From a virus (lineage: Duplodnaviria; Caudoviricetes): a stretch of 63,265 nucleotides of DNA. Under the pieces are notes generated by a model. The model ran no database searches. It was not told where the DNA came from and was given only the letters and a program-made list of their open reading frames with translations. The translations under genes and the position numbers were made by a program. Shown here one piece after another: positions 1-63,265 of the stretch. How positions within the stretch are numbered: the first letter of the stretch is position 1; each line of letters opens with the position of its first letter. The DNA is taken from positions 1-63,265 of the IMG/VR virus record IMGVR_UViG_3300009414_000002; one strand, given 5' to 3'.

Positions 1-123
1 AAAAGTCCAAGAAGCGCAAGATGTTGAAGAACAGTTTGCCGCTTGGTACGACAAGGGAATCATTGAACCGCCAGATCCGGGACTCGTTTCCCTAATCATC
101 GGCGCATCCCAGTCAAACATCGT
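1..123. repeat. Terminal direct repeat (left copy), probably circular-assembly overlap
   Basis: 1..123 is identical to 63143..63265; the join restores one continuous portal ORF. Confidence 0.95.
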
Positions 124-1615
124 ACCGCAGTGCATCGATGCAATCGCTCGCAATCAAGGCGGGTTTGGAATCGACATCGAGCCAACGTTTGACGATCCCG
201 ATACACCACCAGATGGGTCTGAAGACCAGAGGGAAATCCTCGAGAAGTTCGTTGCAACATCGTGCAGTCCGAGTACGTTCGAAAGCATCAGGGCGATGAG
301 AGATCGGGACCGCGAAGAACAAGGAAACGGGTATTTGGAGTTCAGAACCACCGTGGGCGGCGAACTTGCCGCAATGAACCACGTTCCCGGCTTCACCATG
401 CGAATGGCTGGACTGTCTGAGCCGATGGTGGTGGAAAAAGACTGGATGAACCCGAGAAACGGCAAAGTCCACAAACTCTCCAGAATCCATCGGTTCAGGA
501 AGTACGTCCAAGTTCCCGGCAACGTATACCCCGGAACAAAAGGCAAGTTCATTTTCTTCAAGGAGTTTGGAGATCCACGCTACTTGGACAAAACAACAGG
601 AGAGTGGTCCGAAAACCCAATCCCGATTGAGAGCCAAGCAACCGAAGTCCACCATTCAAAGCGCTACTGCTCCTTTTCAATCTACGGATTCCCCGCTTGG
701 GCATACATGGCACCTGAAGTCTCTTCGTTGAGGGAGTTCAGTGAACTGGTGTGGTACTGGTTCCGACAAGGTTGCATCGGGACGAAGTTGATTACGACTT
801 CCAATGGATACATCACGTCGAGGTCGAGGAAGAAACTCCAAGACGCACTGAACAATACGCGAGGGCTGCAGCAATCATTCGGAGTATTGTTTGCTGAAGC
901 AGTCGCAGCCAACCCAGAAGACCCTTGGGAAGACGACACGAGTGCTGGTAAGCGCCGTGGTAACGTTGTCCACGTCGATGATCTCCAAAGCGAACTCACT
1001 CACCGGTTGGTTTTGGATTACCAAAAAGCAATGCGACCAGTTGTTCGTTCCGCGTATCGGTTGCCGCCGACATACACTGGCGAAGCGCAGGAATACACCC
1101 GAGCGAGTGTCATTACGAGTCAAACGGTTGCTGAAGAGCAGGTGTTTTCGCCACTTCGCCGGGAAGACGATGCGTTTTTCAATGGCGAAATATTGTCTCG
1201 CCTTGGGGTGTGGCACTGGAAGATCAAGTCCCGTGGCCCACTTACGACAAACGATGTCGATGTGGCTATGGCAATGGCACCTTACACGCCGCTGTTGACC
1301 TTCCGCGCAGTGTCTCAAGCGGTGAAGGAACTTTCTGGAATTGAAATGCAGGTCCCAAATGAGCCGTGGACCAACTTGCCGCTGGAAGTTCTCAGGTCGA
1401 GATTGCGCTCAGGCGTTGAAGTGAACAAGCCGGTATCGGAAGGAGACATGATCTCGGATGAGGTCGTTGAAAAGTCCGCTTTGCGAGGTGATCGCGTCTA
1501 TCAACGCGCCGTTTCAATGATGCAAGGACAGCCGACATATGATAAGTCGGTCGATACGGAGCAGGGCGAGGAGATTTATCAGCACGTTCGTTCTTTGTTG
1601 GGACTCGACGACTGA
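1..1615 (+). CDS. Portal protein, PBSX/HK97-like (3' part; true start at 63042 across the circular join, ~571 aa)
   Basis: GNGYLE motif, AYRLPP C-terminal portal motif, position after terL; in frame with ATG 63042. Confidence 0.85.
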   Translation, partial: KVQEAQDVEEQFAAWYDKGIIEPPDPGLVSLIIGASQSNIVPQCIDAIARNQGGFGIDIEPTFDDPDTPPDGSEDQREILEKFVATSCSPSTFESIRAMRDRDREEQGNGYLEFRTTVGGELAAMNHVPGFTMRMAGLSEPMVVEKDWMNPRNGKVHKLSRIHRFRKYVQVPGNVYPGTKGKFIFFKEFGDPRYLDKTTGEWSENPIPIESQATEVHHSKRYCSFSIYGFPAWAYMAPEVSSLREFSELVWYWFRQGCIGTKLITTSNGYITSRSRKKLQDALNNTRGLQQSFGVLFAEAVAANPEDPWEDDTSAGKRRGNVVHVDDLQSELTHRLVLDYQKAMRPVVRSAYRLPPTYTGEAQEYTRASVITSQTVAEEQVFSPLRREDDAFFNGEILSRLGVWHWKIKSRGPLTTNDVDVAMAMAPYTPLLTFRAVSQAVKELSGIEMQVPNEPWTNLPLEVLRSRLRSGVEVNKPVSEGDMISDEVVEKSALRGDRVYQRAVSMMQGQPTYDKSVDTEQGEEIYQHVRSLLGLDD

Positions 1616-1672
1616 TTCACGGTTTGCCCCCCACTCGCAGCAACGCAAAGCACGGACGAGGTAATTTGTTCC

Positions 1673-2107
1673 ATGAGCATATCCGACCCACAAACACAGA
1701 GCCCAATTTCCAAACAAACGCTTTCAACATGGTCTGCAATCGCAATTGCCGGTTTTACCGCATTTAGCGCTTACATGGGCCAGAAAGATACGCAACATTT
1801 CGCCATGTCCTTTGAAGGCGGTCATTACGAAGCCATTGTGGATCTACGCAGCAAAGTGGATTTTCTTTTTACCAAGGTGGTTGCGTGTGAAGAAGCCGTT
1901 CGTCCACCCGGACCAGCACAGGAGTCCCCACCAGACCCAGATGCGGGGTCCACGTCCACCGTTGATGCTTCGACATCCCCGGATGCCAAAAGCGATCCCG
2001 TAAAACCGGTTCCAGAGGAAACATCACTTATTCCAGTTCAGCAAGTTGTCCCATTCGACTTGGACGACCTTGGCAGGCCAAAGTGGAAACCAGTCAAACG
2101 GAAATAA
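1673..2107 (+). CDS. Hypothetical protein with N-terminal hydrophobic helix and Pro-rich tail
   Basis: ORF with GAGG RBS; WSAIAIAGFTAFSAYMG segment. Confidence 0.55.
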   Translation: MSISDPQTQSPISKQTLSTWSAIAIAGFTAFSAYMGQKDTQHFAMSFEGGHYEAIVDLRSKVDFLFTKVVACEEAVRPPGPAQESPPDPDAGSTSTVDASTSPDAKSDPVKPVPEETSLIPVQQVVPFDLDDLGRPKWKPVKRK

Positions 2108-3009
2108 ATCCACCAAGAGGATCGTTTAGGGAATACGAACACTGGTTTTGGTCTGATGCCAAAGTGATGGCGTTTTCTCTGATTTCCAAAACGGATGAAG
2201 ACCCAACTCAAGCGGCTGGAGAGTCTCTTTATGAAGAGATGTGGTCGCTGTACAAGGCGTTTCTCGCTGCGGGCATAGCGACAGCAATTGCATACGCAAA
2301 GCGTCGTGGTTTGCACAAAACACTCCCAGAGGAGTTTGCGGCGATTGTTTCGTTGTCTTTCAAGGAGTTCCCAGAACAGCTTGTGGACCCAATGAAGCAA
2401 GCTCTTGGGATCGCAAACGCTGCAGGTCGCGCAACTGTTCCTGTCGCGGAGATCACGACTTCATTCAACATGGTTGACGCAAGGGCTGTTGATGCTCTTT
2501 CGCGTGGCATTCCGCTATGGGTAAGCGAAAAAATAAAACGAATGCGCCCCGAGATAGCTGATTTGGTCCGCAGGGAAGTTTTGGAGAAAGGTGTTCATCC
2601 AAGAGACTTGGTTCCGGCACTGAAAGACGCTCTCAATTTGAAACAAAAGCGTGACGATCTCTATTTCAGGTTTTTGGCTCACAACGCAGCAGCTTCAGCG
2701 CGGAATCTTGGGGTCATCCGGTCGATGGTCATGGTTGGCATTGAAACTTACATCATCTACACGCAACTCGATGAACGGGTTTGCCCGATTTGCGCTCCAA
2801 TGCACGGTCAGGTGTTTCGAGTGGAGCACGCCAAGACTCTTTTGCGTGCCATTGACATGGCGTCTAACCCAGAAGTGCTTGCAGATGTATGGCCTTGGCA
2901 TACTCGAACTTCCCCAAATCGCGAGTCCCCGGAAGACATTGTTAGTTTTGGTGGTCACGTCCCCCCATTCCACTTTGGATGCCGATGCTACATTTACGCT
3001 CAGCAATGA
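2083..3009 (+). CDS. Minor head morphogenesis protein (Mu gpF / SPP1 gp7 family)
   Basis: DERVCPICAPMHG and PPFHFGCRC motifs; follows portal. Confidence 0.85.
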   Translation: METSQTEINPPRGSFREYEHWFWSDAKVMAFSLISKTDEDPTQAAGESLYEEMWSLYKAFLAAGIATAIAYAKRRGLHKTLPEEFAAIVSLSFKEFPEQLVDPMKQALGIANAAGRATVPVAEITTSFNMVDARAVDALSRGIPLWVSEKIKRMRPEIADLVRREVLEKGVHPRDLVPALKDALNLKQKRDDLYFRFLAHNAAASARNLGVIRSMVMVGIETYIIYTQLDERVCPICAPMHGQVFRVEHAKTLLRAIDMASNPEVLADVWPWHTRTSPNRESPEDIVSFGGHVPPFHFGCRCYIYAQQ

Positions 3010-3148
3010 AATGTTTTGGTTCGCATACCGTATCGATACGGACTGCGCGTGGGTCAGGACAGTACAGAACAGTACAGCACATTCAACAATGTTGACCGCA
3101 GGCCCGATTGCGCGGTAGTGTACGGTAGTCTTATGGTAGCGCTAGTCT

Positions 3149-3703
3149 TTGTTGACGGGAGAGCTTCAACGCTATACGGTGCGTCACATGAGCATTGCTG
3201 ATTATGTCGTCTCGGATGCCAGAGATGGTAAAAAACAATCTGAAGTTACTGTAACGCTCCGTCTGAAAACGTCGGATGCAAAGCTGAAGCAGTACACTTA
3301 TGAAGTGTACACGCCGTTTGACCCAAATGATCCGGCACTCGATCAGATCGACAATCATGGGGAGTTCATGCTCCCATCTCATTTGACCAAACTTGCTCAT
3401 GACTTCATTTCAAACTGCCGCGTGGTGAAGATCGATCACCAAGGCGAAGATCAGTTTGTTGATGTGGTTGAAAGTTGGATCAATGATGATAGAGTTCAGT
3501 CGCCCAATTTTTACCCGAACGCATGGGTGATCACGTTGAGCGCCGCTAGGGCACCGGACATTGCTGAAAAGATTGAAAACGGGGAACTTCCCGCCGTTTC
3601 CTTCAGCGCACTTGTCCATGAGCAAGAAGTTCGAATTCCTAGTGCAGAAATCCCAGATGACCCGTATGGTGGTAAGTACGACCATACACTGGCAGCCGTC
3701 TAA
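3149..3703 (+). CDS. XkdF-like prohead serine protease domain
   Basis: EVYTP..D.HGEFM..AHDF..DH..VVESWI..W..KIENGEL..VS pattern typical of XkdF family; true start may be ATG ~3188. Confidence 0.75.
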   Translation: MLTGELQRYTVRHMSIADYVVSDARDGKKQSEVTVTLRLKTSDAKLKQYTYEVYTPFDPNDPALDQIDNHGEFMLPSHLTKLAHDFISNCRVVKIDHQGEDQFVDVVESWINDDRVQSPNFYPNAWVITLSAARAPDIAEKIENGELPAVSFSALVHEQEVRIPSAEIPDDPYGGKYDHTLAAV

Positions 3704-3704
3704 G

Positions 3705-5018
3705 ATGTCCAAAACGAGAAGTCAGAAAAGAACGGAATTCTCAGATGAGGATGGATTTCTCCGTCTTAAGCAACTCATTCCAATCATGGATGGGTCTGCT
3801 TTGGAACTTTCCTTGGTTGCGAACGGGGCGAACAATCGAGTTCTTGCCGTTGCGAAGAGGGATACCCCATCGGAAAGGTATCTCGCGACTGAAGTTAACA
3901 AAGCCAAGACCCCTCCCGAAGTTCAGGAAAAAATACGACTTCTCATCTCTGAGGGTCGATCTCCAGAACAAGCCACAGCTATTGCGTGGGATATGCACCG
4001 AGAGGGGAAACTTTCGACAAAAGCGGTGCTTGATGCCGTAGAGGATGACGGGCATATGTCTGACGATGCTTCCACTGAAGAAAAAGGTTGGCACGAGTAC
4101 GGAAAGAAGAAGAAGCCACGCGAAGAAGAAGACGTGGCTGAAAAAGGCGCAACCACGGAAGATTCGTTTGTTCCTTCTGAAGTTGACGACCCAGTCGGTG
4201 CTGGAACGGAACTCACCATTCCAATTCCTGTTGACAACCCTTCATGGTCAATGTCATTCAGGGGCAAGGTGAAGAACTTCATGAGTTCTTTGTTTTCGGG
4301 TTTTGAATCTGAGGCAAAAGAAAACATGATTCCTTTCGAGGAACTCTCTCAAGTTGAAGAAATCTATAAATCATTCGACAATGGATCTTCTTTACTTTGG
4401 GAAGTTACTCTCAATGTGCTTGCTTCCGATAATTATTCTCCAGAGAGTCGCTCCGTTTTCGTTTCGAAGGCGTGCGATGCTTTCAAGGATGATCTTTTGA
4501 GCAAGGTGGACTTCAGCGGACTATCTTCGGGCGCAGCCATTGCCATGTCTAAGGCAGTGAGCAAAGCCAGAGAGTTTGGTGGTCCTGATACTGTCATCAA
4601 CGTTTTGAAAAATTCTGTTGAGGAGGACGCGATGAACAAGGACGAGCTTACCGCCGCCATCTCGGAAGCAGTTAAGAGCCAAATGGAACCCATCCAGAAT
4701 GAGCTTGCGGCTGTTAAAGAAGAACTGTCTGCGGTGAAGAAAGCGTATGGGTTGCCTGACAATGCTCTCAGTGATCAGTTTGGTCATTTGATGGGAACTG
4801 CGGACGGCGCTGACCCAGAAAGCAAGATTTCCGGTGCCACTGCGGCGCAAGCAGTCAAGACCGATTTTGTTTCCAAGACCGATCTTGAAGCTGCAATGTC
4901 TCGGTTGGAAGGGATTGTGCTCGGCTCCAGTAGCCGAGAACCTGAAATTACCAACAAGACCCACAATGAGTTGACTTTGGCCGCTCTTGAAGGCGGGCCT
5001 TTCAACTTCCAAGGCTAA
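3705..5018 (+). CDS. Scaffold / protease-associated head protein
   Basis: ATG directly after the previous stop; ELSLVANGANNR motif like the XkdF-associated SLVDxPAN; acidic coiled-coil C-terminus; precedes the capsid gene. Confidence 0.6.
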   Translation: MSKTRSQKRTEFSDEDGFLRLKQLIPIMDGSALELSLVANGANNRVLAVAKRDTPSERYLATEVNKAKTPPEVQEKIRLLISEGRSPEQATAIAWDMHREGKLSTKAVLDAVEDDGHMSDDASTEEKGWHEYGKKKKPREEEDVAEKGATTEDSFVPSEVDDPVGAGTELTIPIPVDNPSWSMSFRGKVKNFMSSLFSGFESEAKENMIPFEELSQVEEIYKSFDNGSSLLWEVTLNVLASDNYSPESRSVFVSKACDAFKDDLLSKVDFSGLSSGAAIAMSKAVSKAREFGGPDTVINVLKNSVEEDAMNKDELTAAISEAVKSQMEPIQNELAAVKEELSAVKKAYGLPDNALSDQFGHLMGTADGADPESKISGATAAQAVKTDFVSKTDLEAAMSRLEGIVLGSSSREPEITNKTHNELTLAALEGGPFNFQG

Positions 5019-5038
5019 AGGCCTTTTAGGAGAAGACA

Positions 5039-6328
5039 ATGCCCACGAATGGAGATATTTTGCGGGAAACCAATCAGGTGATGAGCCAGATTGGAATTGC
5101 CCAGAAGGCCGATGGCGTAAACGAGACATCAGCGCTCACAGCCGGTCAGTTTTCAAATCGCGCACAGGTTGAGCGGCTTGTTGACTTGACGGTGAATCTT
5201 GGTGGTTGGACCAGCGATCTTACCCGATTCGTTCGGTCTCAGCGTGCTGGTCAGATTCCTCGAGCAACAATCACCGAGCCGGTGACTGAAGCAACGTCGG
5301 AAAACGTCCTTGCCGCCAATGATTACCAGCGCATTGAGCCGGATTTCCTCAGCTACAACTGCCAGAAGCTCCATGTGAAGTGGGCCGTTACGCTTGAAGA
5401 GATCCGCGAAGCCGCAGCGTCGGGAACCCCGATGATTGGAAACGCAATTCAGCAGATGATGGCAAAAGCCATGATCAATGATCTTGCGCGTCTTTTCGTC
5501 ATGGGAGACAACACGCTCGGCTCATCCACAAAAGAAAACCGCCTTCTGAAACGTTGGGACGGTGCTTTCAAGCAGGCAAAGACAAGCGCAAACGTTCGCT
5601 ACCCGACCACTGCGACGGGCAAAGCGTTCGATGGTGCCATGTTCGATGCCATGTATGACACCCTTCCCGACAAGTACAAGCATGACGATGGCTTGAACTG
5701 GTGGATGGCATCGCGGCTTGATCAGAGTTGGCGTCAGTCTTTGACGACACTCAACCAAGCTCCTGCCAGCCAAGTTCCAAGCAATCTTCGCGACTCCGTG
5801 ATTCAATCCCGAACCGGCCCGCCTCCGCTCGGAATTCCTCTCACGGTTCTCCCGCAGATCCCGACCAATGACAAAGGAACGACCTTAGCCATTGCACCCA
5901 CATCGGTAGCCGATGATGGTGACGGGACCTGCACTGTTGTTCTGACAACCTTGCTGTCCGGCTCGGACTTTTCGGGTCGCCGGGTCAAGGTGACGAACCT
6001 CACGACCGGTCAGTCCGAAACGCTAGTTGTGTCATATCCTGCCACTGTGAACACCATTTACACGGCAGGAAGTCTGGGCCAGTCGACCATTTCGACTGTG
6101 GCTGCCGACTACACCATTGAGCTTGCGGACATGACGTTCAGTATGCTTCTGAATCCCAAGAATATGTTCCTCGTATTCTGCGATCAGATTCGGTCGTACC
6201 GGGACTGGAACCAAGAGCTTGAGCGATGGGAAATCGACGTTCACTATGAAGTGGACTGGGGTTGCTTCAACTGGGATGCAGTTGTCATCCAGCATGGAGT
6301 TCTCCCGTCGTCAATGCTCTGGGAGTAA
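5039..6328 (+). CDS. Major capsid protein (HK97 fold, XkdG-like) with ~75-aa insertion
   Basis: Size and position, AGGAG RBS, ND.A.L...GD and ..DG..K motifs, C-terminal NPKN...I...R pattern. Confidence 0.85.
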   Translation: MPTNGDILRETNQVMSQIGIAQKADGVNETSALTAGQFSNRAQVERLVDLTVNLGGWTSDLTRFVRSQRAGQIPRATITEPVTEATSENVLAANDYQRIEPDFLSYNCQKLHVKWAVTLEEIREAAASGTPMIGNAIQQMMAKAMINDLARLFVMGDNTLGSSTKENRLLKRWDGAFKQAKTSANVRYPTTATGKAFDGAMFDAMYDTLPDKYKHDDGLNWWMASRLDQSWRQSLTTLNQAPASQVPSNLRDSVIQSRTGPPPLGIPLTVLPQIPTNDKGTTLAIAPTSVADDGDGTCTVVLTTLLSGSDFSGRRVKVTNLTTGQSETLVVSYPATVNTIYTAGSLGQSTISTVAADYTIELADMTFSMLLNPKNMFLVFCDQIRSYRDWNQELERWEIDVHYEVDWGCFNWDAVVIQHGVLPSSMLWE

Positions 6329-6338
6329 GGAGTAGCCA

Positions 6339-6875
6339 ATGGCTTCGCAACGCCTTTGCATTTATGAGTGTTTGGCCGCATCCAACATGGGAGCGGTCCG
6401 TGGCGAAACTCGTACCGTTGCAGAAGGTGGTGACGGTCAAAGGGACTTGGAGGCAAATCCAGCTTGGCAATTGGTCCGTGCAGTCGATCAGAATGATTAT
6501 GACGTTGCACGGAACCAAGCCATGTTGGAGGTCGAGATTCTTCGCGGGGAAATCTCTCGCAACGACAACGACAGCGCCAAAAAGACAATTGGGCGACTCA
6601 GTGACTACCTCACCGAGAAGTCCTCAAGTGCCGCAGCATCCAAGAGGGCAAAGAAAGAAGCTGAAGCAGCAACAAAGAAAAATGATGCTGAAAAAGCCTC
6701 TGAAGCCGCCGAAACGCCAGAATATGAGCTTCCGTCTCTGTCTCAAGTCGATGGCTTGAGAAAAACTGAACTCATAAGAGCACTTAGCAACTTGGGCGTT
6801 GCGGAGCCAGATGCAGCTACTCGTACCGTGAAAGAACTAAAGCGCGATCTCAAGGAAGCGCTGAACGACCAGTAA
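6339..6875 (+). CDS. Hypothetical protein with C-terminal Rho-N/HeH-like helical motif
   Basis: LRKTELIRALSNLGV...TVKELKRDL; AAGGAG RBS. Confidence 0.5.
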   Translation: MASQRLCIYECLAASNMGAVRGETRTVAEGGDGQRDLEANPAWQLVRAVDQNDYDVARNQAMLEVEILRGEISRNDNDSAKKTIGRLSDYLTEKSSSAAASKRAKKEAEAATKKNDAEKASEAAETPEYELPSLSQVDGLRKTELIRALSNLGVAEPDAATRTVKELKRDLKEALNDQ

Positions 6876-6896
6876 CTCTGGTTTTGGAGAATCGTC

Positions 6897-7454
6897 ATGC
6901 TGACACACAAGTTGAAGACAATTAGTCACTCCGACGCAGATGTGGGCGCTCGGTTTCAGGTATATGGGTTCCACATCACTGACGGCACTACACCAAGCAC
7001 CCAAGCCACCGGAGCGGGAAACCTCGCGGTTCGCGCAAACGTTGGTGAAGGGTACGTTGTGATCGATGGGCACTACCGTGAGCAGTTCCAGCCAATCATC
7101 GACAATAACATTGCCGCAGCATACGCTGCCGGTCTTGTTGCGGGTGGTGCTCGATATTTGAGCATTGCTGTGGTTGCGTGGCTGAACCGGCTTACCGGGA
7201 CAATCAACATCGGCACGTTCAAGGGCTCGCCTTCTACGACGGTTTTGGGTGGCATGGCATCGATGGCAACCATCTTGGGAGTGATTGGAACAGACAATCC
7301 GGCCATTGTCCTTGGTGACATCAACATGGATCGAACCGGAGACACGACCGTGACTCAAAGCGTGACTTACACTCGCCGGATTGGTTCTTTGTGGGACGGC
7401 ATTGTCTACAACGCCACTCCGTTTGCGGATACGAGCTTCACGGAAATGAACTAG
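6897..7454 (+). CDS. Putative virion structural protein
   Basis: GGAG RBS, Gly/Thr-rich, within the head cluster. Confidence 0.5.
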   Translation: MLTHKLKTISHSDADVGARFQVYGFHITDGTTPSTQATGAGNLAVRANVGEGYVVIDGHYREQFQPIIDNNIAAAYAAGLVAGGARYLSIAVVAWLNRLTGTINIGTFKGSPSTTVLGGMASMATILGVIGTDNPAIVLGDINMDRTGDTTVTQSVTYTRRIGSLWDGIVYNATPFADTSFTEMN

Positions 7455-7481
7455 TCTCCGCTATGACCTTGGAGGCTGGCT

Positions 7482-8216
7482 GTGGCGAGGAACTATGTAG
7501 GGGAGTATTTTGATAACCACGGCGCGCTTAGAGCGTTGTGTGGATTCTCTGCTTCGTCGCCAACGGATGACGATCTGACGACTGCGACTGCGCGGGCCGT
7601 TCAAATCGCTGAAAAAGCGATGGGCGGTCAGCGTGGTTTCGCTGAAACCAAAACATTGATTGTGTTTGGAAGCGGCGTTCGCGACCTGTACGTTCCGTAT
7701 CCGTTGTATTCGATCACTAGCATTGCTGAAGAGAACAAGTCTGGCTTGCTTACTGCAGGCGCCACGACTGGCTACACGCTTCTTTCCACCACCGTCATGG
7801 CAGATGGTGGCTGGGATGAGTTTCGCGTGTATCCGAGGATTGAAAAATACGACAGGACCAGTAAATGGAGCAACCATTTGCGGTATACCATTATTGGTTC
7901 ATGGGGTATGGTCACCGAAGACGGAACGACGCCTGAAGACATGAAACTGGCACTCGCCCGCCTCGTGGTTTTGAATAGCCATGTGGCTGGGGATGAAGAG
8001 GCGATCTTTCGGCGTAAACTTGGTAATATCGTCACCCACAGGGTTGGCGGTAGAACGGTCAGATTCAGGGGCTCATCGGTTGGCAAGTCGAATTTGATTG
8101 CCGAGCGTTGGGTATGGGAAACGCTGATGTCTTACCGCGTCGATCACATCAGCAGCTCTTCGAAGAGGATTGAAGACGTTCAGGCTTCTAGGCAGGAGCA
8201 AAGGAAAGGAATTTAG
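7482..8216 (+). CDS. Head-tail adaptor/connector (gp6/gp15-like)
   Basis: G.WG....PEDMKLALARLV motif; GGAGG RBS; position. Confidence 0.65.
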   Translation: MARNYVGEYFDNHGALRALCGFSASSPTDDDLTTATARAVQIAEKAMGGQRGFAETKTLIVFGSGVRDLYVPYPLYSITSIAEENKSGLLTAGATTGYTLLSTTVMADGGWDEFRVYPRIEKYDRTSKWSNHLRYTIIGSWGMVTEDGTTPEDMKLALARLVVLNSHVAGDEEAIFRRKLGNIVTHRVGGRTVRFRGSSVGKSNLIAERWVWETLMSYRVDHISSSSKRIEDVQASRQEQRKGI

Positions 8217-8218
8217 TC

Positions 8219-8545
8219 ATGGCAGCAACTAAGAAGCGCGTTCACTTGAATCAGAGCCGAGAGGTTCTTTTTAGTTTCAACTCCACCGGGAGAACAGTCC
8301 GACTGGCTTCAACGGAAGTTCTTGACGAATGCGAACTCGAGGAGTTGGATGATGCGTGGGTTGAAGCCATTGAAGACGTAGACCCGCCTGCACCCAAAGA
8401 GACAGAGAAGAAAGCATCTTCCAAAAAGAAGAGGCGAGCAAAGAAGAAAGACGGAACGTATGTCGCAGATGATCCCGCGACACCCGATGTGAACGAAGCG
8501 TGGGAAGACGGGAAAGGTCCAAACGCAAAGGACAAAGGTAAGTAA
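8219..8545 (+). CDS. Hypothetical protein with DGTYVADDPATPDVNEAW motif
   Basis: ORF with AGGA RBS; the motif resembles one I recall from small phage head-region proteins. Confidence 0.55.
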   Translation: MAATKKRVHLNQSREVLFSFNSTGRTVRLASTEVLDECELEELDDAWVEAIEDVDPPAPKETEKKASSKKKRRAKKKDGTYVADDPATPDVNEAWEDGKGPNAKDKGK

Positions 8546-8877
8546 TGGCTCGCTACGGAAGAAATGCAAATCGTACGACTAGGTCGGTCACCGGAACCAA
8601 TAATGTTGCTGAGACTGGGGCAACGGTAACGCTGACACGAGAGCTCTCAACCGCAACAGGCAAACCTGTCTTTGACAATTGCGCGTTGTACTACCAAAAC
8701 GTCGGCACCACTGATGACTCGGTTTATGCCGTTGTGGATGGAACATCGTTCACTGTGGCCGCAGGCACGGCAATCAAAGGCGTTGTGACTTCAGTTGGCC
8801 CACATCCAGATTCGTACATTGTTGAAGCAACCATCGCTTCTAGTGATTCAATCACTTGCACCCTTTTGGAGTGGTAA
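8545..8877 (+). CDS. Hypothetical, possibly virion protein
   Basis: Coupled TAATG start; beta-rich composition. Confidence 0.5.
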   Translation: MARYGRNANRTTRSVTGTNNVAETGATVTLTRELSTATGKPVFDNCALYYQNVGTTDDSVYAVVDGTSFTVAAGTAIKGVVTSVGPHPDSYIVEATIASSDSITCTLLEW

Positions 8878-8879
8878 AC

Positions 8880-9104
8880 ATGGATTCGGCCAAAAATGCT
8901 CTCAAGAGCAAAACGATTCTAAGCGGCATAGCAACGATTGTGGTGGCTGCCCTGATGATTGCCCAAGAAAACGGCTGGCTAGCGCTTCCAGAGGCCGTTG
9001 CGGGCTTGTTGGAGTATGTTCTCGTTGCCACCGGAGCCGGCGCTTGCTACGGCAGGGTCAAAGCAAACACGGTGATCGGAAAGCCCACCGGGGCAGATGG
9101 TTGA
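8880..9104 (+). CDS. Putative holin (2 TM)
   Basis: Two hydrophobic helices, KSKT motif, directly before the endolysin. Confidence 0.65.
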   Translation: MDSAKNALKSKTILSGIATIVVAALMIAQENGWLALPEAVAGLLEYVLVATGAGACYGRVKANTVIGKPTGADG

Positions 9105-9107
9105 TAA

Positions 9108-9749
9108 ATGACGCCCGAAGAGTACAACAAAGGAAAGCTCGAGTCGGGCGACATAGGACCTGAACACATTTCAATCTTGTCTGCATTCTGGCAACAGAAC
9201 CACGATTTGGAAGCGGACGGAATGTGTGGAGCGAAGACCATCACGTCTTTGCTGGAATCACTCCCGAAATCAGAATCTACAATTGGCGCACTCGCTCTTG
9301 AAATCGCAATTGGCGAAATTGGGAACGGGGAAGTTGGCGGCAACAACAGTGGTCCCCACATTGCCAAGTACAAAGGCATAAAAGACGACGGTGACGACGA
9401 CGACGATGGCGCTTGGTGCGCCAGTTTTGTTTCGTGGTGCTGTCTTGAAGCCGCCAAACGTCTGGAGATTGATCTCCCGTTCAAGACGAGTCATGGCGCA
9501 AAGAGGCTTTTGAGGAATGTGATAAAAAGTGGGGGTGGAAGGATTTCAGATCCAAAGCCCGGGGACATCGTGTGTTGGGACAGGGGAAGGCCGGGGTCAT
9601 GGCAAGGCCACATTGGTTTTGTTGAAAACTTGAAAAACGGAATTTTGTATACCGTTGAAGGCAACGTCGGACGATTCCCTTCAAGAGTCAGAAAGTTTCA
9701 GCACGATTTTGATCGGGAAACGCGCTTGGAAGGTTTTGCGAGATTGTAA
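9108..9749 (+). CDS. Endolysin: peptidoglycan-binding motif plus CHAP domain
   Basis: WQQNHDLEADGMCGAKT (PG-binding); AWCASFVSWC, GHIGFV and EGN (CHAP). Confidence 0.88.
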   Translation: MTPEEYNKGKLESGDIGPEHISILSAFWQQNHDLEADGMCGAKTITSLLESLPKSESTIGALALEIAIGEIGNGEVGGNNSGPHIAKYKGIKDDGDDDDDGAWCASFVSWCCLEAAKRLEIDLPFKTSHGAKRLLRNVIKSGGGRISDPKPGDIVCWDRGRPGSWQGHIGFVENLKNGILYTVEGNVGRFPSRVRKFQHDFDRETRLEGFARL

Positions 9750-9764
9750 GTTACAGGTAGTAAG

Positions 9765-10082
9765 ATGCATCAATGGGTCAAACAAAACGCTCCGACCATC
9801 GTGGGATGGCTTTTTGCCGGTGGTATGGCTGTGTGGGCTATTTCCGCTTGGCTTTCTGAAATCGAAATGGGTCAAAAGATTATCCACAAGGATGTGAATG
9901 GAGTTGTGACTGGTTTGGAAATGACAAAAAGCCAAGTTGCGAAAAATACTGGAGACATCAGGTCTCTAAAAGAGCGTCAGGTCGATATTGTCGTCAATCA
10001 GGAGCAAGTATCCGAAAACTTGACTGAGTTGGATCGGTTGACCGTAGAGCTCAGAACAATCGTCAAAGAGATCAAAAGATGA
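9765..10082 (+). CDS. Membrane-anchored coiled-coil protein (i-spanin candidate)
   Basis: Single N-terminal TM then coiled coil; after the endolysin. Confidence 0.5.
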   Translation: MHQWVKQNAPTIVGWLFAGGMAVWAISAWLSEIEMGQKIIHKDVNGVVTGLEMTKSQVAKNTGDIRSLKERQVDIVVNQEQVSENLTELDRLTVELRTIVKEIKR

Positions 10083-10348
10083 AACTTTTCAGCGTAATTG
10101 TGTTTTTGATTTTTGCATCTGGGTGTGCCGCGACGTGGCCCGCCGCTTGCATTGTTGAGCCGGTTGAAATGGCAGGCAAAACCGAAAACATGAGGCGTTG
10201 CAAATGCGAAACGTTCAAATTCCGCATTTTGCCCTCTTCGGATGGAGCACCGTCCCCTGCTGGGCGTGTTTTGGTTGAATGCGACGGTCACCTTGTGCCG
10301 TTCCAAGTGAACGCAGCAACGATAAAGATGGGTCAAATGACGCCATGA
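10079..10348 (+). CDS. Lipoprotein (o-spanin candidate)
   Basis: Signal peptide ending FASG-C lipobox; Cys-rich; overlaps the previous gene. Confidence 0.55.
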   Translation: MKLFSVIVFLIFASGCAATWPAACIVEPVEMAGKTENMRRCKCETFKFRILPSSDGAPSPAGRVLVECDGHLVPFQVNAATIKMGQMTP

Positions 10349-10629
10349 CGAACATCACCCCATCGGAACTTGCGGACAAGATCACCGGCACGGCAACAAC
10401 GGCTGCGGCGACATTTGCTGAATCGCTCATATCGAAAGCGTCGGATGTCCACCCTGCCCTTTCCCCGATTGTTTCTGCCATTATCCAGATGGCAATGACT
10501 GAAGAAAACGTTGAAAAGATGAAGGAAGTCATCGAAAACTTGTTGGTGGAGATCATGGGCGATGACTACCCGGTCATTGTCGATGCTGGCGTTGTAGAAT
10601 TCATCGATGAGAGAACAGATGCGGCTTGA
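10345..10629 (+). CDS. Hypothetical protein
   Basis: ATGA-coupled start, helical acidic protein. Confidence 0.5.
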   Translation: MTNITPSELADKITGTATTAAATFAESLISKASDVHPALSPIVSAIIQMAMTEENVEKMKEVIENLLVEIMGDDYPVIVDAGVVEFIDERTDAA

Positions 10630-11048
10630 TACAAATGTTTTTTATCGATCCTGACGAAATACAAGTTGAAGTTGTTTCCGACAATCAAGTTTATGATCAG
10701 TATGCTGGTCGTCCTGTTGCCGTTGTCGGGAGAGACTCCTCTTTCACGGTTCGCGCATCGCTAGAGCCACTTCGCAGGGAAGACCGATTGCCAACGGACA
10801 TCGGCGCAACTCCAAAAACATCATATCTGGCGACCGTTAGAAGGTCTGACTGGGCAACGGCTGACAGCCGGTCCGACCCGAAACCAAGGGACGGAGATCG
10901 AGTCACTGGCCTTCGGAAGTTGTATTCCACGACTGAATCTTTTGAAACGGTGGATCTGTACATCAATGGCGTAAGCGCTTCTGGGTCCACTGCGGGTGGA
11001 TTCAGCTATTGGGCAATGACGCTTGTTGACAGGGAGGCGCGGGACTGA
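10626..11048 (+). CDS. Putative head-closure/stopper protein
   Basis: Size, P..GDR motif, position before the neck gene. Confidence 0.5.
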   Translation: MIQMFFIDPDEIQVEVVSDNQVYDQYAGRPVAVVGRDSSFTVRASLEPLRREDRLPTDIGATPKTSYLATVRRSDWATADSRSDPKPRDGDRVTGLRKLYSTTESFETVDLYINGVSASGSTAGGFSYWAMTLVDREARD

Positions 11049-11659
11049 TGGTTGGCCCTCGCCATATGCGCGGAAGGATGAAACTCGGCTATTCCATGAA
11101 AGGCATGGACGAATGGCTGAGCATGACCGATCCAAAGCGCGTTGAAGTGGTATTGAAGCCAGCAGTTGCCGCTGGGCTCAAAGCAGCCAGCTTGTTCATG
11201 GAGAAGCGAATCAAAAGTGCGATTCATGACCGACATTATGCGCCTAATGCACCACTTACGGTTGCAATGAAGAACAGCAGTCTCCCTTTGGTCGATACAG
11301 GGCGCCTTGCGGGTTCAGTTTCACATAAACTCTTGAAGTGGAACCATGCAGTTGTCGGAGCATCTCTTTTTAGAGGAGGGGCAAATGTTGGCCTTGCAGT
11401 TCACGATGGATTTACGGTTGATCTAACACTCCCACAATACGCCGCGATGCGAAAGCTGCTTCATGCACAGGTGTCGAAATTAAAGAAAGGCGGTTTTTTG
11501 ACTGGTGGATCAATGTCTCCAATGTCCGGCTTTTTGGTGGTTCCACCTCGGCATTTCATTAAAAAACCGTTTAACAATCTTGCAAATATGAAGGCGGTTA
11601 AGAAGATACTGGGAAAATTTGTCCAAGCGGCCATGATCAAGTCCGCGTTTGCCAAGTAG
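11048..11659 (+). CDS. Neck/virion morphogenesis protein (Mu gpG / HK97 gp10-like)
   Basis: APNAPLTVAMK.SSLPLVDTGRL and VPPRHFI motifs. Confidence 0.75.
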   Translation: MVGPRHMRGRMKLGYSMKGMDEWLSMTDPKRVEVVLKPAVAAGLKAASLFMEKRIKSAIHDRHYAPNAPLTVAMKNSSLPLVDTGRLAGSVSHKLLKWNHAVVGASLFRGGANVGLAVHDGFTVDLTLPQYAAMRKLLHAQVSKLKKGGFLTGGSMSPMSGFLVVPPRHFIKKPFNNLANMKAVKKILGKFVQAAMIKSAFAK

Positions 11660-11668
11660 GGGCGTAGA

Positions 11669-13021
11669 GTGCTTGTTGACACCGTAATGAAAGTCGAAGC
11701 AGCCCAAAGCGTGTATGGGTCGCCAATACTTACCGCAACGCAATCCGACAGCACCGCTAGAGCAGCCGATGGGTACAAGTGGTTAAGCGCGTACCGGTTG
11801 AAGTTCGATGGGCCAACATCGAAATACCCTGCTACCGGTAGGGTTGTGTTCCCTGCGGTTGTAAGTTTGAACTTGAAGTCGTTCCCAAAGATACGTCTTA
11901 CGTTTTTTGATTCCACGAGGCCAGACCCGGACGGTGAAGCATCGGACTACGCCGGAACAACGATCCAAGCCCGAGTTCACAATGGGACGGCATCGTTTTA
12001 CTGGAATGGTTCGACATGGGCTCCAGTAACGGACGACGATGCAAACTGGAACACGCCCACGGAAGTTGAAACAAACGCCTACCCAGCTCTTATTGCGACG
12101 ACTGGCTTTGGGCTCGAGTTCAAGCTCAACACAACGGATTTGACCAAAACTCCAAAATTGTATGGCGCATCATCGCTCTGGAGGTTGGATCTTTCTTCAA
12201 GGTCTGGCGCATACAAACTTGCTGATTCTTGGACGGATGATGCCGTACATAGGACTTTGATTCCTTGGCTTACCAGCTTGACGTTCCACAGGTCATTTGA
12301 AGCGGTTATTGCGGCTGGTGTTCTGGAAATACCACTGTCTTCTCTGGATGGGTATACGGTATCGAGCGTTACCAGCGCGTACTGGCTGGACACCGATCCT
12401 TACAGAAGAGGCACTGCGGAAACGGGAACTTACAATTCCTCAACAAATGTTTTCACATTGTCAGCAAACGCCAAATCTTCGCCAACAAGAATCCATTTGG
12501 ACTTGGAATGCACGGTTGGGGTTGTGTCTTCGCCCCATGAAGACTTGGTGACCGCAAAGGTCCCGGTAGTTGTTTTGACAACACTCGACAAGGAAGTCAC
12601 AAAAAACGTCGGAAAAACGGGCGTAAAAGACAATAGTGTGGTAATGGAAATACCAGCGCCACAATGTGTGAATCTCGGTCTTTCTTTGAGGATCGACGCG
12701 CCAGACCCCAAAGACTGCTGGTCAGTTTGGGAAAAAATTGAATCCCAGTTCAAAGCTGGGAAGAGCATATCACTGGTAAGTGAAGGCACTGCAAGGCCCG
12801 TGTATGTTGCAGTTCCAAGAGACGATGTTTTCCAATCACCGCAAGGTGGTGGTGTTTTATCTTCGCTAACCGCGACTATGGCCCTCAGATACCACACATG
12901 GTATGCTGGGACCGCTGTTCAAAAGGCACTTGTGGCCGAAGCGACCCAAGTTGGAGATGGCATCCCTGTGAGTGCCATTACTTTTGAAGTGGCGGCCTTG
13001 GATGTCCCGGTTAGCGTGTAG
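11669..13021 (+). CDS. Putative tail terminator with long N-terminal extension
   Basis: Position between neck and sheath; unusually long (450 aa). Confidence 0.45.
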   Translation: MLVDTVMKVEAAQSVYGSPILTATQSDSTARAADGYKWLSAYRLKFDGPTSKYPATGRVVFPAVVSLNLKSFPKIRLTFFDSTRPDPDGEASDYAGTTIQARVHNGTASFYWNGSTWAPVTDDDANWNTPTEVETNAYPALIATTGFGLEFKLNTTDLTKTPKLYGASSLWRLDLSSRSGAYKLADSWTDDAVHRTLIPWLTSLTFHRSFEAVIAAGVLEIPLSSLDGYTVSSVTSAYWLDTDPYRRGTAETGTYNSSTNVFTLSANAKSSPTRIHLDLECTVGVVSSPHEDLVTAKVPVVVLTTLDKEVTKNVGKTGVKDNSVVMEIPAPQCVNLGLSLRIDAPDPKDCWSVWEKIESQFKAGKSISLVSEGTARPVYVAVPRDDVFQSPQGGGVLSSLTATMALRYHTWYAGTAVQKALVAEATQVGDGIPVSAITFEVAALDVPVSV

Positions 13022-13038
13022 AAATAGGAGCTTGAGTC

Positions 13039-15921
13039 ATGCCGCAGACTTATACGGTTGGAGCGAAGCCGGGAAAGGCAGGAACTTCTGTTAGCGTTGT
13101 TACACCTACTGGTGCTGGCGCTCTTTCTCCATTCGGAACAACGTGCTACGTCGGCGCGTTCCGGTGGGGTCCGATGGACAAAGCAATCAGCCATGTAGTC
13201 GGTGGAATCAATCACTACCGAACCCTTCGCGGAACTCCGATGAAGGACGATTATACCGCGCTCGCAATTGAGCACGGATATAAGGTTGCCGGTTCGTCAA
13301 TCAGGACGGTCACTTACCGCGTTGGCGATGGAAACCAAACTCAAGCGACCACAAGCTACTACCAGCGACTCATCCAGAGGAACATTACAGATCAGTTCAC
13401 CGTTGCCGGTAATCCAGCCCTTCCGCTGAACAGCGCTTTCACTTTGAGCGGAGCGTTCCCCGGTCGCAGGGGAGGCCGGTACATTCGGTTTGGCGCTGAG
13501 TACCCCACCGGGACTTACCCGATCTCTGGAAACACATTCGCCACGTCAGCGGTTGGCTGGGGAAAAGATGCGTACAAAGGATTCACGATCCATTTCGGAC
13601 CCGGCAGCACGTACGCATTCACGATCCTCGCCAACGACACTTCCGGCAACGTGACAATCGATGGGAGCTTTGCTCAGAAGATCGATGCCGCTGGAACGCT
13701 CCTCGGAACAGCACTGAACGCCCTTACGGCTGGTGTTGCTTCATGGTGGGTTTCGTCTGAGAACGTAAATGAGCTTGGTGTTACCGAGTCCGTCTCTCTC
13801 CGCATTGAAGAAGACCCAATATCGGCGCACAAGTTCCGCTTTGTTGTTGGGGCTGACGGTGTTGACTACGGAAGTTACGAGAATTTGGAAAACGGAGCCA
13901 ATCAGCCCCGACATTTCCAATCAATCGTAAATTCGGCGTCAGACACGCTTGCTGAAACCAACATCGCAATCTCTTCTGACCAGTTCCCCGCTTCAGGCGT
14001 GGCTCTGACGAACGAAGAATACAAGCCCGCTGGCTGGGTTGGACTTGGTGAGTGGGACGGGAACGGCTGGCAAGACCAGACGACAGCAACGCTTGGGTAC
14101 AACCAGTTCAAAGTGAACACGTACAAGTGGTCGCGGGTTGGAAGTCATGACTGTTACATCGAAAGAGGTACGGTCACACACCCGGCGAGCGCCGACGTGT
14201 TTCCTTGTGAAATTCGTTGCACGTTCATTTCTGGAACAAACTTCACAGTTGCGGTTTATCCTCATGGAAGCTCAACCGCCTTGTTCTATGCGACAAACGG
14301 CGGGGCTGGGTATGCAAGCGCAACCAACGTTCCTTTGAGGGAAATGTTTGGTATTTTGCCGACATTCCAAGTCAATGTTGGTGGTGGTCCGTCTATCGGC
14401 AATTCGGTATCGCTTTGGTACAATCCGCTGCCACCGGGTCTTTCCAAAAAGAACGCTTGGTTCTACCCGAACGGACTTTCTGCTGAAGGAGATCACCGGC
14501 TCAAGTACCGGGTTCTCAACAACACGCTCGACACAGCCACACTGAAAGTTCCTGTTGGGTCCAGCATCCACGATGAAATCGGCGCACCGCGGCCTGCAAT
14601 CGCGACAGCCCCAACGGCTGGTCCGTATGTTGTTGCTGGCGGCGCAAGCGATGTGATGATCTTCGTCGATGACTTGGGCAATACCCGAACCTTGGGCGCA
14701 GTTGCCGCTGGAACAGTCACGGCTACCGCTCTCGCGGCTCTGTTGAACGCAGAAGTGTTGTCGGTTTTGGGTGCAGCAAATCTTCGCGCTGTTTTCGGCG
14801 CTACGACCGTTTCTGGCGCATCTCATTTGACAATGAGGAATACGTTCTCGTTTGGACCCGGAACCACTATTGGCGTTGGTGCTGGGAACATGAACACCAT
14901 CACTGGCTATGTCGCCGGGACAACCAACGGGACAGACGGTGGGACTGCAGTCATTCAGTACGACAAGACGCCCGCTGGCGGCAGGGATGGTCTTGGAGCT
15001 CTCGGTGAAAACAACGAATACGAGAACGCCTTTGACGCCACAGACAGCCATTTGAATACGATGGCTACGGAAAACTTCGGTCTGGTCAAGTTGGCAAATC
15101 CGGGGATTTCAACTCCAGCGGTAATCAATGCTGGCGTTGACTATGCGTTTGCCGCGGGTTGGCGTTATGCGCCGACGTTGCCCGTCCCCGCTACGGTTGC
15201 TAATGAAGCCGCTGCGGTTGCTTGGGTGTTGGCGAACATCACATTGGCCGATGATGCGAGAAACATGATGGGTGCGTACTGGCCCGCATGGGGAACGGCA
15301 AAAATCAATCCGTTCGACAAGGGCGAATTGCAAGTCCCAATCGTTGGACCGGCTCTTGGTTTGCAGGCGAAGTACGCAGCAGACTTCAATGGTTATCATC
15401 GGGCAACCGCTGGGTTGAATGCGGACATTTCCACAATCATTTCCAAGTTGCCAACGGATGACAATGGAATAGGCATCGAGACGGATGACTACACTCTCAA
15501 TCAAATCGGACTTGTGGCTGTAAACCATTACGGTCCGAAGATTGTTCTCTGGGGTGCCCGGTCGCCTGAGCTTCAAGGTTCCGGTCAAATTTGGTCACAC
15601 AAGTGGGATTGTCTGCTGCACATTGCTGCGGAACTCCGCGTGTTGAGCAAGAAGTACGTGTTTGAAATGATTCCTGACGTATGGCCTGAGATTGTAGGGT
15701 TCACCCAAGCTCTATTGGCACCCAAGTATGCTGCCGGGTGGTTCATTGGAGGAACGTTTGGTGAGGCGGTTCAGATCGTTTGCGACACGTCAAACAATCC
15801 AACTGCAATTCAAGATGCCGGTAAGGTCATTTGTACGGTAACGATTCTCGGGATCAAAGGTGTTGCCGAGAAGATTGAGTTCACTGTCGGCACTAGCGGC
15901 GTTGCAGTCGCCATTGGCTAG
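13039..15921 (+). CDS. Tail sheath protein (960 aa, large central insertion)
   Basis: N-terminal PG..V, T..VG...WGP; C-terminal YWPAW, LN.IG, WGARS, I.CD..NN, AEKI.F. Confidence 0.9.
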   Translation: MPQTYTVGAKPGKAGTSVSVVTPTGAGALSPFGTTCYVGAFRWGPMDKAISHVVGGINHYRTLRGTPMKDDYTALAIEHGYKVAGSSIRTVTYRVGDGNQTQATTSYYQRLIQRNITDQFTVAGNPALPLNSAFTLSGAFPGRRGGRYIRFGAEYPTGTYPISGNTFATSAVGWGKDAYKGFTIHFGPGSTYAFTILANDTSGNVTIDGSFAQKIDAAGTLLGTALNALTAGVASWWVSSENVNELGVTESVSLRIEEDPISAHKFRFVVGADGVDYGSYENLENGANQPRHFQSIVNSASDTLAETNIAISSDQFPASGVALTNEEYKPAGWVGLGEWDGNGWQDQTTATLGYNQFKVNTYKWSRVGSHDCYIERGTVTHPASADVFPCEIRCTFISGTNFTVAVYPHGSSTALFYATNGGAGYASATNVPLREMFGILPTFQVNVGGGPSIGNSVSLWYNPLPPGLSKKNAWFYPNGLSAEGDHRLKYRVLNNTLDTATLKVPVGSSIHDEIGAPRPAIATAPTAGPYVVAGGASDVMIFVDDLGNTRTLGAVAAGTVTATALAALLNAEVLSVLGAANLRAVFGATTVSGASHLTMRNTFSFGPGTTIGVGAGNMNTITGYVAGTTNGTDGGTAVIQYDKTPAGGRDGLGALGENNEYENAFDATDSHLNTMATENFGLVKLANPGISTPAVINAGVDYAFAAGWRYAPTLPVPATVANEAAAVAWVLANITLADDARNMMGAYWPAWGTAKINPFDKGELQVPIVGPALGLQAKYAADFNGYHRATAGLNADISTIISKLPTDDNGIGIETDDYTLNQIGLVAVNHYGPKIVLWGARSPELQGSGQIWSHKWDCLLHIAAELRVLSKKYVFEMIPDVWPEIVGFTQALLAPKYAAGWFIGGTFGEAVQIVCDTSNNPTAIQDAGKVICTVTILGIKGVAEKIEFTVGTSGVAVAIG

Positions 15922-15938
15922 AGGAGGATTTAGGCAAA

Positions 15939-16412
15939 ATGGGATTGCAAAACCCTGTACATGATTTCGCACAGCTAAACACGCTTAATTTCAAGCTGAA
16001 TTCTGTGCCTTGGGGCGAGTTTAAATTGGAATCGTTCGGTACTCTGGCGAGAACGCTTTCTATTGCCAATGCCCCGACGAACCAAGCGATTTCGACCGGG
16101 AAGCAGTCACACGAAACCCCGGAGTTTTCAATTCTCGCTGGCAATCAAACCGACTGCGTACTCATGGAACTCTGGTATCAAGCGGTAAAAGCAGGCGTCC
16201 TTGGATACAAAGTCACTGGAACGCTGTCTGGATATTCGGAACATCAATCCACTAGCGGTGACGATCAGACGAAGTTGCTCGTGATTATGAGCGAGATTTT
16301 CCCGATTGAGTTTTCGACTCCCGCATTCAGTACCGATGGCGACGGGGAAGCTGGAATGATGACTGGCAGATTCAGCGTATTTGGAACACATCCACTGTTC
16401 CTTGCTGGCTAG
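15939..16412 (+). CDS. Tail tube protein
   Basis: 157 aa directly after the sheath; strong RBS; T4 gp19-like layout. Confidence 0.75.
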   Translation: MGLQNPVHDFAQLNTLNFKLNSVPWGEFKLESFGTLARTLSIANAPTNQAISTGKQSHETPEFSILAGNQTDCVLMELWYQAVKAGVLGYKVTGTLSGYSEHQSTSGDDQTKLLVIMSEIFPIEFSTPAFSTDGDGEAGMMTGRFSVFGTHPLFLAG

Positions 16413-16461
16413 TCGGTTCGCGAAAGTTCGATTGCCGAAAGGCACAACAAGGAGGGTGTAG

Positions 16462-17400
16462 ATGCGTTTGGTTGAAAATACCGCTGTATCAATTCGTCCA
16501 GATGAGGGCGTGATTCGAGCGGTTGAAGATTTGCTCACAAGTGAGTTGGAAAAAGGCGAATTTGCGTTTACGCATAGGCCGATCACAACAACTCTTGGAG
16601 AGCACGGCTCGAAATTCCTCATGGGCTACGCCGCTGTAGACGGAAGTGGCCCACCCCAAGGCAGATTCGAACTCCGCTCACCGACAATCAGAGAACAAGT
16701 TCAAGCAACTCAAAAGATCCGCGCTGCGTCGAAACAAGGCGCAACGCCCGGTCAGCAAGTTGCTTTGATTTTGAGTCGCTACCTCGTGAGTGCGGAAGGC
16801 ATCCCGATGGAGGGCCTTGCAGAGCGAAAAAAAGAAGCCATGTTGACCAAACTCCCCACTGGCGACATTGGCTACATGACCTTGTATCTCCAATACATTT
16901 TGGAAGATGGTGAACAGCGCCTTCCTGTTGTTTACGATTGCCTAGCGTGTGCTCTCAAAGTTGAAGCCCCAACTGTTGATCTGGGAAAACGCCAAGTCCA
17001 TTACTTTGACTACGATTCCGAGCATCAGCCATATGCCGTTTACAATCTACGTCACCCAGTCAAGCTAAGAGACCACGTAGCCAAAGCGGTCGTCCTTGGC
17101 CCCACACAGTTCAACATGACCATGCTGAATGCCACTGATAAACAGCTTCCGGTTGGTGTTGACTATCAGGCAAAAGTTCTTGCGAACGCGATCAAAGGAA
17201 CCGATGAAGGTCCTTTGAAGGGCACATTGAGCGAGTTGGAAGTTTTTCAGATGCACATGAAAGACTTGACCAATTGCTTCAATGCAGTGAATCAGTTGAA
17301 TTGTGAACCGGCAGAGTGGTTGAATCACGACTGCCCCAAGTGTGGAACGGAAAACAATCTCCAATTTGCGTGGACGGACCGCAATTTTTTTGGGGAATAG
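16462..17400 (+). CDS. Tail assembly chaperone (two-repeat, CxxC motifs)
   Basis: Between tube and tape measure; CLAC and CPKC; ends at slippery site with NFF. Confidence 0.7.
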   Translation: MRLVENTAVSIRPDEGVIRAVEDLLTSELEKGEFAFTHRPITTTLGEHGSKFLMGYAAVDGSGPPQGRFELRSPTIREQVQATQKIRAASKQGATPGQQVALILSRYLVSAEGIPMEGLAERKKEAMLTKLPTGDIGYMTLYLQYILEDGEQRLPVVYDCLACALKVEAPTVDLGKRQVHYFDYDSEHQPYAVYNLRHPVKLRDHVAKAVVLGPTQFNMTMLNATDKQLPVGVDYQAKVLANAIKGTDEGPLKGTLSELEVFQMHMKDLTNCFNAVNQLNCEPAEWLNHDCPKCGTENNLQFAWTDRNFFGE

Positions 17401-17597
17401 GGCTCAGTGATGAAGAATACGCTGCATTATTGTGGGAACTTCGCGCCTTGGGTCCGGGCGTAGTAGATAGGTCCACAAGGAGTGAAGTTCATGCGTTGAT
17501 AGACGCAAAGTGGAAGCATATGCACAAGCTCCACTACGATCAAAAGGAAGGAAAAAGCAATCTAGCTGGCGTGATTGCTTTCGGCGTTTATGGCTAA
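17385..17597 (+). CDS. Frameshift extension of the tail chaperone (G-T type, -1 frame)
   Basis: T TTT TTT slippery heptamer 17385-17391; the -1 frame stays open to 17597. Confidence 0.7.
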   Translation, partial: FFWGIGLSDEEYAALLWELRALGPGVVDRSTRSEVHALIDAKWKHMHKLHYDQKEGKSNLAGVIAFGVYG

Positions 17598-19983
17598 AAG
17601 ATTTTCCATTGTAGGCCATATTGATGTCAGCGGCATTCCCCGTGCCGTTTCCAACATGAGAACCTTGCACATGGCGTCACGCCAAGTGGCGCATTCAATG
17701 GATGGAGTGTTTCGCGCATCTGGCCGGGCTTCTGTAGGGATGTCCAGTATGGCTAAAAGCGCTGTTCTTGCAAAACTGGCAATGACTGGTGTCGGAGTGG
17801 CTGCAAGGACTGCCCTTGGACTCATGCAAAGCATTGCCGTTGGCGCTACTGTTGGCGGGATTGCGGTCGGTCACGCTGCAAAGACGTGGGGTGATTTCAC
17901 TCTTGCGATTGGAGAGGTCAATACGCTCTTGGACCCCGGGTCAAGTGCTATGGATATGTTTGGCGAAAAGATTAAAAAGCTGGCTGTAGACACAGGGCAG
18001 TCAACTGGTGACATCACTCGAGGGCTGTACCAAGCCATTTCAGCAGGCATCCGTGTTGGCGAAGGCGGTTTGAACGTCTGGGAGTTCGTAACAAAGTCGG
18101 CACAAACTGCTGTTGGCGGTCTTACGGACGTTGAAGTTGCCGTAGATGGGCTAACAACACTCGTCAATGCGTATGGAGAGTCTACTGTTGGTGTGGATCG
18201 TGCCCAGCGCATGATGTTCGAAACAATGAAGCTCGCCAAAATGCGTATTCCAGACCTCGCATCAAATCTTGGAATGGTTGTTCCTTTTGCGTCTCGCCTT
18301 GGCGTCAGCATCGAAGAACTCGGATCGATGTACGTGGCGTTGACCCGTGCCGGGATGAGTTCTGAGCAAGCGGGAACCAGAATTCGTAACATAATGATGG
18401 CTTTGATCAAGCCATCCAAGGACGCGACTGAAGCAGGCAGGGGAATGGGCATGGCATGGACTGGCGCTGCAAACGCGGCACTGGTTCAAAAATACGGACT
18501 CCTCCCTGTTTTGGAGTTGATCAAGGAAAGAACTGGCGGGACCATATCTGAAATCACCAAACTGTTTCCCAACATTCGTGCGTTGGCTGGTGCACTGCAC
18601 ATCCTTGGAGAGGAAGGCAACTTTTTGATGACATCTGCCTTTGGGGATCTTGAAAAAGAGATGGGCGGGATAACAAACAACGCCGAAAAAGCGGTCAAGG
18701 ATATTCAAAAAACATTCGGGTTCCAGTTCAAGCAACTGATGATTGCTATCCAAGTTGGATGGGCAGAAGTTGGGCGCGGACTTGTGGAAGGAATGGGGCT
18801 GAATCTTGGAGAAGCCGCTGACACCATGCTAAACGCAAAACCGAGCTTCCGTGCAAACGCGAAAGCGTTTGGAGAAGGTTTGGTAGAGGGTTGGACGGCA
18901 AGCGGTGCCGCCGATATGTTTTCAGATCTCTTCGAAGGAGGGGCGAAAGGAGAAAACGCATGGAAAGGCTTTGCTCGGGTTTTCTCGCGAGTAACTGGCG
19001 AAATGACCGTTCAGATCGGTAACTTGGTGACGGCAGTCGACGGCATTTCTGAAGCATTCAATGGTCTTGGCAATGCCATACTCTTCGTTGGAGGCATTTG
19101 GGCGGCAAGCAAGCTCTTCGCCTTGTTCACATGGATGAAAGGTGCTGGACTCATCGGTGGCGCTGCTGCCGCAGGGTCTCAATTGTCATTGCCTCTAGCA
19201 ACTGGGGCTGCAAGCGCAGGTAAAATGGCTGCCATTGGCGCAATGGCAGTTCCGGGGGCTATTGCCGGGGCGGGTTTGGCTGCTGCCGGTGGGTTCATGT
19301 CTGAAACAGGCGCAACGGACAACATATTTCACCAGATGACTGGTGGGTTTTTCAAAGAAAGTGGCGGGCTCGACTTCGCATCGAGGCAAGGGGTCATTGT
19401 TGCCGGTAAACTTAGATCGCTTACGAACTTGGCCGGAGGACAATCCCCAGCAGAGTGGCACAAGCCTGTGGGAGTTAAAGGTTATACAGCCCAACAGCAA
19501 AGGGACATGACTCGAACGGGAATCGCTCAAGCCAAAGCAAAACAAGCAGAAAGCATGAAGTGGTGGAACGCAACAGGAAGGGGTGCTGCTTCAAAACTTG
19601 GGTCCGATCTCAAAGCCAAAACGATGGGTCAGTTCGCAAGCAAATACGAACCGTGGTCAAAGATGCTATTTGGGCGTGACTTGAGCACTTTGTCGGAAGA
19701 TTTCAAAGAAGTGGGGAGAGCCATTGTCCTTGGTTACGCAGATATCCAAGAAGCATTCAGTCAAGACATCAACATGGAAAACACCGTCAATGTGAAAGTC
19801 GAAGATGACGAAAAGAAAGGCGGGTCGAAAAGCAGCAAAAAGAAAATACGTCTCAAGGAGCGCGGTATTGGAGCGGCGACTGGTCGGCGTTACTCCATGA
19901 GCAACTACTTCATTCTCAGGGGAGATGAAATCTTGCCCGTCCCAGATGAGTTCATTTATCAAGTGGGTGCGCCAAGGGGGTAG
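17590..19983 (+). CDS. Tape measure protein (TP901-family core)
   Basis: GLYQAISAG, AGTRIRNIM; Ala/Gly-rich helical repeats. Confidence 0.9.
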   Translation: MAKRFSIVGHIDVSGIPRAVSNMRTLHMASRQVAHSMDGVFRASGRASVGMSSMAKSAVLAKLAMTGVGVAARTALGLMQSIAVGATVGGIAVGHAAKTWGDFTLAIGEVNTLLDPGSSAMDMFGEKIKKLAVDTGQSTGDITRGLYQAISAGIRVGEGGLNVWEFVTKSAQTAVGGLTDVEVAVDGLTTLVNAYGESTVGVDRAQRMMFETMKLAKMRIPDLASNLGMVVPFASRLGVSIEELGSMYVALTRAGMSSEQAGTRIRNIMMALIKPSKDATEAGRGMGMAWTGAANAALVQKYGLLPVLELIKERTGGTISEITKLFPNIRALAGALHILGEEGNFLMTSAFGDLEKEMGGITNNAEKAVKDIQKTFGFQFKQLMIAIQVGWAEVGRGLVEGMGLNLGEAADTMLNAKPSFRANAKAFGEGLVEGWTASGAADMFSDLFEGGAKGENAWKGFARVFSRVTGEMTVQIGNLVTAVDGISEAFNGLGNAILFVGGIWAASKLFALFTWMKGAGLIGGAAAAGSQLSLPLATGAASAGKMAAIGAMAVPGAIAGAGLAAAGGFMSETGATDNIFHQMTGGFFKESGGLDFASRQGVIVAGKLRSLTNLAGGQSPAEWHKPVGVKGYTAQQQRDMTRTGIAQAKAKQAESMKWWNATGRGAASKLGSDLKAKTMGQFASKYEPWSKMLFGRDLSTLSEDFKEVGRAIVLGYADIQEAFSQDINMENTVNVKVEDDEKKGGSKSSKKKIRLKERGIGAATGRRYSMSNYFILRGDEILPVPDEFIYQVGAPRG

Positions 19984-19986
19984 CAA

Positions 19987-20919
19987 GTGGGCTGGAGTAT
20001 AGGAGGCGGTAAAGAGGGTGAAGCCGGTACATTTGCCGGGCTTCACTGGGGTGCCGGTGTTGGCTCTGGCGCTTTCCAAGGCGTTCCGTTTCTTTCGGGT
20101 GCTGATGTTATTGGCGATGCCATGTTTGGCAGCGGGTCACTGTCAAAAGACGAGTGGCGTTTGGTCTTTGCCGATGAAATCCCAGAATTCCAAGTTGGCG
20201 GCAATCAGATGTTCGTATTCAATGGATACGGTCCCATCAGTATGCGCCAAGCGTGGGAAGAAAACGTAGCCGTAGTTTCAACGTTTGCCCCGGAGCCGTC
20301 AGTTATGACGACCCCGGGACAACCGATGAGAATTGATGTTGAAGGGTTTTTCCCTGCTCAACACAGTATGCACGATGTTACAGACATCATAGATCGTCTG
20401 GAAATGATGCGCCGGTTCGATCCAACTCTCGGAAGAAAGCCACGAATCACATTTGACTGGGGTGGCGTCTACGTCACGGGGTACCTCACTTCTCTCTCAA
20501 TTGACTACAACGACACGAAGTTTTTCGTAACAGGGTCTCATACAGGGTTCACTGTTTCTTTCAGTTTGGTTTCAGAAAGAGTTCTGAAGCCAATGATGGT
20601 GGATGTGACAACTGGCGAAATTGAAACGAAGTTAGTCACGTTAGGCGAATATGAAACCTTCGAATGGCTTGCATACAAGGAACTTGGAGATCCCAAAAAA
20701 GGATTTCATCTTCGATTTTACAATGAACACGTCACTGACGACGAGTTCGGCACTCAAGTAAAGGTGTTCGGAAAAGGGCACTCGCTGAATGTTGGCGCAC
20801 CAAAGATGAGAAGCTATGTGTTCGCTGGAGAATGGGAATCTGATTTCCAAACGTACGCTTCTGGACTTGAAGGCGGGTATGGGGACTGGAATTCTATACC
20901 CAGCGAGTACACCGCATGA
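19987..20919 (+). CDS. Tail tube initiator / gpU-gpX-like baseplate protein
   Basis: P.ITFDWG..LTSLSI.Y motif; degenerate LysM-like ETFEWLAYKELGDP. Confidence 0.7.
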   Translation: MGWSIGGGKEGEAGTFAGLHWGAGVGSGAFQGVPFLSGADVIGDAMFGSGSLSKDEWRLVFADEIPEFQVGGNQMFVFNGYGPISMRQAWEENVAVVSTFAPEPSVMTTPGQPMRIDVEGFFPAQHSMHDVTDIIDRLEMMRRFDPTLGRKPRITFDWGGVYVTGYLTSLSIDYNDTKFFVTGSHTGFTVSFSLVSERVLKPMMVDVTTGEIETKLVTLGEYETFEWLAYKELGDPKKGFHLRFYNEHVTDDEFGTQVKVFGKGHSLNVGAPKMRSYVFAGEWESDFQTYASGLEGGYGDWNSIPSEYTA

Positions 20920-22487
20920 GCGCCACTCCATCTCTTATCCTTTCTGTGAACGGCAAACAATACACTCCAGACAAAGATATGTGGCTCTGGCAGCACATAA
21001 TCTTGATTGCCGTTGAGCACGTTGCCGATGGCGCAGACGAACTGACCATTGAGTTTGACGCTTGGAACGAAGAGGAGTCCAACTTCACCATTTTGGGCCA
21101 AAACATCTTTGCAGTTGGAAACCTCATTGAACTCCAGTCGGGGTATGAAGGAGACATAGACTTCCATCATGGCCGATATGAGATCGTGAGGCATGAGCCT
21201 GTTTTTGCTGACAATGGGCGTCCTTCTTTGACGGTGCGAGGTTATGATGCCATGCACAGGATGATCAGCCCCGGTTCCAAGCAGCCAAGAGCATTTATGA
21301 ACGTAGATTACGATCATGAGATAATTATCGAGTATTCCTTGTTGTATGGCTTGATGATCGAGTTTGAAGAAACCCCGAAAAACCCACAGTTTGAGATCAC
21401 CAGAAAAAAGGGCCACAAAATAAAGTCCAAGGACAAGAGAAAGGCAAAAGAAACGGTATCACCAAGTTGGATCAAAAGGGCGGGAACGACTGACTTGGCA
21501 GACTTGAAGATGCTGTGCATGAGGAACGGGTTTGCAAGTCCTCGAGTTCGATATGACCCAAAACTTGGTAAAGATGTTTTGCTGTGCAAGCGCCCAAATT
21601 CATTGAAAGACCAAACCATTGACACCGATGGGAAGGCTCATTTGTGGAAATGGAGGCATACGCTAGGAGCGGGTAATTTTGAAGCAACCGTAGCTAGTTC
21701 TGTGTTCGGTGCTGGACCCGGTGATTATCAAGGTGACTGCACACTAAGCTCTTTCTCTCCAAGATATTCCACGCATGGGCTTGCGCTTGCAGTTCGTTTG
21801 ATAGCGCCAACTCCTGACGGGGAATTCCGTGTTGTAGAAATGGAGTTGAAGCCCGGATCTAAAAAACCAACACTGGTGTTCGATGGGTCAAATGTGGAGG
21901 AAATTGCTGATTACGTCGAAGAAGAGTTCAAGGTTTTTGTTTCTGCTGTCAAAGGTGACGCGCCAGACTTCAAAAACCCGATGGCAGATTCAACAACCGT
22001 ACTTGTTGAAGTTCTTGGCGAGTATTCGAAGCAGACATCTGAAGCGGAAGAAGTGGCAGTGAAGCTCAACAAGCTCGGAAGCGACGAGATGAAGGAGTGG
22101 TGGGGCAGGGAAATCGCATTCCGCACATTGGCAACAAATACTGGCGACTTGGTTGAATACGCCACGAAGTGGCTTGAGATGCGTAGGAATTTGTGGCAAC
22201 GCGCAAACTTCGAATTCGGAAACATACAAACAACAAACAAGCTCGATTCATACGTGGTTCAGCCCGTTGTTGGTGTGAGTCCAGAATACGAAGGTTGGTG
22301 GATGATATGGGACGTGACTCATACTTGGACGCACGGCATTCACTCGGTTACTGGTGTTGCAAATAGGGTCATTTCCGAAAGACCCCCAATCCCCGGATTA
22401 ATGGATTCATCTAATGTCGCAGATAAACTAAGTGGTGAAAAGTGGGAAGCGCCCGGTACGGCAGGAACTATTGCAGGCGCGCAATGA
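20916..22487 (+). CDS. Baseplate hub (P2 gpD-like)
   Basis: AD.L.I.F, GNLIEL..GY, LTVRGYD, W.I.DVTH motifs. Confidence 0.75.
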   Translation: MSATPSLILSVNGKQYTPDKDMWLWQHIILIAVEHVADGADELTIEFDAWNEEESNFTILGQNIFAVGNLIELQSGYEGDIDFHHGRYEIVRHEPVFADNGRPSLTVRGYDAMHRMISPGSKQPRAFMNVDYDHEIIIEYSLLYGLMIEFEETPKNPQFEITRKKGHKIKSKDKRKAKETVSPSWIKRAGTTDLADLKMLCMRNGFASPRVRYDPKLGKDVLLCKRPNSLKDQTIDTDGKAHLWKWRHTLGAGNFEATVASSVFGAGPGDYQGDCTLSSFSPRYSTHGLALAVRLIAPTPDGEFRVVEMELKPGSKKPTLVFDGSNVEEIADYVEEEFKVFVSAVKGDAPDFKNPMADSTTVLVEVLGEYSKQTSEAEEVAVKLNKLGSDEMKEWWGREIAFRTLATNTGDLVEYATKWLEMRRNLWQRANFEFGNIQTTNKLDSYVVQPVVGVSPEYEGWWMIWDVTHTWTHGIHSVTGVANRVISERPPIPGLMDSSNVADKLSGEKWEAPGTAGTIAGAQ

Positions 22488-22499
22488 TGGTGAGTTTGA

Positions 22500-23282
22500 A
22501 TGAAAGACGGTTTTGACCTTGGAGATGTCATTGAGCATCTCGGAATTTGCATCGAAGTGAATGATGACGGGACTTGTGATTTGCAAGTTCCAACTTACGC
22601 TGGCGATCAGATAATAGATAGCATCAAGGGCGTTTTCCCTCTCAACGGACCATTTTCAACTCCTCGCATTGGCGAGCGCGTAGTTGTCGAAGAACGGCAC
22701 CCAAGTCACAACCCAAGTGACGCACTTCGTTGGGTTGGAACGGATTTGGAAACCCCAAAGCTCCTCGACGCAGATCGCGTTGTCATTACTTCAAAAAACA
22801 AAACGATGGCTATCATCTTCGATGATGATGCGCTTGGAGACGAATCCAACCACCCACACTTGTACATTGGCGCACTAAGCAACACGCAACCAGCAGTCCT
22901 TGGTCACACTTTGATAGCCAAGCTGGACGAACTTCACGAATTGCTGAAACCGTGGAACAACTCCCTTGGGTTGCAAATGTCCGTGGAAGGAGTGGCTCTG
23001 ATGTCGGCTCTTTCGGCTTGGGTCACGCTTGTCGCCGCTGCGTCCGCTGGCGTTGCGGCAAACCCCGGCACACCGGCTTCATTGCTCGCGCTGACAACGG
23101 CAATAACAAACTACACCACGCAATTGACTACCAGAGGCACCGACGCGATAGCGTTGGAAACCGCTATGGATGCTTTGAGAGAAACGTACAAGGCATTCAA
23201 TTCTTATTTTGTGAAAATAGCCGGTGCGGAGCCAACGGTAATTGAAGAGGCAGATGGGTATGATTTTTCAGGTCACAGTTAG
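22500..23282 (+). CDS. Baseplate spike (gpV/gp45-like)
   Basis: N-terminal OB-like P.IGERVVV; QPAVLG motif. Confidence 0.6.
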   Translation: MKDGFDLGDVIEHLGICIEVNDDGTCDLQVPTYAGDQIIDSIKGVFPLNGPFSTPRIGERVVVEERHPSHNPSDALRWVGTDLETPKLLDADRVVITSKNKTMAIIFDDDALGDESNHPHLYIGALSNTQPAVLGHTLIAKLDELHELLKPWNNSLGLQMSVEGVALMSALSAWVTLVAAASAGVAANPGTPASLLALTTAITNYTTQLTTRGTDAIALETAMDALRETYKAFNSYFVKIAGAEPTVIEEADGYDFSGHS

Positions 23283-23392
23283 GCGCAAGCAATCGCTTGA
23301 TGCTGGCGGTTTGGGTTGTTAGGTATGGGTTGGTATTCGCAATTGGTCAAAATGCCGTTGAATCGAAGCATAACGGTCTGCTTGGGTTTGCG

Positions 23393-23422
23393 TTGACACG
23401 TTGCGGATCGTTGGATTAGAGT
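23393..23422 (+). promoter_or_regulatory. Sigma70-like promoter
   Basis: TTGACA-N18-TAGAGT in the 270-bp intergenic gap. Confidence 0.5.
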
Positions 23423-23428
23423 GTGAAC

Positions 23429-23518
23429 GCAACACCTCCTTGTTGTCGCTACTTTTGTGATAACTACCGTTGCTGTGCCGGTTGGGCGTTTCGCCAGCGT
23501 CTAGCCGGCGCTTTTATT
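23429..23518 (+). ncRNA. Candidate ~90-nt small RNA with an anti-SD loop
   Basis: Lies between the promoter and terminator; hairpin CAACA-CCTCCT-TGTTG. Confidence 0.4.
23475..23518 (+). terminator. Intrinsic terminator
   Basis: GTGCCGGTTGGGCG...CGTCTAGCCGGCGC stem followed by TTTTATT. Confidence 0.6.
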
Positions 23519-23552
23519 CACTCATCCAATTTAACATGGTAGTGTACTCACA

Positions 23553-23945
23553 ATGAGTGAAGTGAAGGGAAAAGTGGGTCTAAAGTGGCCCCCGAAAATC
23601 AACGATACCGGAGGGTTGGATCTTACAAATCCGACCGGTGGTGGCTGGGAATCTTTGAAGCAACTAATTGCCATTGCTCATTTGCCGAGGATGAGTTCCG
23701 ACCCATACGTGGACTCGTTTGGCATTGGATCTCCAATGGAAGGGTTTGACACCGTTCAAGGAACAGTCCCGAACAAGCTAAAGAAGTACATCTTCCAGTT
23801 TTACTCGAGGATGGAATTTATGAAACGGGCAAAGTTGATCAGCGGACCAAACATCACTTTGACCGACCCCGCAACCGGGAAGCTGGAAATCAAAGAATTG
23901 GTTTTGAATCTCCAATCCAGTGACACCGAGGAGATTGTAGCATGA
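23553..23945 (+). CDS. Baseplate wedge gp25/gpW-like
   Basis: 130 aa, GL.WP motif, precedes baseplate J. Confidence 0.55.
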   Translation: MSEVKGKVGLKWPPKINDTGGLDLTNPTGGGWESLKQLIAIAHLPRMSSDPYVDSFGIGSPMEGFDTVQGTVPNKLKKYIFQFYSRMEFMKRAKLISGPNITLTDPATGKLEIKELVLNLQSSDTEEIVA

Positions 23946-26281
23946 CTGCGCCTTACTTTTCGGTAGTCACCAGAGATGGAATTTACAAAATGCTTCTTGA
24001 ACTAAAGAAGCAACTTCTGCCGGAACATACCGAAGACAATCCTGAAGATCCGCTCAATGCGTTGCTTTCTGTTTTTTCATATGAAGGCCAGCGTCAGTCA
24101 GCAATGTTGGACATGGCTGCATTGGAAATGGACTGGCTGAACTGTCGAAGAAGAGCATCATTGATAGCAATGGGCTATTTGACTGGTTTTTCATTGGATG
24201 GAAACAAGCCAGCCAAGATCAAGATCCTTGCAGATGTCACAACGGAATCTCCTTCTGGTTCCATATTGGTTGAAAAAAACGCGGCTTTTGGAGCGCCCAA
24301 CGGTGTCCAATTTGAAGCGCTTGCTCAAGTAGCTATGCCTGCTCAGCTTCTAAACATACCTTATGGCGCAACGCCATCATTGACGCTAAAGTCTCTTTCC
24401 AGTGTTTTTTCTGCAAACGACGGTTTGCCCGCATCCATGCCGATCAGCGTTGCGAATGATGCGCTGTACTACTGCCATGAAGCACTTGTTCCAGAGGGAT
24501 TCAATGTGACGATTGCGGCGCTGACATCTGCCGCAAAGTATAGCGTTGAGTATTACGAAGGCCATTCAAAACAAGGCCACCCAAGCTCAGTCACCAACAA
24601 CGGCGATGGAACGCTCACATTCAAAGCTGATTCATTCTTCGGGTGGTCACAAGATACTTCATGGAACTACTCGACCGCGCTTTCAATTTACGTTGGAGGT
24701 CCGCGCTACAATGCAAACGATGCGGTTGGTCTGGTTGTTCGAATCAAGAGCTTGGAAACTGGCACTTATGAAGACGTGTCCGTCGTTTCCAGCACGGGAC
24801 CATCGTTTTCGACCGCCACTGTTCTGGGACAAACATCAGTATCTACAGATGTAACAAAATATATTGTCTCGTGTGAGTGGAGGCCCTTCAAGTGGTATTG
24901 GGACAAGGAAGTGACTGGATCGGCAGCCGACATAACGGCGAAGATGCGGTGGGTTATGCCTTTCGAAGAGCAACAGTTGGTCACGGCAACAGATACTTAC
25001 TTGAACTTGAATGAAACACAGCAAGGCGGGCGCGAGTGGAAATCAACGTCAGTCAACGGCGTCACTGGGTACTGGATGCGTATCCGCATGACAGCCACTA
25101 CCGGCGCAGCGCCAATGAATTTTTCGGATCTTTCATTCGATGCAGATGATACGGCCTACACAACGCTTGCCGGTGGAACGCTCGCATACACGGTTCCAGT
25201 GGACTGCATTCAAGGGAAAACAATCACAGAGAGCTTTGGAATTTCAACCGGCACGGCAAACCAGATTTTTTCGCTTGGCAATGTTCCTGTCAACGATTCC
25301 CCGTTGTCTATGGAAGTCGGAAGCGTGGTGTATTCGAAAGTGGAAACTCTGTTTGGCTCAGGCCCAAACGGAACGAACTTTTTGCTGATTGAAAATCCAG
25401 ACGGGACATTTTCGGTCAAGTTTGGAGATGGCGTCGATGGAAAAATCCCCCCAACGTCAGACGAAATAATCATGACTTATCGCATTGGAGCGGAGTCGTC
25501 TGGAAATGTTGGAGCTCTGACTGTTTCAACAAACAAATCGGGTCAACCGTTCCTTGGAAACATAAGGAACCCTTCTCCGGGTAGGTTTTGGGAAATCAAA
25601 CAAGCAGATACTTCACTCGGGACCGAAGGAATGGAGGTTGCGAGAAGGGCTGGGTCGGCATTCGTTCGGTCCGTCAGTGGCGTAAACACCCCCACGACGC
25701 TCGATCTACACCTTACAAAGATGGAACTGGCCGATGGCTCCAGCCCTATAGACAGGGCAATCGTTTATGAAAACCAAGGCGGGTACAATCAAGCTACCGT
25801 CCGCGTTGTTGGGAACGGAGGGGCCTTGCTTACTGCTCCTGAACTTTCAGAGGTCGGAACTGCGGTAAATGGAACAACGCAAAACTTCGCCAGATACGGT
25901 GGCATTGGTCCAATAAACAGCTTGTTCACATTCATAAACTACACGCCGGTCGTTGTGACAATTACTGCAACCGTTACGGTGCCAAACGGCAAGTCCGGCG
26001 GCGTTGCTGGAAATGTAAAAGCAGCGCTTTCTTCATATCTCAATCCAACGTCACTCAATGAAGACGGAACGTTTGCCCACAATCCGGGTGGGACCATTTA
26101 CGACTCAAAAATAAAAATGACTGTTGCTGCAGCGGTAGACAACTTGGTGGACTTGACACTCACAATGTCCACACCGGCTTCATCTCCAGCGGCAGGTAGC
26201 AATTTGGTTTTGGCGACCGGGGAACTTCCAGACCCAAACAGTGCAGCGAACGCGGTTATTTCAGTTGCGGAGTTGGCTTAA
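23942..26281 (+). CDS. Baseplate J-like wedge protein with insertion
   Basis: G.S.G.ANQ.F.L, V.FGDG..GKIP, YR.G....GNV motifs. Confidence 0.85.
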   Translation: MTAPYFSVVTRDGIYKMLLELKKQLLPEHTEDNPEDPLNALLSVFSYEGQRQSAMLDMAALEMDWLNCRRRASLIAMGYLTGFSLDGNKPAKIKILADVTTESPSGSILVEKNAAFGAPNGVQFEALAQVAMPAQLLNIPYGATPSLTLKSLSSVFSANDGLPASMPISVANDALYYCHEALVPEGFNVTIAALTSAAKYSVEYYEGHSKQGHPSSVTNNGDGTLTFKADSFFGWSQDTSWNYSTALSIYVGGPRYNANDAVGLVVRIKSLETGTYEDVSVVSSTGPSFSTATVLGQTSVSTDVTKYIVSCEWRPFKWYWDKEVTGSAADITAKMRWVMPFEEQQLVTATDTYLNLNETQQGGREWKSTSVNGVTGYWMRIRMTATTGAAPMNFSDLSFDADDTAYTTLAGGTLAYTVPVDCIQGKTITESFGISTGTANQIFSLGNVPVNDSPLSMEVGSVVYSKVETLFGSGPNGTNFLLIENPDGTFSVKFGDGVDGKIPPTSDEIIMTYRIGAESSGNVGALTVSTNKSGQPFLGNIRNPSPGRFWEIKQADTSLGTEGMEVARRAGSAFVRSVSGVNTPTTLDLHLTKMELADGSSPIDRAIVYENQGGYNQATVRVVGNGGALLTAPELSEVGTAVNGTTQNFARYGGIGPINSLFTFINYTPVVVTITATVTVPNGKSGGVAGNVKAALSSYLNPTSLNEDGTFAHNPGGTIYDSKIKMTVAAAVDNLVDLTLTMSTPASSPAAGSNLVLATGELPDPNSAANAVISVAELA

Positions 26282-27601
26282 TTGAACGCTGACGCACAAT
26301 CAAAATCCATCTTTCTGTACCAGTGCTTGCTGGGAGGGGTGAAGAACGAAGACTCGAGAGAGTTTTTGGATTCCCTGTTCCAAATGGTTGCTTCGATTGG
26401 GGTTTTGACAGAGCGTCAGCGGAAGCAGCTCTCAACTTTCAGAGATCCAGCAAGCGTTCCGCTGGTGGCGTTGAAAGCTCTTGCCGCTCTAGCTGGGCTG
26501 GATTCAACCCAAAAGCTCTATTACTTCTACACAGAAGACAGATGGAGGCGCATTTCTGAAAACTTGATTTCAATCTGGAGGAGCTTGAACCAGCGCCCCG
26601 GAATGGAAGCGGTCGGTGTTGGAACAACTTCTAGACCTTGCGTTGTCAGCGGGTACAACGATGTGAAAGATGTTTTTGATTCCGGTCAAGCCCCCGTTCT
26701 TGGTCTTGGGGCACCGGGTGAAGCATTGGATCTTCGAACGATCCACGTACGTGTTGCTGACGATGAAAGTTCAGCCACAAAAAAAGCGTTCGCTCAAGCC
26801 GCGCTGTCCGACATAAGGCCAGTCAATCATCAACTCAGGGTCAACTGGCTTGGTTTGGTGGAAAACTGGACTCAAGGTCCTTTCAATTGGGTGGACCTTG
26901 CTGGAACGGTTGAATACGGCATCTACACATATCCAGATGGGGAAGATCCAGCCACCGGTCTTCCACTATTCAATCGATGGGCAAAGTTCATGGAGAGAAC
27001 AACCCCCGGAGCCGGCACCCACATCTTGTCCGCTGGTGGAAACGCGACGGAGTACACAAACACATTCATTCGGACATATCTCCAGTGCGTGCCTAGATAC
27101 ACCGCAGTATCGGTTGGTTCGGCTTCGACAACAATTTGGCTTGTAGCAAGAGCTAACTTGTCTTTTACCGGATATGTGTATCTTCAAATCATCGTGGCCG
27201 GTTCGACTACATTGTCCGGTCCCGGCGAAGCAACATTGCAATTTTTCAATCATGCGTCCACGGCGATAGGTCCAAGCGTGACGGTGCCGTGGGGTCCTAC
27301 GGATTCGTTTGAAGGTTTGACGGGCGGTTATGGAGTGATTACTGACTTCAACCCGTCGCATCCAATTCACAGCATTGTGCTTCAAGTGGAAACTCTTCTT
27401 GGATCTGGCTCGACAGTTACCAGCTTCACAGCGTATTTAGATGGGGATGAGATTCTGAAGGTGCACGATACGACGACTTTGATAAGTGCCACTGGATTCA
27501 CGGGAATCAAAGTTACTCACGGGGTACTCGGCAACGCAGCATTTTGTACTTACTATGAAGTTTCAGAAGGTCCGCATACCACCGCGACCATTACAGGCTG
27601 A
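26282..27601 (+). CDS. Baseplate wedge gpI-like protein with C-terminal beta-sandwich
   Basis: DP..VP...L..LA motif; follows J. Confidence 0.65.
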   Translation: MNADAQSKSIFLYQCLLGGVKNEDSREFLDSLFQMVASIGVLTERQRKQLSTFRDPASVPLVALKALAALAGLDSTQKLYYFYTEDRWRRISENLISIWRSLNQRPGMEAVGVGTTSRPCVVSGYNDVKDVFDSGQAPVLGLGAPGEALDLRTIHVRVADDESSATKKAFAQAALSDIRPVNHQLRVNWLGLVENWTQGPFNWVDLAGTVEYGIYTYPDGEDPATGLPLFNRWAKFMERTTPGAGTHILSAGGNATEYTNTFIRTYLQCVPRYTAVSVGSASTTIWLVARANLSFTGYVYLQIIVAGSTTLSGPGEATLQFFNHASTAIGPSVTVPWGPTDSFEGLTGGYGVITDFNPSHPIHSIVLQVETLLGSGSTVTSFTAYLDGDEILKVHDTTTLISATGFTGIKVTHGVLGNAAFCTYYEVSEGPHTTATITG

Positions 27602-27622
27602 TAGTTCAGCATAGGCGAGACA

Positions 27623-30610
27623 ATGGCTACAAATCACCAGCAGTTCAGGCCAGAGTATTTGGTTCCATTCGGATACTCGGACATAAAGTCCTACACGGTT
27701 GGATGGATGGACACGGCTCTCGCTCACTGCTTGAACATTCAGTTCGAAGGTGCTGCCGCTCAAATCACTAATTACGCCACTGTTTCGCTTACAGGCACCC
27801 CTCCAGATCAGCGCGTGATAATGACCGCAACCGGTCTTCCTTCAGGAACAACGGACTACAAAGCAATTGCCGTTGAAGGGAATCAAGGGGTGGTGGTAAA
27901 CGCGGACCCTTACAAAACCCGAATGCTTCGTTACGTCAACGGTCAATCGATTTTCGGCCTTACTGACTTGTGGGATGCCCCGATAGAAATGGATTCGGGC
28001 AAGGACTACCACGTCGGACTTCGGGCGAATGATTACCCGGTTGAGTCCCGTCTTTCAGATAGCGGCGCATACCAGTACACGAGATTTGCAGAAGGAATTG
28101 GAGAGGTTGGAGATCCAAACACCGTCACAGACAATGGCAACTCAACGATAACCTTCAGGGTGAATACCGTATGTGGAGGGTATGCGTGGCCCAACACAAG
28201 CACTACTTCAAAGAGACACGTTTCAATCTGGCTGGATACGCCACTGACATCGCAATCGAGAACTGAAGCTCAAACAATCGCAACTTCAACCGGAACTGGG
28301 AATGCCATTTTCCACGGCACTGTGGATGCTGATGGCTCAAACATTGAAGTCACTGTTCCTCACACGATGGGCCAAACTACAATTTCCACCACAGCCGCAC
28401 ACTACAAAGTGATGTGCCACGGGTTTACCGTGACAGACAAGGCTGTCTTGAACATGACCACATACACGGAAACGCTCTCTGGCGTTGCTGTTAAACCGTA
28501 TGTGGTGGTTGCTGAAGTCGATGGAGCCACCGGAACGATAAGCTACGCGTCGGCAGCGCTTTTGACTCAGCCAAACATGGCGACCGTCAGTCTTAATTTC
28601 GCACAGCTTGCGAAAGACATTTATTTCAATACGACTGCAACTTTGGACAATGACGGTAATCCGAATTTGCCAGAGCCACTTATCAAATTGGTTTGGAGAC
28701 TGTTTAGTTCGTGGAAAGTCCAAAATCAACGCGGACCTGACAAGCCAGGGAGTTATCTTGGATCAAGCGACGAGCAAAGGCTTTGGAACGCTTCACTGGC
28801 GGTAGTCATTTCCGATGCCGCAACCAACAGGTTGACTGTAACTGGCTTGACCGAGCCAAACTGGACAATCGCCCAAACGCAAACATCCAAAGCGTCCAAT
28901 TGGATTTGTTCAAAAATAGTTTCAAGTACAGGAGCTTATGTTGGGTCAGGTGGTTCTCCATACAGCGGACTCGGAACTCTTGCGACGGTTTTGAATCCAG
29001 ACGCAATAGACGACTTCAATGCTCCATCTTTTGGATACGAAACGTTTGCAGACACAAACGGGGTTAAGTTCAACTGGGCTGCGTTCCAGCACATCGTTAC
29101 GGCTCCCGGGTGGCATTACATCGTTGCCGTATGTGAACCCGCATTCCCAGATTCCGCAGTGTTAGCAACATATGAAGCCACGCCAAGGGTCACCGTTCGC
29201 CTCCACGTAATACCTGCTTCGGTATACGGGTGGTCTAACGGAGCCACCGGAACGTACAAGGAAGTTTTGGAAGATGGGTTTTTCCCAGTTGGGTGTTTCA
29301 ACGTCGTTTCGGTAAGCCCGGTTGTTTTGGACAGCTTTGCAGCAAACACCCAAATAGCCAGAGTCGAGCAATTCCGTGGGGTGAATCGGCATCTATCAAC
29401 TGGAAGTGGGTATTTTGCAGATGGCACCGCAGCCACGATGGGAGATGTTTTCCGCTACCCAGCCATCGGAAAAGACAAATCCAGAGCTCTCGAAACAATT
29501 GGTGAAGTAGCCAACAGGCCGGTTTGGGCGACGTACATACAGCCGAACAGCACGGTTAGTGGTTTTACGCTGACCACAGCGATGACTGAAACAAACACGT
29601 ACCTTTATAAATACGAAGGCTACTCGACACCTACCTTGTTCGGTCGGGCGTCAGAAATTCATAACGTTGAATGGGCATCTGGATCTCACGGGTCAACGAC
29701 TGCCGATGACGAAGGCGTGTCTCTTAAACTCGGAATGGATACCGAGGATTTTCAAATAACGGCTTTAAGGCACGCTGTCGATGGCGACAAACTGTACATC
29801 CATAGAGACGTTAACCACGCTTACCTTCACATTAACCAGCGTGGTGGTGGTGCTGTGGATACGGTCGATGGGATGAGGCCGCGGGTTGAAGTTCCAGATT
29901 TGCATTTCATCGGAGATACTGATGGTGGGACCAATTTAGGAAAAATACATTATGAGCCCGTTCCGCTCACCACTGGAGTAGCCGGGTACTACGGCAGCGG
30001 ATCTGCGATCCCCGCTCGTTTCCACGAGATACCCATTACTGGTGACTATATTGGGTGGGCATGGAATGATGGCTACGCGAATGTCAACAACGTAGATAAT
30101 TATGTCCTCTTCCCGCTTCCTTACCAAGCTGGAAACGCACTTATGTACGACGCGACGTACAACCCGAACTTTGGGCATTGGAGATTCAAAGGTTTTTACG
30201 CGAACATTCGTTTCACGACGACTACCACAATCGCAGATTCTCAAGTCCGCTTTTGCCTTATAAAGCAGCATCTTTCTTTAGACCATACAGCCAATAACGG
30301 GTTCGATTGGGATCAGACTGGTGGAACAGATGTTGGAAATTTGGAATGTATCCCTCTCGTGACTTACACCGGCGCGAGCACGAGTACACACGGGCAGCAG
30401 TTATCTAGTGCTTTCAACGAGGGCGTGGTTTTTATTTACGCTGGTGCTGGACCCGGTGCCGAACCTTCCGCTCCAACTGGGGTGATTGCGACCAACGACC
30501 CTCAGATTTGGTACCTCCGAGTTGACGATGTTTCCACCAATGGCGGGGGTACTAATTCGGCAATTTATCTCACGGCTTTGTCTATTGCTTGGGGACGGGA
30601 TCAGATTTAG
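27623..30610 (+). CDS. Tail fibre / receptor-binding protein
   Basis: 995 aa, Thr/Gly/Ser-rich, last gene of the tail operon. Confidence 0.65.
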   Translation: MATNHQQFRPEYLVPFGYSDIKSYTVGWMDTALAHCLNIQFEGAAAQITNYATVSLTGTPPDQRVIMTATGLPSGTTDYKAIAVEGNQGVVVNADPYKTRMLRYVNGQSIFGLTDLWDAPIEMDSGKDYHVGLRANDYPVESRLSDSGAYQYTRFAEGIGEVGDPNTVTDNGNSTITFRVNTVCGGYAWPNTSTTSKRHVSIWLDTPLTSQSRTEAQTIATSTGTGNAIFHGTVDADGSNIEVTVPHTMGQTTISTTAAHYKVMCHGFTVTDKAVLNMTTYTETLSGVAVKPYVVVAEVDGATGTISYASAALLTQPNMATVSLNFAQLAKDIYFNTTATLDNDGNPNLPEPLIKLVWRLFSSWKVQNQRGPDKPGSYLGSSDEQRLWNASLAVVISDAATNRLTVTGLTEPNWTIAQTQTSKASNWICSKIVSSTGAYVGSGGSPYSGLGTLATVLNPDAIDDFNAPSFGYETFADTNGVKFNWAAFQHIVTAPGWHYIVAVCEPAFPDSAVLATYEATPRVTVRLHVIPASVYGWSNGATGTYKEVLEDGFFPVGCFNVVSVSPVVLDSFAANTQIARVEQFRGVNRHLSTGSGYFADGTAATMGDVFRYPAIGKDKSRALETIGEVANRPVWATYIQPNSTVSGFTLTTAMTETNTYLYKYEGYSTPTLFGRASEIHNVEWASGSHGSTTADDEGVSLKLGMDTEDFQITALRHAVDGDKLYIHRDVNHAYLHINQRGGGAVDTVDGMRPRVEVPDLHFIGDTDGGTNLGKIHYEPVPLTTGVAGYYGSGSAIPARFHEIPITGDYIGWAWNDGYANVNNVDNYVLFPLPYQAGNALMYDATYNPNFGHWRFKGFYANIRFTTTTTIADSQVRFCLIKQHLSLDHTANNGFDWDQTGGTDVGNLECIPLVTYTGASTSTHGQQLSSAFNEGVVFIYAGAGPGAEPSAPTGVIATNDPQIWYLRVDDVSTNGGGTNSAIYLTALSIAWGRDQI

Positions 30611-31275
30611 TCCGTCGTTCCAGACGCAACGGCCCATGCCGACAACAAGCCAGCAATCGCCGTTTCATCCGGCGTCAAATGGTCTTTCAGCGTACTTCCC
30701 TCTTCGCAAATCTTAAGTCGCGCATTGACGTACTTTTCATACAGTTCTCGAGGTAGTTCCATGTGCAGTGGAATGAGATCGTTTTCCAATGCTTGGCCTT
30801 CCAACTCCCCTGCGCCAACTTGATTCGGGTTGATGTCCGCATCGCTTAAGTCTGCAATTGCTGAAAGTGCGTCCAACTCATCTTCCAAAAACGGGAACAG
30901 TGCGTCTGCATCCATTGCTTGAATGTTTTCCACCAGCTTTGCGAGCATGATTTGATCTGGTTCGCCGCGAAGATGATTCAAGATCAACGTCAATTGCTTG
31001 GCTTGCGACTCGCTTATCTTGCCGAGTGTGTTCACTTCGACATCTTCCCATCCGAGTTCCTTCAACAGTTTCCAACGGTGGAACCCGTCGATGATTTCGA
31101 ACCCGGCAGACTCCTCGACTTGCCTGACGGTAATGGGCTGAACGTATCCGAACTTCTCCAAGCTCTCGCGCTCTTTTTCGTAGATTTCATGGTCCATTTG
31201 ATTTGGATTCCACGAGTTCGGTCTTAGTTCGTTGATGTCAACTTTGATCACATTGATATTGCTTACTGTTCCCAT
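30607..31275 (-). CDS. ParB-N domain protein (DNA-modification-cluster associated)
   Basis: L.PN.WNPN, SL.KFG..QPI.V, EIIDGFHRW. Confidence 0.85.
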   Translation of the reverse strand: MGTVSNINVIKVDINELRPNSWNPNQMDHEIYEKERESLEKFGYVQPITVRQVEESAGFEIIDGFHRWKLLKELGWEDVEVNTLGKISESQAKQLTLILNHLRGEPDQIMLAKLVENIQAMDADALFPFLEDELDALSAIADLSDADINPNQVGAGELEGQALENDLIPLHMELPRELYEKYVNARLKICEEGSTLKDHLTPDETAIAGLLSAWAVASGTTD

Positions 31276-32084
31276 GACACACCTTTCCTGTCCCAAAATT
31301 CAGTTATTTCTCTCGCCATCTGCGTGTACTTTCTGATAACCATCGGAACGCAATCGTGCGCCCTGTTTCTAGATAGCCTCCTCTTTGCCGTTGCTTTGCT
31401 CGGATGCCACCTTTTCCCAACTTGGAACTTTCCTCGTGGGTCCGCAACGAGTCCGTACTTGTAAGGATTCGTCCACGTCGTTGAATCCGCTGAATACAAA
31501 GGCGCTCGATACCACACTTCCGTCTTGGTGATTGCGAACCCATGAACTTTGACGCCAGCGTCATACGCCCGCATTACCATAGCCGGCGCGTCTTTCAACC
31601 CGTCGTTGGTAAACCCAACGTAGTCGAACTCTTCCAGCCATTCATCCCACACCTTGTAAGCGTTTGGAATGATGCTGTGCCAAACGGGCAATACGCGATG
31701 ACCTTCGTCTTGAAGCTCTTTTCTCATTTCCAGAACAAGCCCGTATGGGATGAGAGCGTAGATGTCCAGTTCGGCAACCCAGAGAAGTTGCCCTTTCATT
31801 TTGCGGGCAAGTTTTTTCAACTTGTCGAACGTGTCACGCACTTTTGGAACTTTGGTTCTTGGTTTTGTCGGCGTATGCCGTCTCCAAGCATCAGACCCGT
31901 AAACATTGATCAGCGTGTGTGCCCCGGAATCCAAAACGAAATCTGCCCCGTCATAGAGGTCTATCTCGATGTTTTTTTCTGCCAATGGGCTCCCAAGCCG
32001 CCCTAGCAAGTCCGGGTTTTGGTTGATTGCTTCTGCAATCATTGGCTCGGACTCCTGCCCGCCACCAGCAAAGTAAACTTTCAT
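31263..32084 (-). CDS. dpdA: TGT-fold DpdA-like 7-deazaguanine DNA transglycosylase
   Basis: FVLDSGA, ELD, PVWH, KVHGF and SADSTTW motifs; in a cluster with folE/queD/queE. Confidence 0.7.
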   Translation of the reverse strand: MKVYFAGGGQESEPMIAEAINQNPDLLGRLGSPLAEKNIEIDLYDGADFVLDSGAHTLINVYGSDAWRRHTPTKPRTKVPKVRDTFDKLKKLARKMKGQLLWVAELDIYALIPYGLVLEMRKELQDEGHRVLPVWHSIIPNAYKVWDEWLEEFDYVGFTNDGLKDAPAMVMRAYDAGVKVHGFAITKTEVWYRAPLYSADSTTWTNPYKYGLVADPRGKFQVGKRWHPSKATAKRRLSRNRAHDCVPMVIRKYTQMAREITEFWDRKGVSWEQ

Positions 32085-33211
32085 TCCGTAATCCCCGCTG
32101 AAATTGAAGCTATTTTTGAAGACGCCGCTTCATGATCTCGCCACCAGTATTTCCTCATCACATCATCTCTGAAATCAACAACACGTCTCTCTCCCTTCAA
32201 ACACTCAATCATCATGTTGAGGGCTTGTTGCTTTTCTTCATACAAAAACGGGTACCTTTCACTCAACGTGTCATTGAGAATTTGCGGAAGGACCTCTGGA
32301 TAAGATTTGTTGTTTGGTGCGATTGGAAGAGCTCCATTCAGCGCCGCTTCCAAGCATGAGTATCCAAAGTTCTCTTGCTTCGCCAACGAAATCCAGCACG
32401 TCGCCTTGCCAAGAAGGTTCAAATAATCGGGTCGGTCCAAGGGACCCCCATTTGGACCCGCTTGCATGGTCCAGACGAATTCGCCCCTACCGGCGATCTG
32501 AATCGCTCGTTTCGCCCATTTCACTGCGTCGGTCTGGCGTTTTTCGGGGTGATCGCGACCCGTGAACACAATCAACGGTTGCCTGTCGTCTGCTGGCATC
32601 CTCTTGGCAGCAACGTGGTCGTCCGTGTGGAACGGCAATCCGGTGGCATGGACCTTTCGGTCAATGCCTGACTTGTTAACCCTCCAGTGTTCATGGCAAA
32701 GCTCTCGCTTGTGGTGGTTCGTTCCAACGTAGATGTGCCGGAACAGTTGAAGGAACGTGCGTTCGAAGCAACTAACCCACTCGCCATTTGTTTTTCTGGA
32801 CATCGACGCCACGGAATCGCTTGCTGTCCATGACCCGGCATGGAGGATGGCGTCGAAATGGAGTTCGATTCCTTTCATTTGCGCCGCATAAGCAACGCCT
32901 TCGATGCCGGGGAACCATCCGTCCCCCAGCAAAATCACATCCCCGCTTGAAACTTCTCCGGTTTGTATCATCGAGCAAAGCAATGAAATTTGTTTGCTTT
33001 TGTATTTGATTGTTCCGGTTGCGCTCAAAAACTCATGTGATTCAAGGGCTTCTGACATATAGCTCGGGGTGACTGAAGCGACATCCACACCTTTCAGATT
33101 GCCAAGCGATTCTAAAATTCTCTCGTTGAAATGTTTGCAGTACCTCGACGGGATCTCTTCAATGCCGACGTACACTATTTTTTCAGGTGATTTGCGCTTG
33201 GACGTGAACAT
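32081..33211 (-). CDS. GT-B (GT4-like) glycosyltransferase
   Basis: FTGR.HPEK and ENFGYSCLEA (EX7E) motifs. Confidence 0.85.
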   Translation of the reverse strand: MFTSKRKSPEKIVYVGIEEIPSRYCKHFNERILESLGNLKGVDVASVTPSYMSEALESHEFLSATGTIKYKSKQISLLCSMIQTGEVSSGDVILLGDGWFPGIEGVAYAAQMKGIELHFDAILHAGSWTASDSVASMSRKTNGEWVSCFERTFLQLFRHIYVGTNHHKRELCHEHWRVNKSGIDRKVHATGLPFHTDDHVAAKRMPADDRQPLIVFTGRDHPEKRQTDAVKWAKRAIQIAGRGEFVWTMQAGPNGGPLDRPDYLNLLGKATCWISLAKQENFGYSCLEAALNGALPIAPNNKSYPEVLPQILNDTLSERYPFLYEEKQQALNMMIECLKGERRVVDFRDDVMRKYWWRDHEAASSKIASISAGITE

Positions 33212-34169
33212 TGTTCCTCTCTTGAAAGTGACGGACTGTCGCGTCGTTTTCTCCATCTTCCGAAACCGTTACGCGAACCCACGGAATTTCTGGAAATTCA
33301 GAGCAAATTGCAGATGCCAAGGCGTTCCCAATCTCTTCGCACGACGCAGTTTCAAAAATGTTGTTGAGCGTTTTGCACAAAAGATCGTCACAGCATGACT
33401 GGAGTATGTGGAATTCGATTTGACGCGATTTCAAAATCGGAACCGTCGCGGAGCATTTGAACAAATGCCGATGATTTTTCCTCAAATACATGACTTCATC
33501 TGGGGCATCCGGCCAATGATGGAAACCAACGGCTTGGAACCTGACTGTTATCGAAGTGTGTTCGTCGGTTTTTGAATATTCACAACCTTGGCTCAATGGG
33601 CATTCCAAGCAAGCTGGAGTTGTGTTGTGGCAAACCAGTTCGCCAATGTCTTTCAGCGCGATCATCAGGTCGTAGTTGCGATGCCTTGTCATCGTCAATG
33701 ACGCCAAGAATCGCTTTGGATCGCCTTTCAGCCTACTCGCAACCCTGATTATGTGAGCATCCGTTGGTGGTGGAGTGTCGGTTTCACCACGAGCCATTTT
33801 GATCAGAGGTATTGCAGACCCCCAGTCAAATGAAGACTTGGATGCTGGAACGCCTATTTCCCCATCCAGCCACATCGCGACGGAAGTGACGATTGATCTC
33901 TGATACCACGGAAGTGGGAGGTTGCTCAGGCGGTTTTTCTGGGCTTCAGGTGTCAGCTTAAGCCAGTCGCCAAACGTTGAAATTCCGGTGAAAATGCCCT
34001 TGAACTCTGATTCAAGTACCGGTGTGTCCGTGTACTCAAGAAGAGCCAAAGACATGAAAAACACATCCGGTGGACAGTCCGGTGTTCGCCAAGGCAAAGC
34101 TCTTCTTTCGCAATTATGGCTGTAGTAAATGGCAAGTGTGTCTTGTAGGTATTTCAGGTCGCCAGACAA
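33183..34169 (-). CDS. Fusion: MutY/EndoIII-like HhH-GPD [4Fe-4S] domain plus QueD-like T-fold (DpdL-like)
   Basis: RALPWR, DAHIIRV, C-X6-C-X2-C-X5-C; C-terminal GFHHWPDAP, LRKNHRHLF, SCE, VSEDGEN. Confidence 0.75.
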   Translation of the reverse strand: MSGDLKYLQDTLAIYYSHNCERRALPWRTPDCPPDVFFMSLALLEYTDTPVLESEFKGIFTGISTFGDWLKLTPEAQKNRLSNLPLPWYQRSIVTSVAMWLDGEIGVPASKSSFDWGSAIPLIKMARGETDTPPPTDAHIIRVASRLKGDPKRFLASLTMTRHRNYDLMIALKDIGELVCHNTTPACLECPLSQGCEYSKTDEHTSITVRFQAVGFHHWPDAPDEVMYLRKNHRHLFKCSATVPILKSRQIEFHILQSCCDDLLCKTLNNIFETASCEEIGNALASAICSEFPEIPWVRVTVSEDGENDATVRHFQERNNVHVQAQIT

Positions 34170-34193
34170 ATGTTCCTCCTTGCTGTCAGATCG

Positions 34194-34736
34194 TCAAAAA
34201 GCGATGTGCAGGAATTCTGACCTGCAAGCCGCATCTTCTTTCATGCACCCCCTGAGTGCCGATGTTGTTGTTTGTGCGCCGGTTCTCTGGACGCCTCGCA
34301 TGGACATACACAAGTGTTCTGCTTGCAACACAACTCCAGCACCGAGTGGTGCCAGTTGGTTGTAAAGGTAGTCCGCGATTTGATTTGTGAGATATTCTTG
34401 CGTTTGCGGCCTTAGTGAAAACTTGTCCACTACTCGAGCTAGCTTGCTCAACCCGCATATCTTTCCACTTGGATCTGGAATGTACGCGACCACCGCAGTG
34501 CCGAAAAATGGAAGCAAATGATGCTCACAGAACGAATAGAACATTATCTCCGAACAAACGATCATTTCATCTGTGCCGTTTGCAGGAAACGTCGTCAAAT
34601 TAAAGTCTGATCTCGCCTCGAACTCCTTCCACATTCGAGCGACTCGATCTGGCGTTTCAAGAGTGCCTTCAACCCCATTGTGTGGGATTTGAGACAACAT
34701 CGCTTCAACGGCTCCTTTTATGATCGATTCGTTCAT
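34194..34736 (-). CDS. folE: GTP cyclohydrolase I
   Basis: ETP.RVA, CEHHLLPFFG, GLSKLAR, QE.LT, HLCM.MRG. Confidence 0.95.
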   Translation of the reverse strand: MNESIIKGAVEAMLSQIPHNGVEGTLETPDRVARMWKEFEARSDFNLTTFPANGTDEMIVCSEIMFYSFCEHHLLPFFGTAVVAYIPDPSGKICGLSKLARVVDKFSLRPQTQEYLTNQIADYLYNQLAPLGAGVVLQAEHLCMSMRGVQRTGAQTTTSALRGCMKEDAACRSEFLHIAF

Positions 34737-35413
34737 GGCAACCCAATGAACTTGTGTGTTTGGACTGAAAGTCTCCAATCGGTGTTGTTTTTCAAAAACT
34801 CAATGCACTGTGCGGTGTTGTCGCTTGAAATGCGTGGATCAACATCCCACTGGGGTTGGATGTACTTGTGTGAAATGTGCTCGGGTCCGCAAAGCGTTTC
34901 AACTTGCGTGTTCAATTCCAATGGGTCGAACTCTGGGCAAACGACTTTCAACTCATCATAACGCTGAGGAACAAACGGCATTGGGGGCTTTGGGCTCAAT
35001 GTCACCCAAGCCACTTCCTTTGGAAGCTCATTCGAACCATTTGTTTCGACGTGGACTCGAATTGCGTGCCTAGTCATTTGTTTCACAAGTTCCGTGTCGA
35101 TTTGAAGCGACGGTTCCCCACCAGTCATTACCGCAGTGGCTTCGCTGTTGTTGGGCCACAGCTTCCTTATCGTGTGAGCCAGTTCCGATGCCGTGTATTT
35201 GCCTCCAAGTGGACCATCTGTACCCACAAAATCCGTGTCACACCACAACGCACAACGGCCCTTCTCTACGTTCCGCTTGCGGTCCTCTTCGCGCCCCGTC
35301 CATACGTTACACCCCGCATACCGGACGAACACCACGGGACAGCCCGAATAAGCACCCTCGCCTTGAATTGAAAAGTACACTTCTTTAATCGCGTACGTTT
35401 TGTTCTCGTCCAT
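34733..35413 (-). CDS. queE: 7-carboxy-7-deazaguanine synthase (radical SAM)
   Basis: SIQGEG, VFVR..GCN, CDTDF, TGGEP, ETNG, SPK, WRLSVQTHK. Confidence 0.93.
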   Translation of the reverse strand: MDENKTYAIKEVYFSIQGEGAYSGCPVVFVRYAGCNVWTGREEDRKRNVEKGRCALWCDTDFVGTDGPLGGKYTASELAHTIRKLWPNNSEATAVMTGGEPSLQIDTELVKQMTRHAIRVHVETNGSNELPKEVAWVTLSPKPPMPFVPQRYDELKVVCPEFDPLELNTQVETLCGPEHISHKYIQPQWDVDPRISSDNTAQCIEFLKNNTDWRLSVQTHKFIGLP

Positions 35414-35446
35414 GTTAGCACTCCAATTTGAATCCGGTCCAGCGTA

Positions 35447-35521
35447 TTACCAGCAATTTCGAATCCAAAGGAAAGTCGACGCTCCGCACAAGAATCCGAC
35501 AATGAATGTGCTGATGTCCAT
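35447..35521 (-). CDS. Possible 24-aa hydrophobic peptide MDISTFIVGFLCGASTFLWIRNCW
   Basis: Fills the queD-queE gap; AAGGA upstream. Confidence 0.3.
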   Translation of the reverse strand: MDISTFIVGFLCGASTFLWIRNCW

Positions 35522-35561
35522 GTTCTAAATAATCCTTTTTTATGCCCAGACCCCGCAAAAG

Positions 35562-36005
35562 TTAAGACACAGGGTAGTCAGCCCAGCAGTTTGGGGTTTC
35601 ATACAGACGGACTGACTTGATCTCAACGCCGGTATTGTCCTTGGAGAACAGATCCGAAGCCGTTGAAAACAGAAGTTTTACCATATTTTCGGCTGTTGGA
35701 TTGCATTCCATGATGAATACTTTCATGCTTCGCTCAAGAAAAGCGTCTGCCAAATCGTCGTCTTCATGCAAGATCATCCCGTGGTCCAAATTGAGGTCTA
35801 TCCACGAGCCAAACAGTTCTTTTATGACGGAGAAGTCTACTACCCTACCAATGCCGTCAAGAGAGCCGTCTTCCGCTACGCAGCAAGTCAACTCAACCAC
35901 ATACCGGTGTCCGTGGTAATGTTCACACTTGCCTCCGTGATTTATCAGCCTATGTCCTGCGTCAAACTCGAGCTTCCTTGTGCAGGTCGGTTCTTGTGAA
36001 CTCAA
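35562..36005 (-). CDS. queD: 6-carboxy-5,6,7,8-tetrahydropterin synthase
   Basis: FDAGHR, CEHYHGHRY, VDF, LDH, PTAEN, ETP. Confidence 0.93.
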   Translation of the reverse strand: MSSQEPTCTRKLEFDAGHRLINHGGKCEHYHGHRYVVELTCCVAEDGSLDGIGRVVDFSVIKELFGSWIDLNLDHGMILHEDDDLADAFLERSMKVFIMECNPTAENMVKLLFSTASDLFSKDNTGVEIKSVRLYETPNCWADYPVS

Positions 36006-36604
36006 TGTAGATCCTCATCATTCGTGGGCCTTTCCCGGTCATTGGAAAACGCAATCGCTTCTTCAAGACTCAAATTGACATCGTGCATGGTCACGGTCGA
36101 ATATTCTTCATCTGAGTTGTCACTCGACAACACTTTGTACACCGCCTTCATCACTGCATCTTTGTTTTCTGGTTCCACGGCAACCATCGCGGCAAGAATT
36201 TGGTCTGCGTGAATTCTTAAGATCATGGGAACGAGCAGTGTTTCTCCCGGCATTTGAGATTTTTCGTAAGGGTCTGAGTACATTGTCATTTCAAGTTCTC
36301 CATCCCCAACACGAACGGTTTTTTTGTTCATGTCTTTGTACCATTCGGAAATAACCTCTTGAAAGGTTTCGTTGGGTGGATTCTTCCTTGACCAAGGGAC
36401 GAGTTCCGTGAGCGTTAAGCCGAGCATATAAAACATGGTTCCAATGACAGGATGGTCGCGAAATACTTCAGGCACATCCTTGTTGGTGCCGTTTAAGTGC
36501 TCGAACAATTCAGCGGCCGCGATTAGCGCTCCCGGGATGTCACGGTCGCACACTTTGTCGCATATCTCTTGCAACGCGGCGTTTGTGTCTTTTTGTTCTT
36601 TCAT
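36002..36604 (-). CDS. Hypothetical protein
   Basis: GGAGG RBS; coupled to neighbours. Confidence 0.6.
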   Translation of the reverse strand: MKEQKDTNAALQEICDKVCDRDIPGALIAAAELFEHLNGTNKDVPEVFRDHPVIGTMFYMLGLTLTELVPWSRKNPPNETFQEVISEWYKDMNKKTVRVGDGELEMTMYSDPYEKSQMPGETLLVPMILRIHADQILAAMVAVEPENKDAVMKAVYKVLSSDNSDEEYSTVTMHDVNLSLEEAIAFSNDRERPTNDEDLH

Positions 36605-37104
36605 TTTGCAACGCCCTCCATGCGCCGACCATATTCGCCAAGCAAAAGAGCCGATGCGCGGTTATGGTCTTTTTTTCTGCTGAAATCCATTTCCGGCCAG
36701 AGGCGCGATGCCGCCAATATCGCCCTCCCTTTCGTGTCCGTCCCTTCTACGTCAGCGAGCATCGACTTCATCCACCTCTGAGGCGTAACAAGCTCATACG
36801 GTGTTTTGAGTGTGGCGATACACCCTTCCAGCATTCCAAATGAGCGCCCGAAAGAAAAAACGCTTACAACTCCTTGGCCGGGACGCGAATTTACCTTCTC
36901 GAGTATGACTTTTGACCTTTTGGAATACGGCTTGATTAAGTTCACTAGATGCGACAAGTGAAGCTCCTTTCTTTTCCCCACTTTTATCGTTGGGAAATCG
37001 GAACTGAGTATCGAACGACCGGCGTGGTCTACTATGCCGATGGCACCGCTCAACCCGGGATCTAGCCCGATATAGAAGTCATATTTTTTATCTTCTCCAA
37101 CCAT
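36601..37104 (-). CDS. RuvC-like Holliday junction resolvase
   Basis: YIGLDPGLSGAIG, LEKV, FSFG..FG, P..W, DHNRA.ALL. Confidence 0.85.
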   Translation of the reverse strand: MVGEDKKYDFYIGLDPGLSGAIGIVDHAGRSILSSDFPTIKVGKRKELHLSHLVNLIKPYSKRSKVILEKVNSRPGQGVVSVFSFGRSFGMLEGCIATLKTPYELVTPQRWMKSMLADVEGTDTKGRAILAASRLWPEMDFSRKKDHNRASALLLGEYGRRMEGVAK

Positions 37105-37312
37105 TGGAACTCCTCTATGTGAATGAGGCATCTGTATCGGGCCATGCCTCCCTGCGCCCGCCAGTGTTGCTTTGTGATCAAGGGAGATACGCGGCAAGCA
37201 CTGACTTCCCGAGATTCACGCCTTACTCGGGCTGGCGACCGTGGAAAGCGAAACAACACACGTTGCGAGTTATTACTCAACGTAATCGCTGTCCACGGAT
37301 TTAGAGTCACTG

Positions 37313-37546
37313 CTATGCAGCGCTGTTGGGATTGAGTTCATGTTGCCTCGCTTGCCATGCCGTGGCAATTTCTTTGAACTTTTTCCCTGAGACGGGCAAC
37401 TTGAAATCAGCGCCGCACTCCTTGCACTGCCTGTGCGTTTTTTTGATATATTCCATCTTGCTGCTACCGCATGACCCACATTGGTCGTGCTTGCAATCCG
37501 AAAGATGCCATTGGATCGGTAAATCCAAGAACAATTGATCAGCCAT
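37313..37546 (-). CDS. Small zinc-ribbon protein
   Basis: CGSC...CKEC; AGGAGG RBS. Confidence 0.6.
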   Translation of the reverse strand: MADQLFLDLPIQWHLSDCKHDQCGSCGSSKMEYIKKTHRQCKECGADFKLPVSGKKFKEIATAWQARQHELNPNSAA

Positions 37547-37558
37547 TTTTAACACCTC

Positions 37559-37897
37559 CTATCGTTGGCGGTTTTGGTGTAAACCCCAAATGTATTCAGT
37601 CTCCAAATCATTCACCCAACCAAGTTCCTTCAGCCGATCTCTGACATCTTCAGGCCAACGAGATTTGTTTTTGAAAAGGACCATGAACAACCATTTGACT
37701 TGCGGTTCCGTCACACGACAGTGCGTCAAACCAAGTCCGGTTTTTTCAATCATCTCTTCTACAAACTCCTTCGCTTTGTCGGACAACCTGCTTTCTGGAT
37801 TCTCGATAACATAGACAAGTGCTTTTAGTGCCACTATGGACCTGTCGTATTGTGTTACTTCTGAAATAACATACTGCATTGGGTCAAACACGTTCAC
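37559..37897 (-). CDS. Hypothetical protein
   Basis: ORF coupled to neighbours. Confidence 0.55.
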   Translation of the reverse strand: MNVFDPMQYVISEVTQYDRSIVALKALVYVIENPESRLSDKAKEFVEEMIEKTGLGLTHCRVTEPQVKWLFMVLFKNKSRWPEDVRDRLKELGWVNDLETEYIWGLHQNRQR

Positions 37898-38271
37898 TTG
37901 TCAATTGACCCCTGTTCCGTTTCCATAGCCAGAGTAACGCGCTCCAAAAATTTCACCGCTGGAGTTGAGCCACTCGAGTCCCCATGATTTTTTATCCATG
38001 CAAGTAAGCAGCATATTACTGCTTGCTGTAGATCCACATCGTGCTTTTCTTGAAATGACTTCCAGCCAATCTGATGGCCTTCTCTGTGGTGACCATTGCA
38101 CAATGGCACTACCGCGTAGTCCGTGACTTTCATGCCCATGCCTTTTTGGGTCACTCCTTGGATGGAGTGATGGTGGGCATCGACTGGAAAGCCAGTATCA
38201 CCGCAAATCCAGCAGTGATTTAACTCGCTGACGTACCGGAGGTACTTTTTGTCACGGACTGGTTTACCCAT
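37894..38271 (-). CDS. DUF968/HNH-like zinc-finger nuclease
   Basis: KYL.YV...CWICG..HH..K.TD...VPLC..HH..H. Confidence 0.75.
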   Translation of the reverse strand: MGKPVRDKKYLRYVSELNHCWICGDTGFPVDAHHHSIQGVTQKGMGMKVTDYAVVPLCNGHHREGHQIGWKSFQEKHDVDLQQAVICCLLAWIKNHGDSSGSTPAVKFLERVTLAMETEQGSIDK

Positions 38272-38458
38272 GCCCTTTCACCTCAAAACCACGTTTGTAC
38301 GATTGCGCTTGGCTTCTATTGAGGCCAGAAACAATTGGTGTCGCTTCTCCGAAAAACACTACACCTCGATGGCTTTTCGGCAGATCCGATTGGCGGAACA
38401 CTGCCCAACTGTAAAGGTCATCTCCATTGTATTTTCTGGTTGTGTACTTGGATGTCAT
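38264..38458 (-). CDS. Hypothetical protein
   Basis: Coupled small ORF. Confidence 0.5.
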   Translation of the reverse strand: MTSKYTTRKYNGDDLYSWAVFRQSDLPKSHRGVVFFGEATPIVSGLNRSQAQSYKRGFEVKGHG

Positions 38459-38943
38459 GCGCTGCCCGCTTCAACTGTCGCGTAAGGTCCACACGCAGGG
38501 CAATCAGATTTAGAAAACACAACACCGCATGGATCGGGTGGTTCTACACCAACACTTTTTCGAACATCTTGGGCCAATGGTGCTGTATGACGTATCGCTC
38601 CAGTTCCTTTGCAGTCATCGCACTTCCAGAAAATGCCACCCAATTTAACGACATCCGAGTGTTCTTGTAACTCGGTTTCGCACGCCTCGCATGGACCAAG
38701 TGGGATTTTTTCCGTCGATCTTAGCTCACCAAGTTTTTCTACTTTTGCTTCGCAGCACTTTTTCGCCGCACTCATGTCCCCAATGAACACTTGATTGCAC
38801 CCAGTGCATTTGTGCTTTAGCGAATGAGCGCCAACGAGAAGGATTTCGTTCATGTCCAACCCGCACCGATAACAGTACGTCAAGCGAGGGTTCAATCCTT
38901 CCGTGGGGTGCAGTGATAGCGTTTTGTCGTCATCATTCATCAC
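38455..38943 (-). CDS. Multi-CxxC zinc-binding hypothetical protein
   Basis: Five CxxC pairs; GGAGG RBS. Confidence 0.6.
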   Translation of the reverse strand: MMNDDDKTLSLHPTEGLNPRLTYCYRCGLDMNEILLVGAHSLKHKCTGCNQVFIGDMSAAKKCCEAKVEKLGELRSTEKIPLGPCEACETELQEHSDVVKLGGIFWKCDDCKGTGAIRHTAPLAQDVRKSVGVEPPDPCGVVFSKSDCPACGPYATVEAGSA

Positions 38944-39395
38944 TTTCCTCCGATCTGCTTCACCGAGTCGAGATCGGGGTCTGGCTCGTAGTTCGGACCT
39001 CGAGTCACTTCACATGATTCGATGCCTTCCACTTCATCGACCAACTCCTCCTCCACTTCGAGGACTGAGATCACATTTATGTCTTCGTGATCTTTTCCCA
39101 CCGGGTGACTGCCAAGGTAAATGACGGCAGCATCCCCGCATTTGAACTTGTGCCCAACTGACCGTGCGTCCATGACTGCTGAAACGTCTCCAATCTTGAA
39201 GTACCCGTATGTGTTGTCATTAACCAAAACACGGAATTCTTCTTTCTTTCCTTCCAGTTTCCCGCTTACTGAAATCTGGCAATCAAATTCCGATTCAGTC
39301 CCATTCACGCACGGAGCTTTCATCCAATGGACACGCACTTGCTCGCCAAGCAAGCCAAACAACGATTTTGAAAACTTTTCCAAACTGCAATACAT
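38940..39395 (-). CDS. Hypothetical protein
   Basis: CAACAAGGAGG RBS before ATG 39395. Confidence 0.6.
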   Translation of the reverse strand: MYCSLEKFSKSLFGLLGEQVRVHWMKAPCVNGTESEFDCQISVSGKLEGKKEEFRVLVNDNTYGYFKIGDVSAVMDARSVGHKFKCGDAAVIYLGSHPVGKDHEDINVISVLEVEEELVDEVEGIESCEVTRGPNYEPDPDLDSVKQIGGK

Positions 39396-39601
39396 TGACC
39401 TTCCTCCTTGTTGAAAATGCCCAGCTTCACCCGTTTGTTCGCCACGACCTTGCTTGGAAAAATCAAAAACAAGCTGAGTCGCTGCTGGGCGGGCTACTAT
39501 TTGGAGCCCCTGTAGCGTGAGTACCGATTCATTGCGCCGGCTACAGGGACACACGGTGTGCTCATGTTCAATGTCAGGCGCAATCTCCAACCCATTCCAT
39601 T

Positions 39602-39754
39602 TCAGTTGCCTCCTTTTGACTTAGATTCAATCTCTTTGAATTTGACATCGGACCACGAATTAATCGCTTTGCCAAAGGTCCCAATCACACTCAAAGCGAC
39701 AGTCACCCACGCCAAGTCCAAAATGAATTCTGAAAATTTCCACCAATCCATCAT
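39602..39754 (-). CDS. Small membrane protein
   Basis: AAGGAG RBS; one TM helix. Confidence 0.45.
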   Translation of the reverse strand: MMDWWKFSEFILDLAWVTVALSVIGTFGKAINSWSDVKFKEIESKSKGGN

Positions 39755-40275
39755 CACTCCTTCGCTTGCGCTTCCGCTCGATCCCACGGGGCCTTCGGGT
39801 TTCCGATTTTCCAATCGTGTTCCCATCGGCTTCTCATTATCTTGATTGAAACAAGAGGCACTCGGTGGCCTGTTCGTACGGTCCTCATGGCTAAATCCTC
39901 GTCCGACAGACCGGAATCAAACAAATCAACAACGAAAACCCGGGCGCAGTACTCGCTAGCAATCTTAAAATACGGCTCAAGCTCCCATCTTTCGCTGAAT
40001 GTGTTTGCAACGGCTGCCGACTGACCATGATTCAGCGCGTGCGCGGCATTGGTTTGGCACCAGATATGCGCTTCAGGCAGCTTGTCCGGGGCAAAGATGT
40101 ATTGATCATCCACCATGAAAAAATCGTCAGCAGCAAATACTCTAGCGCTTGTTGGGCTGCCAATGAGATCAGCGAACCCATGCATTAGCTGCTTTGCGAA
40201 TGTTGTTTTGCCAGACCCGGGCAAACCCCTAACAAGAACCAAATCCAAACGACCAACTGTTTCAGTCATCTTCAA
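39754..40275 (-). CDS. P-loop kinase (AAA_33 / N4BP2-like polynucleotide kinase)
   Basis: RGLPGSGKTT, ADDFF, AH.WC, V.NTF..WE..PY, H.VP. Confidence 0.85.
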   Translation of the reverse strand: MKMTETVGRLDLVLVRGLPGSGKTTFAKQLMHGFADLIGSPTSARVFAADDFFMVDDQYIFAPDKLPEAHIWCQTNAAHALNHGQSAAVANTFSERWELEPYFKIASEYCARVFVVDLFDSGLSDEDLAMRTVRTGHRVPLVSIKIMRSRWEHDWKIGNPKAPWDRAEAQAKE

Positions 40276-40765
40276 ACACCTCCGATAAAGAATTGTCTAC
40301 CTTTGCTTCACTACCGGGTTCTTCAGCCGCGAAGTACCCGTACGACGACATGAAGTCTGCACAGATGTATTCCAGACAGACGCCGTGCCATGTTCGTTTT
40401 TTGACCTTTTCATGTTGGTCGTCATATTCAAGGAGCATTGAGCGAACAACCTGTAAGGCGTTCCGAACAACTTCCCGCTGTTCCTTGGTTATCCTGAAAC
40501 GCAACCACAGCCAGTCGGCGTCAGATTTGCTTTCAGATGGGGGCGCGGCATCGTGTTGAGGTTCAATTGCATTTAGACGCGCTTTTTCGATTTCATCTCC
40601 ATCGATGTCAATATCCAAAGGCATGATCGCCACATTTTTGACGTTTGCAAAAGCACCACACTCTCCACACTCAAGTCTCAGATAGCCCGTTCGCCACGGC
40701 TTCGCGTTGAAGTCATTCCCATTCCCACACGTCATACAATTCAATGCTGTAACTCGCTTAGTCAT
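40262..40765 (-). CDS. Zinc-ribbon hypothetical protein
   Basis: CMTC, CGEC; LEYICADF C-terminus. Confidence 0.6.
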   Translation of the reverse strand: MTKRVTALNCMTCGNGNDFNAKPWRTGYLRLECGECGAFANVKNVAIMPLDIDIDGDEIEKARLNAIEPQHDAAPPSESKSDADWLWLRFRITKEQREVVRNALQVVRSMLLEYDDQHEKVKKRTWHGVCLEYICADFMSSYGYFAAEEPGSEAKVDNSLSEVFEDD

Positions 40766-42596
40766 CGTATATCCCTGCTTGATTGTCTGGGGTGAATGGA
40801 TTCACCGAATACCTCAGCGACTCTTTGTCGAAATGGAGCACGATGTTTCCTTCTTCACCGTAATCACTCCTGACTTTCAATGTCGTTAAAAGCATTCTGT
40901 TCAAGTCATCATCTTTATCGGTTCGAACGTGTGTTCTTTTTCTATGGCATCTAATGACCCCATCGGCGTATTGCTTGATGCCTGAAGACCCGCGAATGTC
41001 GTCCAGTTCGATGAGCATTGGCTCACCCGTTTTCGGGTTTTTGGGCATCTTTTTAGGGTGACATACGAGCCCTATCCAAATATCCAGCTTGTGGGACATA
41101 TCCACGATTTCCTGAATGGCTTCGTCTTGATCAGCATAGTCGTCTCTTGCCCTTACGAAGTAGTCCAAGTGGTCCAAAACAACGTGCCTGACTCCCAACC
41201 GCCTGACGGCATACTCAACACGTATCGAAAGCTCCGATCTATCCATTCGCCCCGATTGTCGGAACGTGAACAAGTTCATTGATTTCAAAACCTCTGCGCT
41301 GTAATCGAACTCAGACTCTTCCATGTCTCTGGCTCGACGCTTTCCAATCATAGAAATTAGTTTCTGGGCTATTTGCCGAGGTTGCATTTCCGGTGGAACG
41401 AATAAAGTGGGATTCCCCGTGACAACCAAATTCCTTACCAAGTCCGTCAAAAACGTTGTCTTTCCAGTCCCAGTGTCCCCCGTGAAAATCCAAACCTCAC
41501 CACCGCGCAATCCACCACCGAGCAATTGATTCAAGGGCTCCCACTGCGTTTTCGTGCCGGAATTTTTTGGGTCCAATACGTCGCGCGCTTCATCTGCGAA
41601 ATCCCCCATCCGAACCACATCCCCCGCGCAAGGGACTGCTTTGCCGATACATTGTTGAATGATCTCTTTTGGAATCTTGTGCTCCAAACACGCTGAAGCA
41701 TCTTTTTCCGGTAGTGTTACTATGCTGCATCGGTAATGACCGAGCTTCTCTGCCGCAAGAGCGGCACCTTTTATTCCAGCATCGTCGTTGTCGTAAACGA
41801 AGATTATTTCGTCAAATATCGAAAGGTCCTCCAACCATGAGTCGGGCCAAGAACCCGCTCCAGCGGTAACGGAAATACATGGCTCGAACCCATATTGGTG
41901 GAGTGCAACCGCGTCGAGTTCCGCTTCGGTTATGAATACCTTCCGGTAGTCCCCTTCTTTCATTGCTTGGTCGAGCCCAAACAACTCTGTCTTACCGCCT
42001 TTTAGCCGTTTCCACTTCGGACCATCTTCAAAAGGTCCGCTTCCGACACGTCGTAGCTTAACCAGTGCAGGGGAACCATCTTTGAACGATGGCAAAACAA
42101 CGTACTCCCGCCCTTGTTCCATTGCAGACCCGATTTCAAACACATCCAAGGCGTCTTTGGTAAAACCACGCGAAGCCAAGTAGTGCATCGCTGGATTGTC
42201 CGGGTATCCGAATAAGACCTTTGTGGCTTCGGCAACGTAAGCGGAAAACTTTGCTTTTATGTTATCGGATAAGCCGTGTTCTGATTTCGACGCGGTTGTC
42301 TTGTGACGCGCCGAGATGTCTTTTATGGACTGGCTGTAAACGGGTGCTGGCAAATCGCCCAACTCGCGTCTCAGCGTGACCATGTTTCCGTTTTTGTTGC
42401 AACACCATGTGTGGAACACTCCACTATCCGCATTGATATAGAGCGGTCGTTTTTTTCCACCACTTTTTGACTTGCCGTACTTCTGCCCGCAAAAAGGGCA
42501 GTCGAATATCAACTCAAGACCGTTGGTGTTGTTTTCTGTGGCCTTGAGAGCCCAACCTTTCTGGTGGGCGTATGTGGTTATGTCGGACTGCGACAT
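40758..42596 (-). CDS. Primase-helicase (T7 gp4/Twinkle-like)
   Basis: CPFC zinc finger, TOPRIM TEAELDA/YDNDDAG, GDTGTGKTT, LDHL, DIRGS..IKQ.AD. Confidence 0.92.
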   Translation of the reverse strand: MSQSDITTYAHQKGWALKATENNTNGLELIFDCPFCGQKYGKSKSGGKKRPLYINADSGVFHTWCCNKNGNMVTLRRELGDLPAPVYSQSIKDISARHKTTASKSEHGLSDNIKAKFSAYVAEATKVLFGYPDNPAMHYLASRGFTKDALDVFEIGSAMEQGREYVVLPSFKDGSPALVKLRRVGSGPFEDGPKWKRLKGGKTELFGLDQAMKEGDYRKVFITEAELDAVALHQYGFEPCISVTAGAGSWPDSWLEDLSIFDEIIFVYDNDDAGIKGAALAAEKLGHYRCSIVTLPEKDASACLEHKIPKEIIQQCIGKAVPCAGDVVRMGDFADEARDVLDPKNSGTKTQWEPLNQLLGGGLRGGEVWIFTGDTGTGKTTFLTDLVRNLVVTGNPTLFVPPEMQPRQIAQKLISMIGKRRARDMEESEFDYSAEVLKSMNLFTFRQSGRMDRSELSIRVEYAVRRLGVRHVVLDHLDYFVRARDDYADQDEAIQEIVDMSHKLDIWIGLVCHPKKMPKNPKTGEPMLIELDDIRGSSGIKQYADGVIRCHRKRTHVRTDKDDDLNRMLLTTLKVRSDYGEEGNIVLHFDKESLRYSVNPFTPDNQAGIYDD

Positions 42597-42610
42597 TCGG
42601 TTTCTCCTCA

Positions 42611-43516
42611 TCAAAAAGGCGCATCGTCCAATGAAATGGAATGCTCTGTCATTTCTTTTTCAGCTTGCGAAAACAGTTCATCGGTTTCGGTTGTGACGGA
42701 TGCAGTTGTTGTTTGTGATTTCATTATTCCAGCTTCAACCCGCTCGTCAGATGCAAACATGGTTAAAAACTCGTTTGCGTTTGCGTTGTCTCGCCACCAT
42801 TTGTCGCTGTGATACCCGGTCAAACACTCACGTAGTTGCTCGAGTGACCAGTTTTTCAAGCGAGCTCTGGCTTTGGAAATCCTCTTTGGCGTGACTCTGG
42901 ACTTGCCCGAACGAAACAGCTTACTCCATTCGCTTATCAAGCTATCTGCTTGACCATCGTTCACTGGTGGTTGCTTTTTCCTCGGCTTTCGTTCAGGGGT
43001 TGGCTTTTCGGCTGGTTTCGCGTTTGGAGTGAACAAGTGCGATACTGGAATTTCTGAGATTTTAGCTTCCAAAAGTTTTCCAAGCTCCAACCCGTATGTT
43101 TCGCACTCCTCTTGAACGCGCTTTGCTACGTCTGGTTTCGAAAGCAGCTTTTTGTTGTGTGCAAACCAACCGTTTTTGAAACCATCACTTTCCAGCGTTA
43201 TGACTTGCCGGACTGCCGCCAAAGTGAATTTCCACGAACCTTGCTGTTCTTTGAAGAACGTTTTCACCCACATGAGGTGTTCGTCACCGTCGTAGACGAT
43301 GAGATCACGCTGCTCCAGTTCCACCATGCCCACGAGAAGACGTTTCGCGTCCATTCGCGACTCAAAGCACGCAACGTCCAAATGAAGCCGGTAGACGCCA
43401 GATGCTTGCGTGTGCGTGTTGCAACACAGGTAAAAATAAAGACCCATCGCGTCGAACGACAAACCAAGTCTGTCGGGGTCCGACCAATATTCGTCATTCC
43501 ACAGACGTTTCGCCAT
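42611..43516 (-). CDS. Replication initiator / replisome organiser-like protein
   Basis: YWSD...LS.....LYFYL..N.H....G.Y N-terminal motif; upstream of the helicase. Confidence 0.7.
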   Translation of the reverse strand: MAKRLWNDEYWSDPDRLGLSFDAMGLYFYLCCNTHTQASGVYRLHLDVACFESRMDAKRLLVGMVELEQRDLIVYDGDEHLMWVKTFFKEQQGSWKFTLAAVRQVITLESDGFKNGWFAHNKKLLSKPDVAKRVQEECETYGLELGKLLEAKISEIPVSHLFTPNAKPAEKPTPERKPRKKQPPVNDGQADSLISEWSKLFRSGKSRVTPKRISKARARLKNWSLEQLRECLTGYHSDKWWRDNANANEFLTMFASDERVEAGIMKSQTTTASVTTETDELFSQAEKEMTEHSISLDDAPF

Positions 43517-44132
43517 TGGAACCCTCTTTACTGTCTGCTTCATCGGCCAAATCACTGCAGTGTTTCACCAACTCCTGCCACTTCAAGACACCAAACTCGC
43601 TACACCCCTCTGCGTTGTGATGAGCTTCAAACTCAAGCTGCCTTGCGCCCGTGAACGAAGAAGACAATTCCTTTGTTTCTTTGTCCACTTTATCTAGAAG
43701 CTCTTGTGTGCCTTCATCCGTACTCACCAAGCGCTCTGGATATCCAAACGGAACAATTACGCCGGGAGGTAAACAAAACAGGTGATACTGATTTGCCGTG
43801 TCCACAAGCCGCTTCTCACATGGGAAAAGTTGCACCGCTTCACACGCCGTCCCGCAAAGCTCGTTTTTGATTCTCTGGAAGTCTCTCCAGTACCCCTTTA
43901 TTGCTTTTTTGTCGAGCCGCTTTATCGATAAGTGCGCCAAAGGAGGATTTCTTCGCGAATCGACAGGAACGCAATAACGAACTCCAACCTGATAGCGGCT
44001 GTTTACCCACACTTCATCTTCGCCGGAAAGTTCTTTTATCTTTTTCGGCACATCGACTTGTTTGAATTGCGTCCAAGTTGGGTTCTCTTTTTTCATGTGA
44101 CGCTTGCTTTGTTTCGATGTCTTGTTCGGCAT
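43494..44132 (-). CDS. Conserved hypothetical protein
   Basis: N..YQV, HLSIKR.D, WR.FQ.IKNEL.G, EAV..FP...LVD.AN.YHL. Confidence 0.7.
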   Translation of the reverse strand: MPNKTSKQSKRHMKKENPTWTQFKQVDVPKKIKELSGEDEVWVNSRYQVGVRYCVPVDSRRNPPLAHLSIKRLDKKAIKGYWRDFQRIKNELCGTACEAVQLFPCEKRLVDTANQYHLFCLPPGVIVPFGYPERLVSTDEGTQELLDKVDKETKELSSSFTGARQLEFEAHHNAEGCSEFGVLKWQELVKHCSDLADEADSKEGSNGETSVE

Positions 44133-44212
44133 TGCCATTTTCTCCAATCGCAGGGCGTTGGCGGGACAACACCCGCCACAACCCCACGCATTGAGCACCG
44201 TTCATTGCTTCA

Positions 44213-44728
44213 CTAGAACGGAATGTCGTCGTCGTCGGGTGGTACGATGCCCGGTTGGACCCCGGAAACCGGAGCCGACGGAGATGCTGCACCGGCACCC
44301 GAATTGCCACCGCTATTTGCGTTTGCCGCTCCAAGTGCCAGTCCATCGACTTCTGAATTCGTGAGCCGGTAACATTTTCGGACTTCGTTTCTTGGTTCCC
44401 CTCGAAACTCCGTTTGGCTAACTTGCACCGCAAGCGACTTCCCCATGAATGCCCCGGTGACCGCTTCTTCGGAATCCAGATCGAACTTCTCGGAATGGGA
44501 ACACGCCGAGCAAAACTCTCCCCACATTCCATACGCGGACTCAACCACGGTCAGTCTGTGGAAAACCGAAAGCCCTTTGTTCGGGACACTCAACCGAAGT
44601 GAGTAGTAGTAATTGCCGTTTTTCGACGGCCCTTTCTTGGTAACGTCAGCTACCGTGACAACGTATCTGCCCGTTGGGAGCACATCCGGTATTTGGCTGT
44701 GCCCTTGAGGGTCAAAAATTTGCGACAT
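44213..44728 (-). CDS. SSB-like protein (DUF669-like)
   Basis: LP.G.Y, SKNG; acidic DDDDIPF tail. Confidence 0.75.
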   Translation of the reverse strand: MSQIFDPQGHSQIPDVLPTGRYVVTVADVTKKGPSKNGNYYYSLRLSVPNKGLSVFHRLTVVESAYGMWGEFCSACSHSEKFDLDSEEAVTGAFMGKSLAVQVSQTEFRGEPRNEVRKCYRLTNSEVDGLALGAANANSGGNSGAGAASPSAPVSGVQPGIVPPDDDDIPF

Positions 44729-44803
44729 GATTCTCCTCCTTGTTGCAAAACGTACGCCTTAAAAAACAAACACGAGTCCACGCTCATTCGCGGACGAGTT
44801 TGA

Positions 44804-45610
44804 TTACTCGAGTTCCAATTCTGATTCGCTGTTGGCCTCTTCGGCCTCGACTTTCTTTTTCTTGGGAGCTTTCTTTTTCTTCACTTGGGTTTCGTCTGCT
44901 TTGCGCTCAGACTCCGTTGCGAGTTTCAATGCTTCGTTCATGTCCAGCATCATTATTGGCGGCAAACCCTCGTGGGCCTTGACTATCACCCTGTCGTCAC
45001 TTTTGTCCCAACAAACTTTGTACTCAATTTCGCCGCCAGACCCGGTTTTAAAAGCATACCCGCAAGCGTGAACCATGCCCATCAACTTGCCAACTGACTT
45101 GCGCCCAACCATCTGTGGCCGAACCAAGGTACGCATGGACTCCCCATCAGAATCTTGCGTTTCCTCTGCGAGACAAACATAAACAACACTGACTGGCAAA
45201 TCCCTGAATGCGCGAAACAGGTCAAATGACATATCGATTATTCGGCCCCACTCGGAAATCGATGGCGTAACGTTCTTGCTTGTTGAAAGAACTTGTCGTT
45301 TCGCCATAGACATCACATCGGTCGCACTGTCCAATGCGACTGCGCGAATGCCGTTTTCGATCGCTTTGTCTCTGATTGTCAAATACACCTGACGCAACTC
45401 GTCCCACGTTGTGACTGGGAAAAGAATTGCCTCTGGATTCGACGCCTTCACAGTTGAAATGTGGTGCCGTTCGCTCAGAACAACGGCAACGTTTGTGATT
45501 TTTGAAACGGAAGTTGTTTTGCCAACACCACTGTGACCAAACAAAACGAAATTTCTCTTTGTTGAACCTTCGTGGTTGCCTGCGCTGACAAATTCAAGAT
45601 AGTTACTCAC
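44804..45610 (-). CDS. AAA_24 / Sak4-like recombination ATPase
   Basis: FGHSGVGKTT, VALDSAT, WG. Confidence 0.8.
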   Translation of the reverse strand: MSNYLEFVSAGNHEGSTKRNFVLFGHSGVGKTTSVSKITNVAVVLSERHHISTVKASNPEAILFPVTTWDELRQVYLTIRDKAIENGIRAVALDSATDVMSMAKRQVLSTSKNVTPSISEWGRIIDMSFDLFRAFRDLPVSVVYVCLAEETQDSDGESMRTLVRPQMVGRKSVGKLMGMVHACGYAFKTGSGGEIEYKVCWDKSDDRVIVKAHEGLPPIMMLDMNEALKLATESERKADETQVKKKKAPKKKKVEAEEANSESELELE

Positions 45611-45630
45611 GTCAACACCTCCTAGTGCCG

Positions 45631-46083
45631 TTAGTTCGTTTCAGTTTCGCTTTCATCCGTTTCGCTTTCATCCGTTTCGGGAATAAGCGGAACCCCAACA
45701 TCTCCATCGCCAACCAAGCTCAGTTTCATCCCAACCGACTGGGATATCTCTTCTGCCATTTTTTCCTTCTCTTCGTCGTCCAACCCATCGACTAGCATAT
45801 CCAGAACGTTTTTGAGGTTCTCCGCGTCCTTGTTGGCTGGGTCGTCCAACAAGCCCGCCACGGCACCCAACGGGAACAGTGCCGACATGAGGAGTTCCAA
45901 GTCAGCTATGTCGCTGATCGGCATCCGTTCAGCCGGCAATTCAGCCAGCATTTTCAAATAATTGTAAATTGCCTTCCCAATGAGAAAGTTTCCCCTTGGG
46001 CTGTTTGCAATTTGTCTTGCTTTGAACACGTCGTCCGTCTCTCCCGGCAAGCGGTCTACAACCGGCCCTTGCATGATTGCCAC
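45631..46083 (-). CDS. Hypothetical acidic protein
   Basis: GGAGGT RBS. Confidence 0.55.
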   Translation of the reverse strand: MAIMQGPVVDRLPGETDDVFKARQIANSPRGNFLIGKAIYNYLKMLAELPAERMPISDIADLELLMSALFPLGAVAGLLDDPANKDAENLKNVLDMLVDGLDDEEKEKMAEEISQSVGMKLSLVGDGDVGVPLIPETDESETDESETETN

Positions 46084-46084
46084 G

Positions 46085-46372
46085 TTACACCTCCTCTTCG
46101 TCTAGCTCAGCGATGGTTTGTTCGCCAAGCGCATAGTCCGCTGTATTGACCAGCGCAAGCCTCAGGTCCGAATGGACTTCCTCTAAAAGTCCCGAATCAG
46201 GTCGCTTGTTTCTCGCTCCCAATGGAGTGATTTTAGTCGCTGATTCAGCAAGTGCGTGTGTGATTACATTGGACAGGGCAACTGCCTGACCGAGCGAGAG
46301 CTGCAAGTGTATTTTTTGTTGTTTCATATCAATGTCAAAAATTCGTTTCTCTAGTCCAGCTAAAGCTGCCAC
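46085..46372 (-). CDS. Hypothetical protein
   Basis: AGGAG RBS. Confidence 0.5.
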   Translation of the reverse strand: MAALAGLEKRIFDIDMKQQKIHLQLSLGQAVALSNVITHALAESATKITPLGARNKRPDSGLLEEVHSDLRLALVNTADYALGEQTIAELDEEEV

Positions 46373-46380
46373 ATGATCTC

Positions 46381-47529
46381 CTAAAACGGTGCTGGCGCAA
46401 TACCGGAAGTTGATTCCTGCTGAATTTCAACGGGACCTTCCCCTCCGATTTCATTGAACATCAATTGGATTCTCTCTTCATCATCTATGCCCCCGTATGG
46501 ATCTACGCAAATGTCCAGAAATTCGCACCTGCGCCCCAACGGATTGCATTGATTCGTGCTTCGACGCCAAGCGTTTGCTTCGTGACCGGCATCGATTTCT
46601 TTGGTCACCGCAACGGCATCACTCAACCATTGTTCGATGACGGAACTTTGCGGTTGAGTATCCACGCGGAACAAAAACGCATCGCCTTTCTTCGACAACA
46701 TCGCAAGCTGGTCTTCGTAATCAGTGAACACTTGGTTTGCATCGCGCAACGCATTCGTGAAAACCTTGTACGTCGTATCGCACGACGCTTTGGAAATGGT
46801 TCCGTTTTTCAAAACCTTGGGAACCGATGGGATCTTTTTCCGAAGGAAGTTGTACAAAAATCCAATTTGGGGAGCTTTGTCTTTGAACTCTGCCAATTTG
46901 TTCCGGTCAACAGATATTGAAATGTCGTCGCTGTCGGAATACATGGCAGTCCGAATGGCGTACAGGTACGCCCACGATTGAGGGGACATTTCGTAAGTGC
47001 GCTTGGCCGCTTGCGGCGAATACGCGGCAGTTGTTTTGTGGTCAATGACAATGATCCTGTTCGATGATGGCTCGTACACAAGCAAATCGATTGCCCCAGT
47101 CAACCTCCACCCCGGGGCAAGGGTGTTTGAAAGCGGGATGTCGAACACAACTTCCGTTCCAAGAATCACCCAGTCCCCCATGTCCCCTTGATACTTGTCT
47201 ATGTATCGAGACATCATGCTTCTTGCGAGTTCAGATGCTTTTTCGATGGCTTCTTCGTCAAATGACACTTGGTCTTGCAAACCCTCTTGCTCGCATTCGG
47301 ACAACTTTTTGGACATCCCTTCTTCCCACTCAGTGATGAGTCCTTCGTGTATGAAGTTGCCTTTGTAAAACTCTTCCAAACATGAGTGGACCAGCGTGCC
47401 AAACACCAACGGCATTTTCGGGGCCTTGGGTCGAAGCCGTCGGACACGGGAGTAGTAATACTTCCGTGGGCATTCGCAAAACGATACCATTGTGCTGTTT
47501 GACAGTATTTTGAATTGGTGGTCACTCAC
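46381..47529 (-). CDS. PD-(D/E)XK exonuclease (RecB/Cas4-like, Fe-S)
   Basis: S.S...F..CPRKY, GT.VH..LE, GAIDLL, IDHKT, Q...Y, C-terminal Cys cluster. Confidence 0.85.
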   Translation of the reverse strand: MSDHQFKILSNSTMVSFCECPRKYYYSRVRRLRPKAPKMPLVFGTLVHSCLEEFYKGNFIHEGLITEWEEGMSKKLSECEQEGLQDQVSFDEEAIEKASELARSMMSRYIDKYQGDMGDWVILGTEVVFDIPLSNTLAPGWRLTGAIDLLVYEPSSNRIIVIDHKTTAAYSPQAAKRTYEMSPQSWAYLYAIRTAMYSDSDDISISVDRNKLAEFKDKAPQIGFLYNFLRKKIPSVPKVLKNGTISKASCDTTYKVFTNALRDANQVFTDYEDQLAMLSKKGDAFLFRVDTQPQSSVIEQWLSDAVAVTKEIDAGHEANAWRRSTNQCNPLGRRCEFLDICVDPYGGIDDEERIQLMFNEIGGEGPVEIQQESTSGIAPAPF

Positions 47530-47983
47530 TTGATGACCCCGCTTCGGTTCCAGTTCCATCGCAACCAACGCACGTTGTATTGTGAGCTTGTGCTGGATCA
47601 CGTTCCCCGCGAATCTCTGCGGAACCGTCTGTCCAACCAGAACCACCGCAAATCCGGCAATCGTTAGTGGACTTTACAGCGGACGTTGGCCTCAACTCCT
47701 CAAGCGCAATGCTTGGGTTTATGAGCTTGAACGGCCCATCCATGCCGAAAGCCGCCGCGATGGTACACAGTGTCTTGACCGTGATGTTTTCGCTTTGATT
47801 CATAATCCTCGACATCCCGCTCGTGGATAGCCCGTTTTCGGCGCAAAACCCGCGAAGGGACTGATTCCTAAGCGTCAACGACAAACTGATTCTTTCGCTC
47901 AAGGTCGCCATCAAATTGTCAGTCATTACCGAAGCCGCACTTTCATGCTTTCGGTCGTGATCTACGTCAAAATTGTCTTGCAT
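47522..47983 (-). CDS. XRE-family HTH regulator with C-terminal CxxCxGxG zinc finger
   Basis: SL..F....GLS...MSRI....N.T..TL..IA; CRICGGSG, CVGCDGTG. Confidence 0.75.
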   Translation of the reverse strand: MQDNFDVDHDRKHESAASVMTDNLMATLSERISLSLTLRNQSLRGFCAENGLSTSGMSRIMNQSENITVKTLCTIAAAFGMDGPFKLINPSIALEELRPTSAVKSTNDCRICGGSGWTDGSAEIRGERDPAQAHNTTCVGCDGTGTEAGSSSE

Positions 47984-47991
47984 ACTTCCTC

Positions 47992-49566
47992 CTATTCACC
48001 CAAAACCAGATCCAGTGCGCCTGAATCGTTGTTCAAGGTTCCTTTCCAAGTTTTGTCTGCCAACTTATCGATGGTTTGTTCCCACCCGCTCGACGCACCA
48101 ATCAAAACCCCGTAGCACGTCACTTCATGCTGTTCCCTAAATTGACGCCAAAGTGTTTCGCAATCTTCGTCAATGTCACACTCTCCATCCGTTATGAATA
48201 TGATATCTGCTCGTTTGAATTCGTTTGGTCGGTCGGTTGTTTCTTGTTCACGGTCGCTGTATTGCCCTCGCGACAAAATTTCCATCGAACTGATCAATGG
48301 TCTTTCCCACGAAGTTCCCCCGCCTGAAAACGTGCGGACAATATCCAGCATCGAATTCATTTTGGCTTGTTGGCTGTCGCCCTTCACGACGAAGCGTGTC
48401 AGTTGAACTTCTCCATCGAACAACACGGCTGCAAACGGACGGTTCTGTGAAACCGCTTTGTGCATGAGCGCAAACGCCATTGCTTTCGACCAAATTTCCC
48501 TGTGACCATCCATCGAACCAGATACGTCCACGCACGCAATGATTGGTCCCTTCCCAAGCGTTTCTCTGTCTTTCAGCGACCATTGCAAAAGCTGTTTTTC
48601 AACGTACTTCGACATGAACAACGCTTTGAGTTCTTTTTTGTTCGCCCATGCGTACTGGTGCGGCAAAAGCCGACGGAACTCGGCACCAAGTTCCACGTCA
48701 TCGATTTCCGCTGTACTTGCGCGGGCCTTGGTAGCGCGTTTGGTTCCATCGATTCGAATGAAACGACCTGCAAGATTCATTATTTCAGCAAACTTGTGAT
48801 CGTCCATGACGCGCTTTGCGAGGGCGATTCTTTCTTGAGCAGATACTTTTGTGATTTGACCGGATGAGTCTCCCCATCCCATCACTTCGGCCAACTTCTG
48901 CTCTTCGTCGATTTTCTCTTCTGCATCATTCGCAGCAGAACGAATCGCTGTTCTCAAAGCCGATTCATCTATTGAAGCATTGAATTCGTCCAATTCCTTA
49001 TCTATCCGGTCGGCTTTGTGCATGGCGCACCGGACTCCAGTTTCCAATTGTTCAAGTTCACCCGGGTCGTTCCCGCTGTATTCGGACAGCGCATCTTTTG
49101 CGTCGTCAATTTCGTCAGCAGCTTTGCCGAGATCCATGTTGTCGTTTGGTGCTGGTATGTTGCGTAGCACTTGTTCCGCAATGACCGACGCCGCCATTCC
49201 CGCGAAGACCTTATCCCCGCGTGTCCGGCTTATCAGCGGCTCCCATTGTCGGACCGATTGCGCCGCATCATGCGCCACCCGTGCCCAATGCGATTGCTTT
49301 GGAAGCTCCGGGTTTTCCAATGGGTTGTCAGATGAATACAACCGTTGAAACAACTCACGGTAAAACGCCTCCAACCCCGGGAGTCGCTCTTGTTCTTCCT
49401 CATACGGAACCGGCATTGCAAGACCCGACTTGATGAGGTTTTTGTACTGATAGCGGGACCATTTCAACGCCCGATGAACTTGGTCTTCCGTGTCAGCAAG
49501 CAACCATTCGTCATCGGTATTGGACGGCCTGAGATTGATTGTTCTTTCGTTTGTTGATTCACTCAT
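47992..49566 (-). CDS. VWA domain protein (ViaA-like)
   Basis: GPII.CVDVSGSM MIDAS, GGT, ADIIFITDG. Confidence 0.88.
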   Translation of the reverse strand: MSESTNERTINLRPSNTDDEWLLADTEDQVHRALKWSRYQYKNLIKSGLAMPVPYEEEQERLPGLEAFYRELFQRLYSSDNPLENPELPKQSHWARVAHDAAQSVRQWEPLISRTRGDKVFAGMAASVIAEQVLRNIPAPNDNMDLGKAADEIDDAKDALSEYSGNDPGELEQLETGVRCAMHKADRIDKELDEFNASIDESALRTAIRSAANDAEEKIDEEQKLAEVMGWGDSSGQITKVSAQERIALAKRVMDDHKFAEIMNLAGRFIRIDGTKRATKARASTAEIDDVELGAEFRRLLPHQYAWANKKELKALFMSKYVEKQLLQWSLKDRETLGKGPIIACVDVSGSMDGHREIWSKAMAFALMHKAVSQNRPFAAVLFDGEVQLTRFVVKGDSQQAKMNSMLDIVRTFSGGGTSWERPLISSMEILSRGQYSDREQETTDRPNEFKRADIIFITDGECDIDEDCETLWRQFREQHEVTCYGVLIGASSGWEQTIDKLADKTWKGTLNNDSGALDLVLGE

Positions 49567-49575
49567 TGAACCACC

Positions 49576-50775
49576 TCAATCCAATCCGCGACCACGAAAA
49601 ATCTCGTGGTTCAGCCGTTCTTGCAAATCAGTCCACATTTGGCGAATGCCGCCAATCAGCGTGTCAACCGAACCCGATACCCGGTCTTGCCGTGACGAAA
49701 TCACCGATGCTTGCTTTCCGATGTTCTCTAGTTGCTCCAATATGGTGGACCCACCATCCAAAAATTCAGCGCGACTCTCTTTCGGGTTTGGAAGCTGTGA
49801 AACCAGTTCCTTCGCGGCGTCATACAACTCCTGCACTTCGTTCAAGACCGGATTGGCGATTTTGCTGACTACACGGACGATGGTTGGCTTGTCTTCTGGT
49901 TTTCCCCAAAGGAGGTCTGCCAAAATTTCGAACGATTCAACTTCCAGTTTGCCGTACCCGGACAAGACCGAATGCGCCGCCAGAATTGGTACGGTTTGTC
50001 TCCAACGCCTATCGCTGTACTCCAAACCTTCGTTCTTCAGCGCCTCGCTAATTTCAATCAGCGCGTCTTCAAATTCATCGTTGTCGTTTTCAAGGAACGC
50101 GGCGACTTTCGACCGAAGCTCTTCGAGTGATTTCGATGAAAGCGTGCATTGTGGATTGGGTGCTGGTCCGAACACGATTCGTTTTCTGTCAGCCGGATCT
50201 CCAGCCCACTTCACGTTGAGTCGAACCATGAACCTGTCGTAAATGGCATTCAACGTGTCGTCTTCTGGGAGTTCGTTCGATGCAGTGATCATCGTTTCCA
50301 GCGGAACGTCCTCGACAACCAACCCGTTGTGAAACTTGCGTTCGTTGACCACACATAGGAGCGTATTCAACAATGCGTGATTGCACTTCCACACTTCATC
50401 CAAAAGAACGACCTCGCACGTTGGAAGGTACCCTTCCGTTTTGCGATAAAACTCGTCGTTCATCAGCTTGGTGACGCTGTACGGACCAAGCACTTCATCT
50501 GGCAGCGTTGTTTTGGATACGAGGTACTCGAAATACGTTTTCCCGAGTGCCTTCGCGATTGCCCTCGCAAGCATTGACTTTGCAGTGCCCGGTGGGCCGA
50601 GGATGAAAACGTGCTCTTTTGCCAGAAATGCCGCCATTATTGCGACAATTTCACTGCGCCGGTCCACGAAGTGCTTGTCGAACTCATTTATGAATTCGAT
50701 CACTTCAACTTGGCAATCTTCTGGTTGTTCGCTTTGCTCGGTTCCGTCGATACTGACAATTGTTGCGTCCGTCAT
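49576..50775 (-). CDS. MoxR-family AAA+ ATPase (RavA-like)
   Basis: GPPGTAKS, LDEVWK, LN.LL, ASNELP, YDRF, SDRRW. Confidence 0.9.
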   Translation of the reverse strand: MTDATIVSIDGTEQSEQPEDCQVEVIEFINEFDKHFVDRRSEIVAIMAAFLAKEHVFILGPPGTAKSMLARAIAKALGKTYFEYLVSKTTLPDEVLGPYSVTKLMNDEFYRKTEGYLPTCEVVLLDEVWKCNHALLNTLLCVVNERKFHNGLVVEDVPLETMITASNELPEDDTLNAIYDRFMVRLNVKWAGDPADRKRIVFGPAPNPQCTLSSKSLEELRSKVAAFLENDNDEFEDALIEISEALKNEGLEYSDRRWRQTVPILAAHSVLSGYGKLEVESFEILADLLWGKPEDKPTIVRVVSKIANPVLNEVQELYDAAKELVSQLPNPKESRAEFLDGGSTILEQLENIGKQASVISSRQDRVSGSVDTLIGGIRQMWTDLQERLNHEIFRGRGLD

Positions 50776-50810
50776 GGACTCCTCCTTGTTGCACTTCAAA
50801 TTCCGATGGG

Positions 50811-51116
50811 TCAATCAACTCGCCAGCCCTCATCGAAAAGTTTGTCTGCAGTAACCGGTCTCGACAACGCTGAAACCGCTTCATGCGAGTCCAGCGTTCC
50901 GTAAATGTTTGCTCCTTCCAAAATGCCTAGCTTGAAGCCGCCACCTTGCGTTTTCATGAAATTGGAAACCAAAACAGCGGTGACTGGGAGTTCCAGACCA
51001 CCTTCCGAAACTTTCTTGAGTGGGCAACACGCGATCCCGTTGAATTTGAACTTCCAACGCAATGGATTTTTCATCCACCCAACGTGCCTGTCTTTGTTCG
51101 AAGACAAAATGAACAT
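50811..51116 (-). CDS. Hypothetical protein
   Basis: GGAGG RBS before ATG 51116. Confidence 0.5.
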   Translation of the reverse strand: MFILSSNKDRHVGWMKNPLRWKFKFNGIACCPLKKVSEGGLELPVTAVLVSNFMKTQGGGFKLGILEGANIYGTLDSHEAVSALSRPVTADKLFDEGWRVD

Positions 51117-51223
51117 TGAACCTCCAAAAACGGGATGGGACTGCTCTGAAGCGGCAAAAGTATTAAAAATAACACAACAAAACAGCCCCACCCCTACCGA
51201 CAACAGCGCGAACAACGCTGTAT

Positions 51224-52234
51224 CTAAAACGGTGCCGACGCGAGGTTTCGCTGAACAACATCTATCGGTTGTTCATTCTTCAAAACCTTGCCCAACTCAT
51301 CCATGACACGCTGCGTAGCGTTTACCATGTTTTTTTGTTCGACACCAAGAACGGTTGCCCACATTTTGGACTGATTCATCAGTTCCTCTGCGCGGGTAAT
51401 CCTTTTCTGTAGTGTGGAATCACGCGGGGCATCTACCCACTCTTCGACCTCCTCTTTGAGCTTTCGCAACTTTGTCGCGATGTCCTCTTCTGCCGACTCG
51501 GCAACCCATTCGCGCATCGCTTTTGTGTCAACGATTGGAATGAGGTTTATTCGACCACCGAGTGCGGCAATTGCGCTTCGGAGTGCAATCAAACCGGGAC
51601 CACCGCCCATCCTGACGAACCGTTGACCCCGCTGGACCGGAATCGACCCGAGCGCGATAAGCTCATTCTTGATGAATGTTCCAACCGTTTGAGTCGCGAA
51701 CGTGTCTTCTGCGGTCCTGCGGTCAATCAGTTCCTTGGCGTGTGAAAACACAAAACGTACGCGCTCCAAAAACGACACTTCGTCACCTGTGGACGTTGTT
51801 TCGTTCGAAGTTGGGTCCATGTTGATGCATGCTCTCCCGTTGATGATGGAAACCAAAAGTCTGCCAACCCTGCTATGGGCGTCATTTTCCCGGTCGTACT
51901 CATGCAACGAGTACATCGTGTAAAGCGATGTTTTGTCCGCAACTTCGAGCCGAAGACGCTGCGATTTCGGAAGTGCGTTGACTGCCTCGCTCACACTTCG
52001 TTCTGCCCACGTCAGCTTGCTTGGAGCTTTCGGTATGGCAGATTCGAAATGAGGACAATGGGTGGTCAACTCTTCTTCAAAACGAGCGGCGGTTGGCTCA
52101 ATACCGCGAAGGTTGTACCCAACGAGGTGACCGAGGATCACTAAGTCCTTAACGTCTCCGATGAGCGCGTCAAGTTGACTTTGCGTATCGACAACCGCTG
52201 GGTGTTCACTCTTGCTGGCATTGGACTCTGGCAT
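51224..52234 (-). CDS. Hypothetical protein (possibly DUF6744-like), first gene of the AAA/VWA operon
   Basis: AAGGAGGT RBS before ATG 52234; LG.LV.Y N-terminus, helical C-terminus. Confidence 0.6.
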   Translation of the reverse strand: MPESNASKSEHPAVVDTQSQLDALIGDVKDLVILGHLVGYNLRGIEPTAARFEEELTTHCPHFESAIPKAPSKLTWAERSVSEAVNALPKSQRLRLEVADKTSLYTMYSLHEYDRENDAHSRVGRLLVSIINGRACINMDPTSNETTSTGDEVSFLERVRFVFSHAKELIDRRTAEDTFATQTVGTFIKNELIALGSIPVQRGQRFVRMGGGPGLIALRSAIAALGGRINLIPIVDTKAMREWVAESAEEDIATKLRKLKEEVEEWVDAPRDSTLQKRITRAEELMNQSKMWATVLGVEQKNMVNATQRVMDELGKVLKNEQPIDVVQRNLASAPF

Positions 52235-53353
52235 GAAACACCTCCTTGTTTTCACTGCCCTTGTTCTTTGTCGCCATGCCGGGATTGCCGACACCCCGAT
52301 ATGTTCGCACGGGTGGATAGATAATGCAACCATAAAACAACGTTTATGTGAAAAAAAACAAAATCGTCGTGACGCAAAGCAATTGCATGAGGGTCGCGTT
52401 TTTGTCCATTGGTGCGACCGGGTGGGCGCGTTGCACCCGACGCCGTTGCTTGGACAGTGCTTTAAAGACCGGTTTTTCCTCATGGAATCGCGGTTGTAGA
52501 CTGGGTGGGGTAGGGTTTTGAAAACGCCGGGTTTCTGGTAAAAAGACTCCAGAGGGTCTCCAGCAAGGAATTAGCTGTTTTGTGCCGTTCATTCCCAACC
52601 AAATTCCTACTATTCCTTCTCCATGAGATGGGTTTGTACGACGTTCGATGTGCTTCGGTCGCAGATAATGGATGTTGCTGTGTGCGGCACTCAGGTCATT
52701 TTGGCAATCATGTTAGCGGGGATGAGGAAACTTTTTGGATCTGAAAGCATGAATTCTTTATTCAGCAATGGTTGTTAAAGACTCACACGTAGTGGTCTGA
52801 TCCGTTTAAGCCTCAACGAAGCTTTAACTACGGAGCTACGCTTTGAGGTCTTTTCCAAAGTTTCGAATTCAAGTCCAGTTTCGCGAGTCAGCCTACTCAA
52901 TTGCTAAACTTAACGGCTGCTGAAAGAAATGAATGAAATCTGGGCCGCCGTCCTCTTATTTGTGGCTCGACCTCTTTCTTCGCTGAGCGCTGTTTGGTGA
53001 AGCTTGCTCGAGTGTAATTCGAAAAGGCTGGTTGGAGTCCCAATCTTGCAACACCTGCTGTAAATCAATTCTGTACTGTACTGTTCTGTTCCGCCCGCGG
53101 TCGCTATCGGTGGGGTATCTATACCGTATCGAGGATGAATCTTGGCACGCAGGCGAGATTGGCACGGAGGCGAGACAATTTTACAAATCGGAGGTATAAC
53201 TGGACGACATCATTCGCTGCAGTTTGGCGGTTGGTGGGTCAACGGCGTCTGCGGTACCCCATTCCCCGAAAGCCGTGGTCGTCGTTGATTTTTTGGATCT
53301 TGACTTGGCTGAGTCCAACATGGTACGCTACGAAACGTAGCGTACGAAATTGG

Positions 53354-53596
53354 CTATCGACGGGCGTTTCTTTCGCTTGTCCAATTCGAATGCGCTCTAT
53401 CAATCACAAATTGAACGCTGACATTTTCCGAGTCGCACAAATGGAAAAGGTCGGTCACCAAATCGATGATCAAGTCCACCGCGGTTGGGGATTTCTGGGG
53501 CCTCGTTTGCGATTTGCTGTATGCCCTTAATATCTTCGATGCCGTTCGGGACACGGCTTTCACCGCACCAGTCAACTCCATGTTGGGTCGCTCCAT
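53354..53596 (-). CDS. Small hypothetical protein (DL.TDL.HL motif)
   Basis: GGAGG RBS. Confidence 0.55.
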   Translation of the reverse strand: MERPNMELTGAVKAVSRTASKILRAYSKSQTRPQKSPTAVDLIIDLVTDLFHLCDSENVSVQFVIDRAHSNWTSERNARR

Positions 53597-53748
53597 TTTC
53601 CATTCACCTCCGGTTGTGCCCGCGAAGGGCGTTCATTTACATGAGCAGCGTTTCAAATTGACCGTTGCTCGCATTGTTCGTTGTTTTGCGTCGAATGGTA
53701 TTCGGTTGAACGCGAAATCGCGAGCAACGCAAAATGCTTGTGCCGGTT

Positions 53749-54162
53749 TTAGTCATCATCGGTTGTTTGTTGTTGCGCTTCCGTTGCGATGGCTGCGTAC
53801 ACGTTGATGAGGTCTTTCGTTGCGAATGCGAAAGCGAATATCGCGGCCCAGAATGATTGCAACAAAATGCCGCAACCAACTGCGAACGCGAGTGGAATTA
53901 ACAACGGTGTCAACAGCGGCCAATTGACGAAATACCGCGGTGCTGTGACGTATTGCGTCTCCGTTGGTTCGTTGGACTCACCGGAAAAACATTCCCGAAG
54001 CAAACTGGTTGCCCGTTCATTGCCATCTGACGCCAACGCCCGAAGCACCATGAATTGGGCTTCTGTCGGGTATTTGCCCTCGGAAATTCTTCGTTCCGCA
54101 TAGGCAACGACACCGGACAACTGCTTCGGCACTCGTTGCGAATGTTTCTTTCTTTTACCCAT
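53749..54162 (-). CDS. Membrane protein (2 TM)
   Basis: Hydrophobic C-terminal helices; AGGTGG RBS. Confidence 0.5.
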   Translation of the reverse strand: MGKRKKHSQRVPKQLSGVVAYAERRISEGKYPTEAQFMVLRALASDGNERATSLLRECFSGESNEPTETQYVTAPRYFVNWPLLTPLLIPLAFAVGCGILLQSFWAAIFAFAFATKDLINVYAAIATEAQQQTTDDD

Positions 54163-54397
54163 TGTAAACCACCTTTGGCGTGCTCCGCATTTGTCGGCAC
54201 GTTGCCCGTCCATTGTAAAAAACGGACAAACGCCGTGCTCGGCAAATGCGTTGCAGCCATTCCGTATCAATCCCCCGTTTTTCGGTCCAAATCGCCGCGT
54301 GGAGTGTTGTCCACGGTGACGAGCTTGGACACCCAGAATTTATCGCAAACGGAACACGAGCACTTGTACACATGGCGCTCGCTAACGTTACGCGGAC

Positions 54398-54634
54398 TCA
54401 AAACAATCGGACGATGAATGCACTGCACAATATGTCTCCCTCATGGATGCCCGATGGCAGCCAATGCAATGGAATGTCGACTTGCCGCTCCCCGTCCAAT
54501 ACAACCGCCCAGTCGCCCTCGATCCGGTCAACGTGGTTGTGCTGATGGGCGGGAACATCACTATGATGCCCCGGTGGGACGTAGTGCGGTATTGTGTTTC
54601 CCAAAAGCGCCGCCAACAAAATAAGCGTGTTCAT
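54398..54634 (-). CDS. Secreted DUF3006-like protein
   Basis: Signal-like N-terminus; VDRIEGDWAVV...IP...LP....EGDIL. Confidence 0.6.
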   Translation of the reverse strand: MNTLILLAALLGNTIPHYVPPGHHSDVPAHQHNHVDRIEGDWAVVLDGERQVDIPLHWLPSGIHEGDILCSAFIVRLF

Positions 54635-54801
54635 GCCGTCACCTCTTGGAACTGACGGTTGAAACGCTCCTTCAATTGCTGAACACTCGGCTCGAGTTCC
54701 GCTTCCGTTTTGGATGCTTCACGGATCTCTCGTGCCTCTTTGGTTTCGATTGGCTTGCCATCGCGCTTGATGACCACGCCTCGTCGTCGGATAACTGTCA
54801 T
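54631..54801 (-). CDS. Small hypothetical protein
   Basis: AGGAGG RBS. Confidence 0.5.
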   Translation of the reverse strand: MTVIRRRGVVIKRDGKPIETKEAREIREASKTEAELEPSVQQLKERFNRQFQEVTA

Positions 54802-54892
54802 TGCAAAAACCTCCTGCCGGTTCCCAAAAACCGGCTCAATTTGTCGAACCCGACCCCCTTGTGGGGGCCGACGCATTGGGCCTAATCGACAA

Positions 54893-55660
54893 TCACCGCG
54901 TAGCGTAATTGCAATCCGCGCATTGCATACGCTCCTCTTGACTTGCCGCGTGGGTATCAGCGGGACTTCCGCATGAACACAACGCAACCGGCTCGATACC
55001 CGCACACTTGTCGCACGCAAGCTCTTCGGGGGGAACGTCACCGCATTCGTCTGGCGTCATTTCCCGCTTGCATTCGGTGCAGCGGTACATTTGACGTTTT
55101 ACTTCCAAAACCCGTTGTCCCAAATCCCCGTCGTCCCGCAACGCGGAAGCACCGTCAAACCCATATTTGCTCGCATGGCCCGCTGTGGCAATTTCCGTGA
55201 CCAAGTTCTGCAAATAATTGAGATTGTCAATTTTCCGTGTTTTCCCGCTCGGACGAACGGGGCCACGAGTCATCGCAAATGCGAAAATCGATTCCGCTTC
55301 ATCGTCGTCGCGGGGCGAAATTGCTTGTTGGATCAAAGAAATTCTTTCCAAATCCGGTTCCGTGCGGGGCTTCACGCCGGTAAGGTGGCTGTACGGTGAC
55401 GTGACGTGCCGAACTGTAATTTTGGCAAACCATCCCATCTTGATTGGCGTGCCGTCACCGTAGGTTTTGTGTGCGATTCGTTTGAAGGTAATGTCATCAG
55501 CCGGCCAAACACATTCGCGGTCAAAGCACTGCTCGAACACGTTGTCGGGTGTGCGCTCGAAACCGTACCAATGATCGCGATTATCGCGATTTCTCCGATG
55601 GTGTGCAAACAGCGCGTACGTTTTTGCGCTGATTGTAAATTCCATTTCAATCGTCTTCAC
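54893..55660 (-). CDS. Hypothetical protein with C-terminal Cys-rich zinc fingers
   Basis: AGGAGGT RBS before GTG; CTEC, CDKC, CSCG, CADC. Confidence 0.6.
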   Translation of the reverse strand: MKTIEMEFTISAKTYALFAHHRRNRDNRDHWYGFERTPDNVFEQCFDRECVWPADDITFKRIAHKTYGDGTPIKMGWFAKITVRHVTSPYSHLTGVKPRTEPDLERISLIQQAISPRDDDEAESIFAFAMTRGPVRPSGKTRKIDNLNYLQNLVTEIATAGHASKYGFDGASALRDDGDLGQRVLEVKRQMYRCTECKREMTPDECGDVPPEELACDKCAGIEPVALCSCGSPADTHAASQEERMQCADCNYATR

Positions 55661-55682
55661 GGGACACCTCCTGTTGTCGTTG

Positions 55683-56471
55683 TTAAAATTCGTCCTTCCG
55701 GTTTGTTTGCCAAAAATCATCTCGAACGCGAAACCCGTGCAAAGATGCTGCGGGCGTGTTGCGCTCTTCCGAATCACGAAACGAATATTGATCTTGCGGA
55801 ATACCCCATGAAGGGCTTCTCAATTCATGGAACATGGCGCGCTCTTCCGGTGTCAGATAACCGCAAAAAGGACTCTTGTACCGGAGCGGCTCTGGCGATT
55901 CCGCGTCCACACGATTCTCCCACCGCGAAAAAATGAATTCTCTCAAATCGGGGTTTGCGGCTTTGTTGGCCCGGTCGATGATTTTTTTCATCGCGGGGTC
56001 GGTGGTTGTCTTTAGCGGGGGTGTGTTCGGGGTGAGCGCTGCTTGCAACGTGTACATCATCCAATCTTGGATGTCCGTTATCGCGTCAGCCCATCCGTTC
56101 GGGGATGGATACACGGCTATATGCCGCGCAAATTCGCCACCCTGTTGCGTCACGTACCATTTGGTGGACTTCAAATACAGCATATCCCGGGGTTTGGGCT
56201 CGTCGAATCCCCACACCACGAATTTGCTGATACCGCCGTCCAAACTGAAGTCCGGACCAAACGACCACACACGGAAGCACAACCGATTGGTGTGAACGAG
56301 CCGCTCGGTGCCGTCCACATCGACCGGCTCGATTGCTTCGACCCACGTTCCCAATTCAGTGTTGTAATGATTGATGTCCCAATGGTCTTCTGAAACAACG
56401 GTCCCCGAAGGGGCGTTGCGTCGGAACCGCGAGCACGGAACCGGTAATCGCGAATAAGCTTGCGTTTTCAT
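55683..56471 (-). CDS. Hypothetical protein, paralogue of 56498..57079
   Basis: GGAG RBS; shared motifs with the upstream gene. Confidence 0.6.
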   Translation of the reverse strand: MKTQAYSRLPVPCSRFRRNAPSGTVVSEDHWDINHYNTELGTWVEAIEPVDVDGTERLVHTNRLCFRVWSFGPDFSLDGGISKFVVWGFDEPKPRDMLYLKSTKWYVTQQGGEFARHIAVYPSPNGWADAITDIQDWMMYTLQAALTPNTPPLKTTTDPAMKKIIDRANKAANPDLREFIFSRWENRVDAESPEPLRYKSPFCGYLTPEERAMFHELRSPSWGIPQDQYSFRDSEERNTPAASLHGFRVRDDFWQTNRKDEF

Positions 56472-56497
56472 TGCTGACTCCATTTTGTCGAATCGTT

Positions 56498-57079
56498 TCA
56501 CTTGGACCATTGTGTGTTTTTGAAAATTTCCGACATCGCACGCTCTATCGGTGCGTCGTCGCGGCCCTCTTCGCACAATTCCATCCCCCATCGCTCTTGG
56601 TAAAATCCAGCGTCCGCGAGCAGCTCTTCGGTCATGTTGCGTTCGACGTACTGTTTGAATGTCAGCGGCCCGTTGGCCGACCCGTAGATAGCCGCGTGCA
56701 ATGCCCCGTATATCCAATGCTGGATTTCCAACATCGCATCGTCCAAGTCCGAATAACGCGCCACATGGACCGGCTCACAACGACCCGACTCGTCGGGTGG
56801 GAAGTTCGTTTGATCGGTGACGACCCACGCTTCTCCATCGTTCCAAACGGCCATAACGCTGAACCCACCGTCCACGGAAGCACCCGGTGTGTTGGTGTCG
56901 GTAATGACTCGCGTCGAAAACCGAAACACTTCGATGGGCGCGTCATTGGTTTCTGGTCCACGGATTGTCTCTGTGGACCAATAGCCAATTTTTGTGCGCC
57001 ATATCTCTTGCGTCCGGTCGTGGTCTGCGAAATTTTCGGTGTTGGCGAACTTCGTGTGAAATTGCTGGATTTCGTACAT
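56498..57079 (-). CDS. Hypothetical protein, paralogue of 55683..56471
   Basis: AAGGAG RBS; shared motifs. Confidence 0.65.
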   Translation of the reverse strand: MYEIQQFHTKFANTENFADHDRTQEIWRTKIGYWSTETIRGPETNDAPIEVFRFSTRVITDTNTPGASVDGGFSVMAVWNDGEAWVVTDQTNFPPDESGRCEPVHVARYSDLDDAMLEIQHWIYGALHAAIYGSANGPLTFKQYVERNMTEELLADAGFYQERWGMELCEEGRDDAPIERAMSEIFKNTQWSK

Positions 57080-57318
57080 TGTGAAACTCCTTTGGATGCG
57101 GCCCGATTCAAAAACTGGGGAACCAACGTGGTGTGCCCCATGTCAACAATAATACCATATCCACGCAGTACTATCCACATAAATGTGAACGGGTGGTAGA
57201 TATATGGAACGGGCAATCTGTTCGATTATGAAAACCCATTCCCCCCCATGCTGTGGACCCACCGTGACTGGATACCCACTGATACTGGGCACCCTTGGTT
57301 TTTGAAGGGTCCGGGTTT

Positions 57319-57624
57319 TTACAAAACGGCTGCTGCTCGGACCGCGAGCGTGACCCACGACAACAACAACTCGTCACTGTTGATCCGCGCCGCATGAAGC
57401 GTTCGTGCCACGCTCTTCAAAATCGTGGCCTCCTTGGACCAACCACCACGGGCAAGCGCAATTTCGGATGCAAACGCTTGCTTCTCCGCGTTGAGATAAT
57501 CACCGGGACGACGCGCAAGCGCATAACGCAACGACATCGCATAGCCGTCATGGCCGACGTGAAACAACGCTTTGGTACCTGCCATCAAAGCAAGCTGGCA
57601 CAACTGGTCTCTGTTCTCTAACAT
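57319..57624 (-). CDS. Hypothetical protein
   Basis: AAGGAG RBS. Confidence 0.55.
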   Translation of the reverse strand: MLENRDQLCQLALMAGTKALFHVGHDGYAMSLRYALARRPGDYLNAEKQAFASEIALARGGWSKEATILKSVARTLHAARINSDELLLSWVTLAVRAAAVL

Positions 57625-57748
57625 CGCGAACTCCTTCTTGTTTTCTGGGGCAGGCTCGAAATCGAGCCTACTACCTACTTATATATATAAACACTGTCGC
57701 TGGACTGTGCTCACGCGAGATTTCCGTGAAGAAATCCGAAAATCGGAC

Positions 57749-57764
57749 TGGCACGACGCTTGCA
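57749..57764 (+). promoter_or_regulatory. Sigma54 (-24/-12) consensus site
   Basis: TGGCACG-ACGC-TTGCA. Confidence 0.55.
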
Positions 57765-57768
57765 TGTC

Positions 57769-57852
57769 GGACATCCGTTCACCGGTGATCAAATGTTCAC
57801 CACTGAACAACTGTTCACCGGTGATCAAATGTTCAACACTGAACAACCGTTC
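57769..57852. repeat. Tandem array with 18-bp period (36-bp unit x2), palindromic operator-like boxes
   Basis: GTTCACCGGTGATCAAATGTTCA(C/A)CACTGAACAAC repeated. Confidence 0.85.
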
Positions 57853-57986
57853 CGTGCTAATTATTTTCGCATTTGGCACAATTCTTGAACCATGCAATCC
57901 CCATGCCATAACTCGGTTTCGAAAAATGGCGTAAGTGTCCGATCCCGGCGATTGTCATCGAGACAATCGCACGGGGCCGGAACGTG

Positions 57987-58014
57987 AAAAACCCCGGGGT
58001 GTCAACCCCGGGGT
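57987..58014 (-). terminator. Intrinsic terminator
   Basis: ACCCCGGGG-TTGACA-CCCCGGGGT-TTTT on the minus strand. Confidence 0.55.
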
Positions 58015-58022
58015 GTTGTGGT

Positions 58023-58085
58023 TTACACAAATGCGGAAATTGCGATAACCGCACAAATCGAAATTGCGTATATGGTCAATGCCAT
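58023..58085 (-). CDS. Possible 20-aa hydrophobic peptide MALTIYAISICAVIAISAFV
   Basis: Short ORF directly before the terminator, within the AG-free island. Confidence 0.3.
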   Translation of the reverse strand: MALTIYAISICAVIAISAFV

Positions 58086-58210
58086 TGTTTTACCCGTTGT
58101 TCATTGTTGTTGCCGGTGCCGGATCCGGGCAACCCCGGAAACCCACGGTTATTACCCGTGGCGATTATCCCGGGGTGTGAACCCCGGGACAATCCGCACA
58201 ATCCCGACCG

Positions 58211-58726
58211 TTATGATTTCCGGCCCACGTTACGCGTGCATGAAACCATTCGAACCGTTGCGTGCAACGTGCCGGATTTTTTGTCGCCGGTACGTTCAAT
58301 CGCGTACGTGCGATCGGCCGTGTCGGACGCGGTCAAAACCCGTGCCGTGACGGCAAATTCGCGGATAACGGAATCGATCATGGATACGATTTTATCGATG
58401 TCCAAATCCCGCGCATCATATCCGGCGTTGGCCATTGCCGTCGTCGCATAATCCACGTTCACACCGTTTTCGCCGAACGCCAACGTTGTGATAATTTCCC
58501 GTTTGCCCGGTCGCGCCATTCGCGCCGCACGTTCCGCGGCACGTTGGGATTTCAATGCAATCCCGGTTGCGGCCGCCAATGGTGCCAACGCGGCACGTAA
58601 CACGTCCAATTGTTCGCCCGTCATATCACCGATCGTTGCGGGATCCAACGTGGACAAATCCACGGGGGCCGCGGTATCGGTCGTTTCAACAACGGGGGAA
58701 TTTTTGCGGTTTTTCGTTTTTGACAT
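58211..58726 (-). CDS. Hypothetical early protein encoded without AG/CT dinucleotides
   Basis: 171-aa ORF with natural composition; SD-like GGA elements only. Confidence 0.6.
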   Translation of the reverse strand: MSKTKNRKNSPVVETTDTAAPVDLSTLDPATIGDMTGEQLDVLRAALAPLAAATGIALKSQRAAERAARMARPGKREIITTLAFGENGVNVDYATTAMANAGYDARDLDIDKIVSMIDSVIREFAVTARVLTASDTADRTYAIERTGDKKSGTLHATVRMVSCTRNVGRKS

Positions 58727-59210
58727 TGTTCCAAATCCAATCCCGGTTGCCCGGGCGTTATCGTTTCATCCCGTCCCCGGGAATCATCGGGCCGTTTCAA
58801 TCCCGGGAAATTCCCGGGGTTGTGGAACCGGCGACGATTGGAACAACGGATATTGTTTCCAACCCCCGGATAACCGGTGATTGGGTCCATATTGTCAATG
58901 TCCGGCCGGGGGCCGTCCCCCGTCGATACGGGGGCATGTGTTAAACGTACACGATTGAACCATTATTCACAACGTTATTGTACCTCTATGATATCATTGG
59001 CGTTTTTTGGTGCCGTTGTTCGTGTTTGTGTTAACGGTCCGCAACCCCGCGTTATCGTTGGGGTTTTTTTTCGAAACCGCGGCCCGTAACGGGTCCGGGG
59101 ACACCGGCACCGGTCGCACCGTAACCACAAACGGCGCAACCCCGTGTTATCGTTGGGGAAAAAAAACGACATCGGCCGAAAATAAACCGAATACGGTACC
59201 GATACGGTAT

Positions 59211-59226
59211 TGGCACGGCATTTGCA
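59211..59226 (+). promoter_or_regulatory. Sigma54 (-24/-12) consensus site
   Basis: TGGCACG-GCAT-TTGCA. Confidence 0.55.
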
Positions 59227-59885
59227 CGTCGAACGGGGGCCGTTTCGCCCGTATATGGCATGCCAATTGAACAATGCAATCACTATGCCAACGCGTACGT
59301 TTATCTCTTGGTTTGGTTACGCCGGATCCTCTGATTGTACCAGTCGGTACGGTCGGCCGATCGGGTCGGGGTTCGCCGGTTGACGGTGCGAACGGGACTC
59401 GCGATCGGTCGGCCCCGGATGGTAACGCGGGATCGCACCACATCTCCCGCTCGGTTCGGTTGTGACCACCTCCCATCTGGGGCCGCTCGGTCTCCGGTCT
59501 CCGCGCTCTGTCTGGTCCGGTCTGTAATCGAAAATAATTCGGCGCACCATATCGGGGGGCCTGTGGTTTGATCGCGTGCCCCCGGTCTGGGGTGTTCACG
59601 CTCCCGCTCTGACCGTGCCCACGGCTCTGAATGCCGACCTCTGCCCGGGGCAATCCGCGGCCGGTCTGATCCCGCAACGGCCCGCATACACTGTGACCGG
59701 ATCGCATTTTTTGGCACGATTCTTTCCGGGTTACACCACACCGAAATTACTTTCGGAATTCGGTGAAACTTGCACGGAACTTGCATGATGCGCTCCTGGG
59801 TACCCACAAATTGCTAGCACGCTACAGCAGGGTGTAAGGCTACCAGTTCTTGACAGCAACATTACCGCGTTGCAGGATTGGCGTC

Positions 59886-60545
59886 ATGGCAGAAGAAACC
59901 CCACGGCACCGACGCGCATTCGACTTATACACGAAGCTCCGCAGCACCCGTAAGGTTGCGCCGGTAATCGGTGTGCATGAGGTTACCGTTCGTCAGTGGT
60001 CGCGTATGTTCGGTTGGCAAGAGCGTTTACGTGAGCACGACTCCCAGCTATCGAAATCTGCCGAAGCCGCCAAACGGCAAAAGGCCGAGGCCAAGGCACC
60101 CAAGACCGAAAGCACCCCTGCAATCGGCCCTTCCATTGGAGAATCCGCACCAGCACCCCCACCCCCCCAAAAGACTGGTGACGGGAACACCTCTCCAACA
60201 GACTTGCGGGTAGTAGAAGGATTGCTGGCTCGCTCAGTTCGCGATCTGGCTACCCGCAAGTCTCCTTCCATTAAGGCATCGTGTCCCAAGTGTTCAGCAC
60301 GTTTTGATGCAAAAGTCCCGTGGACGGTTGCCGATACGAAGACGAATGTTGGAGATGTGGAACGGTTGATGCGTTTGAAATGGCAATTGGAAGGGGGTGG
60401 ACCGGGTTCTGGGGGTGAAGATGCGGAATACCGGGACGAACGTTCGACAACCGAAGTTGCTCGGTCTCTAGTCAACCACCTCGAACGTCTTGGTGGGTTG
60501 AATCACATGATCGGACTGTACTTGGATGCCCAACCCGATGACTGA
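59886..60545 (+). CDS. Terminase small subunit (N-terminal HTH)
   Basis: AF.LY...RS..KVA...G.....V..WS...GW.ER; precedes terL. Confidence 0.75.
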   Translation: MAEETPRHRRAFDLYTKLRSTRKVAPVIGVHEVTVRQWSRMFGWQERLREHDSQLSKSAEAAKRQKAEAKAPKTESTPAIGPSIGESAPAPPPPQKTGDGNTSPTDLRVVEGLLARSVRDLATRKSPSIKASCPKCSARFDAKVPWTVADTKTNVGDVERLMRLKWQLEGGGPGSGGEDAEYRDERSTTEVARSLVNHLERLGGLNHMIGLYLDAQPDD

Positions 60546-62367
60546 CCCCACCCCACCATTGAGCCATGCCATTTTGGATGGTGATTGGGAACCATCTTGG
60601 GAGTCGTTGGGCCGAGCCGGCGTTTCATTGCGCGGTCGCATGAACCAACTCTCTGCTGAACTGTCGCGCAAATCCGGTCTTTCCGGTGATTTCTTCGTAT
60701 CTCTCCGTGGCATGGAACGCGACCTTGCGCGACTCGAACAAATCGCTTCGACCGAGGATTTTTTCCGTTGGTGCCGACGTTACATACCGCGACAAGTGAA
60801 CCGTCAACCGGCATCCATGCACCAGCGTGTCGTTGCTGACCTTTCGTGTTTTTTGAATCGGGAAGAACCCGATCCCGTACGTTTTCCCGGTGCTGATCGA
60901 TACGGTGCGTACGCTCTCCCCCGTGGTCACGGCAAAAGCACTTTGTTGGGGTTCGCATGGCCTTTGTACCTTTTATGCAACTGGAAGAAGTTCGATCTCT
61001 TCGGCTACGACGACGAAAACGGCGAGCGTCAGATCGACCAACGACCATTCATCGTGATCATCAGTGCCACCGAGTGGCAGGCTGCGGATCGTGTTCGCGC
61101 AATCCGCGTAGAACTTGAACGAAATCAAGAGCTTGCGGAAGACTACGGCGACCTAAGAACATATGGTCGCGGGATCAAATGGTCTGACCATGATCTTATC
61201 ACAGCCGACGGGTCACGAATAGTGTGCGCGGGCATGGATACGGCTTTCCGTGGCCTTGTTGAGGGCGAATCCCGACCCAATGTGGTTTTGCTGGATGACA
61301 TCGACGACAAGAAGACAATCACCACCACGGAATTGAGAAACAAGGCAGCTAGAAAGATTTCTGAGGAAGTGATCGGACTCGGCATCGAGGGCGAGTTCAT
61401 GATGGTCGCATGGGGCACCATCCTCCACTACGATTCCGTCTTGGCCCGACTGCTTGATACGGCTGGTGAATTCCAAGGGTACGTGCGCCGGAAGTACAAG
61501 GCGTTGCCAGACGAAGACACACTCGACCAAAAAGCCGGTGAAGTTGCATTTCCAGCAAAGTGGCCCAAACATCTCCTTCTCAGAAGAAAAAAGAGCATCC
61601 CGCCACTCGCATGGTCCACCGAGTATCAAAATGAACCGATGGACGACAGCACCACCGTGTTCCCAATGCACTGGCTCCGTGCAGCAATGGGACGAGGTGC
61701 GGATAGGGAAACGCCAATCATGCCACTACTTCCCGTCGAAAAAGGCGGTGAGTTCATCGTCGTCGCCCAAGGATGGGACTTGGCATTCGTGGACAACAAG
61801 CGCCATGCAGAAAAGAAACGTACGTCTTTCAATGCTGGAATCACTGGAGCCGTTGACATCCACGGGAACCTTCATTTATGCCATCTGATTCGCAACCGTG
61901 GGCTCAACCCTCTCGAAATGGATGAGATGATCTCAGCAAATGCCGCTTTGCTTGAGCCCGATGTGGTGGTAATTGAAGCCAACCATGCGGGGCACGTTCA
62001 TATTCACACGATCCGAGAAGAAACGGGTATCCCGGTTGTCGGAAGAACAACTGGCGTGGAAGTGAACGATCTCTACAAAGGGGTCCCGGCACTACAAAGA
62101 CCATTTGCCAATGGGCAGGTCATCATGTGGTGCGGAGATGAATACGGACGACGAATGATGGAAGCAATCGTAGAAGAATTGCACCGCTTCCCACAAGGGC
62201 GTAGAGGGGATACCGTCATGGCCTTGTGGCATTTGTGGTCCGTGCTGCGCCCAGCAATGATGAAGGCAGAGCGTTTGAGGAAAGAGGGAGTTGCCCACAA
62301 ATTCCGAGAAACATTCAAACTTGGCGATTTCAAAGTCGATGTGAGGACTGGCGATGATGCTGAATAA
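60526..62367 (+). CDS. Terminase large subunit
   Basis: PRGHGKST Walker A, VVLLDDID Walker B, GT.LH.D, EYQNEP, GWDLA, IEAN, FP.G...D.V.A. Confidence 0.93.
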   Translation: MPNPMTDPTPPLSHAILDGDWEPSWESLGRAGVSLRGRMNQLSAELSRKSGLSGDFFVSLRGMERDLARLEQIASTEDFFRWCRRYIPRQVNRQPASMHQRVVADLSCFLNREEPDPVRFPGADRYGAYALPRGHGKSTLLGFAWPLYLLCNWKKFDLFGYDDENGERQIDQRPFIVIISATEWQAADRVRAIRVELERNQELAEDYGDLRTYGRGIKWSDHDLITADGSRIVCAGMDTAFRGLVEGESRPNVVLLDDIDDKKTITTTELRNKAARKISEEVIGLGIEGEFMMVAWGTILHYDSVLARLLDTAGEFQGYVRRKYKALPDEDTLDQKAGEVAFPAKWPKHLLLRRKKSIPPLAWSTEYQNEPMDDSTTVFPMHWLRAAMGRGADRETPIMPLLPVEKGGEFIVVAQGWDLAFVDNKRHAEKKRTSFNAGITGAVDIHGNLHLCHLIRNRGLNPLEMDEMISANAALLEPDVVVIEANHAGHVHIHTIREETGIPVVGRTTGVEVNDLYKGVPALQRPFANGQVIMWCGDEYGRRMMEAIVEELHRFPQGRRGDTVMALWHLWSVLRPAMMKAERLRKEGVAHKFRETFKLGDFKVDVRTGDDAE

Positions 62368-63049
62368 TGTCGAAACACAAAACTCTTTCTTGGGTAACTG
62401 GCTGCAACTTAGGCCGGGAAGCTCATATGAAACAACGATGGAACTAAGATGCTGGCTCCCATTGTTCGCTCGCGCTGTTGCGGCACACACACTGCTGGAT
62501 TTTGGCTGTGGAGCGCGTGGCTGGATGGAAAGTTGTGACATTAGACCCACCAGATACATCGGAGTGGACATCGATGCGGAAACCATTGCTTACAACCAAG
62601 AGCAGTGCCCCGAAACCGAGTTCCATGTGATCGGACGGAATCCAACGGACTTGCCGCAAGCAGACATTGTTTTTTGCAAGGACGTGTTTCAGCATCTTTC
62701 AAACAGTGATGTCCTTGGACTCATCGAAACAATCTGCTCCACAAGAGCTCGCTTCCTGATAACGTCAGCAGACAGCTATCCACCACCACCGACGAATGAG
62801 TCACGCGATTTTGAAAGCGTCGGGGTTTGCGATGGTGCCGGGTATGTTCCTGAAAACTTGAAGATCGAGCCGTTCCATTTGACCCATTTGATTGGGACGG
62901 TGATCTTGGATCACAAGTTCTACCAAGTTTGGGACTTGGATGAAGAACCCATTTCGCACAGAATCCTCTATTCTGTGACTCCATATGATAAGGTGCTGCT
63001 GAATGACTACAAGGTATGCGCCGCTAACATTGGTATCGTAAATGTCTGA
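62354..63049 (+). CDS. Class I SAM-dependent methyltransferase
   Basis: LLDFGCG, YIGVDID, DIVFCKDVFQHL. Confidence 0.85.
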   Translation: MMLNNVETQNSFLGNWLQLRPGSSYETTMELRCWLPLFARAVAAHTLLDFGCGARGWMESCDIRPTRYIGVDIDAETIAYNQEQCPETEFHVIGRNPTDLPQADIVFCKDVFQHLSNSDVLGLIETICSTRARFLITSADSYPPPPTNESRDFESVGVCDGAGYVPENLKIEPFHLTHLIGTVILDHKFYQVWDLDEEPISHRILYSVTPYDKVLLNDYKVCAANIGIVNV

Positions 63050-63265
63050 AAAAATTGCGAACAAGTTTTTCATCGACACCGGCAAGGACAGCCATCCTTC
63101 CAAATCAAGCGATCCATATGCCGATGCCGGGAAAGACACCGCAAAAGTCCAAGAAGCGCAAGATGTTGAAGAACAGTTTGCCGCTTGGTACGACAAGGGA
63201 ATCATTGAACCGCCAGATCCGGGACTCGTTTCCCTAATCATCGGCGCATCCCAGTCAAACATCGT
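63042..63265 (+). CDS. Portal protein 5' part (continues at position 124 after the overlap)
   Basis: ATG overlapping the MTase stop; in frame with the portal ORF through the repeat. Confidence 0.85.
   Translation, partial: MSEKIANKFFIDTGKDSHPSKSSDPYADAGKDTAKVQEAQDVEEQFAAWYDKGIIEPPDPGLVSLIIGASQSNI
63143..63265. repeat. Terminal direct repeat (right copy)
   Basis: Identical to 1..123. Confidence 0.95.

Follow-up and report, generated by a model that had tools for sequence, protein, structure and literature searches.

A candidate anti-Shine-Dalgarno RNA gene inside the baseplate operon of an uncultured marine phage

The widest gap among the structural genes of the phage genome studied here (the window, a stretch of 63,265 nt analysed in full) contains a promoter-like site, a CCTCCT element and a terminator-like stem, and it raises the question whether a small RNA is encoded at this place and, if so, with which messages it would pair. 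An earlier note on this DNA proposed a trans-acting RNA, complementary to ribosome-binding sites of the phage, that represses early and replication genes or host mRNAs. In this analysis I examine the signals in the gap, the fold of the predicted RNA, its complementarity to the translation-initiation regions of the phage, and the explanations that compete with a regulatory RNA. The coordinates of all features are collected in Table 1.

The gap and its surroundings

The first and last 123 nt of the 63,265-bp contig are identical, which indicates a complete phage genome. Between about 59,850 and 30,610, across the ends of the contig, the plus strand carries the virion genes, including those for the small and large terminase and for Mu-F-like, CHAP-domain, tape-measure and baseplate wedge proteins. 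The minus strand from about 57,000 down to 30,607 carries genes for replication and metabolism, with a primase-helicase, Sak4-like and SSB-like proteins, a PD-(D/E)XK nuclease, MoxR and VWA proteins, as well as QueD, a TGT-like protein and a protein with a ParB-N domain. Most proteins of the phage have no match in Pfam or PHROGs.

Searches for relatives gave distant matches or none. Blastn of positions 22500-24500 against phages gave no match, and an exact 21-mer of the element had 0 matches in IMG/VR. The 779-aa baseplate protein had no match in IMG/VR, found just a fragment of itself among 5.8 billion proteins, and in a tblastn search against phages matched two records and no others, both from Caulobacter phage Cr30 (30% over 13% of its length); a full HMMER search returned 1285 homologues, the best of them other than itself at 40% identity. 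Homologue scans of P0002, P0003, P0154, P0152, P0158 and P0016, run singly, gave nothing or 27% matches without synteny, and the large terminase gave 24-27% matches only. The stretch is present in 15 DNA runs labelled marine metagenome, and none of the runs that contain it is an RNA run. Contigs from four of these DNA runs show a single difference in 21,500-25,500 (at 23,793) and none in the gap, so the sampled population is clonal. Assembled contigs from two independent runs end at 23421/23435-23455, inside the promoter and the seed, although such breaks alone prove nothing.

The note had placed its candidate in the one large gap of the tail operon and, according to a rough gene list, no other gap in the structural module of the plus strand is as wide. 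There is no tRNA in it and no plus-strand open reading frame with a Shine-Dalgarno (SD) sequence, and a cmscan of 23200-23650 against the Rfam families (E up to 10) yielded three unrelated, chance-level matches only. The only frame between promoter and terminator is a 39-aa GTG open reading frame that lacks an SD and runs through the terminator.

Table 1. Features of the gap and predicted targets of the candidate RNA (positions in the window)
Feature	Position	Strand	Remarks
Non-coding gap, 270 nt	23283..23552	+	between 260-aa gene (22500-23282) and 130-aa gene (23553-23945), baseplate operon
12-nt inverted repeat TTGCGTTGACAC / GTGTGAACGCAA	23388..23432	.	brackets promoter; 92% complementary
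Sigma-70-like promoter TTGACA-N18-TAGAGT	23393..23422	+	10/12 consensus match; -35 23393-23398, -10 23417-23422
Predicted small RNA, about 88-92 nt	23429..23518	+	stable strand-specific fold
Extended seed region	23429..23458	+	complementary to phage ribosome-binding sites
Unpaired anti-Shine-Dalgarno core ACCUCCUU	23434..23441	+	unpaired probability >0.9 with three assumed 5' ends
Intrinsic terminator	23475..23518	+	stem 23475-23511, 16 pairs (9 G-C, 5 G-U), then TTTTATT
Best predicted target: leader and SD, gene at ATG 52234 (336 aa, DUF6744-like)	52237..52264	-	23/28 match, 14 contiguous
Predicted target: SD region, 255-aa gene (GTG 55660)	55664..55679	-	16 nt complementary, one gap; net -9.6 kcal/mol
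Predicted target: SD, MoxR-type ATPase gene (ATG 50775)	50781..50791	-	11 nt; net -7.2 kcal/mol
Predicted target: SD, Sak4-like annealing protein gene (GTG 45610)	45613..45623	-	11 nt; net -5.5 kcal/mol
Predicted target: SD, SSB-like / DUF669 gene (ATG 44728)	44735..44745	-	11 nt
Predicted target: SD, 151-aa gene (ATG 39395)	39403..39413	-	11 nt
Predicted target: SD, 77-aa gene (ATG 37546)	37551..37560	-	10 nt
Predicted target: SD, 312-aa gene (start 16,462)	16444..16455	+	12 nt; between tube-region and tape-measure genes

Promoter, terminator and predicted fold

The promoter described in the earlier note is found at its place, and it is the sole site on the plus strand that agrees with the consensus at 10 of 12 positions. 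The score measures consensus match only, and this consensus may not apply in the host of the phage. Both strands of the genome together hold 28 promoter-like sites, three of them with 10/12; from three such sites in 2 x 63,265 positions, about 0.006 are expected in one 270-nt gap on one strand. Promoter-like sites in general are not enriched over shuffled sequence in the four regions that cover the genome (observed/shuffled 4/12.8, 6/10.7, 8/12.7 and 10/10.4), so that it is the position of the site, and no genome-wide signal, that supports the promoter call. With the usual spacing, transcription is predicted to start near 23427-23431, which would let the RNA begin a few bases 5' of the unpaired ACCUCCUU.

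The GC stem with a T-tract, which the note took for the end of the transcript, holds up as well: it is the strongest of 89 terminator-like matches in the genome, the runner-up having 10 pairs. Taken alone it folds with -27.6 kcal/mol, it lies 53 nt 3' of the -10 hexamer, and because of the five G-U pairs in its stem it works on the plus strand only. I consider it probable that a discrete RNA ends at this terminator.

The predicted RNA folds with -40.8 kcal/mol (z -5.87), and none of 200 shuffled sequences is as stable. The opposite strand of the same interval reaches -24.2 kcal/mol (z -1.07), a stability equalled by 25 of 200 shuffles; G-U pairs account for this asymmetry, the terminator stem having five of them and helix 2 two. 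Equally stable folds occur in 37 of 12,636 sliding 90-nt windows of the genome, and these windows fall into a few clusters. Of all 90-nt folds in the genome, those at 57765-58225 are the most stable, on both strands (about -53 kcal/mol). They adjoin tandem and palindromic repeats of 18 nt (57765-57845) and a GC hairpin of 10 bp (57991-58014), and this region may be an origin or a regulatory region.

According to the note, a 5' hairpin formed by CAACA and UGUUG exposes CCUCCU in its loop. The exposure is borne out by the fold prediction, in which the core is unpaired with each of the assumed 5' ends, but the hairpin is weak (-2.7 kcal/mol) and the ensemble prefers helix 1 (23429-23433/23469-23473) and helix 2 (23442-23449/23457-23464). 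In the ensemble fold ACCUCCUU lies in an internal loop, and it is exposed in the earlier-drawn hairpin too. With its promoter, a seed at the 5' end, a U-rich loop, a U-tailed terminator and structure on one strand, the locus has the anatomy of an sRNA gene.

The inverted repeat that brackets the promoter forms a helix when the entire gap is folded. Its role may be that of an operator or, in read-through RNA, that of a helix masking the 5' part of the seed. As the TTGCGTTGACAC / GTGTGAACGCAA pairing would engage the first bases of the seed in such RNA, it suggests that the seed would be free only in RNA initiated at the promoter.

Pairing with ribosome-binding sites of the phage

The element contains CACCUCCUU, the conserved core of the 16S rRNA 3' end, and any strong SD will consequently pair with it. 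The question is therefore whether its complementarity to the phage sites goes beyond this generic part. All eight complementarities given in the earlier note are exact, including the 14-mer at 52237-52250 and the match with one gap at 55664-55679. In order to compare them with generic pairing, duplexes of the 22-nt seed with 89 translation-initiation regions were set against those of 300 controls, in which CACCTCCTT was fixed and the 13 flank letters were shuffled. The ten best duplexes of the seed average -26.5 kcal/mol, against -20.8 kcal/mol for the controls (sd 1.1, best -25.0), and 0 of the 300 controls reach this value; match lengths no better than generic SD complementarity, which the note had named as a ground for refutation, are thus not what is observed. 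The seed does not stand out when regions with a duplex of -18 kcal/mol or lower are simply counted, which is a cruder measure: it has 17 of them, and 13% of the flank-shuffled controls reach 17.

A comparison of the flanks points in the same direction as the ten best duplexes. Over 15 flank positions, the 29 GGAGG sites with a start codon and an open frame are identical to the element at 155 of 435 positions (35.6%; binomial P 5e-7 against 25%), and the 45 other GGAGG sites at 174 of 675 (25.8%; P 0.33). The signal is due to about ten sites that have CAACAAGGAGG, AGGAGGTGTT(G), or both, and both halves of the motif occur at one real start site only, that of 52234. By these computed comparisons, the complementarity of the flanks exceeds that of a generic anti-SD. 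A further idea, that strong ribosome-binding sites of this phage are generally displayed in a hairpin loop, was dropped, since a stem of at least 4 bp was found at 2 of the 29 start-associated sites, against 1 of the 45 others with the element itself excluded.

The gene at ATG 52234, whose leader is the best predicted target, is the first of a long (22-kb) minus-strand replication operon. A repeat finder pairs 23,431-23,458 with 52,237-52,264, and no local match of the gap in the genome, apart from the gap itself, scores as high as this leader (31); the site at 16,444 follows with 28, against a background of 27. Other windows of the genome score 27-28. A score of 34 was obtained with one of 500 mononucleotide shuffles, so that support for an extension past the 14-mer is only moderate. 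A similarity of about 65 nt to the same leader, hinted at by MAFFT, was given up, as local alignment supports 28 nt. The duplex at 52234 has -36.9 kcal/mol, and -12.9 kcal/mol net of crude opening costs for both RNAs. In this crude calculation a net energy of -10 kcal/mol or lower is reached in one of the 89 initiation regions, because opening helices 1 and 2 costs about 12 kcal/mol; short interactions are understated, since the maximal duplex is taken and not the best sub-duplex.

By an Atlas structure search, the protein encoded at 52,234 is similar to phage proteins of the DUF6744 type (TM 0.69 by query, 0.72 by matched row), with a feature score of 0.93 and Pfam below threshold. Its gene heads a module (49576-52234) that continues with a 101-aa gene, a bpMoxR ATPase and a VWA protein. 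The about 900 nt above it (52235-53135) contain just two short, doubtful open reading frames and are likely a control region. This large non-coding region also holds one copy (53072-53096) of a 25-nt inverted pair made of ACAGTACAG-like repeats, 84% alike, the other copy of which lies in the head module (3057-3081).

In a start list that maximises the SD on both strands, an SD of at least 6 nt precedes 12 of 41 starts on the minus strand and 5 of 46 on the plus strand. With the stronger SDs on the minus strand, an anti-SD RNA would hit the replication module preferentially, in line with what the note had supposed. The exception among the predicted targets is the 312-aa gene of the tail module at 16,462, which the note had called a tail chaperone and which is one by position only.

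Competing readings and comparison with known systems

These observations are consistent with the following mechanism. The gap would hold an autonomous gene whose product is a non-coding RNA of about 90 nt, transcribed from a dedicated sigma-70-type promoter up to a strong intrinsic terminator. At the strongest ribosome-binding sites of the phage, the flanks would extend a generic 9-nt anti-SD to 11-16 bases (16 being the match with one gap), and the most likely action would be base pairing across the SD that blocks 30S subunits. The first gene of the replication operon would be repressed, the other genes with strong SDs (the GTG 55660 gene, MoxR, Sak4-like, SSB-like and one tail gene) would be repressed more weakly, and the late genes with weak SDs would be spared. 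Synthesis of the RNA, its pairing in the cell and the repression of translation by this pairing are three steps that I infer from the sequence, and the full model, a trans-acting anti-SD RNA that represses phage genes, is put forward tentatively, as a reading to which I give somewhat less than an even chance. The trans-acting repressor of the earlier note is thus upheld in part: complementarity beyond the generic and the anatomy of an sRNA gene speak for it, and against it stand an inverted copy of a ribosome-binding site, which fits the same data, and the unexceptional count of duplexes at -18 kcal/mol. In addition, an RNA with a host-type promoter would be expected to be synthesised early or constitutively, and such timing does not sit well with a late shut-off of early genes.

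Such an inverted copy deserves to be weighed in full. The element is the exact reverse complement of the consensus ribosome-binding site of the phage, and its minus-strand reading ACAACAAGGAGGTGTTG is the fullest version of it, so that an inverted copy of a leader, perhaps that of 52,234, would give the same complementarity without any function. The 28-nt similarity could then be the trace of an inverted duplication, the CCTCCT element a non-functional copy or relic, the promoter match a chance event among sites that are not enriched over shuffles, and the terminator, which is strong irrespective of the sequence upstream, an operon-internal one that lowers transcription of the baseplate and fibre genes. 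Read in the AGGAGG direction, the 16-mer of the element is shared by 45 IMG/VR contigs that are unrelated to the phage (0 tblastn matches from the proteins of the window). In 28 of these 45, by a count on the flanks, it is followed within 0-5 nt by an ATG, and in other phages it is therefore an ordinary ribosome-binding site. However, a relic needs three coincidences within 130 nt, namely the best promoter match of the plus strand, the element right at the 5' end of the predicted transcript and a core that flanking helices with G-U pairs, on which they rely, keep unpaired. These helices exist in plus-strand RNA only, and a relic is not expected to be the most complete version of a motif whose two halves meet at a single real start (52234). 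The element is also without a usable start codon on the minus strand. I regard the relic as rather unlikely, though well worth keeping in mind. The two readings share a history in one respect, since an inverted duplication of a target leader behind a promoter would be a simple route by which a trans-antisense RNA could originate. A small protein translated from this SD on the minus strand (a 38-aa open reading frame, 23435-23319) is highly improbable. There is a perfect AAGGAGGTG ahead of an open frame, but of the only two start codons after GGAGG, one (GTG) overlaps the SD and the other (TTG) follows at 2 nt, which agrees with the remark in the earlier note that no properly spaced start follows. 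Nor is there a promoter-like site for the minus strand at this place, the neighbouring genes are all on the plus strand, and the minus-strand RNA has no special structure (z -1.07).

Alternatively, the transcript could matter for the genes downstream and not for distant ones. A promoter followed after about 90 nt by a strong terminator, with late genes directly downstream, is the arrangement of a regulated leader like lambda PR'-tR', with a constitutive promoter and a terminator passed by modified polymerase only; the short RNA would then be a by-product like lambda 6S RNA, for which Q-dependent read-through is described (10.1101/2024.10.31.621285). The downstream 130-aa gene lacks an SD. Its ATG lies hidden in the stem of a perfect 9-bp inverted repeat, TTCACTCAT / ATGAGTGAA (23,517-23,525 with 23,553-23,561), of which the left-arm region can pair instead with 23411-23430, reaching upstream of the predicted transcription start (14 Watson-Crick and 2 G-U pairs of 20). 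The segment 23510-23561 may act as a switch of translation or form a stem for processing around the RNA, and with the ATG buried and an alternative pairing at hand, some cis control of the baseplate genes may coexist with the RNA. Masking of the SD of the downstream gene by the anti-SD in cis was also considered and dropped, as this gene has no SD and the core is unpaired in the longer fold. Against a leader, no Q-like or other antiterminator was found in Pfam (11 + 50 proteins) or PHROGs (31 scanned), which is weak evidence because the proteins of the phage are very divergent; the site is found midway through the tail module instead of at its start, and a leader does not account for anti-SD flanks that match ribosome-binding sites of the phage. 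The same RNA might also act mainly on host messages, as a mimic of the 16S 3' end that titrates strong SDs and adds to host shut-off. The unpaired core of 8-9 nt is a generic anti-SD, late genes of the phage mostly have weak SDs, and lambda LPR1 (PreS), which is about 88 nt long and ends at an operon terminator, acts mainly on host mRNAs (10.1101/2024.10.31.621285). However, the flanks are tuned to sites of the phage, and generic titration needs no such tuning. Both the leader and the host-directed RNA seem improbable to me, to about the same degree.

If the repressor reading is right, an uncultured marine myovirus-like phage aims an anti-SD RNA, nested in its structural operon, at its own replication operon. 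The difference in SD strength between early and late genes would then be tied to a regulator, and promoter, 5'-end anti-SD and terminator would make up a signature that can be searched for in other phage genomes. Trans-acting RNA control of a phage's own developmental programme is known from few temperate phages only (P1/P7 c4 and P4 CI), and I found no phage-encoded anti-SD sRNA against the phage's own genes in the open-access literature. Lambdoid morons are inserts with their own promoter and terminator between two late genes and carry a protein gene as cargo. The candidate gene could be called an 'RNA moron' inside the baseplate operon, having the flanking promoter and terminator of a moron; its cargo would be an RNA and not a protein-coding gene.

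The cia-dependent csRNAs of streptococci are thought to block translation initiation regions and resemble the candidate in size (roughly 90-150 nt) and in an unpaired anti-SD between stem-loops (PMC3091779). The same source reports an anti-start-codon in csRNAs, CAU in 53 of 61 (PMC3091779), whereas the candidate has no CAU 5' of its core. It further differs from them in being phage-encoded, in flanks that match the phage's own sites and in having no Rfam match. The c4 RNA of P1/P7 is a trans-acting phage RNA with exposed sequences that pair around a ribosome-binding site of a phage operon, by which translation is blocked (PMC12197685); the candidate is likewise phage-encoded, and its exposed sequence is by prediction complementary to ribosome-binding sites of phage operons. 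However, c4 is described there as an immunity factor of temperate phages that controls an antirepressor (PMC12197685), and the candidate gene lies in a structural operon of a phage among whose proteins family searches detect no integrase or repressor family; nor does it match any Rfam family at E up to 10 beyond chance level.

Two lambda RNAs resemble it in the way they are encoded. One source describes LPR1 as an RNA with a GC stem and U tail at an operon terminator, made in the lytic cycle, that activates a host gene, and 6S RNA as a short promoter-to-terminator transcript in the late operon (10.1101/2024.10.31.621285). The consulted section describes no anti-SD seed for LPR1 (10.1101/2024.10.31.621285), 6S RNA has no known function in trans, and neither has any sequence relation to the candidate. 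LPR1 sets a precedent for a genuine phage sRNA that is about 88 nt long and has its end at an operon terminator. In T4, many early messages are inactivated at their SDs or initiation regions by RegB and RegA, and late ones are spared (PMC3014915). RegB is a GGAG-cutting nuclease and RegA a translational repressor, according to the same paper (PMC3014915); both are proteins, whereas the candidate would be an RNA that acts by pairing. The candidate belongs to none of the csRNA, c4 and RegB/RegA families, as it has no Rfam match, no anti-start-codon and shows no sign of a temperate life style. The outcome proposed for it would, by analogy, be the same as that of RegB and RegA. In the widest version of this idea, which I think quite unlikely, the RNA imitates the 16S rRNA 3' end, is adjusted to the phage's own extended ribosome-binding-site consensus and serves a lytic marine phage to switch translation in general. 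It would silence the replication genes with strong SDs, and perhaps host messages, while virion genes with weak SDs are still translated, and would then be an RNA counterpart of T4 RegB/RegA.

Follow-up and report, generated by a model that had tools for sequence, protein, structure and literature searches.

To our knowledge, DpdL is the sole route to 7-deazaguanine DNA that has been proposed. Its printed signature, LxxxHRHxF, replaces the CxxxHGH of QueD, and the published model has it acting on the free base (PMC10516641); E. coli carrying dpdL and dpdA of phiST and ACP17 formed no dDG, and missing partners are suspected by the authors of that study. Natural fusions are the cheapest clue to such partners. 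According to the same paper, DpdA3 'may insert CDG', and dCDG is found in viral DNA. Two further systems bear on the locus described here: bacterial DpdB, described as a ParB-like ATPase (PMC10164549), and the Dag glycosylases, host proteins of the HhH superfamily that target 7-deazaguanine phages, 17 of 22 candidates having cut the plating of a DG phage (bioRxiv 10.1101/2025.10.29.685425).

Here we describe a gene in which a MIG/MutY-like Fe-S domain is joined to DpdL, located in a complete 63-kb marine phage genome (the window, 63,265 nucleotides, IMG/VR record IMGVR_UViG_3300009414_000002), and show its architecture, homology, context, rarity and residue loss. The fusion is real, rare and undescribed; as the original prediction from this DNA had supposed, literature searches found no description of it, and the main text of PMC10516641 nowhere uses 'glycosylase', 'MutY' or 'glycosyltransferase' (0 occurrences of each), although the supplements of that paper might list fused forms.

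One uninterrupted gene encodes both domains

The fused gene and the elements that define its extent are as follows.

33183..34169, minus strand: whole fused gene, 328 aa, TTG start (ORF list; frame without stops; independent contigs identical)
34175..34181, minus strand: Shine-Dalgarno AAGGAGG, 5 nt 5' of the TTG start (sequence reading)
33555..33581, minus strand: linker EYSKTDEHT, nine residues, without internal start codon (sequence reading)

Positions 33183-34169 were confirmed to be one genuine, uninterrupted two-domain gene; the single-gene fusion that had been predicted was borne out by a check of the junction in read contigs, which showed no missed stop or indel. Across the junction, the bridging Logan contigs from three of four runs (15 runs are listed) showed 0 differences and 0 indels, the fourth yielding fragments only and some of the runs possibly being the source sample itself, and the identical fusion protein is recorded on 39 + 13 contigs. 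The FolE stop codon (34194-34196) lies 5' of the AAGGAGG of the fusion gene, and linker codons 197-215 contain neither an in-frame ATG, GTG or TTG nor a ribosome-binding site. That an error of sequencing or assembly merged two adjacent genes, or that the ORF was wrongly extended, is suggested by the public JGI gene call P0162 (12 contigs), which is 290 aa long and begins at the ATG of codon 39; such an artefact is nonetheless barely credible in view of the contigs of three runs that agree over the junction, the linker devoid of start codons, the strong ribosome-binding site at the TTG, and the occurrence of the same fusion in the relatives P0002 and L003. We prefer the 328-aa form to P0162 because of this ribosome-binding site and because residues 12-38 are conserved with the relatives, L12, Y16, R23, L25-R28 and P33 being invariant. 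Scans for promoters and terminators gave counts no higher than those of shuffles, and among the sequencing runs listed no RNA run contained the fusion sequence.

Every motif named beforehand was present in the translation, namely R23-ALPW-R28, S40-LALLEY-T47, D137-AHIIR-V143, C180-X6-C187-X2-C190-X5-C196 and L229-RKNHRHL-F237, the last of these (LRKNHRHLF) lying at exactly 33459-33485, where it had been placed.

The DpdL half and its pathway context

33231..33554, minus strand: DpdL-family domain, predicted T-fold, aa 206-313, with LRKNHRHLF (33459-33485), SCE and SEDGEN (PHROG 17812, ACP17 homologue, profile, Atlas)

Judged by sequence comparison, the C-terminal half is an intact member of the DpdL family and is the genome's sole copy. 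It matched PHROG 17812 (8.5e-15) and the ACP17 homologue (3e-16, 35% identity), L229RKNHRHLF237 conforms to the LxxxHRHxF signature, and all 13 invariant columns of a 40-sequence DpdL alignment are kept, including the metal-binding HRH. A DpdL-family profile had its single match in the genome at 33228-33560 (1.7e-44), and the Atlas model of this half gave a TM of 0.88 to a viral PTPS cluster; Pfam PTPS had no match to the fusion protein. The likeness of DpdL to QueD was weak here at the level of sequence: the DpdL profile found only QueD 4ntm in the PDB, weakly (0.65), and hhalign gave this profile a probability of 1.4% against the phage's own QueD.

The genes that surround the fusion are the following.

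34194..34778, minus strand: FolE (GTP cyclohydrolase I), directly upstream of the fusion (PF01227, E 8e-57)
34733..35413, minus strand: QueE (CDG synthase; TIGR04508, E 2.7e-60, 203.8 bits, under the 240-bit cut-off)
35562..36005, minus strand: QueD (CPH4 synthase; PF01242, E 1.1e-28)
32081..33256, minus strand: GT-B-like glycosyltransferase homologue (PF00534, E 5e-4, sub-threshold)
31263..32084, minus strand: DpdA-like DNA transglycosylase (phrog_887, E 2.7e-17)
30607..31296, minus strand: ParB_N-domain protein, possible DpdB analogue (PF02195, E 9.4e-11)

The presence of FolE, QueE, QueD and DpdA supports the reading of this genome as carrying a deazaguanine cluster, and these four genes in the absence of QueC are the gene content that goes with DpdL; QueC was sought at E ≤ 1 throughout the complete genome with its terminal repeats and was absent, while the control matched in 14 of 14 genomes. 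A tblastn search with the DpdA-like protein returned genes annotated as DpdA, e.g., in Pseudomonas phage Iggy (47 records), and the ParB-like protein is, by analogy, a possible counterpart of DpdB. The 5' end of the GT-B-like gene overlaps the 3' end of the fusion by up to 74 nt; a homolog of this gene adjoins the ACP17 DpdL (1e-25), and it was found with DpdL in five of five loci of one comparison and in 39 of the 80 IMG/VR DpdL loci. No cultured phage was matched when the 8-kb cluster was searched by blastn.

The MIG/MutY-like half

33582..34169, minus strand: MIG/MutY-like HhH-GPD [4Fe-4S] domain, aa 1-196 (P0002 alignment, family profile against PDB, Atlas model, motif columns)
33582..33632, minus strand: Fe-S loop C180-X6-C187-X2-C190-X5-C196 (TIGR01084 at aa 163-205; PDB MutY chains at aa 171-197)

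The fusion protein's own sequence reaches MutY models via its Fe-S loop alone, so that the assignment to the HhH-GPD superfamily rests on its relatives and on a predicted model. The NCBIfam mutY model TIGR01084 matched only aa 163-205 (9.1e-7), at 28.7 bits and below the 286.5-bit cut-off, PDB MutY chains matched at aa 171-197, and Pfam HhH-GPD (PF00730) had no match in the fusion protein (E ≤ 0.1) or genome-wide (E ≤ 1). An alignment with P0002 covered residues 12-311 (7.8e-24 against 1.84 billion library proteins), and P0002 in turn matched TIGR01084 over its residues 5-222 (2.7e-19) as well as Pfam HhH-GPD (7e-5, sub-threshold) and PTPS (5.6e-3). A profile of the 10-sequence family identified 38 PDB chains at E ≤ 1e-3, all 38 of them HhH-GPD glycosylases matched over the full catalytic domain, the best being MIG (1kea, 8e-22), MUTYH (5.3e-21) and G. 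stearothermophilus MutY (1.3e-18). The ESM Atlas model of the fusion protein (mean pLDDT 0.73, pTM 0.47) aligned through residues 1-203 with TM values of 0.65-0.71 over 188-193 residues, all eight rows being HhH-GPD. The family profile, the P0002 alignment and the DpdL-family profile together support the MutY-like and the DpdL-like assignments alike, and on the strength of homology and the predicted fold we place the N half in a small phage family of MIG/MutY-like HhH-GPD [4Fe-4S] domains.

Within this family our copy is altered at the very motifs that had been flagged as degenerate. HMMER pairs E. coli MutY residue 37, the catalytic Glu of SEVMLQQT, with L41, in a low-scoring stretch, and the family alignment has Glu in the L41 column in all nine relatives; these carry (V/A)EGLLA(Q/M)T and GxGPYTA without exception (9/9), and the fusion protein has neither motif, reading DWGSAIPL for the hairpin, which two alignments place differently. 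Changes to the basic cluster-loop residues are likewise confined to this copy. Retained are PWR and all four Cys ligands, three of them conserved throughout the 10 family members and the fourth in 9 of 10, together with D137, the counterpart of the catalytic Asp (D138 in E. coli MutY), which is conserved in 10 of 10. Where each relative, left out in turn, keeps 55 of 55-61 invariant positions, the fusion protein keeps 28 and has lost 27 of the 55 positions invariant in the nine, a low retention that may reflect its distance from a tight high-GC clade and not relaxed selection. E45 lies four residues past L41, on what is presumably the same helix face. AlkA-type HhH-GPD enzymes function with Asp alone, and since E45 is also nearby, inactivity does not follow from the missing Glu.

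A Pfam search for the NUDIX-like 8-oxoG recognition domain found no match in the fusion protein. The order of HhH-GPD domain, short linker and purine-binding C domain parallels that of MutY, and together with this result it might suggest a non-enzymatic look-alike in which the T-fold stands in for the 8-oxoG-reading C domain and would recognise 7-deazaguanine in the opposite strand. We regard this as most improbable: the C half keeps every residue that is invariant in stand-alone DpdL, HRH among them, the genome, which in other respects suits the DpdL pathway, has no second DpdL, and the half that has decayed is the glycosylase half.

Relatives, rarity and ancestry

Two distant lineages of high GC content (P0002 and L003) have the same fusion and an identical order of genes, and because the order in L003 (FolE, fusion, (rSAM), GT, DpdA, ParB) is the cassette order of our phage, shared ancestry of the cassette is indicated. 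In a quick tree of 153 DpdL domains, 84 of whose 150 inner branches are open, the C half did not group with P0002 and L003; an AU test on a 39-row subset, chosen after seeing the tree, did not reject a topology that unites the three in one clade (p-AU 0.365). The fusion is otherwise rare. A MutY-like domain was found at none of the 80 other IMG/VR DpdL loci and at none of the three cultured-phage DpdL loci examined, and further fusions were present in 0 of 30 candidate stretches from an IMG/VR alignment search and in 0 of 171 genome contigs. With the fusion protein alone, an IMG/VR search returned one DpdL relative only and nothing close enough for dN/dS, and a word-index search found only the protein itself.

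Members of the MutY-like family were also present in phages (5 of 5 from IMG/VR) without FolE, QueD, this type of DpdA or the GT, and P0152 and P0154 are stand-alone members of the family. Where the phage has no deazaguanine genes, the relatives retain the residues of the glycosylase while their DpdL half is vestigial (L004) or absent, which indicates that the two halves are separable; the DpdL profile matched the C-terminal extensions of P0155 and L004 weakly in hhalign (0.086 and 0.025, respectively), and the BLASTP alignment with P0002 extends through the L004 extension. An obligate coupling of the N half to DpdL is disfavoured by the absence of the domain from 80 of 80 and 3 of 3 other DpdL loci, by the occurrence of the family in phages without deazaguanine genes, and by the loss in this copy of residues that all nine relatives keep. 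A further protein, P0080, is a fusion of DpdA with DpdL (phrog_887 + phrog_17812), consistent with DpdL being placed beside DNA-base enzymes.

These data bear on two readings, akin to those offered with the original prediction, in which the N half would serve DpdL or the modified genome by binding. In the first, DpdA would insert CDG, the HhH-GPD domain would evert dCDG, and in-situ decarboxylation by the T-fold would yield dDG. This would fit the statements in PMC10516641 on possible CDG insertion by DpdA3 and on dCDG in viral DNA, the failure of DpdL and DpdA alone to give dDG in E. coli (PMC10516641), the joining of DpdL to DpdA in P0080, and the ability of host HhH-fold glycosylases to recognise 7-deazaguanine in DNA (bioRxiv 10.1101/2025.10.29.685425). 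We nevertheless think this base-flipping role unlikely, as the published model assigns DpdL a free-base substrate (PMC10516641). The rarity of the domain among DpdL loci also means that it is not a general requirement, the hairpin that would contact DNA is degenerate here, and an everted base goes into the glycosylase pocket and not into the T-fold site. Active sites of T-fold enzymes form between subunits.

In the second, the domain, catalytically dead, would protect the modified genome as a decoy or shield, by binding either 7-deazaguanine DNA or the host's Dag-type glycosylases. A kept fold with lost catalytic residues would suit such a binder, and according to the preprint (bioRxiv 10.1101/2025.10.29.685425) Dag glycosylases attack 7-deazaguanine phages and its discussion expects phage countermeasures. 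This is very unlikely, however, since the relatives retain the catalytic residues and live in phages without deazaguanine genes, and a shield that must act stoichiometrically is hard to reconcile with fusion to an enzyme in a genome of 63 kb.

In all nine relatives the catalytic set is complete, a Tyr that aligns with the GKYT of MIG standing at the position of the EndoIII Lys, and a DNA methyltransferase lies downstream of the family member in four of five IMG/VR loci, as the next called gene in three and 3.5 kb away in one. MIG is said, in work of Horst and Fritz from 1996, to counteract 5-methylcytosine deamination. The MIG gene lies beside a methylase gene. In one alternative, the N half would be a still-active monofunctional glycosylase for modification-linked repair or quality control, acting on bases mispaired with, or damaged near, modified guanine, and would be fused to DpdL only because the two were operon neighbours. 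Its case is made by the intact relatives, by these methyltransferase genes, by the retention of the fold, PWR, the four Cys and the catalytic Asp, and by the position of E45 one helical turn past the lost Glu. We consider it rather unlikely, given that the Glu, the hairpin glycines and the basic cluster-loop residues are all changed in this copy alone, that 27 of 55 family-invariant positions are lost, and that methylases are common in phages, which makes adjacency weak evidence for a family activity that is itself putative.

More speculatively, and quite unlikely in our estimation, the phage family may supply the attack in base-excision modules resembling restriction-modification, its fusion to DpdL coupling weapon and immunity. 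The weapon may be a purine glycosylase dependent on N7 protonation and directed at the unmodified DNA of hosts or competitors, while methylation (in methylase-linked members) or 7-deazaguanine, which is without N7, would make the DNA of the phage itself immune. The copy described here would be disarmed, and may have been retained to target DpdL to DNA, possibly for decarboxylation of dCDG in DNA.

Proposed function and significance

The explanation we favour, with a confidence that is evenly poised, is that the DpdL half functions in 7-deazaguanine synthesis and that the N half is a non-catalytic Fe-S or DNA-tethering remnant. Most likely, following the published proposal, the DpdL half would convert 7-carboxy-7-deazaguanine to 7-deazaguanine, which DpdA would then exchange into DNA. 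The N half would derive from the phage family of monofunctional MIG/MutY-like Fe-S glycosylases, its joining to DpdL being placed in an ancestor that this phage shares with the two high-GC lineages. In the present phage the catalytic Asp, the fold and the ligands of the [4Fe-4S] cluster appear to be kept, and the Glu that serves as general acid, the helix-hairpin-helix GxG and the basic cluster-loop residues appear to be lost. Because of these losses base excision is most likely gone; the N half would persist as a structural appendage of DpdL or as one that tethers it to DNA or a partner. In this proposal, what we infer is that DpdL acts as a decarboxylase, that glycosylase activity is gone and that the N half tethers.

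DpdL has been fused at least twice to base-handling DNA proteins, to the MutY/MIG-like Fe-S domain (here, in P0002 and in L003) and to DpdA (P0080), and a GT-B-like gene lies alongside it in about half of the loci examined; these fusions and this association provide concrete constructs for probing DpdL's partners. The analysis also brings to light a small phage family of intact, putative MIG/MutY-like glycosylases beside DNA methylases. For the gene described here the answer is likely to be modest, as its glycosylase half looks decayed.

Comparison with known systems

The C half shares with stand-alone DpdL the LxxxHRHxF signature, a predicted QueD-like T-fold, 35% identity to the ACP17 homologue, and the context of FolE, QueD, QueE and DpdA without QueC. 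Stand-alone DpdL is, however, only about 120–130 aa long (127 aa in ACP17), and the fusion adds a 200-aa N-terminal Fe-S HhH-GPD domain. With MutY and MUTYH (TIGR01084; PDB 1kg2, 3n5n and 1rrq) this domain has in common the six-helix-barrel and Fe-S fold, PWR, the Asp and C-X6-C-X2-C-X5-C, whereas it is without the catalytic Glu, apparently without the GxG hairpin, and without the NUDIX-like C domain, and falls under the TIGR01084 cut-off. The top solved match of the family profile is MIG, the T/U:G mismatch glycosylase of Methanothermobacter (1kea), whose arrangement of Glu, Asp and Tyr the relatives have (GPYT versus GKYT); our phage's protein, by contrast, has neither the Glu nor, apparently, the Tyr-bearing hairpin, and the mismatch activity of the family is putative.

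The bacterial DpdA-DpdB machinery for preQ0 DNA (PMC10164549) likewise pairs a transglycosylase with a DNA-acting accessory, and in our phage a ParB-like gene adjoins DpdA; the accessory described there is, however, a ParB-like ATPase and not an HhH-GPD protein, and the locus described here has no QueC or preQ0. The Dag defence glycosylases (bioRxiv 10.1101/2025.10.29.685425) are also of the HhH superfamily and tied to phage 7-deazaguanine DNA, but they are host-encoded, active and antiviral, whereas the present domain comes from a phage, forms one protein with a biosynthetic enzyme and is probably inactive.

Deazaguanine Gene Cluster and the Fused Gene

The record is a complete IMG/VR virus genome (63,265 bp). 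Its ends form an exact direct terminal repeat of 123 nt (1–123 and 63143–63265), it has no tRNA genes, and the sequencing runs that match this stretch are labelled marine metagenome. Its minus strand carries a compact gene row at 30.6–36.0 kb:

35562–36005, minus strand, QueD
34733–35413, minus strand, QueE
34194–34778, minus strand, FolE
33183–34169, minus strand, fused ORF
32081–33256, minus strand, GT-B-like glycosyltransferase homolog (GT)
31263–32084, minus strand, DpdA-like transglycosylase
30607–31296, minus strand, ParB_N protein

QueC was not found in the whole genome at E ≤ 1 by a search that was positive in 14 of 14 control genomes; gene content of this kind has been associated with DpdL and 2'-deoxy-7-deazaguanine (PMC10516641).

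The original prediction read the fused ORF as a MutY-like glycosylase domain joined to a DpdL-like T-fold, and on translation all of the motifs it named were present where it had placed them, with LRKNHRHLF mapping to 33459–33485. The ORF is a single gene, as contigs of three runs span the junction with 0 differences and 0 indels (contigs from 4 of 15 listed runs were compared, the fourth run gave fragments only, and the source sample of the window may account for several of these runs). The start codon is TTG, with AAGGAGG 5 nt ahead, and the interdomain linker EYSKTDEHT contains no start codon; that the fusion is an artefact has, in our judgment, a very low probability. A public 290-aa gene call starts at the ATG of codon 39 and would lack residues 12–38, a stretch that relatives conserve. 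At its 3' end the fusion runs into the GT ORF (33183–33256), by 74 nt with ATG 33256 as the GT start codon or by 29 nt with the ATG that follows; where GT begins is uncertain because its homologs align only from residue 31 (Acidovorax phage ACP17) or ~residue 69 (L003, a metagenomic locus).

The C-Terminal Half Is a DpdL Family Member

Residues 206–313 matched PHROG 17812 (E 8.5e-15), whose function is not annotated, and a 127-aa protein adjoining QueE in ACP17 (35% identity, 3e-16), one of two phages whose dpdL was tested (PMC10516641). A profile of 40 DpdL family members had this region as its sole match in the genome (1.7e-44), with 13 of 13 invariant columns kept (the His of GFHHW, HRH, R..EF, SCE and ED); the family comprises 1640 representatives at E ≤ 1e-3 and has at least 509 matches in IMG/VR. 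Of the predicted QueD-like DpdL domain, the DpdL part stands on family and motif; sequence evidence for kinship with QueD is weak (a single PDB match, to QueD 4ntm, at 0.65, and no hhalign match to the window's own QueD), and the T-fold comes from the ESM Atlas model of the protein, which aligned to a viral PTPS-annotated cluster with a TM of 0.88 by row. On every feature examined this half belongs by sequence to the DpdL family, for which enzymatic activity is only proposed family-wide.

The N-Terminal Half Belongs to a Small Family of HhH-GPD Domains

On its own, the N-terminal half (residues 1–196) had no Pfam match and reached TIGR01084 (9.1e-7, residues 163–205) and PDB MutY (0.026) through its Fe-S loop only. 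An exhaustive search identified P0002, a 356-aa protein that aligns to residues 12–311 (7.8e-24) and therefore has the same two-domain architecture, and P0098, which aligns over residues 9–198; the other 147 of the 150 best matches covered the DpdL part only. A profile search added seven proteins (P0151–P0157), of which four stand alone (230–234 aa), two (335 and 340 aa) have a C-terminal extension and one is an N-truncated 248-aa fragment, and a metagenome scan added the 355-aa fusion of L003. At E ≤ 1e-3 a 10-sequence profile of the family matched 38 PDB chains, each of them an HhH-GPD glycosylase and matched over the whole catalytic domain, the best being MIG 1kea (8e-22), human MUTYH (5.3e-21) and MutY (1.3e-18). 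Since, in addition, P0002 residues 5–222 matched TIGR01084 (2.7e-19) and all 8 rows returned for residues 1–203 of the Atlas model were HhH-GPD clusters (TM 0.65–0.71), we place this half in the Fe-S HhH-GPD superfamily, as predicted. In the architecture and family assignments taken alone we are highly confident.

Residue Loss in the Window Protein

The predicted degeneracy of the catalytic-Glu and HhH motifs agrees with the family alignment, in which all nine relatives have (V/A)EGLLA(Q/M)T, containing the general-acid Glu, and GxGPYTA, the helix-hairpin-helix with MIG's Tyr, against SLALLEYT and DWGSAIPL in the window protein. All 10 sequences share the Asp of PxD..RV and three of the Cys, and 9 of 10 keep the fourth Cys; the cluster loop of the window protein has no Arg or Lys, unlike that of P0002. 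Among the nine relatives 55 positions never vary, and the window protein retains 28 of them; in a leave-one-out control every relative retained 55 of 55–61. This comparison reflects distance as well as constraint because the relatives form a tight high-GC group. Setting the retained Asp and Cys beside the altered Glu and hairpin motifs, we regard a still-active repair or quality-control glycosylase as improbable.

Distribution of the Fusion and Its Separate Halves

A search for the fusion in other phages, as had been suggested, found it with an intact DpdL half in P0002 and L003, which together with the window cluster make three lineages. L003 has the gene order of the window (FolE, fusion, GT, DpdA, ParB) with one extra gene between fusion and GT, a SPASM/twitch-type radical SAM gene (1630–2559) whose best NCBIfam matches, to metalloenzyme maturases and MoaA, all score well under their cut-offs; QueE was rejected for it. 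Among cultured phages the fusion occurs in none (seven matching records, 0 covering 80% of the protein). The MutY-like domain, fused or separate, was absent within ~7 kb from all 80 IMG/VR DpdL loci searched (the best 80 of at least 509) and from the fetched DpdL regions of phages ACP17, BCSR5 and BUCT-ZZ01.

Five IMG/VR phages, two with complete genomes, encode MIG/MutY-like family members, and FolE, PTPS, window-type DpdA and GT were found in none of them. A DNA methyltransferase (C5, MT-A70 or N6_N4) is the next called gene downstream in three, and a fourth phage has one at a distance of 3.5 kb; these four members keep intact catalytic residues and could be modification-linked repair glycosylases or halves of a base-excision restriction-modification-like pair. 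The family member/DNA methyltransferase (C5, MT-A70, N6_N4, N6_Mtase) loci are:

L005, 9604–12288
L006, 9595–10446
L007, 8909–10108
L004, 12491–13426

The complete L004 phage genome, which lacks FolE, QueD and DpdA, encodes a 312-aa family member (7983–8921) with a C-terminal extension, which aligns with P0002 to the end of the latter's DpdL half; as gaps delete HHW..HRH and SCE, the extension is a vestigial DpdL half. The glycosylase half is thus kept without deazaguanine genes, and here the DpdL half is kept with a decayed glycosylase half, so the halves decay independently. A DUF7694 protein is the next called gene after the MutY-like gene in a further locus (L008, 9526–10761), and another lies in the window replication module (43494–44198, minus strand).

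Neighboring Genes and Other DpdL Fusions

By HMM, a GT homolog lies beside or near DpdL in five of five loci (window, L003, ACP17, BCSR5 and BUCT-ZZ01):

Window, 32081–33256, minus strand
L001, 4966–5994
L009, 11089–12201
L010, 6349–7515
L003, 2474–3601

It was also found within ~7 kb in 39 of the best 80 of at least 509 IMG/VR DpdL loci, some near-duplicates. Its fold assignment is weak (PF00534, 5e-4; PDB GT4/glycogen synthase, 0.05–0.1), and glycosyltransferases go unmentioned in the main text of PMC10516641; the gene is a candidate for one of the "other unknown enzymes" on which DpdL may depend. The ParB_N protein overlaps the DpdA end, carries a DGFHRW motif, is conserved in L003 (4580–4843) and was detected in 5 of the same best 80 of at least 509 loci. 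Bacterial DpdB is a ParB-like ATPase required by DpdA (PMC10164549), and by analogy the ParB_N protein may be a phage counterpart.

Further DpdL fusions occur in P0118, P0138, P0071, P0111, P0123, P0088 and P0005 and at loci L024, L036, L049 and L060. The added domains include a PIG-L/LmbE-like N domain (PF02585, 1.4e-4, sub-threshold), an uncharacterized 240-aa N domain and a recurrent ~190-aa C domain (..EAEGP..LFVPG..GAGN..); the last matches nothing in Pfam or PDB and in four loci directly precedes GT. In Synechococcus phage BUCT-ZZ01 (L010) the QueE-QueD-FolE-DpdL cluster includes an annotated xanthine-guanine phosphoribosyltransferase (1441–1902), a hint that in some DpdL phages one step acts at the level of nucleotides.

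Possible Function and Comparison with Known Glycosylases

The 362-aa protein P0080 is a natural DpdA-DpdL fusion (phrog_887, annotated queuine tRNA-ribosyltransferase/DpdA, at residues 107–235; phrog_17812, the DpdL family, at 253–360), which supports the broader view that DpdL works physically near the DNA base-exchange enzyme. Following the published proposal (PMC10516641), the DpdL half would turn 7-carboxy-7-deazaguanine (CDG) into 7-deazaguanine for DpdA, while the N-terminal half would have ceased base excision and would act as an Fe-S structural, DNA-tethering or partner-tethering module; we infer all three steps, and give their combination about an even chance. The N-terminal half might instead be a base-flipping adaptor for decarboxylation of dCDG within DNA; PMC10516641 notes that DpdA3 "may insert CDG", and we hold such an adaptor to be doubtful, more so than an active glycosylase. 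A decoy against host Dag glycosylases is very improbable, and a MutY-like reader architecture still less likely.

We have demonstrated one polypeptide with two folds (the C-terminal one a predicted T-fold), its pathway context and its loss of residues. Among the papers listed on DpdL, CDG decarboxylase, 7-deazaguanine and glycosylases, we found none that describes an HhH-GPD or MutY-like domain in such phage clusters, nor one that reports DpdL in fused form; the original prediction, too, gave the fusion as not known to be described (for PMC10516641 this covers the main text, with 0 mentions of glycosylase or MutY). The fusion is real and undescribed; it is also rare, and half-decayed in this phage. 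It adds a new domain architecture to the known DpdL enzyme family, whose activity is a proposed one, and is useful for designing an experiment to validate DpdL. Among characterized glycosylases, MutY has a NUDIX-like domain and the window protein has none, and orthology to MutY is ruled out on this and on score (28.7 bits against a TIGR01084 cut-off of 286.5); MIG shares its hairpin Tyr with the relatives, whereas the window protein's hairpin reads DWGSAIPL.

What the first reader, a model, noticed from the sequence alone, without database searches (positions are those of the whole stretch)
57963..59282. A ~1.3-kb island with essentially no AG or CT dinucleotide on either strand, next to the packaging genes
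Seen: reading line by line, 57963-58983 (1,021 bp) has no AG and no CT. To 59282 the only exceptions are two CTs at 58984-58987. On the + strand AG stays absent to ~59815 except once at 59342. About 1 in 8 positions (~120 per kb) would be expected, and the rest of the genome uses AG/CT freely; 53.4-57.9 kb looks partly depleted. The island sits between the early-gene arm and terS, where a genome end or first-injected region would be expected. Inference: 5'-AG-3' is the target of something. Either the phage's own DpdA/glycosyltransferase modifies G in AG and this segment must stay unmodified for host RNA polymerase or terminase, or a host defence recognises AG-containing motifs in first-entering DNA. 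I know of no described case of total dinucleotide exclusion in a phage leading region.
Basis: partly seen in the sequence, partly recalled or inferred. Interest (0 to 1): 0.93.

Follow-up and report, generated by a model that had tools for sequence, protein, structure and literature searches.

The report
Phage early region lacking AG dinucleotides
A marine phage keeps about 1.4 kb at the head of its early genes, including one real gene, completely free of the dinucleotide AG on both DNA strands, most likely so that this stretch escapes the phage's own guanine modification or an AG-specific attack.

Summary
On the + strand AG is absent for 1381 bp (57962-59341) and then 474 bp (to 59815). CT is absent for 1072 bp (57913-58983) and then 297 bp. 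No other dinucleotide has a gap above 267 bp.

The island was assembled independently in four other marine metagenome runs. None of the 10 natural SNVs in the core creates AG or CT.

It holds a real ORFan gene (58211-58726, minus strand) written without AG or CT. That gene lacks the dipeptides that would force an AG, and it lacks a normal ribosome-binding site.

The island heads a 6.6-kb early block in which + strand AG is depleted (o/e 0.34). Other short palindromes are not avoided.

The phage encodes a DpdA-type 7-deazaguanine pathway. In Iggyvirus, whose DpdA motif is known to be GA, I found the same kind of zone for GA/TC, kept by selection. Eight other lineages lack one.

Best reading (about 0.4): AG is this phage's modification context and the first-used DNA is kept unmodifiable. 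No modification data exist, so the mechanism is inferred.

The parts
57913..59282 (.). Core island (Z2). No CT on the + strand except at 58984 and 58986, and no AG from 57963. In other words, AG is absent from both strands.
   Evidence: AG o/e 0.03, CT o/e 0.02.
57963..59815 (+). The full + strand AG-free span, with a single AG at 59342.
59283..59815 (+). Z3, non-coding and strand-asymmetric. + strand AG o/e is 0.04 (1 site) while CT is normal (o/e 0.86, 35 sites). It holds GGTCT/CCGGTCT repeats and lies directly upstream of terS.
   Evidence: ORFs here show no codon periodicity.
53200..57912 (-). Z1, the block of leftward genes of unknown function (early genes by position). + strand AG is halved in every NAGN context, and CT is mildly depleted.
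   Evidence: No family matches except DUF3006.
58211..58726 (-). ORF171, a 171-aa protein-coding gene written with no AG and no CT. It is an ORFan with pI 9.1.
   Evidence: Codon periodicity dLL -36.6/-48.2. The only hit among 1.84e9 representatives is itself. 0 of 18 K/E/Q residues are followed by V/A/D/E/G. No AG-containing SD.
57868..57908 (.). D3 repeat, copy 1. It sits at the left edge of the CT-free zone and carries back-to-back TGGCAC-N5-TTG(A/C) motifs on both strands.
59250..59290 (.). D3 repeat, copy 2 (73% identical to copy 1). It sits at the right edge of the CT-free zone.
57747..57766 (+). Sigma-54-like promoter motif TGGCACG-N4-TTGCA (perfect match).
59209..59228 (+). Sigma-54-like promoter motif TGGCACG-N4-TTGCA (perfect match).
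59768..59787 (+). Third copy of the same 20-nt element, with TTGCAC in place of TGGCAC. It lies about 30 bp before the AG-free span ends.
57771..57842 (.). Tandem 18-bp repeats (iteron- or operator-like) just left of the island. An AT-rich TATATATATAAA stretch at about 57681 lies nearby.
   Evidence: family D1; sequence.
57991..58014 (.). Pair of 10-bp palindromes ACCCCGGGGT that form a hairpin. A related copy lies at 58169-58188.
59040..59071 (+). A 24-nt element followed by T8, which looks like a terminator on the + strand. It is repeated at 59135-59166, there followed by A8.
   Evidence: family D5. The stem and T-run were read and were not called by the scan.
53142..53175 (+). Tandem 17-bp TTGGCACG repeats at the left boundary of the AG-depleted block.
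59850..62367 (+). terS-like gene (59850-60545) and TerL (60526-62367), the start of the rightward late arm with normal AG/CT.
31263..32084 (-). DpdA-like DNA transglycosylase, the candidate writer of the modification.
   Evidence: PHROG 887, E 2.7e-17. tblastn at 23-34% identity to annotated phage DpdA / queuine tRNA-ribosyltransferase genes. No Pfam or NCBIfam hit.
34194..36005 (-). 7-deazaguanine precursor genes: FolE 34194-34778, QueE 34733-35413, QueD 35562-36005.
32081..33256 (-). Weak glycosyltransferase-like protein beside the DpdA-like gene.
   Evidence: Glycos_transf_1, E 5e-4, below the curated cut-off. No PHROG or NCBIfam hit.

Best explanation
The island is a genuine, selectively maintained zone at the head of the phage's early (leftward) arm. 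From it the dinucleotide step 5'-AG-3' has been purged on both strands. On the + strand alone, the purge extends over the neighbouring 0.5-kb leader, and a partial depletion extends over the next 4.7 kb of early genes.

Most likely, AG is the sequence context in which the phage's own DpdA-type enzyme replaces guanine with a 7-deazaguanine derivative. That would affect about 18-19% of all G. The DNA that is used first (control elements, the first gene ORF171, probably the packaging or entry end) would then be kept unmodifiable.

Being unmodified would have two effects. This stretch could not be cut by host enzymes that attack modified guanines, such as Dag-type glycosylases or type IV nucleases, before early proteins are made. 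It would also read the same to sequence-specific proteins whether or not the rest of the genome is modified.

Shown: the exclusion, its strand pattern, its limits at repeated promoter-like elements, the real gene inside it, ongoing constraint in natural variants, the presence of the modification genes, and an equivalent GA-poor zone in Iggyvirus.

Inferred: that AG is the modification context, that the region enters or acts first, and the reason for staying unmodified.
For: 1. The exclusion is specific to AG/CT and absolute. Other 4-mer palindromes occur at their expected levels: CCGG 29, ACGT 15, CGCG 12, GGCC 12, GATC 6.

2. It is under constraint now. 0 of 10 core SNVs create AG or CT, although 33% of possible substitutions would (p about 0.017). 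0 of 8 SNVs in Z3 create AG, and one creates CT, which Z3 tolerates.

3. It overrides coding. ORF171 is a real gene by periodicity. It has 0 of 18 K/E/Q residues followed by V/A/D/E/G, and only 4 of 100000 shuffles reach zero. The figure is 479 of 1405 in other phage proteins and 36 of 165 in the early-block proteins. It has no AG-containing SD, whereas 28 of 51 other genes have one, by approximate start positions.

4. In the early block AG is the only strongly depleted dinucleotide (0.50 of the level in the other leftward genes). All eight NAG and AGN contexts are depleted, at 0.31-0.78. The target is therefore AG itself and not a longer word.

5. The phage carries a DpdA-like gene plus FolE, QueD and QueE.

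6. Phage DpdA enzymes have dinucleotide motifs. Iggy's is a strict GA with about 97% of sites modified; CAjan's is GA and GGC (passages read).

7. My own test on Iggy. Its 680-bp non-coding zone beside the early genes has GA o/e 0.12 (5 sites) and TC 0.27 (11 sites), while AG there is 0.91. This is the genome-wide GA/TC minimum. Between Iggy and Knedl, 1 of 26 isolated substitutions in the zone touches GA/TC, against 843 of 2354 elsewhere (Fisher p 2.6e-4). AG/CT shows no such effect.

8. Host glycosylases that cleave 7-deazaguanine-modified phage DNA exist: Dag1 and Dag2 (bioRxiv 10.1101/2025.10.29.685425, abstract and section 5 read).

9. The one reachable relative (L004, TerL 53% identical) has no DpdA match and no AG/CT-free run above 60 bp.
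Against: - There are no modification data for this phage, so the AG context is pure inference.
- Known DpdA motifs put G first (GA, GGC). This DpdA-like protein is only 23-34% identical to characterised ones and misses the Pfam and NCBIfam models.
- No comparable zone was found in 8 of 9 other deazaguanine-phage lineages tested: CAjan, 9g, MiCath, Vid5, R7M, NP1, Vibrio 1.207.B and MMDA13. Knedl is a close relative of Iggy (about 92% identical in the zone), so that evidence is one lineage only.
- 7-deazaguanine genomes such as CAjan and 9g are transcribed normally. A need for unmodified template DNA is therefore not general.
- Z3 has AG on the minus strand at a normal level, so that part of the region would still be modified on one strand.
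- The island is rich in GGCC, which the rest of the genome avoids (o/e 0.58). That is odd for unprotected, first-entering DNA.
- The physical ends and the order of injection are unknown.
- L004 is a distant provirus at 72% GC and 52% complete, so its lack of both DpdA and island weighs little.
Confidence: 0.4

Rival explanations
1. An AG-specific DNA-targeting system outside the phage, belonging to the host or to a competing element, attacks incoming DNA. It could be a strand-specific frequent nickase with an AG methylase, like Nt.CviQII (R^AG) / M.CviQII. The first-entering or first-used segment has purged the site because it is exposed before early counter-measures act. The phage's own modification plays no part.
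For: Natural enzymes with exactly this specificity exist. Nt.CviQII nicks R^AG on one strand, and its partner is described by the title 'M.CviQII methylates AG sequences' (review PMC3017599, passages and reference list read). A strand-specific nickase would explain the strand asymmetry in Z3 and Z1. Motif loss restricted to the early-injected region decides sensitivity to a Type I system in marine Murciavirus phages (PMC12455610, abstract read). All NAGN contexts are depleted. The SNVs avoid AG/CT.
Against: CviQII comes from a chlorella virus, and I did not find a bacterial counterpart. A host would have to protect its own roughly 10^5-10^6 AG sites. The virion DNA is presumably modified everywhere, so it is unclear why only this part would need to lose sites. 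The order of injection is unknown. R^AG would spare YAG, yet CAG and TAG are depleted as well (0.40 and 0.63).
Confidence: 0.22
2. The selection acts on RNA. A dinucleotide-specific RNA-modifying or RNA-cleaving defence effector, analogous to CmdT (which ADP-ribosylates GA in single-stranded RNA), targets AG. The mRNA of ORF171, a counter-defence protein that must still be translated, has been cleared of the target.
For: CmdT shows that a defence can work on a dinucleotide in mRNA (bioRxiv 10.1101/2024.02.24.581662, abstract and passages read). The minus-strand AG-free span (59282 down to 57913) begins inside a minus-strand promoter-like motif (59290-59276) and ends just before the next one (57908-57894). 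ORF171 gives up even its SD sequence.
Against: More than 60% of the AG-free span is non-coding. Both strands are free in Z2, so an antisense RNA would also need protecting. In Z1 the stronger depletion is on the template strand and not on the mRNA strand. The promoters are only motif matches, and there are no expression data.
Confidence: 0.1
3. The pattern is mutational, not selective. A context-specific process repeatedly converts A in AG (and T in CT) to other bases in this part of the genome. Candidates are an editing or repair activity on DNA that is single-stranded during entry, end resection or the start of replication.
For: The losses are matched by gains of CG and GG/CC. CG and GG stand at 1.37 and 1.38 times the level of the other leftward genes in Z1, and CG and CC/GG are raised in the island. 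SNV density is highest in the island: 10 in about 0.8 kb, against 1 in 55000-57900. The + strand depletion keeps the same polarity across Z1-Z3 whatever the gene direction, as expected for a strand exposed from one DNA end.
Against: I know of no enzyme with this specificity. The edges are sharp and coincide with repeat elements. ORF171 keeps strong codon periodicity and an open frame. The observed SNVs are of mixed types. A purely mutational process should not spare 14 other dinucleotides so evenly.
Confidence: 0.08
4. The exclusion serves replication or packaging mechanics. One possibility is a zone without primase start sites beside the origin, since bacterial DnaG primases start at CTG- or CTA-type template triplets (recalled, not checked here). 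Another is a special DNA structure needed by terminase.
For: Iteron-like 18-bp repeats and an AT-rich stretch lie at 57.68-57.85 kb. The cumulative GC-skew minimum is at about 60.3 kb. The phage has its own Toprim-DnaB primase-helicase. terS lies immediately to the right.
Against: No model predicts that a gene and 1.4 kb must lack every AG and CT. The partial depletion across 4.7 kb of early genes and the strand asymmetry are not explained. Nothing was tested directly.
Confidence: 0.05
5. The segment is an assembly or sequencing artefact, or a chimeric insert.
For: Contigs of all four runs fragment in this region, and their word depth falls about two-fold.
Against: The island was assembled independently in 4 of 4 other runs at 99% identity or better, with its flanks attached in overlapping pieces. 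15 runs hold at least 74% of the sampled words of the 4-kb query. It contains a gene with normal codon periodicity. The depletion grades into the neighbouring genes.
Confidence: 0.01

Closest known systems
GA-poor zone of Pseudomonas phages Iggy and Knedl (Iggyvirus), found here. The DpdA motif GA is known from PMC10484667.
   Same: Both are deazaguanine phages with the same two-arm layout. In each, one dinucleotide and its complement are depleted in the non-coding zone between the early leftward genes and the rightward arm. Natural substitutions avoid re-creating it.
   Different: The Iggy zone is 0.7 kb (weaker over a further 1 kb), non-coding only, and not absolute (GA o/e 0.12, TC 0.27). 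Here the exclusion is total over 1.0-1.4 kb, includes a gene, and spreads into 4.7 kb of early genes. For Iggy the motif is measured; here it is only inferred. The Iggy paper's main text does not mention the zone (term searches). Its supplements could not be opened.
Restriction-motif avoidance in first-injected DNA: Murciavirus against the Type I system Mme2I (PMC12455610, abstract read), and the T5 first-step-transfer region lacking EcoRI sites (recalled, not checked here).
   Same: A target motif is lost only in the leading, early-gene region. That region is highly variable and thought to carry anti-defence genes.
   Different: Those cases involve specific 6-bp or longer recognition sites of a known host enzyme. 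Here a whole dinucleotide is excluded, other short palindromes are kept, and entry order is unknown.
Nt.CviQII / M.CviQII of chlorella virus (R^AG nickase and AG methylase; PMC3017599, passages read).
   Same: This is the only natural system I could document that recognises essentially the dinucleotide AG and acts on one strand.
   Different: It is a system of a eukaryotic algal virus. No such gene was recognised in this phage, whose SAM methyltransferase (62354-63049) gives only generic class-I hits. The host is unknown.
[quoted passage not shown]
   Same: It is a defence effector with dinucleotide specificity. Its authors argue that phages could not escape by losing sites. This island shows that a gene-sized stretch can lose every copy of a dinucleotide.
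   Different: CmdT targets GA in RNA, not AG. Most of the island is non-coding, and both strands are affected.
Whole-genome avoidance of short restriction sites in phages, for example GATC-free staphylococcal phage K (recalled, not checked here).
   Same: Complete absence of a short word, driven by selection.
   Different: That case is a 4-bp palindrome absent genome-wide. This one is a 2-nt step absent locally, with strand asymmetry at its edges.

Membership tests
DpdA-type 7-deazaguanine DNA modification system | A DNA transglycosylase of the TGT/DpdA family | tested here: inconclusive
   31263-32084(-) matches PHROG 887 (queuine tRNA-ribosyltransferase) at E 2.7e-17 over residues 120-272. 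By tblastn it is 23-34% identical to annotated phage DpdA genes. It has no Pfam or NCBIfam hit.
DpdA-type 7-deazaguanine DNA modification system | Precursor pathway genes FolE, QueD, QueE and QueC | tested here: inconclusive
   FolE E 8e-57. QueD E 1e-28 and 5e-35. QueE TIGR04508 E 2.7e-60, 203.8 bits, below the curated 240. No QueC was found among the proteins scanned.
DpdA-type 7-deazaguanine DNA modification system | A modified guanine present in virion DNA, in a defined sequence context | not testable with these tools
   Only assembled contigs of short-read runs were available. No native long reads and no LC-MS.
Leading-region (first-injected) restriction-motif avoidance | The region is the first DNA to enter the cell | not testable with these tools
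   The 123-bp repeat is an assembly overlap inside a gene. All runs were kept as contigs, which cannot show ends.
Leading-region (first-injected) restriction-motif avoidance | Absence of recognition sites of restriction systems in general | tested here: not met
   The 14 4-mer palindromes that contain no AG or CT occur at about their Markov expectation in the island, and CCCGGG occurs 8 times. Only AG/CT is excluded.
Sigma-54-dependent promoters | A -24/-12 element TGGCAC-N5-TTGC | tested here: met
   Two perfect matches at 57749 and 59211 on the + strand. 7 of the 10 matches with up to one mismatch in the genome lie in 57749-59784, although the total count is not above chance (10 against 5.9 expected).
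Sigma-54-dependent promoters | An enhancer-binding AAA+ activator, and actual transcription starts | not tested
   The only AAA+ proteins seen are MoxR-like and AAA_24, neither an activator family. No RNA data.
Nt.CviQII/M.CviQII-like AG-specific nicking-modification system | A target equal to AG in all or purine-preceded contexts | tested here: inconclusive
   All NAG contexts are depleted in Z1: AAG 0.55, CAG 0.40, GAG 0.52, TAG 0.63. This fits AG better than RAG.
Nt.CviQII/M.CviQII-like AG-specific nicking-modification system | The enzyme genes present in phage or host | tested here: inconclusive
   The phage methyltransferase 62354-63049 gives only generic SAM-MTase hits and no informative PDB relative. 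The host is unknown.

The most novel reading that the evidence does not exclude
This phage writes its first-used DNA in a reduced alphabet of 14 dinucleotides, covering control elements and one whole gene (ORF171). That DNA therefore cannot carry the phage's own 7-deazaguanine mark.

ORF171 would be the first protein made, acting as a counter-defence against host enzymes that hunt modified guanine. The template strand of the following early genes is partly cleared for the same reason.

If so, motif-free zones reveal a phage's modification context from sequence alone: AG here, GA in Iggyvirus. They would define a previously undescribed layer of the arms race, namely self-modification avoidance.
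Probability: 0.3. Interest if true: 0.9.

Novelty: new variant of a known kind. Interest (0 to 1): 0.85.

Why it matters
- Local, total exclusion of a dinucleotide, extending through a functional gene and held in place in natural populations, is the sharpest sequence signature I know of for an agent that reads only two bases.
- If the agent is the phage's own DpdA, modification motifs of uncultured phages could be predicted from genome sequence alone. This phage would extend DpdA specificity from GA to AG.
- It would also show that hypermodified phages pay a cost for their marks and deliberately keep some DNA unmarked. That fits the recently found glycosylases which attack modified guanines.
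- If the agent belongs to the host, the island points to an undiscovered AG-specific defence in marine bacteria.
- Either way, ORF171 and the neighbouring early genes become candidates for anti-defence functions.
- The simple run-length test used here can be applied to every phage genome.

Tried and rejected
General restriction-site avoidance: rejected, because other palindromes are not avoided in the island.

CRISPR PAM avoidance (for example type I-E AAG, recalled): considered and set aside. Local PAM loss gives an individual phage little benefit and cannot explain total exclusion. It was not tested.

Artefact: rejected.

Searches for relatives:
- DNA search of 50,697 phage records with 57000-61000: no match.
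- IMG/VR scans with TerL, ORF171, the primase-helicase and the 429-aa protein at 5039-6328 gave only distant loci.
- The TerL alignment A1 found one real relative, L004.
- Two metagenome scans and one genome scan found nothing.

ORF171: no Pfam or PHROG family, no homologue, no Atlas hit. The AlphaFold model had mean pLDDT 45, so I ran no fold search.

Rfam: only two sub-threshold matches, taken as chance (Pistol ribozyme E 0.16, REN-SRE E 0.9). No tRNA genes.

Sigma-70-type promoter and terminator scan: not above shuffles (4 against 2.1, and 7 against 4.6).

Expression: no RNA holder was listed, so nothing can be said about it.

Read laying: some stretches had no cover in single runs (for example 57343-57676 in X12). 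Word depth is lower across 57.4-59.5 kb. With contigs this may reflect strain variation, and I draw no conclusion from it.

Cross-test on other deazaguanine phages: no control-region zone in CAjan, 9g (only its first 50,000 of 56,702 bases were fetched), MiCath, Vid5, R7M, NP1, Vibrio 1.207.B or MMDA13.

Literature:
- Term searches found no description of local dinucleotide exclusion in a phage. One search returned 0 papers.
- The Iggy and CAjan papers were searched by term only.


Full report
**Observation.** The window is a complete 63,265-bp IMG/VR virus record. Its 123-bp terminal repeat lies inside a gene, so it is a circular-assembly overlap and not a physical end.

In 57963-59282 there is no AG and there are two CT (58984, 58986). 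The other 14 dinucleotides occur 45-160 times each. On the + strand the AG-free runs are 1381 bp (from 57962) and 474 bp (to 59815), separated by the single AG at 59342. The CT-free runs are 1072 bp (from 57913) and 297 bp (to 59282). No other dinucleotide has a gap longer than 267 bp anywhere in the genome. At the genome-wide rate, a 1021-bp gap has probability about exp(-99).

**Not an artefact.** The 4-kb region is held by 15 marine metagenome runs. I laid contigs of the four most divergent holders, none flagged as the possible source. All four cover the island, and 47 of 52 laid contigs are at least 99% identical.

Of 24 variant positions in 55000-61500, 10 fall in 58176-58952 and 8 in 59560-59672. 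Only 1 falls in 55000-57900.
- None of the 10 core variants creates AG or CT, although 33% of all possible substitutions there would (p about 0.017).
- None of the 8 variants in 59560-59672 creates AG. One creates CT, which that segment tolerates.

The rule is therefore being enforced in present-day populations, in a region that otherwise varies quickly.

**Anatomy.** Three zones share one polarity.

| Zone | Coordinates | AG o/e (+ strand) | CT o/e (+ strand) |
|---|---|---|---|
| Z3 | 59283-59815 | 0.04 | 0.86 |
| Z2 | 57913-59282 | 0.03 | 0.02 |
| Z1 (gene span) | 53749-57624 | 0.34 | 0.65 |
| Other leftward genes | 30607-52483 | 0.75 | 0.79 |

Z3 is non-coding and lies just upstream of terS. 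The change-point into Z1 is near 53.3 kb, beside a tandem TTGGCACG repeat.

In Z1, AG is the only strongly depleted dinucleotide. All eight NAG and AGN contexts are reduced (0.31-0.78), offset by more CG and GG. The avoided element is therefore AG itself.

A 41-bp repeat sits at each edge of the CT-free zone (57868-57908 and 59250-59290). It carries TGGCAC-N5-TTG motifs on both strands. Two perfect sigma-54-like elements lie at 57749 and 59211, and a third, imperfect copy at 59770 lies just before the AG-free span ends. These are motif matches only, and no transcript data exist. Left of the island lie 18-bp tandem repeats and an AT-rich stretch.

**A real gene inside.** ORF 58211-58726 (minus strand, 171 aa) has codon periodicity as strong as terS. 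It uses no CTN, AGN, AAG, GAG or CAG codon.
- K, E and Q are left with only A-ending codons, so they cannot precede V, A, D, E or G. The protein has 0 of 18 such pairs. Only 4 of 100000 shuffles reach zero, and other phage proteins have 479 of 1405.
- It has no AG-containing Shine-Dalgarno core, whereas 28 of 51 other genes, including early ones, have one by approximate starts.
- It has no relative among 1.84 billion representatives and no family or usable fold.

The nucleotide rule thus overrides both the protein sequence and the ribosome-binding site.

**What it is not.** The island keeps ordinary palindromes at expected levels, so it is not a general restriction-free zone. The early-block proteins have no known function.

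**Link to DNA modification.** The phage encodes FolE, QueD, QueE and a DpdA-like transglycosylase. Beside them lie a weak glycosyltransferase-like protein and a ParB-like protein. No QueC was found.

Phage DpdA enzymes act on dinucleotide contexts. Iggy's is a strict GA with about 97% of sites modified; CAjan's is GA and GGC. I therefore asked whether phages with a known motif carry zones free of their own motif.

- **Iggy:** yes. Its 680-bp non-coding zone beside the early genes has GA o/e 0.12 and TC 0.27, while AG is 0.91. The next 1 kb is at about 0.5. This is the genome-wide GA/TC minimum.
- **Knedl:** its relative (about 92% identical there) has the same zone.
- **Substitutions between the two genomes:** 1 of 26 in the zone touches GA/TC, against 843 of 2354 elsewhere (p 2.6e-4). 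AG/CT shows no such effect.
- **Ends:** Iggy has mapped 1,091-bp terminal repeats. The record holds one copy, and the zone lies at the record's ends. That the zone flanks the physical end is my inference.
- **Other lineages:** the pattern is not general. CAjan, 9g, MiCath, Vid5, R7M, NP1, Vibrio 1.207.B and MMDA13 show nothing comparable.
- **The only relative of this phage that I could reach:** L004 is a 52%-complete provirus at 72% GC. It has neither a DpdA match nor an island, which is weak evidence.

**Mechanism.** My preferred reading (about 0.4) is that AG is the context in which this phage's guanines are replaced, and that the first-used DNA is kept unmodifiable.

A plausible driver is host enzymes that cut at modified guanines. 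Dag1 and Dag2 do this to 7-deazaguanine phages, and Dag1 appears to nick the DNA as well. A nick or abasic site on the template strand blocks RNA polymerase (established knowledge, not tested here). If early transcription runs leftwards from about 59.8 kb, that would explain why the + strand is cleared most thoroughly over Z3, Z2 and Z1.

I could not identify that promoter. The minus-strand exclusion in Z2 also needs a second reason, such as a rightward transcript or the binding of regulatory proteins.

**Rivals.**
- An external AG-specific DNA system, with the R^AG nickase and AG methylase of chlorella virus as precedent: 0.22.
- An RNA-level effector like CmdT, which marks GA in mRNA: 0.10.
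- A context-specific mutational process: 0.08.
- Replication or packaging mechanics: 0.05.
- Artefact: 0.01.
- The remainder is unassigned.

**Novelty.** Motif avoidance in leading regions is known for long restriction sites. I found no report of local, total exclusion of a dinucleotide, or of a phage avoiding its own modification motif (supplements closed). I rate it a new variant of a known kind, with high interest.

Noticed in passing
Whole window; island 57913-59282: CACGTG does not occur anywhere in the 63-kb genome. GGCC is under-represented outside the island (o/e 0.58 in 1-53200), yet there are 12 copies in the 1.37-kb island.
   Followed up: no
L010 about 38901-39500; L015 about 38951-39550; L013 about 23701-24300; L011 about 13051-13650: In CAjan, Vid5, MiCath and 9g the strongest local GA depletion lies on the sense strand of the same kind of gene, a DUF669-like protein beside the RecA/Sak4-like ATPase. 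For example, 7 GA are seen against 34.5 expected in MiCath. It may simply reflect amino-acid composition.
   Followed up: no
Window 47992-50814 (-): A MoxR-like AAA+ ATPase (bpMoxR, E 5e-51) and a VWA-domain protein sit side by side in the middle arm of the phage.
   Followed up: no
Window 33183-34169 (-): A 328-aa protein inside the deazaguanine gene cluster matches only the Fe-S-loop segment of MutY-type glycosylases (E 9e-7 over 43 residues) and an unnamed PHROG. No QueC was found among the proteins scanned, so the final modified base may not be preQ0.
   Followed up: partly
Window 62354-63049 (+): A generic class-I SAM methyltransferase is encoded directly after TerL. Its PDB matches are to designed repeat proteins only.
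   Followed up: partly
Window about 57300-59500: In all four runs laid, contigs break into 200-900-bp pieces here and word depth falls about two-fold, while the flanks sit in contigs of 10 kb or more. This fits high strain-level diversity in the island.
   Followed up: no
Window 59283-59815: Z3 holds 4 of the genome's 10 + strand copies of CCGGTCT, and 5 copies of GGTCT. They could be binding repeats for the small terminase, which is encoded just downstream.
   Followed up: no
L008/L009 (Iggy) 59949-60628 and L018 (Knedl) 58374-59205: The experimentally known DpdA motif GA/TC is strongly depleted and selected against in the non-coding zone next to the early genes of Iggyvirus phages. The main text of the Iggy paper does not mention it (term searches).
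   Followed up: yes

Follow-up and report, generated by a model that had tools for sequence, protein, structure and literature searches.

In T5-like phages, host defences succeed only when their sites lie in the first-step-transfer (FST) DNA, so that such sites are counter-selected there, and strand-biased sites evade Type III restriction, according to the accessible part of the source (PMC10644984). Counter-selection of this kind in the FST DNA of T5 is, as far as the same part of that paper (PMC10644984) goes, the closest published concept to the locus described here. Excerpts of the work on 7-deazaguanine in DNA describe phage DpdA motifs that in the shortest case are no longer than GA (iggy, GA; CAjan, GA and GGC; PMC10484667, PMC7544227), a bacterial DpdA that modifies the G within CAG/CTG (PMC10164549), and the Dag1 and Dag2 glycosylases, which degrade 7-deazaguanine-modified phage DNA (bioRxiv 10.1101/2025.10.29.685425). 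A motif-free or dinucleotide-free island was not described in the portions of the literature retrieved with a limited set of terms.

The window, as the whole of the DNA analysed here is called, spans 63,265 bp and is the complete record of a tailed phage from marine metagenomes. It has a 123-bp direct repeat at its ends that may be an assembly overlap. No close relatives of the phage, cultured or uncultured, were found; there was no DNA match to its genome in INPHARED, all TerL relatives in IMG/VR and the JGI metagenomes were at ≤29% identity, and those in INPHARED were below 28%, the nearest of them (≤25%) including Mu-like phages. The plus strand carries a class-I methyltransferase gene in addition to the structural and packaging genes, and the minus-strand gene arm runs from about 58726 down to 30607 and encodes a primase-helicase, a Sak4-like protein, a PD-(D/E)XK exonuclease, a MoxR/VWA pair and a resolvase. 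In this replication arm the MoxR-type AAA+ ATPase (PF20030 bpMoxR, 5e-51) adjoins the VWA/ViaA-like protein at 47992-50814. The features on which the analysis centres are as follows.

296-30610, plus strand: head and tail genes
31263-36005, minus strand: 7-deazaguanine gene cluster (DpdA-like, FolE, QueE, QueD)
31263-32084, minus strand: DpdA-like gene, matching PHROG 887 'queuine tRNA-ribosyltransferase' (E = 2.7e-17, residues 120-272)
34194-34778, minus strand: FolE (PF01227, 8e-57)
34733-35413, minus strand: QueE (NCBIfam TIGR04508, 2.7e-60)
35562-36005, minus strand: QueD (PTPS, 1e-28)
53354-57909, minus strand: genes assigned to the early arm, with about 2.5-fold coding-strand CT depletion
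57913-59283, minus strand: AG-free zone (CT-free on the plus strand), in CT-free runs of 1072 and 297 bp, the exception being AGAG at 58987-58984
57962-59283, both strands: AG/CT-free island of 1322 bp, with 0 AG and 2 CT on the plus strand
57962-59816, plus strand: AG-free zone, in runs of 1381 and 474 bp, with one exception at 59342-59343
58211-58726, minus strand: ORF171, 171 aa, ATG start, pI 9.1
58984-58987: CTCT (AGAG on the minus strand), the sole AG/CT inside the island, with CT at 58984 and 58986
about 59887-60545, plus strand: terS, upstream of terL
60526-62367, plus strand: terL

AG is essentially absent from both strands of the island, which is made up of two AG/CT-free runs at 57962-58984 (1023 bp) and 58987-59283 (297 bp). 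The density of AG plus CT elsewhere in the genome is 0.0996 per base (about 10 per 100 bp), the next longest AG/CT-free gap in the 63 kb is 59 bp, and the probability of two or fewer AG/CT in 1322 bp at the genome density is 6e-57. The plus-strand zone (1.85 kb; the probability of at most one AG in 1855 bp is 1e-29) reaches 530 bp to the right of the island, as far as the terS ribosome-binding region, and the minus-strand zone sits between the two copies of a 41-nt repeat. No outlier was observed among the other nine strand-symmetric dinucleotide classes or the other 14 single-strand dinucleotides, and the loss of AG/CT is compensated across many dinucleotides (AA, AT, AC, CG and GG), with the G+C of the island lying above that of the genome. 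AG, and equally CT, is counter-selected, and absolutely so within the island; since the compensation is spread and the coding signature of ORF171 is kept, the island reflects selection and not a single mutational path. That a dinucleotide and its complement have both been lost speaks for recognition at the level of double-stranded DNA, and the absence of both AG and CT fits an asymmetric dinucleotide that is recognised there in either orientation.

Two general explanations were rejected. Avoidance of restriction sites in general can be excluded: at 27 six-base palindromes per kb, the island is richer in them than the rest of the genome (7 per kb). A general avoidance of AG in intergenic or promoter DNA is also rejected, as 15 other intergenic stretches (≥70 bp, the two that overlap the island being left out) hold 46-138 AG+CT per kb. 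The island is also unusually rich in CCGG (28 occurrences) and CCCGGG (eight occurrences).

ORF171 has been examined before, in an earlier note which proposed that avoidance of AG had shaped its protein sequence, and the observations behind that proposal were reproduced. None of its 18 Lys, Glu and Gln residues is followed by Ala, Asp, Glu, Gly or Val, an outcome reached in only 7 of 200,000 shuffles of the residues, though the protein is otherwise rich in these five residues (71 of 171, 41.5%) and 856 of 2594 Lys/Glu/Gln (33%) in the other genes of the phage are followed by one of them. The 25 nt upstream of the start end in ...gggattggatttggaacaATG and hold no AG-containing Shine-Dalgarno (SD) sequence, an SD-like motif with AG being present at 36 of the 67 crudely called gene starts of the phage. 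If ORF171 is a gene, the conclusion that selection against AG overrides dipeptide choice and the SD is sound, and it extends to codon choice; the constraint, however, is that of the DNA island and not of the protein, because AG-free DNA forces the dipeptide pattern in any reading frame, and because the AG-free zone (1.3 kb, or 1.85 kb on the plus strand) covers non-coding DNA, about 800 bp of the island sitting outside ORF171. The ORF itself has no AG and no CT; Lys, Glu and Gln are encoded only by AAA, GAA and CAA, Leu by TTR, Arg by CGN and Ser by TCA or TCC, and Lys/Glu/Gln make up 10.5% of its residues compared with 15.0% elsewhere in the phage, with Asp preferred to Glu and Arg to Lys.

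The length of ORF171 is no evidence of coding, because random AG/CT-free sequence often yields ORFs as long: in Markov sequences of the island's composition the longest ORF reached at least 171 aa in 42% (order 1) and 56% (order 2) of cases, and in 26% when only ATG starts were allowed. Of the 11 ORFs of at least 70 aa in the island, ORF171 has a codon score of +0.089 bits per codon and the ten others range from -0.19 to -0.40, and all of 2852 null ORFs (≥120 aa; mean -0.219, sd 0.076, maximum 0.028) fall below it. Under an unrestricted codon model it scores +0.187, compared with 0.143±0.079 for phage genes, and the frequency of G at its first codon position is 0.41. Codon composition, the one line of support, makes it likely that ORF171 is a real gene. 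The profile and structure searches to which the earlier note had looked gave no homologue, family match or usable fold. Only ORF171 itself was matched in a word-index search and by phmmer in 1.84 billion representatives, there was no match in PHROGs, Pfam or NCBIfam, no usable match in the ESM Atlas and no relative in IMG/VR, and the AlphaFold2 single-sequence model is of low confidence (pLDDT 45.1). The protein has 24 Lys+Arg and 21 Asp+Glu, and thus lacks the strong acidity of DNA-mimic anti-restriction proteins of the Ocr/ArdA type. Among the ORFs of the leftward gene arm, ORF171 is the one nearest to a candidate promoter, and the suggestions of the earlier note that it is the first gene to be expressed, with an anti-defence or takeover role, are hypotheses.

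It is highly improbable that the island has no function and arose through an error of assembly or sequencing or as the trace of context-specific hypermutation. Such an origin would suit the raised G+C, and ORFs would survive the hypermutation, as no stop codon can arise from an A-to-G or T-to-C change. However, the identical ORF171 protein occurs on 24 contigs and three 99%-identical variants occur on 17 more, from several sources, with the stretch present in 15 runs; the compensating dinucleotides are many and not a single product; and the sharp borders at regulatory landmarks, the coding signature of ORF171 and the natural variants, 10 of 10 of which obey the rule, also speak against it. These variants were taken from contigs of four marine metagenome runs (Illumina-type), listed as separate 2017 studies. 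A total of 23 variant places were found in 53000-61000, with ten in the island, eight in 59284-59815, two in 53000-57961 and three in 59816-61000. None of the ten island variants creates an AG or CT (chance 0.018), several variants being on single contigs at a depth of 4-6 and some possibly errors, and the AG-free state appears to be still under selection. The ORF171 variants comprise three amino-acid changes (E144D, S134T and A19V) and a synonymous one, a 3:1 ratio that is uninformative as to purifying selection on the protein. The zone 59284-59815 is a variant hot spot (eight in 532 bp). The metagenome contigs fragment around 56500-59450 in all four runs, with flanking contigs of 10-14 kb in one run, which fits strain-level diversity concentrated around the island.

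In its sequence elements the island matches one leftward transcription unit, in which a promoter-like motif is followed by about 540 nt of leader, then by ORF171 and last by a terminator-like hairpin. The elements of this putative unit and its flanks are the following.

57868-57908: left copy of the 41-nt repeat, containing a leftward sigma-54-like motif (57894-57908)
57986-58014, minus strand: terminator-like hairpin, a 10-bp G+C stem followed by U5 (-21.2 kcal/mol)
58158-58199, minus strand: strong hairpin directly 3' of the ORF171 stop (-31.5 kcal/mol, z -3.7)
59250-59290: right copy of the 41-nt repeat, 73% identical to the left copy, the two copies flanking the island
59276-59290, minus strand: sigma-54-like motif TGGCAT-N5-TTGC directed leftward into the island, a candidate promoter by consensus match only
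59284-59815: strand-asymmetric non-coding zone, with 1 AG against about 24 expected on the plus strand, which is CT-rich

The sigma-54 promoter consensus is TGGCAC-N5-TTGC, and promoters of this type are normally activator-dependent, which makes a sigma-54-type promoter an odd fit for a first-expressed gene. No other promoter-like motif than the sigma-54-like one was found where the island unit starts, a sigma-70-like site being absent there from the minus strand, and the AG in the spacer of the motif at 59276-59290 forms the right border of the minus-strand AG-free zone. At the other end, the terminator-like hairpin would close the ORF171 unit about 25 nt inside the left island border. None of 200 shuffles folds as well as the hairpin at 58158-58199. 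With one mismatch or fewer, the consensus has 10 matches in the genome, seven of which lie within 57749-59784 on both strands (two perfect ones on the plus strand at 57749 and 59211, and five with one mismatch), the genome-wide count in itself not being significant, as 11 of 100 shuffles reach 10. These matches may be sigma-54-type promoters or operator sites; TGGCATGCCA is a palindrome. A leader hairpin element of 24 nt is present in two copies, 96% identical, at 59040-59072 and 59135-59168, the first followed by T8 and the second by A8, tails that are able to pair. Downstream of the second leftward promoter-like motif, 57765-57845 holds an 18-bp periodic repeat with TGTTCA/TGAACA half-sites and overlapping palindromes, which by its sequence looks like an operator or iteron array. 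A search for Rfam families and tRNAs in the island region gave nothing meaningful.

In the zone 59284-59815 the ORFs were rejected as genes, with codon scores of about -0.16 and one population variant that gives a stop codon. CCGGTCT(G/C) occurs five times on its plus strand (59489-59669) upstream of terS. The zone is possibly a packaging or regulatory region, with CCGGTCT(G/C) as a candidate packaging or terS-binding site.

Avoidance of AG was also detected outside the island, in a graded and strand-specific form. Each coding-strand CT corresponds to an AG on the template, and observed/expected values were computed given each protein, with early, middle and late classes inferred from gene position and function and the gene lists being crude longest-ORF calls from which overlapping or doubtful ORFs were left out. 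The observed/expected value of coding-strand CT was 0.97 in late genes (n = 30), 0.78 in middle genes (n = 27), 0.40 in early genes (n = 8) and 0 in ORF171, and that of coding-strand AG was 0.99, 1.02, 0.85 and 0, respectively. The depletion of CT differs between early and middle genes (Mann-Whitney p = 6e-7) and between middle and late genes (p = 1.3e-4), and it is present in all three codon phases, with TC, CC and TT unchanged. This graded avoidance on the template strand fits lesions or obstacles whose effect is limited to transcription of the incoming modified genome.

Since AG lies in every SD core, the early mRNAs are depleted in CU and the island borders match transcription-unit landmarks, a constraint on RNA must also be weighed, in which AG (and CU) would have to be kept out of the transcripts, for example as protection from an endoribonuclease or to avoid SD-like or anti-SD-like sequences. 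Convergent promoters would make both strands count, and the sigma-54-like cluster does contain motifs in both directions. Motif-free mRNAs are known to resist mRNA interferases, as in the case of ACA-less mRNAs and MazF. We consider this explanation improbable, however, because the loss of exact complements would need two unrelated RNA rules or antisense transcription, and we know of no RNase with AG or CU specificity.

An equally improbable explanation is that the island is a CRISPR-proof zone, where AG (NAG-type PAMs) has been removed from both strands so that the first-expressed unit offers no protospacer for either acquisition or targeting, and ORF171 might then be an anti-CRISPR. PAMs of 2-3 nt that are read in either orientation do predict that a motif will be lost along with its complement, ORF171 is a small ORFan that varies fast (four variants in 516 bp, three of them non-synonymous) at the head of the early arm, and T5 is CRISPR-sensitive only for targets in its first-transferred region, according to the accessible part of the source (PMC10644984). 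The explanation does not account for the strand-specific, class-graded depletion in early and middle genes or for the one-strand zone 59284-59815, and a downstream HTH gene of the 'aca' type was not detected among the neighbours with Pfam and PHROG. To our knowledge, moreover, the known PAM sets leave part of NAG uncovered, and variants without AG are common in them.

In this phage, the obvious candidate for an agent that discriminates at the scale of a dinucleotide is its 7-deazaguanine system. The DpdA-like assignment is a single PHROG match, with no match of the protein in Pfam, NCBIfam or PDB sequences and one distant homologue (29% identity) in 5.8 billion proteins. QueC was not detected among the scanned ORFs of the phage, and it could be supplied by the host, or the inserted base could be a pre-QueC product. 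The cluster region (31263-37197) also encodes a 391-aa protein with a weak glycosyltransferase-1 match (32081-33256) and a 328-aa protein with a MutY-like Fe-S cluster-loop segment (33183-34169); with QueC undetected and these two proteins present, the base that is inserted may be an unusual one or may carry additional modification. The Gs in AG context are 19.2% of all Gs in the phage, and the modification levels reported for phage 7-deazaguanines, in those parts of the publications that were available, are 16.5-32% of Gs. These genes lend circumstantial support to the suggestion in the earlier note that ORF171 might be concerned with modified DNA.

Our main reading, to which we give a probability of roughly 0.4, is that AG is the modified motif and that the first unit is kept free of it. 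We infer AG as the motif, and likewise the assignment of genes to temporal classes, the promoter, the kind of harm and what ORF171 does. The phage would make a 7-deazaguanine base and probably insert it into its own DNA through a DpdA-type transglycosylase, the DpdA-like enzyme targeting the G of 5'-AG-3' (19% of Gs), a scale like that of the GA motif of other phage DpdAs. The modified G would be kept out of DNA that has to be read out from the incoming, fully modified parental genome. Accordingly graded classes would result: the first leftward unit (from the motif near 59290 through the leader and ORF171 to the terminator near 57990) would have no AG on either strand, the next early genes would avoid AG on the template strand, the middle genes would do so less, and the late genes, presumably transcribed from newly replicated DNA, not at all. 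The harm avoided is probably a host defence directed at the modified base, for example by a glycosylase or modification-dependent nuclease, whose lesions would stall RNA polymerase only on the template strand; that the modified base itself hinders transcription is less likely. ORF171 would then be a protein needed whatever the defence does, possibly a defence inhibitor. The template-strand argument leaves the plus-strand AG-free zone 59284-59815, upstream of the candidate promoter, unexplained. The fuller version of the main reading, in which an AG-hypermodifying phage keeps one unit motif-free and so immune to modified-base defences, delivering a candidate inhibitor from it, with the gradient as a 'modification shadow' in codon usage, is somewhat doubtful. 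In that version the gradient would mean that modified G, or the excision of it, stops the incoming parental genome from being transcribed.

The comparison with other phages covered six genomes and seven partial loci. None of the six genomes, all of which carry genes of the deazaguanine pathway (CAjan, fecal phage MT835580, Alteromonas R7M, Vibrio VpKK5, Vibrio 2.117.O and Dinoroseobacter R26L), has a dinucleotide-free island, and modification alone therefore does not force one. In the CAjan genome (motif GA), GA/TC likewise showed no bias between gene classes.

The recognition may also be turned the other way, with a host- or phage-borne enzyme acting on unmodified 5'-AG-3', either a nickase or a nuclease that needs a site of 2-3 nt, or a toxin that modifies bases in single-stranded DNA (ssDNA). 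The first unit would then be immune as a countermeasure gene, and the early genes would avoid the site where a lesion stops transcription. This is unlikely in our judgement, though the avoidance is absolute, at the dinucleotide level and on both strands, and its template-strand bias is graded by gene class, all of which favours it. Very-short-site nickases of the R^AG type in chlorella viruses offer a precedent, and we know of no bacterial defence with AG specificity. T5 gives a further precedent, defences against it working only with sites in the first-transferred DNA, as far as the available part of PMC10644984 goes. DarT toxins modify bases in ssDNA, but in the accessible portion of the source DarT2 targets T and no consensus motif is reported for DarT1, which was accordingly rejected as the AG-specific agent (PMC11543638). 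In addition, the host would have to protect every AG of its own genome, and the 6154 AG/CT sites in the rest of the phage would need protection, which leads back to modification.

Should the main reading be true, the modification motif of a phage could be read from its sequence, even in uncultured phages, as the short word that is missing from the first unit and depleted on early template strands. DNA hypermodification would then be costly enough to reshape codon, dipeptide and ribosome-binding-site usage, and genes of the ORF171 type would be candidate inhibitors of modification-dependent defences such as 7-deazaguanine glycosylases. Even without the mechanism, an absolute and sharply bounded dinucleotide-free unit is a clean, testable anomaly.

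Among the known systems, the motif-specific phage DpdA systems have motifs of dinucleotide size, as AG would be, and the phage likewise has FolE, QueD, QueE and a TGT/DpdA-like protein; it differs from CAjan and iggy in that no QueC was detected and the DpdA-like protein is very divergent, and CAjan has no motif-free island. In the FST region of T5-like phages and the early region of T7, the first-acting DNA carries early counter-defence genes, as is proposed here. Compared with the T5 FST region, a whole dinucleotide and its complement are missing here and not sites of 4-8 bp, palindromic sites are abundant, and the avoidance is graded and strand-specific by gene class; there is no sequence relationship between the two. 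The genome-wide under-representation of restriction sites and PAMs in phages likewise removes short sequences recognised by the host, but that under-representation is statistical, whereas the island is an absolute and sharply bounded absence in one transcription unit.
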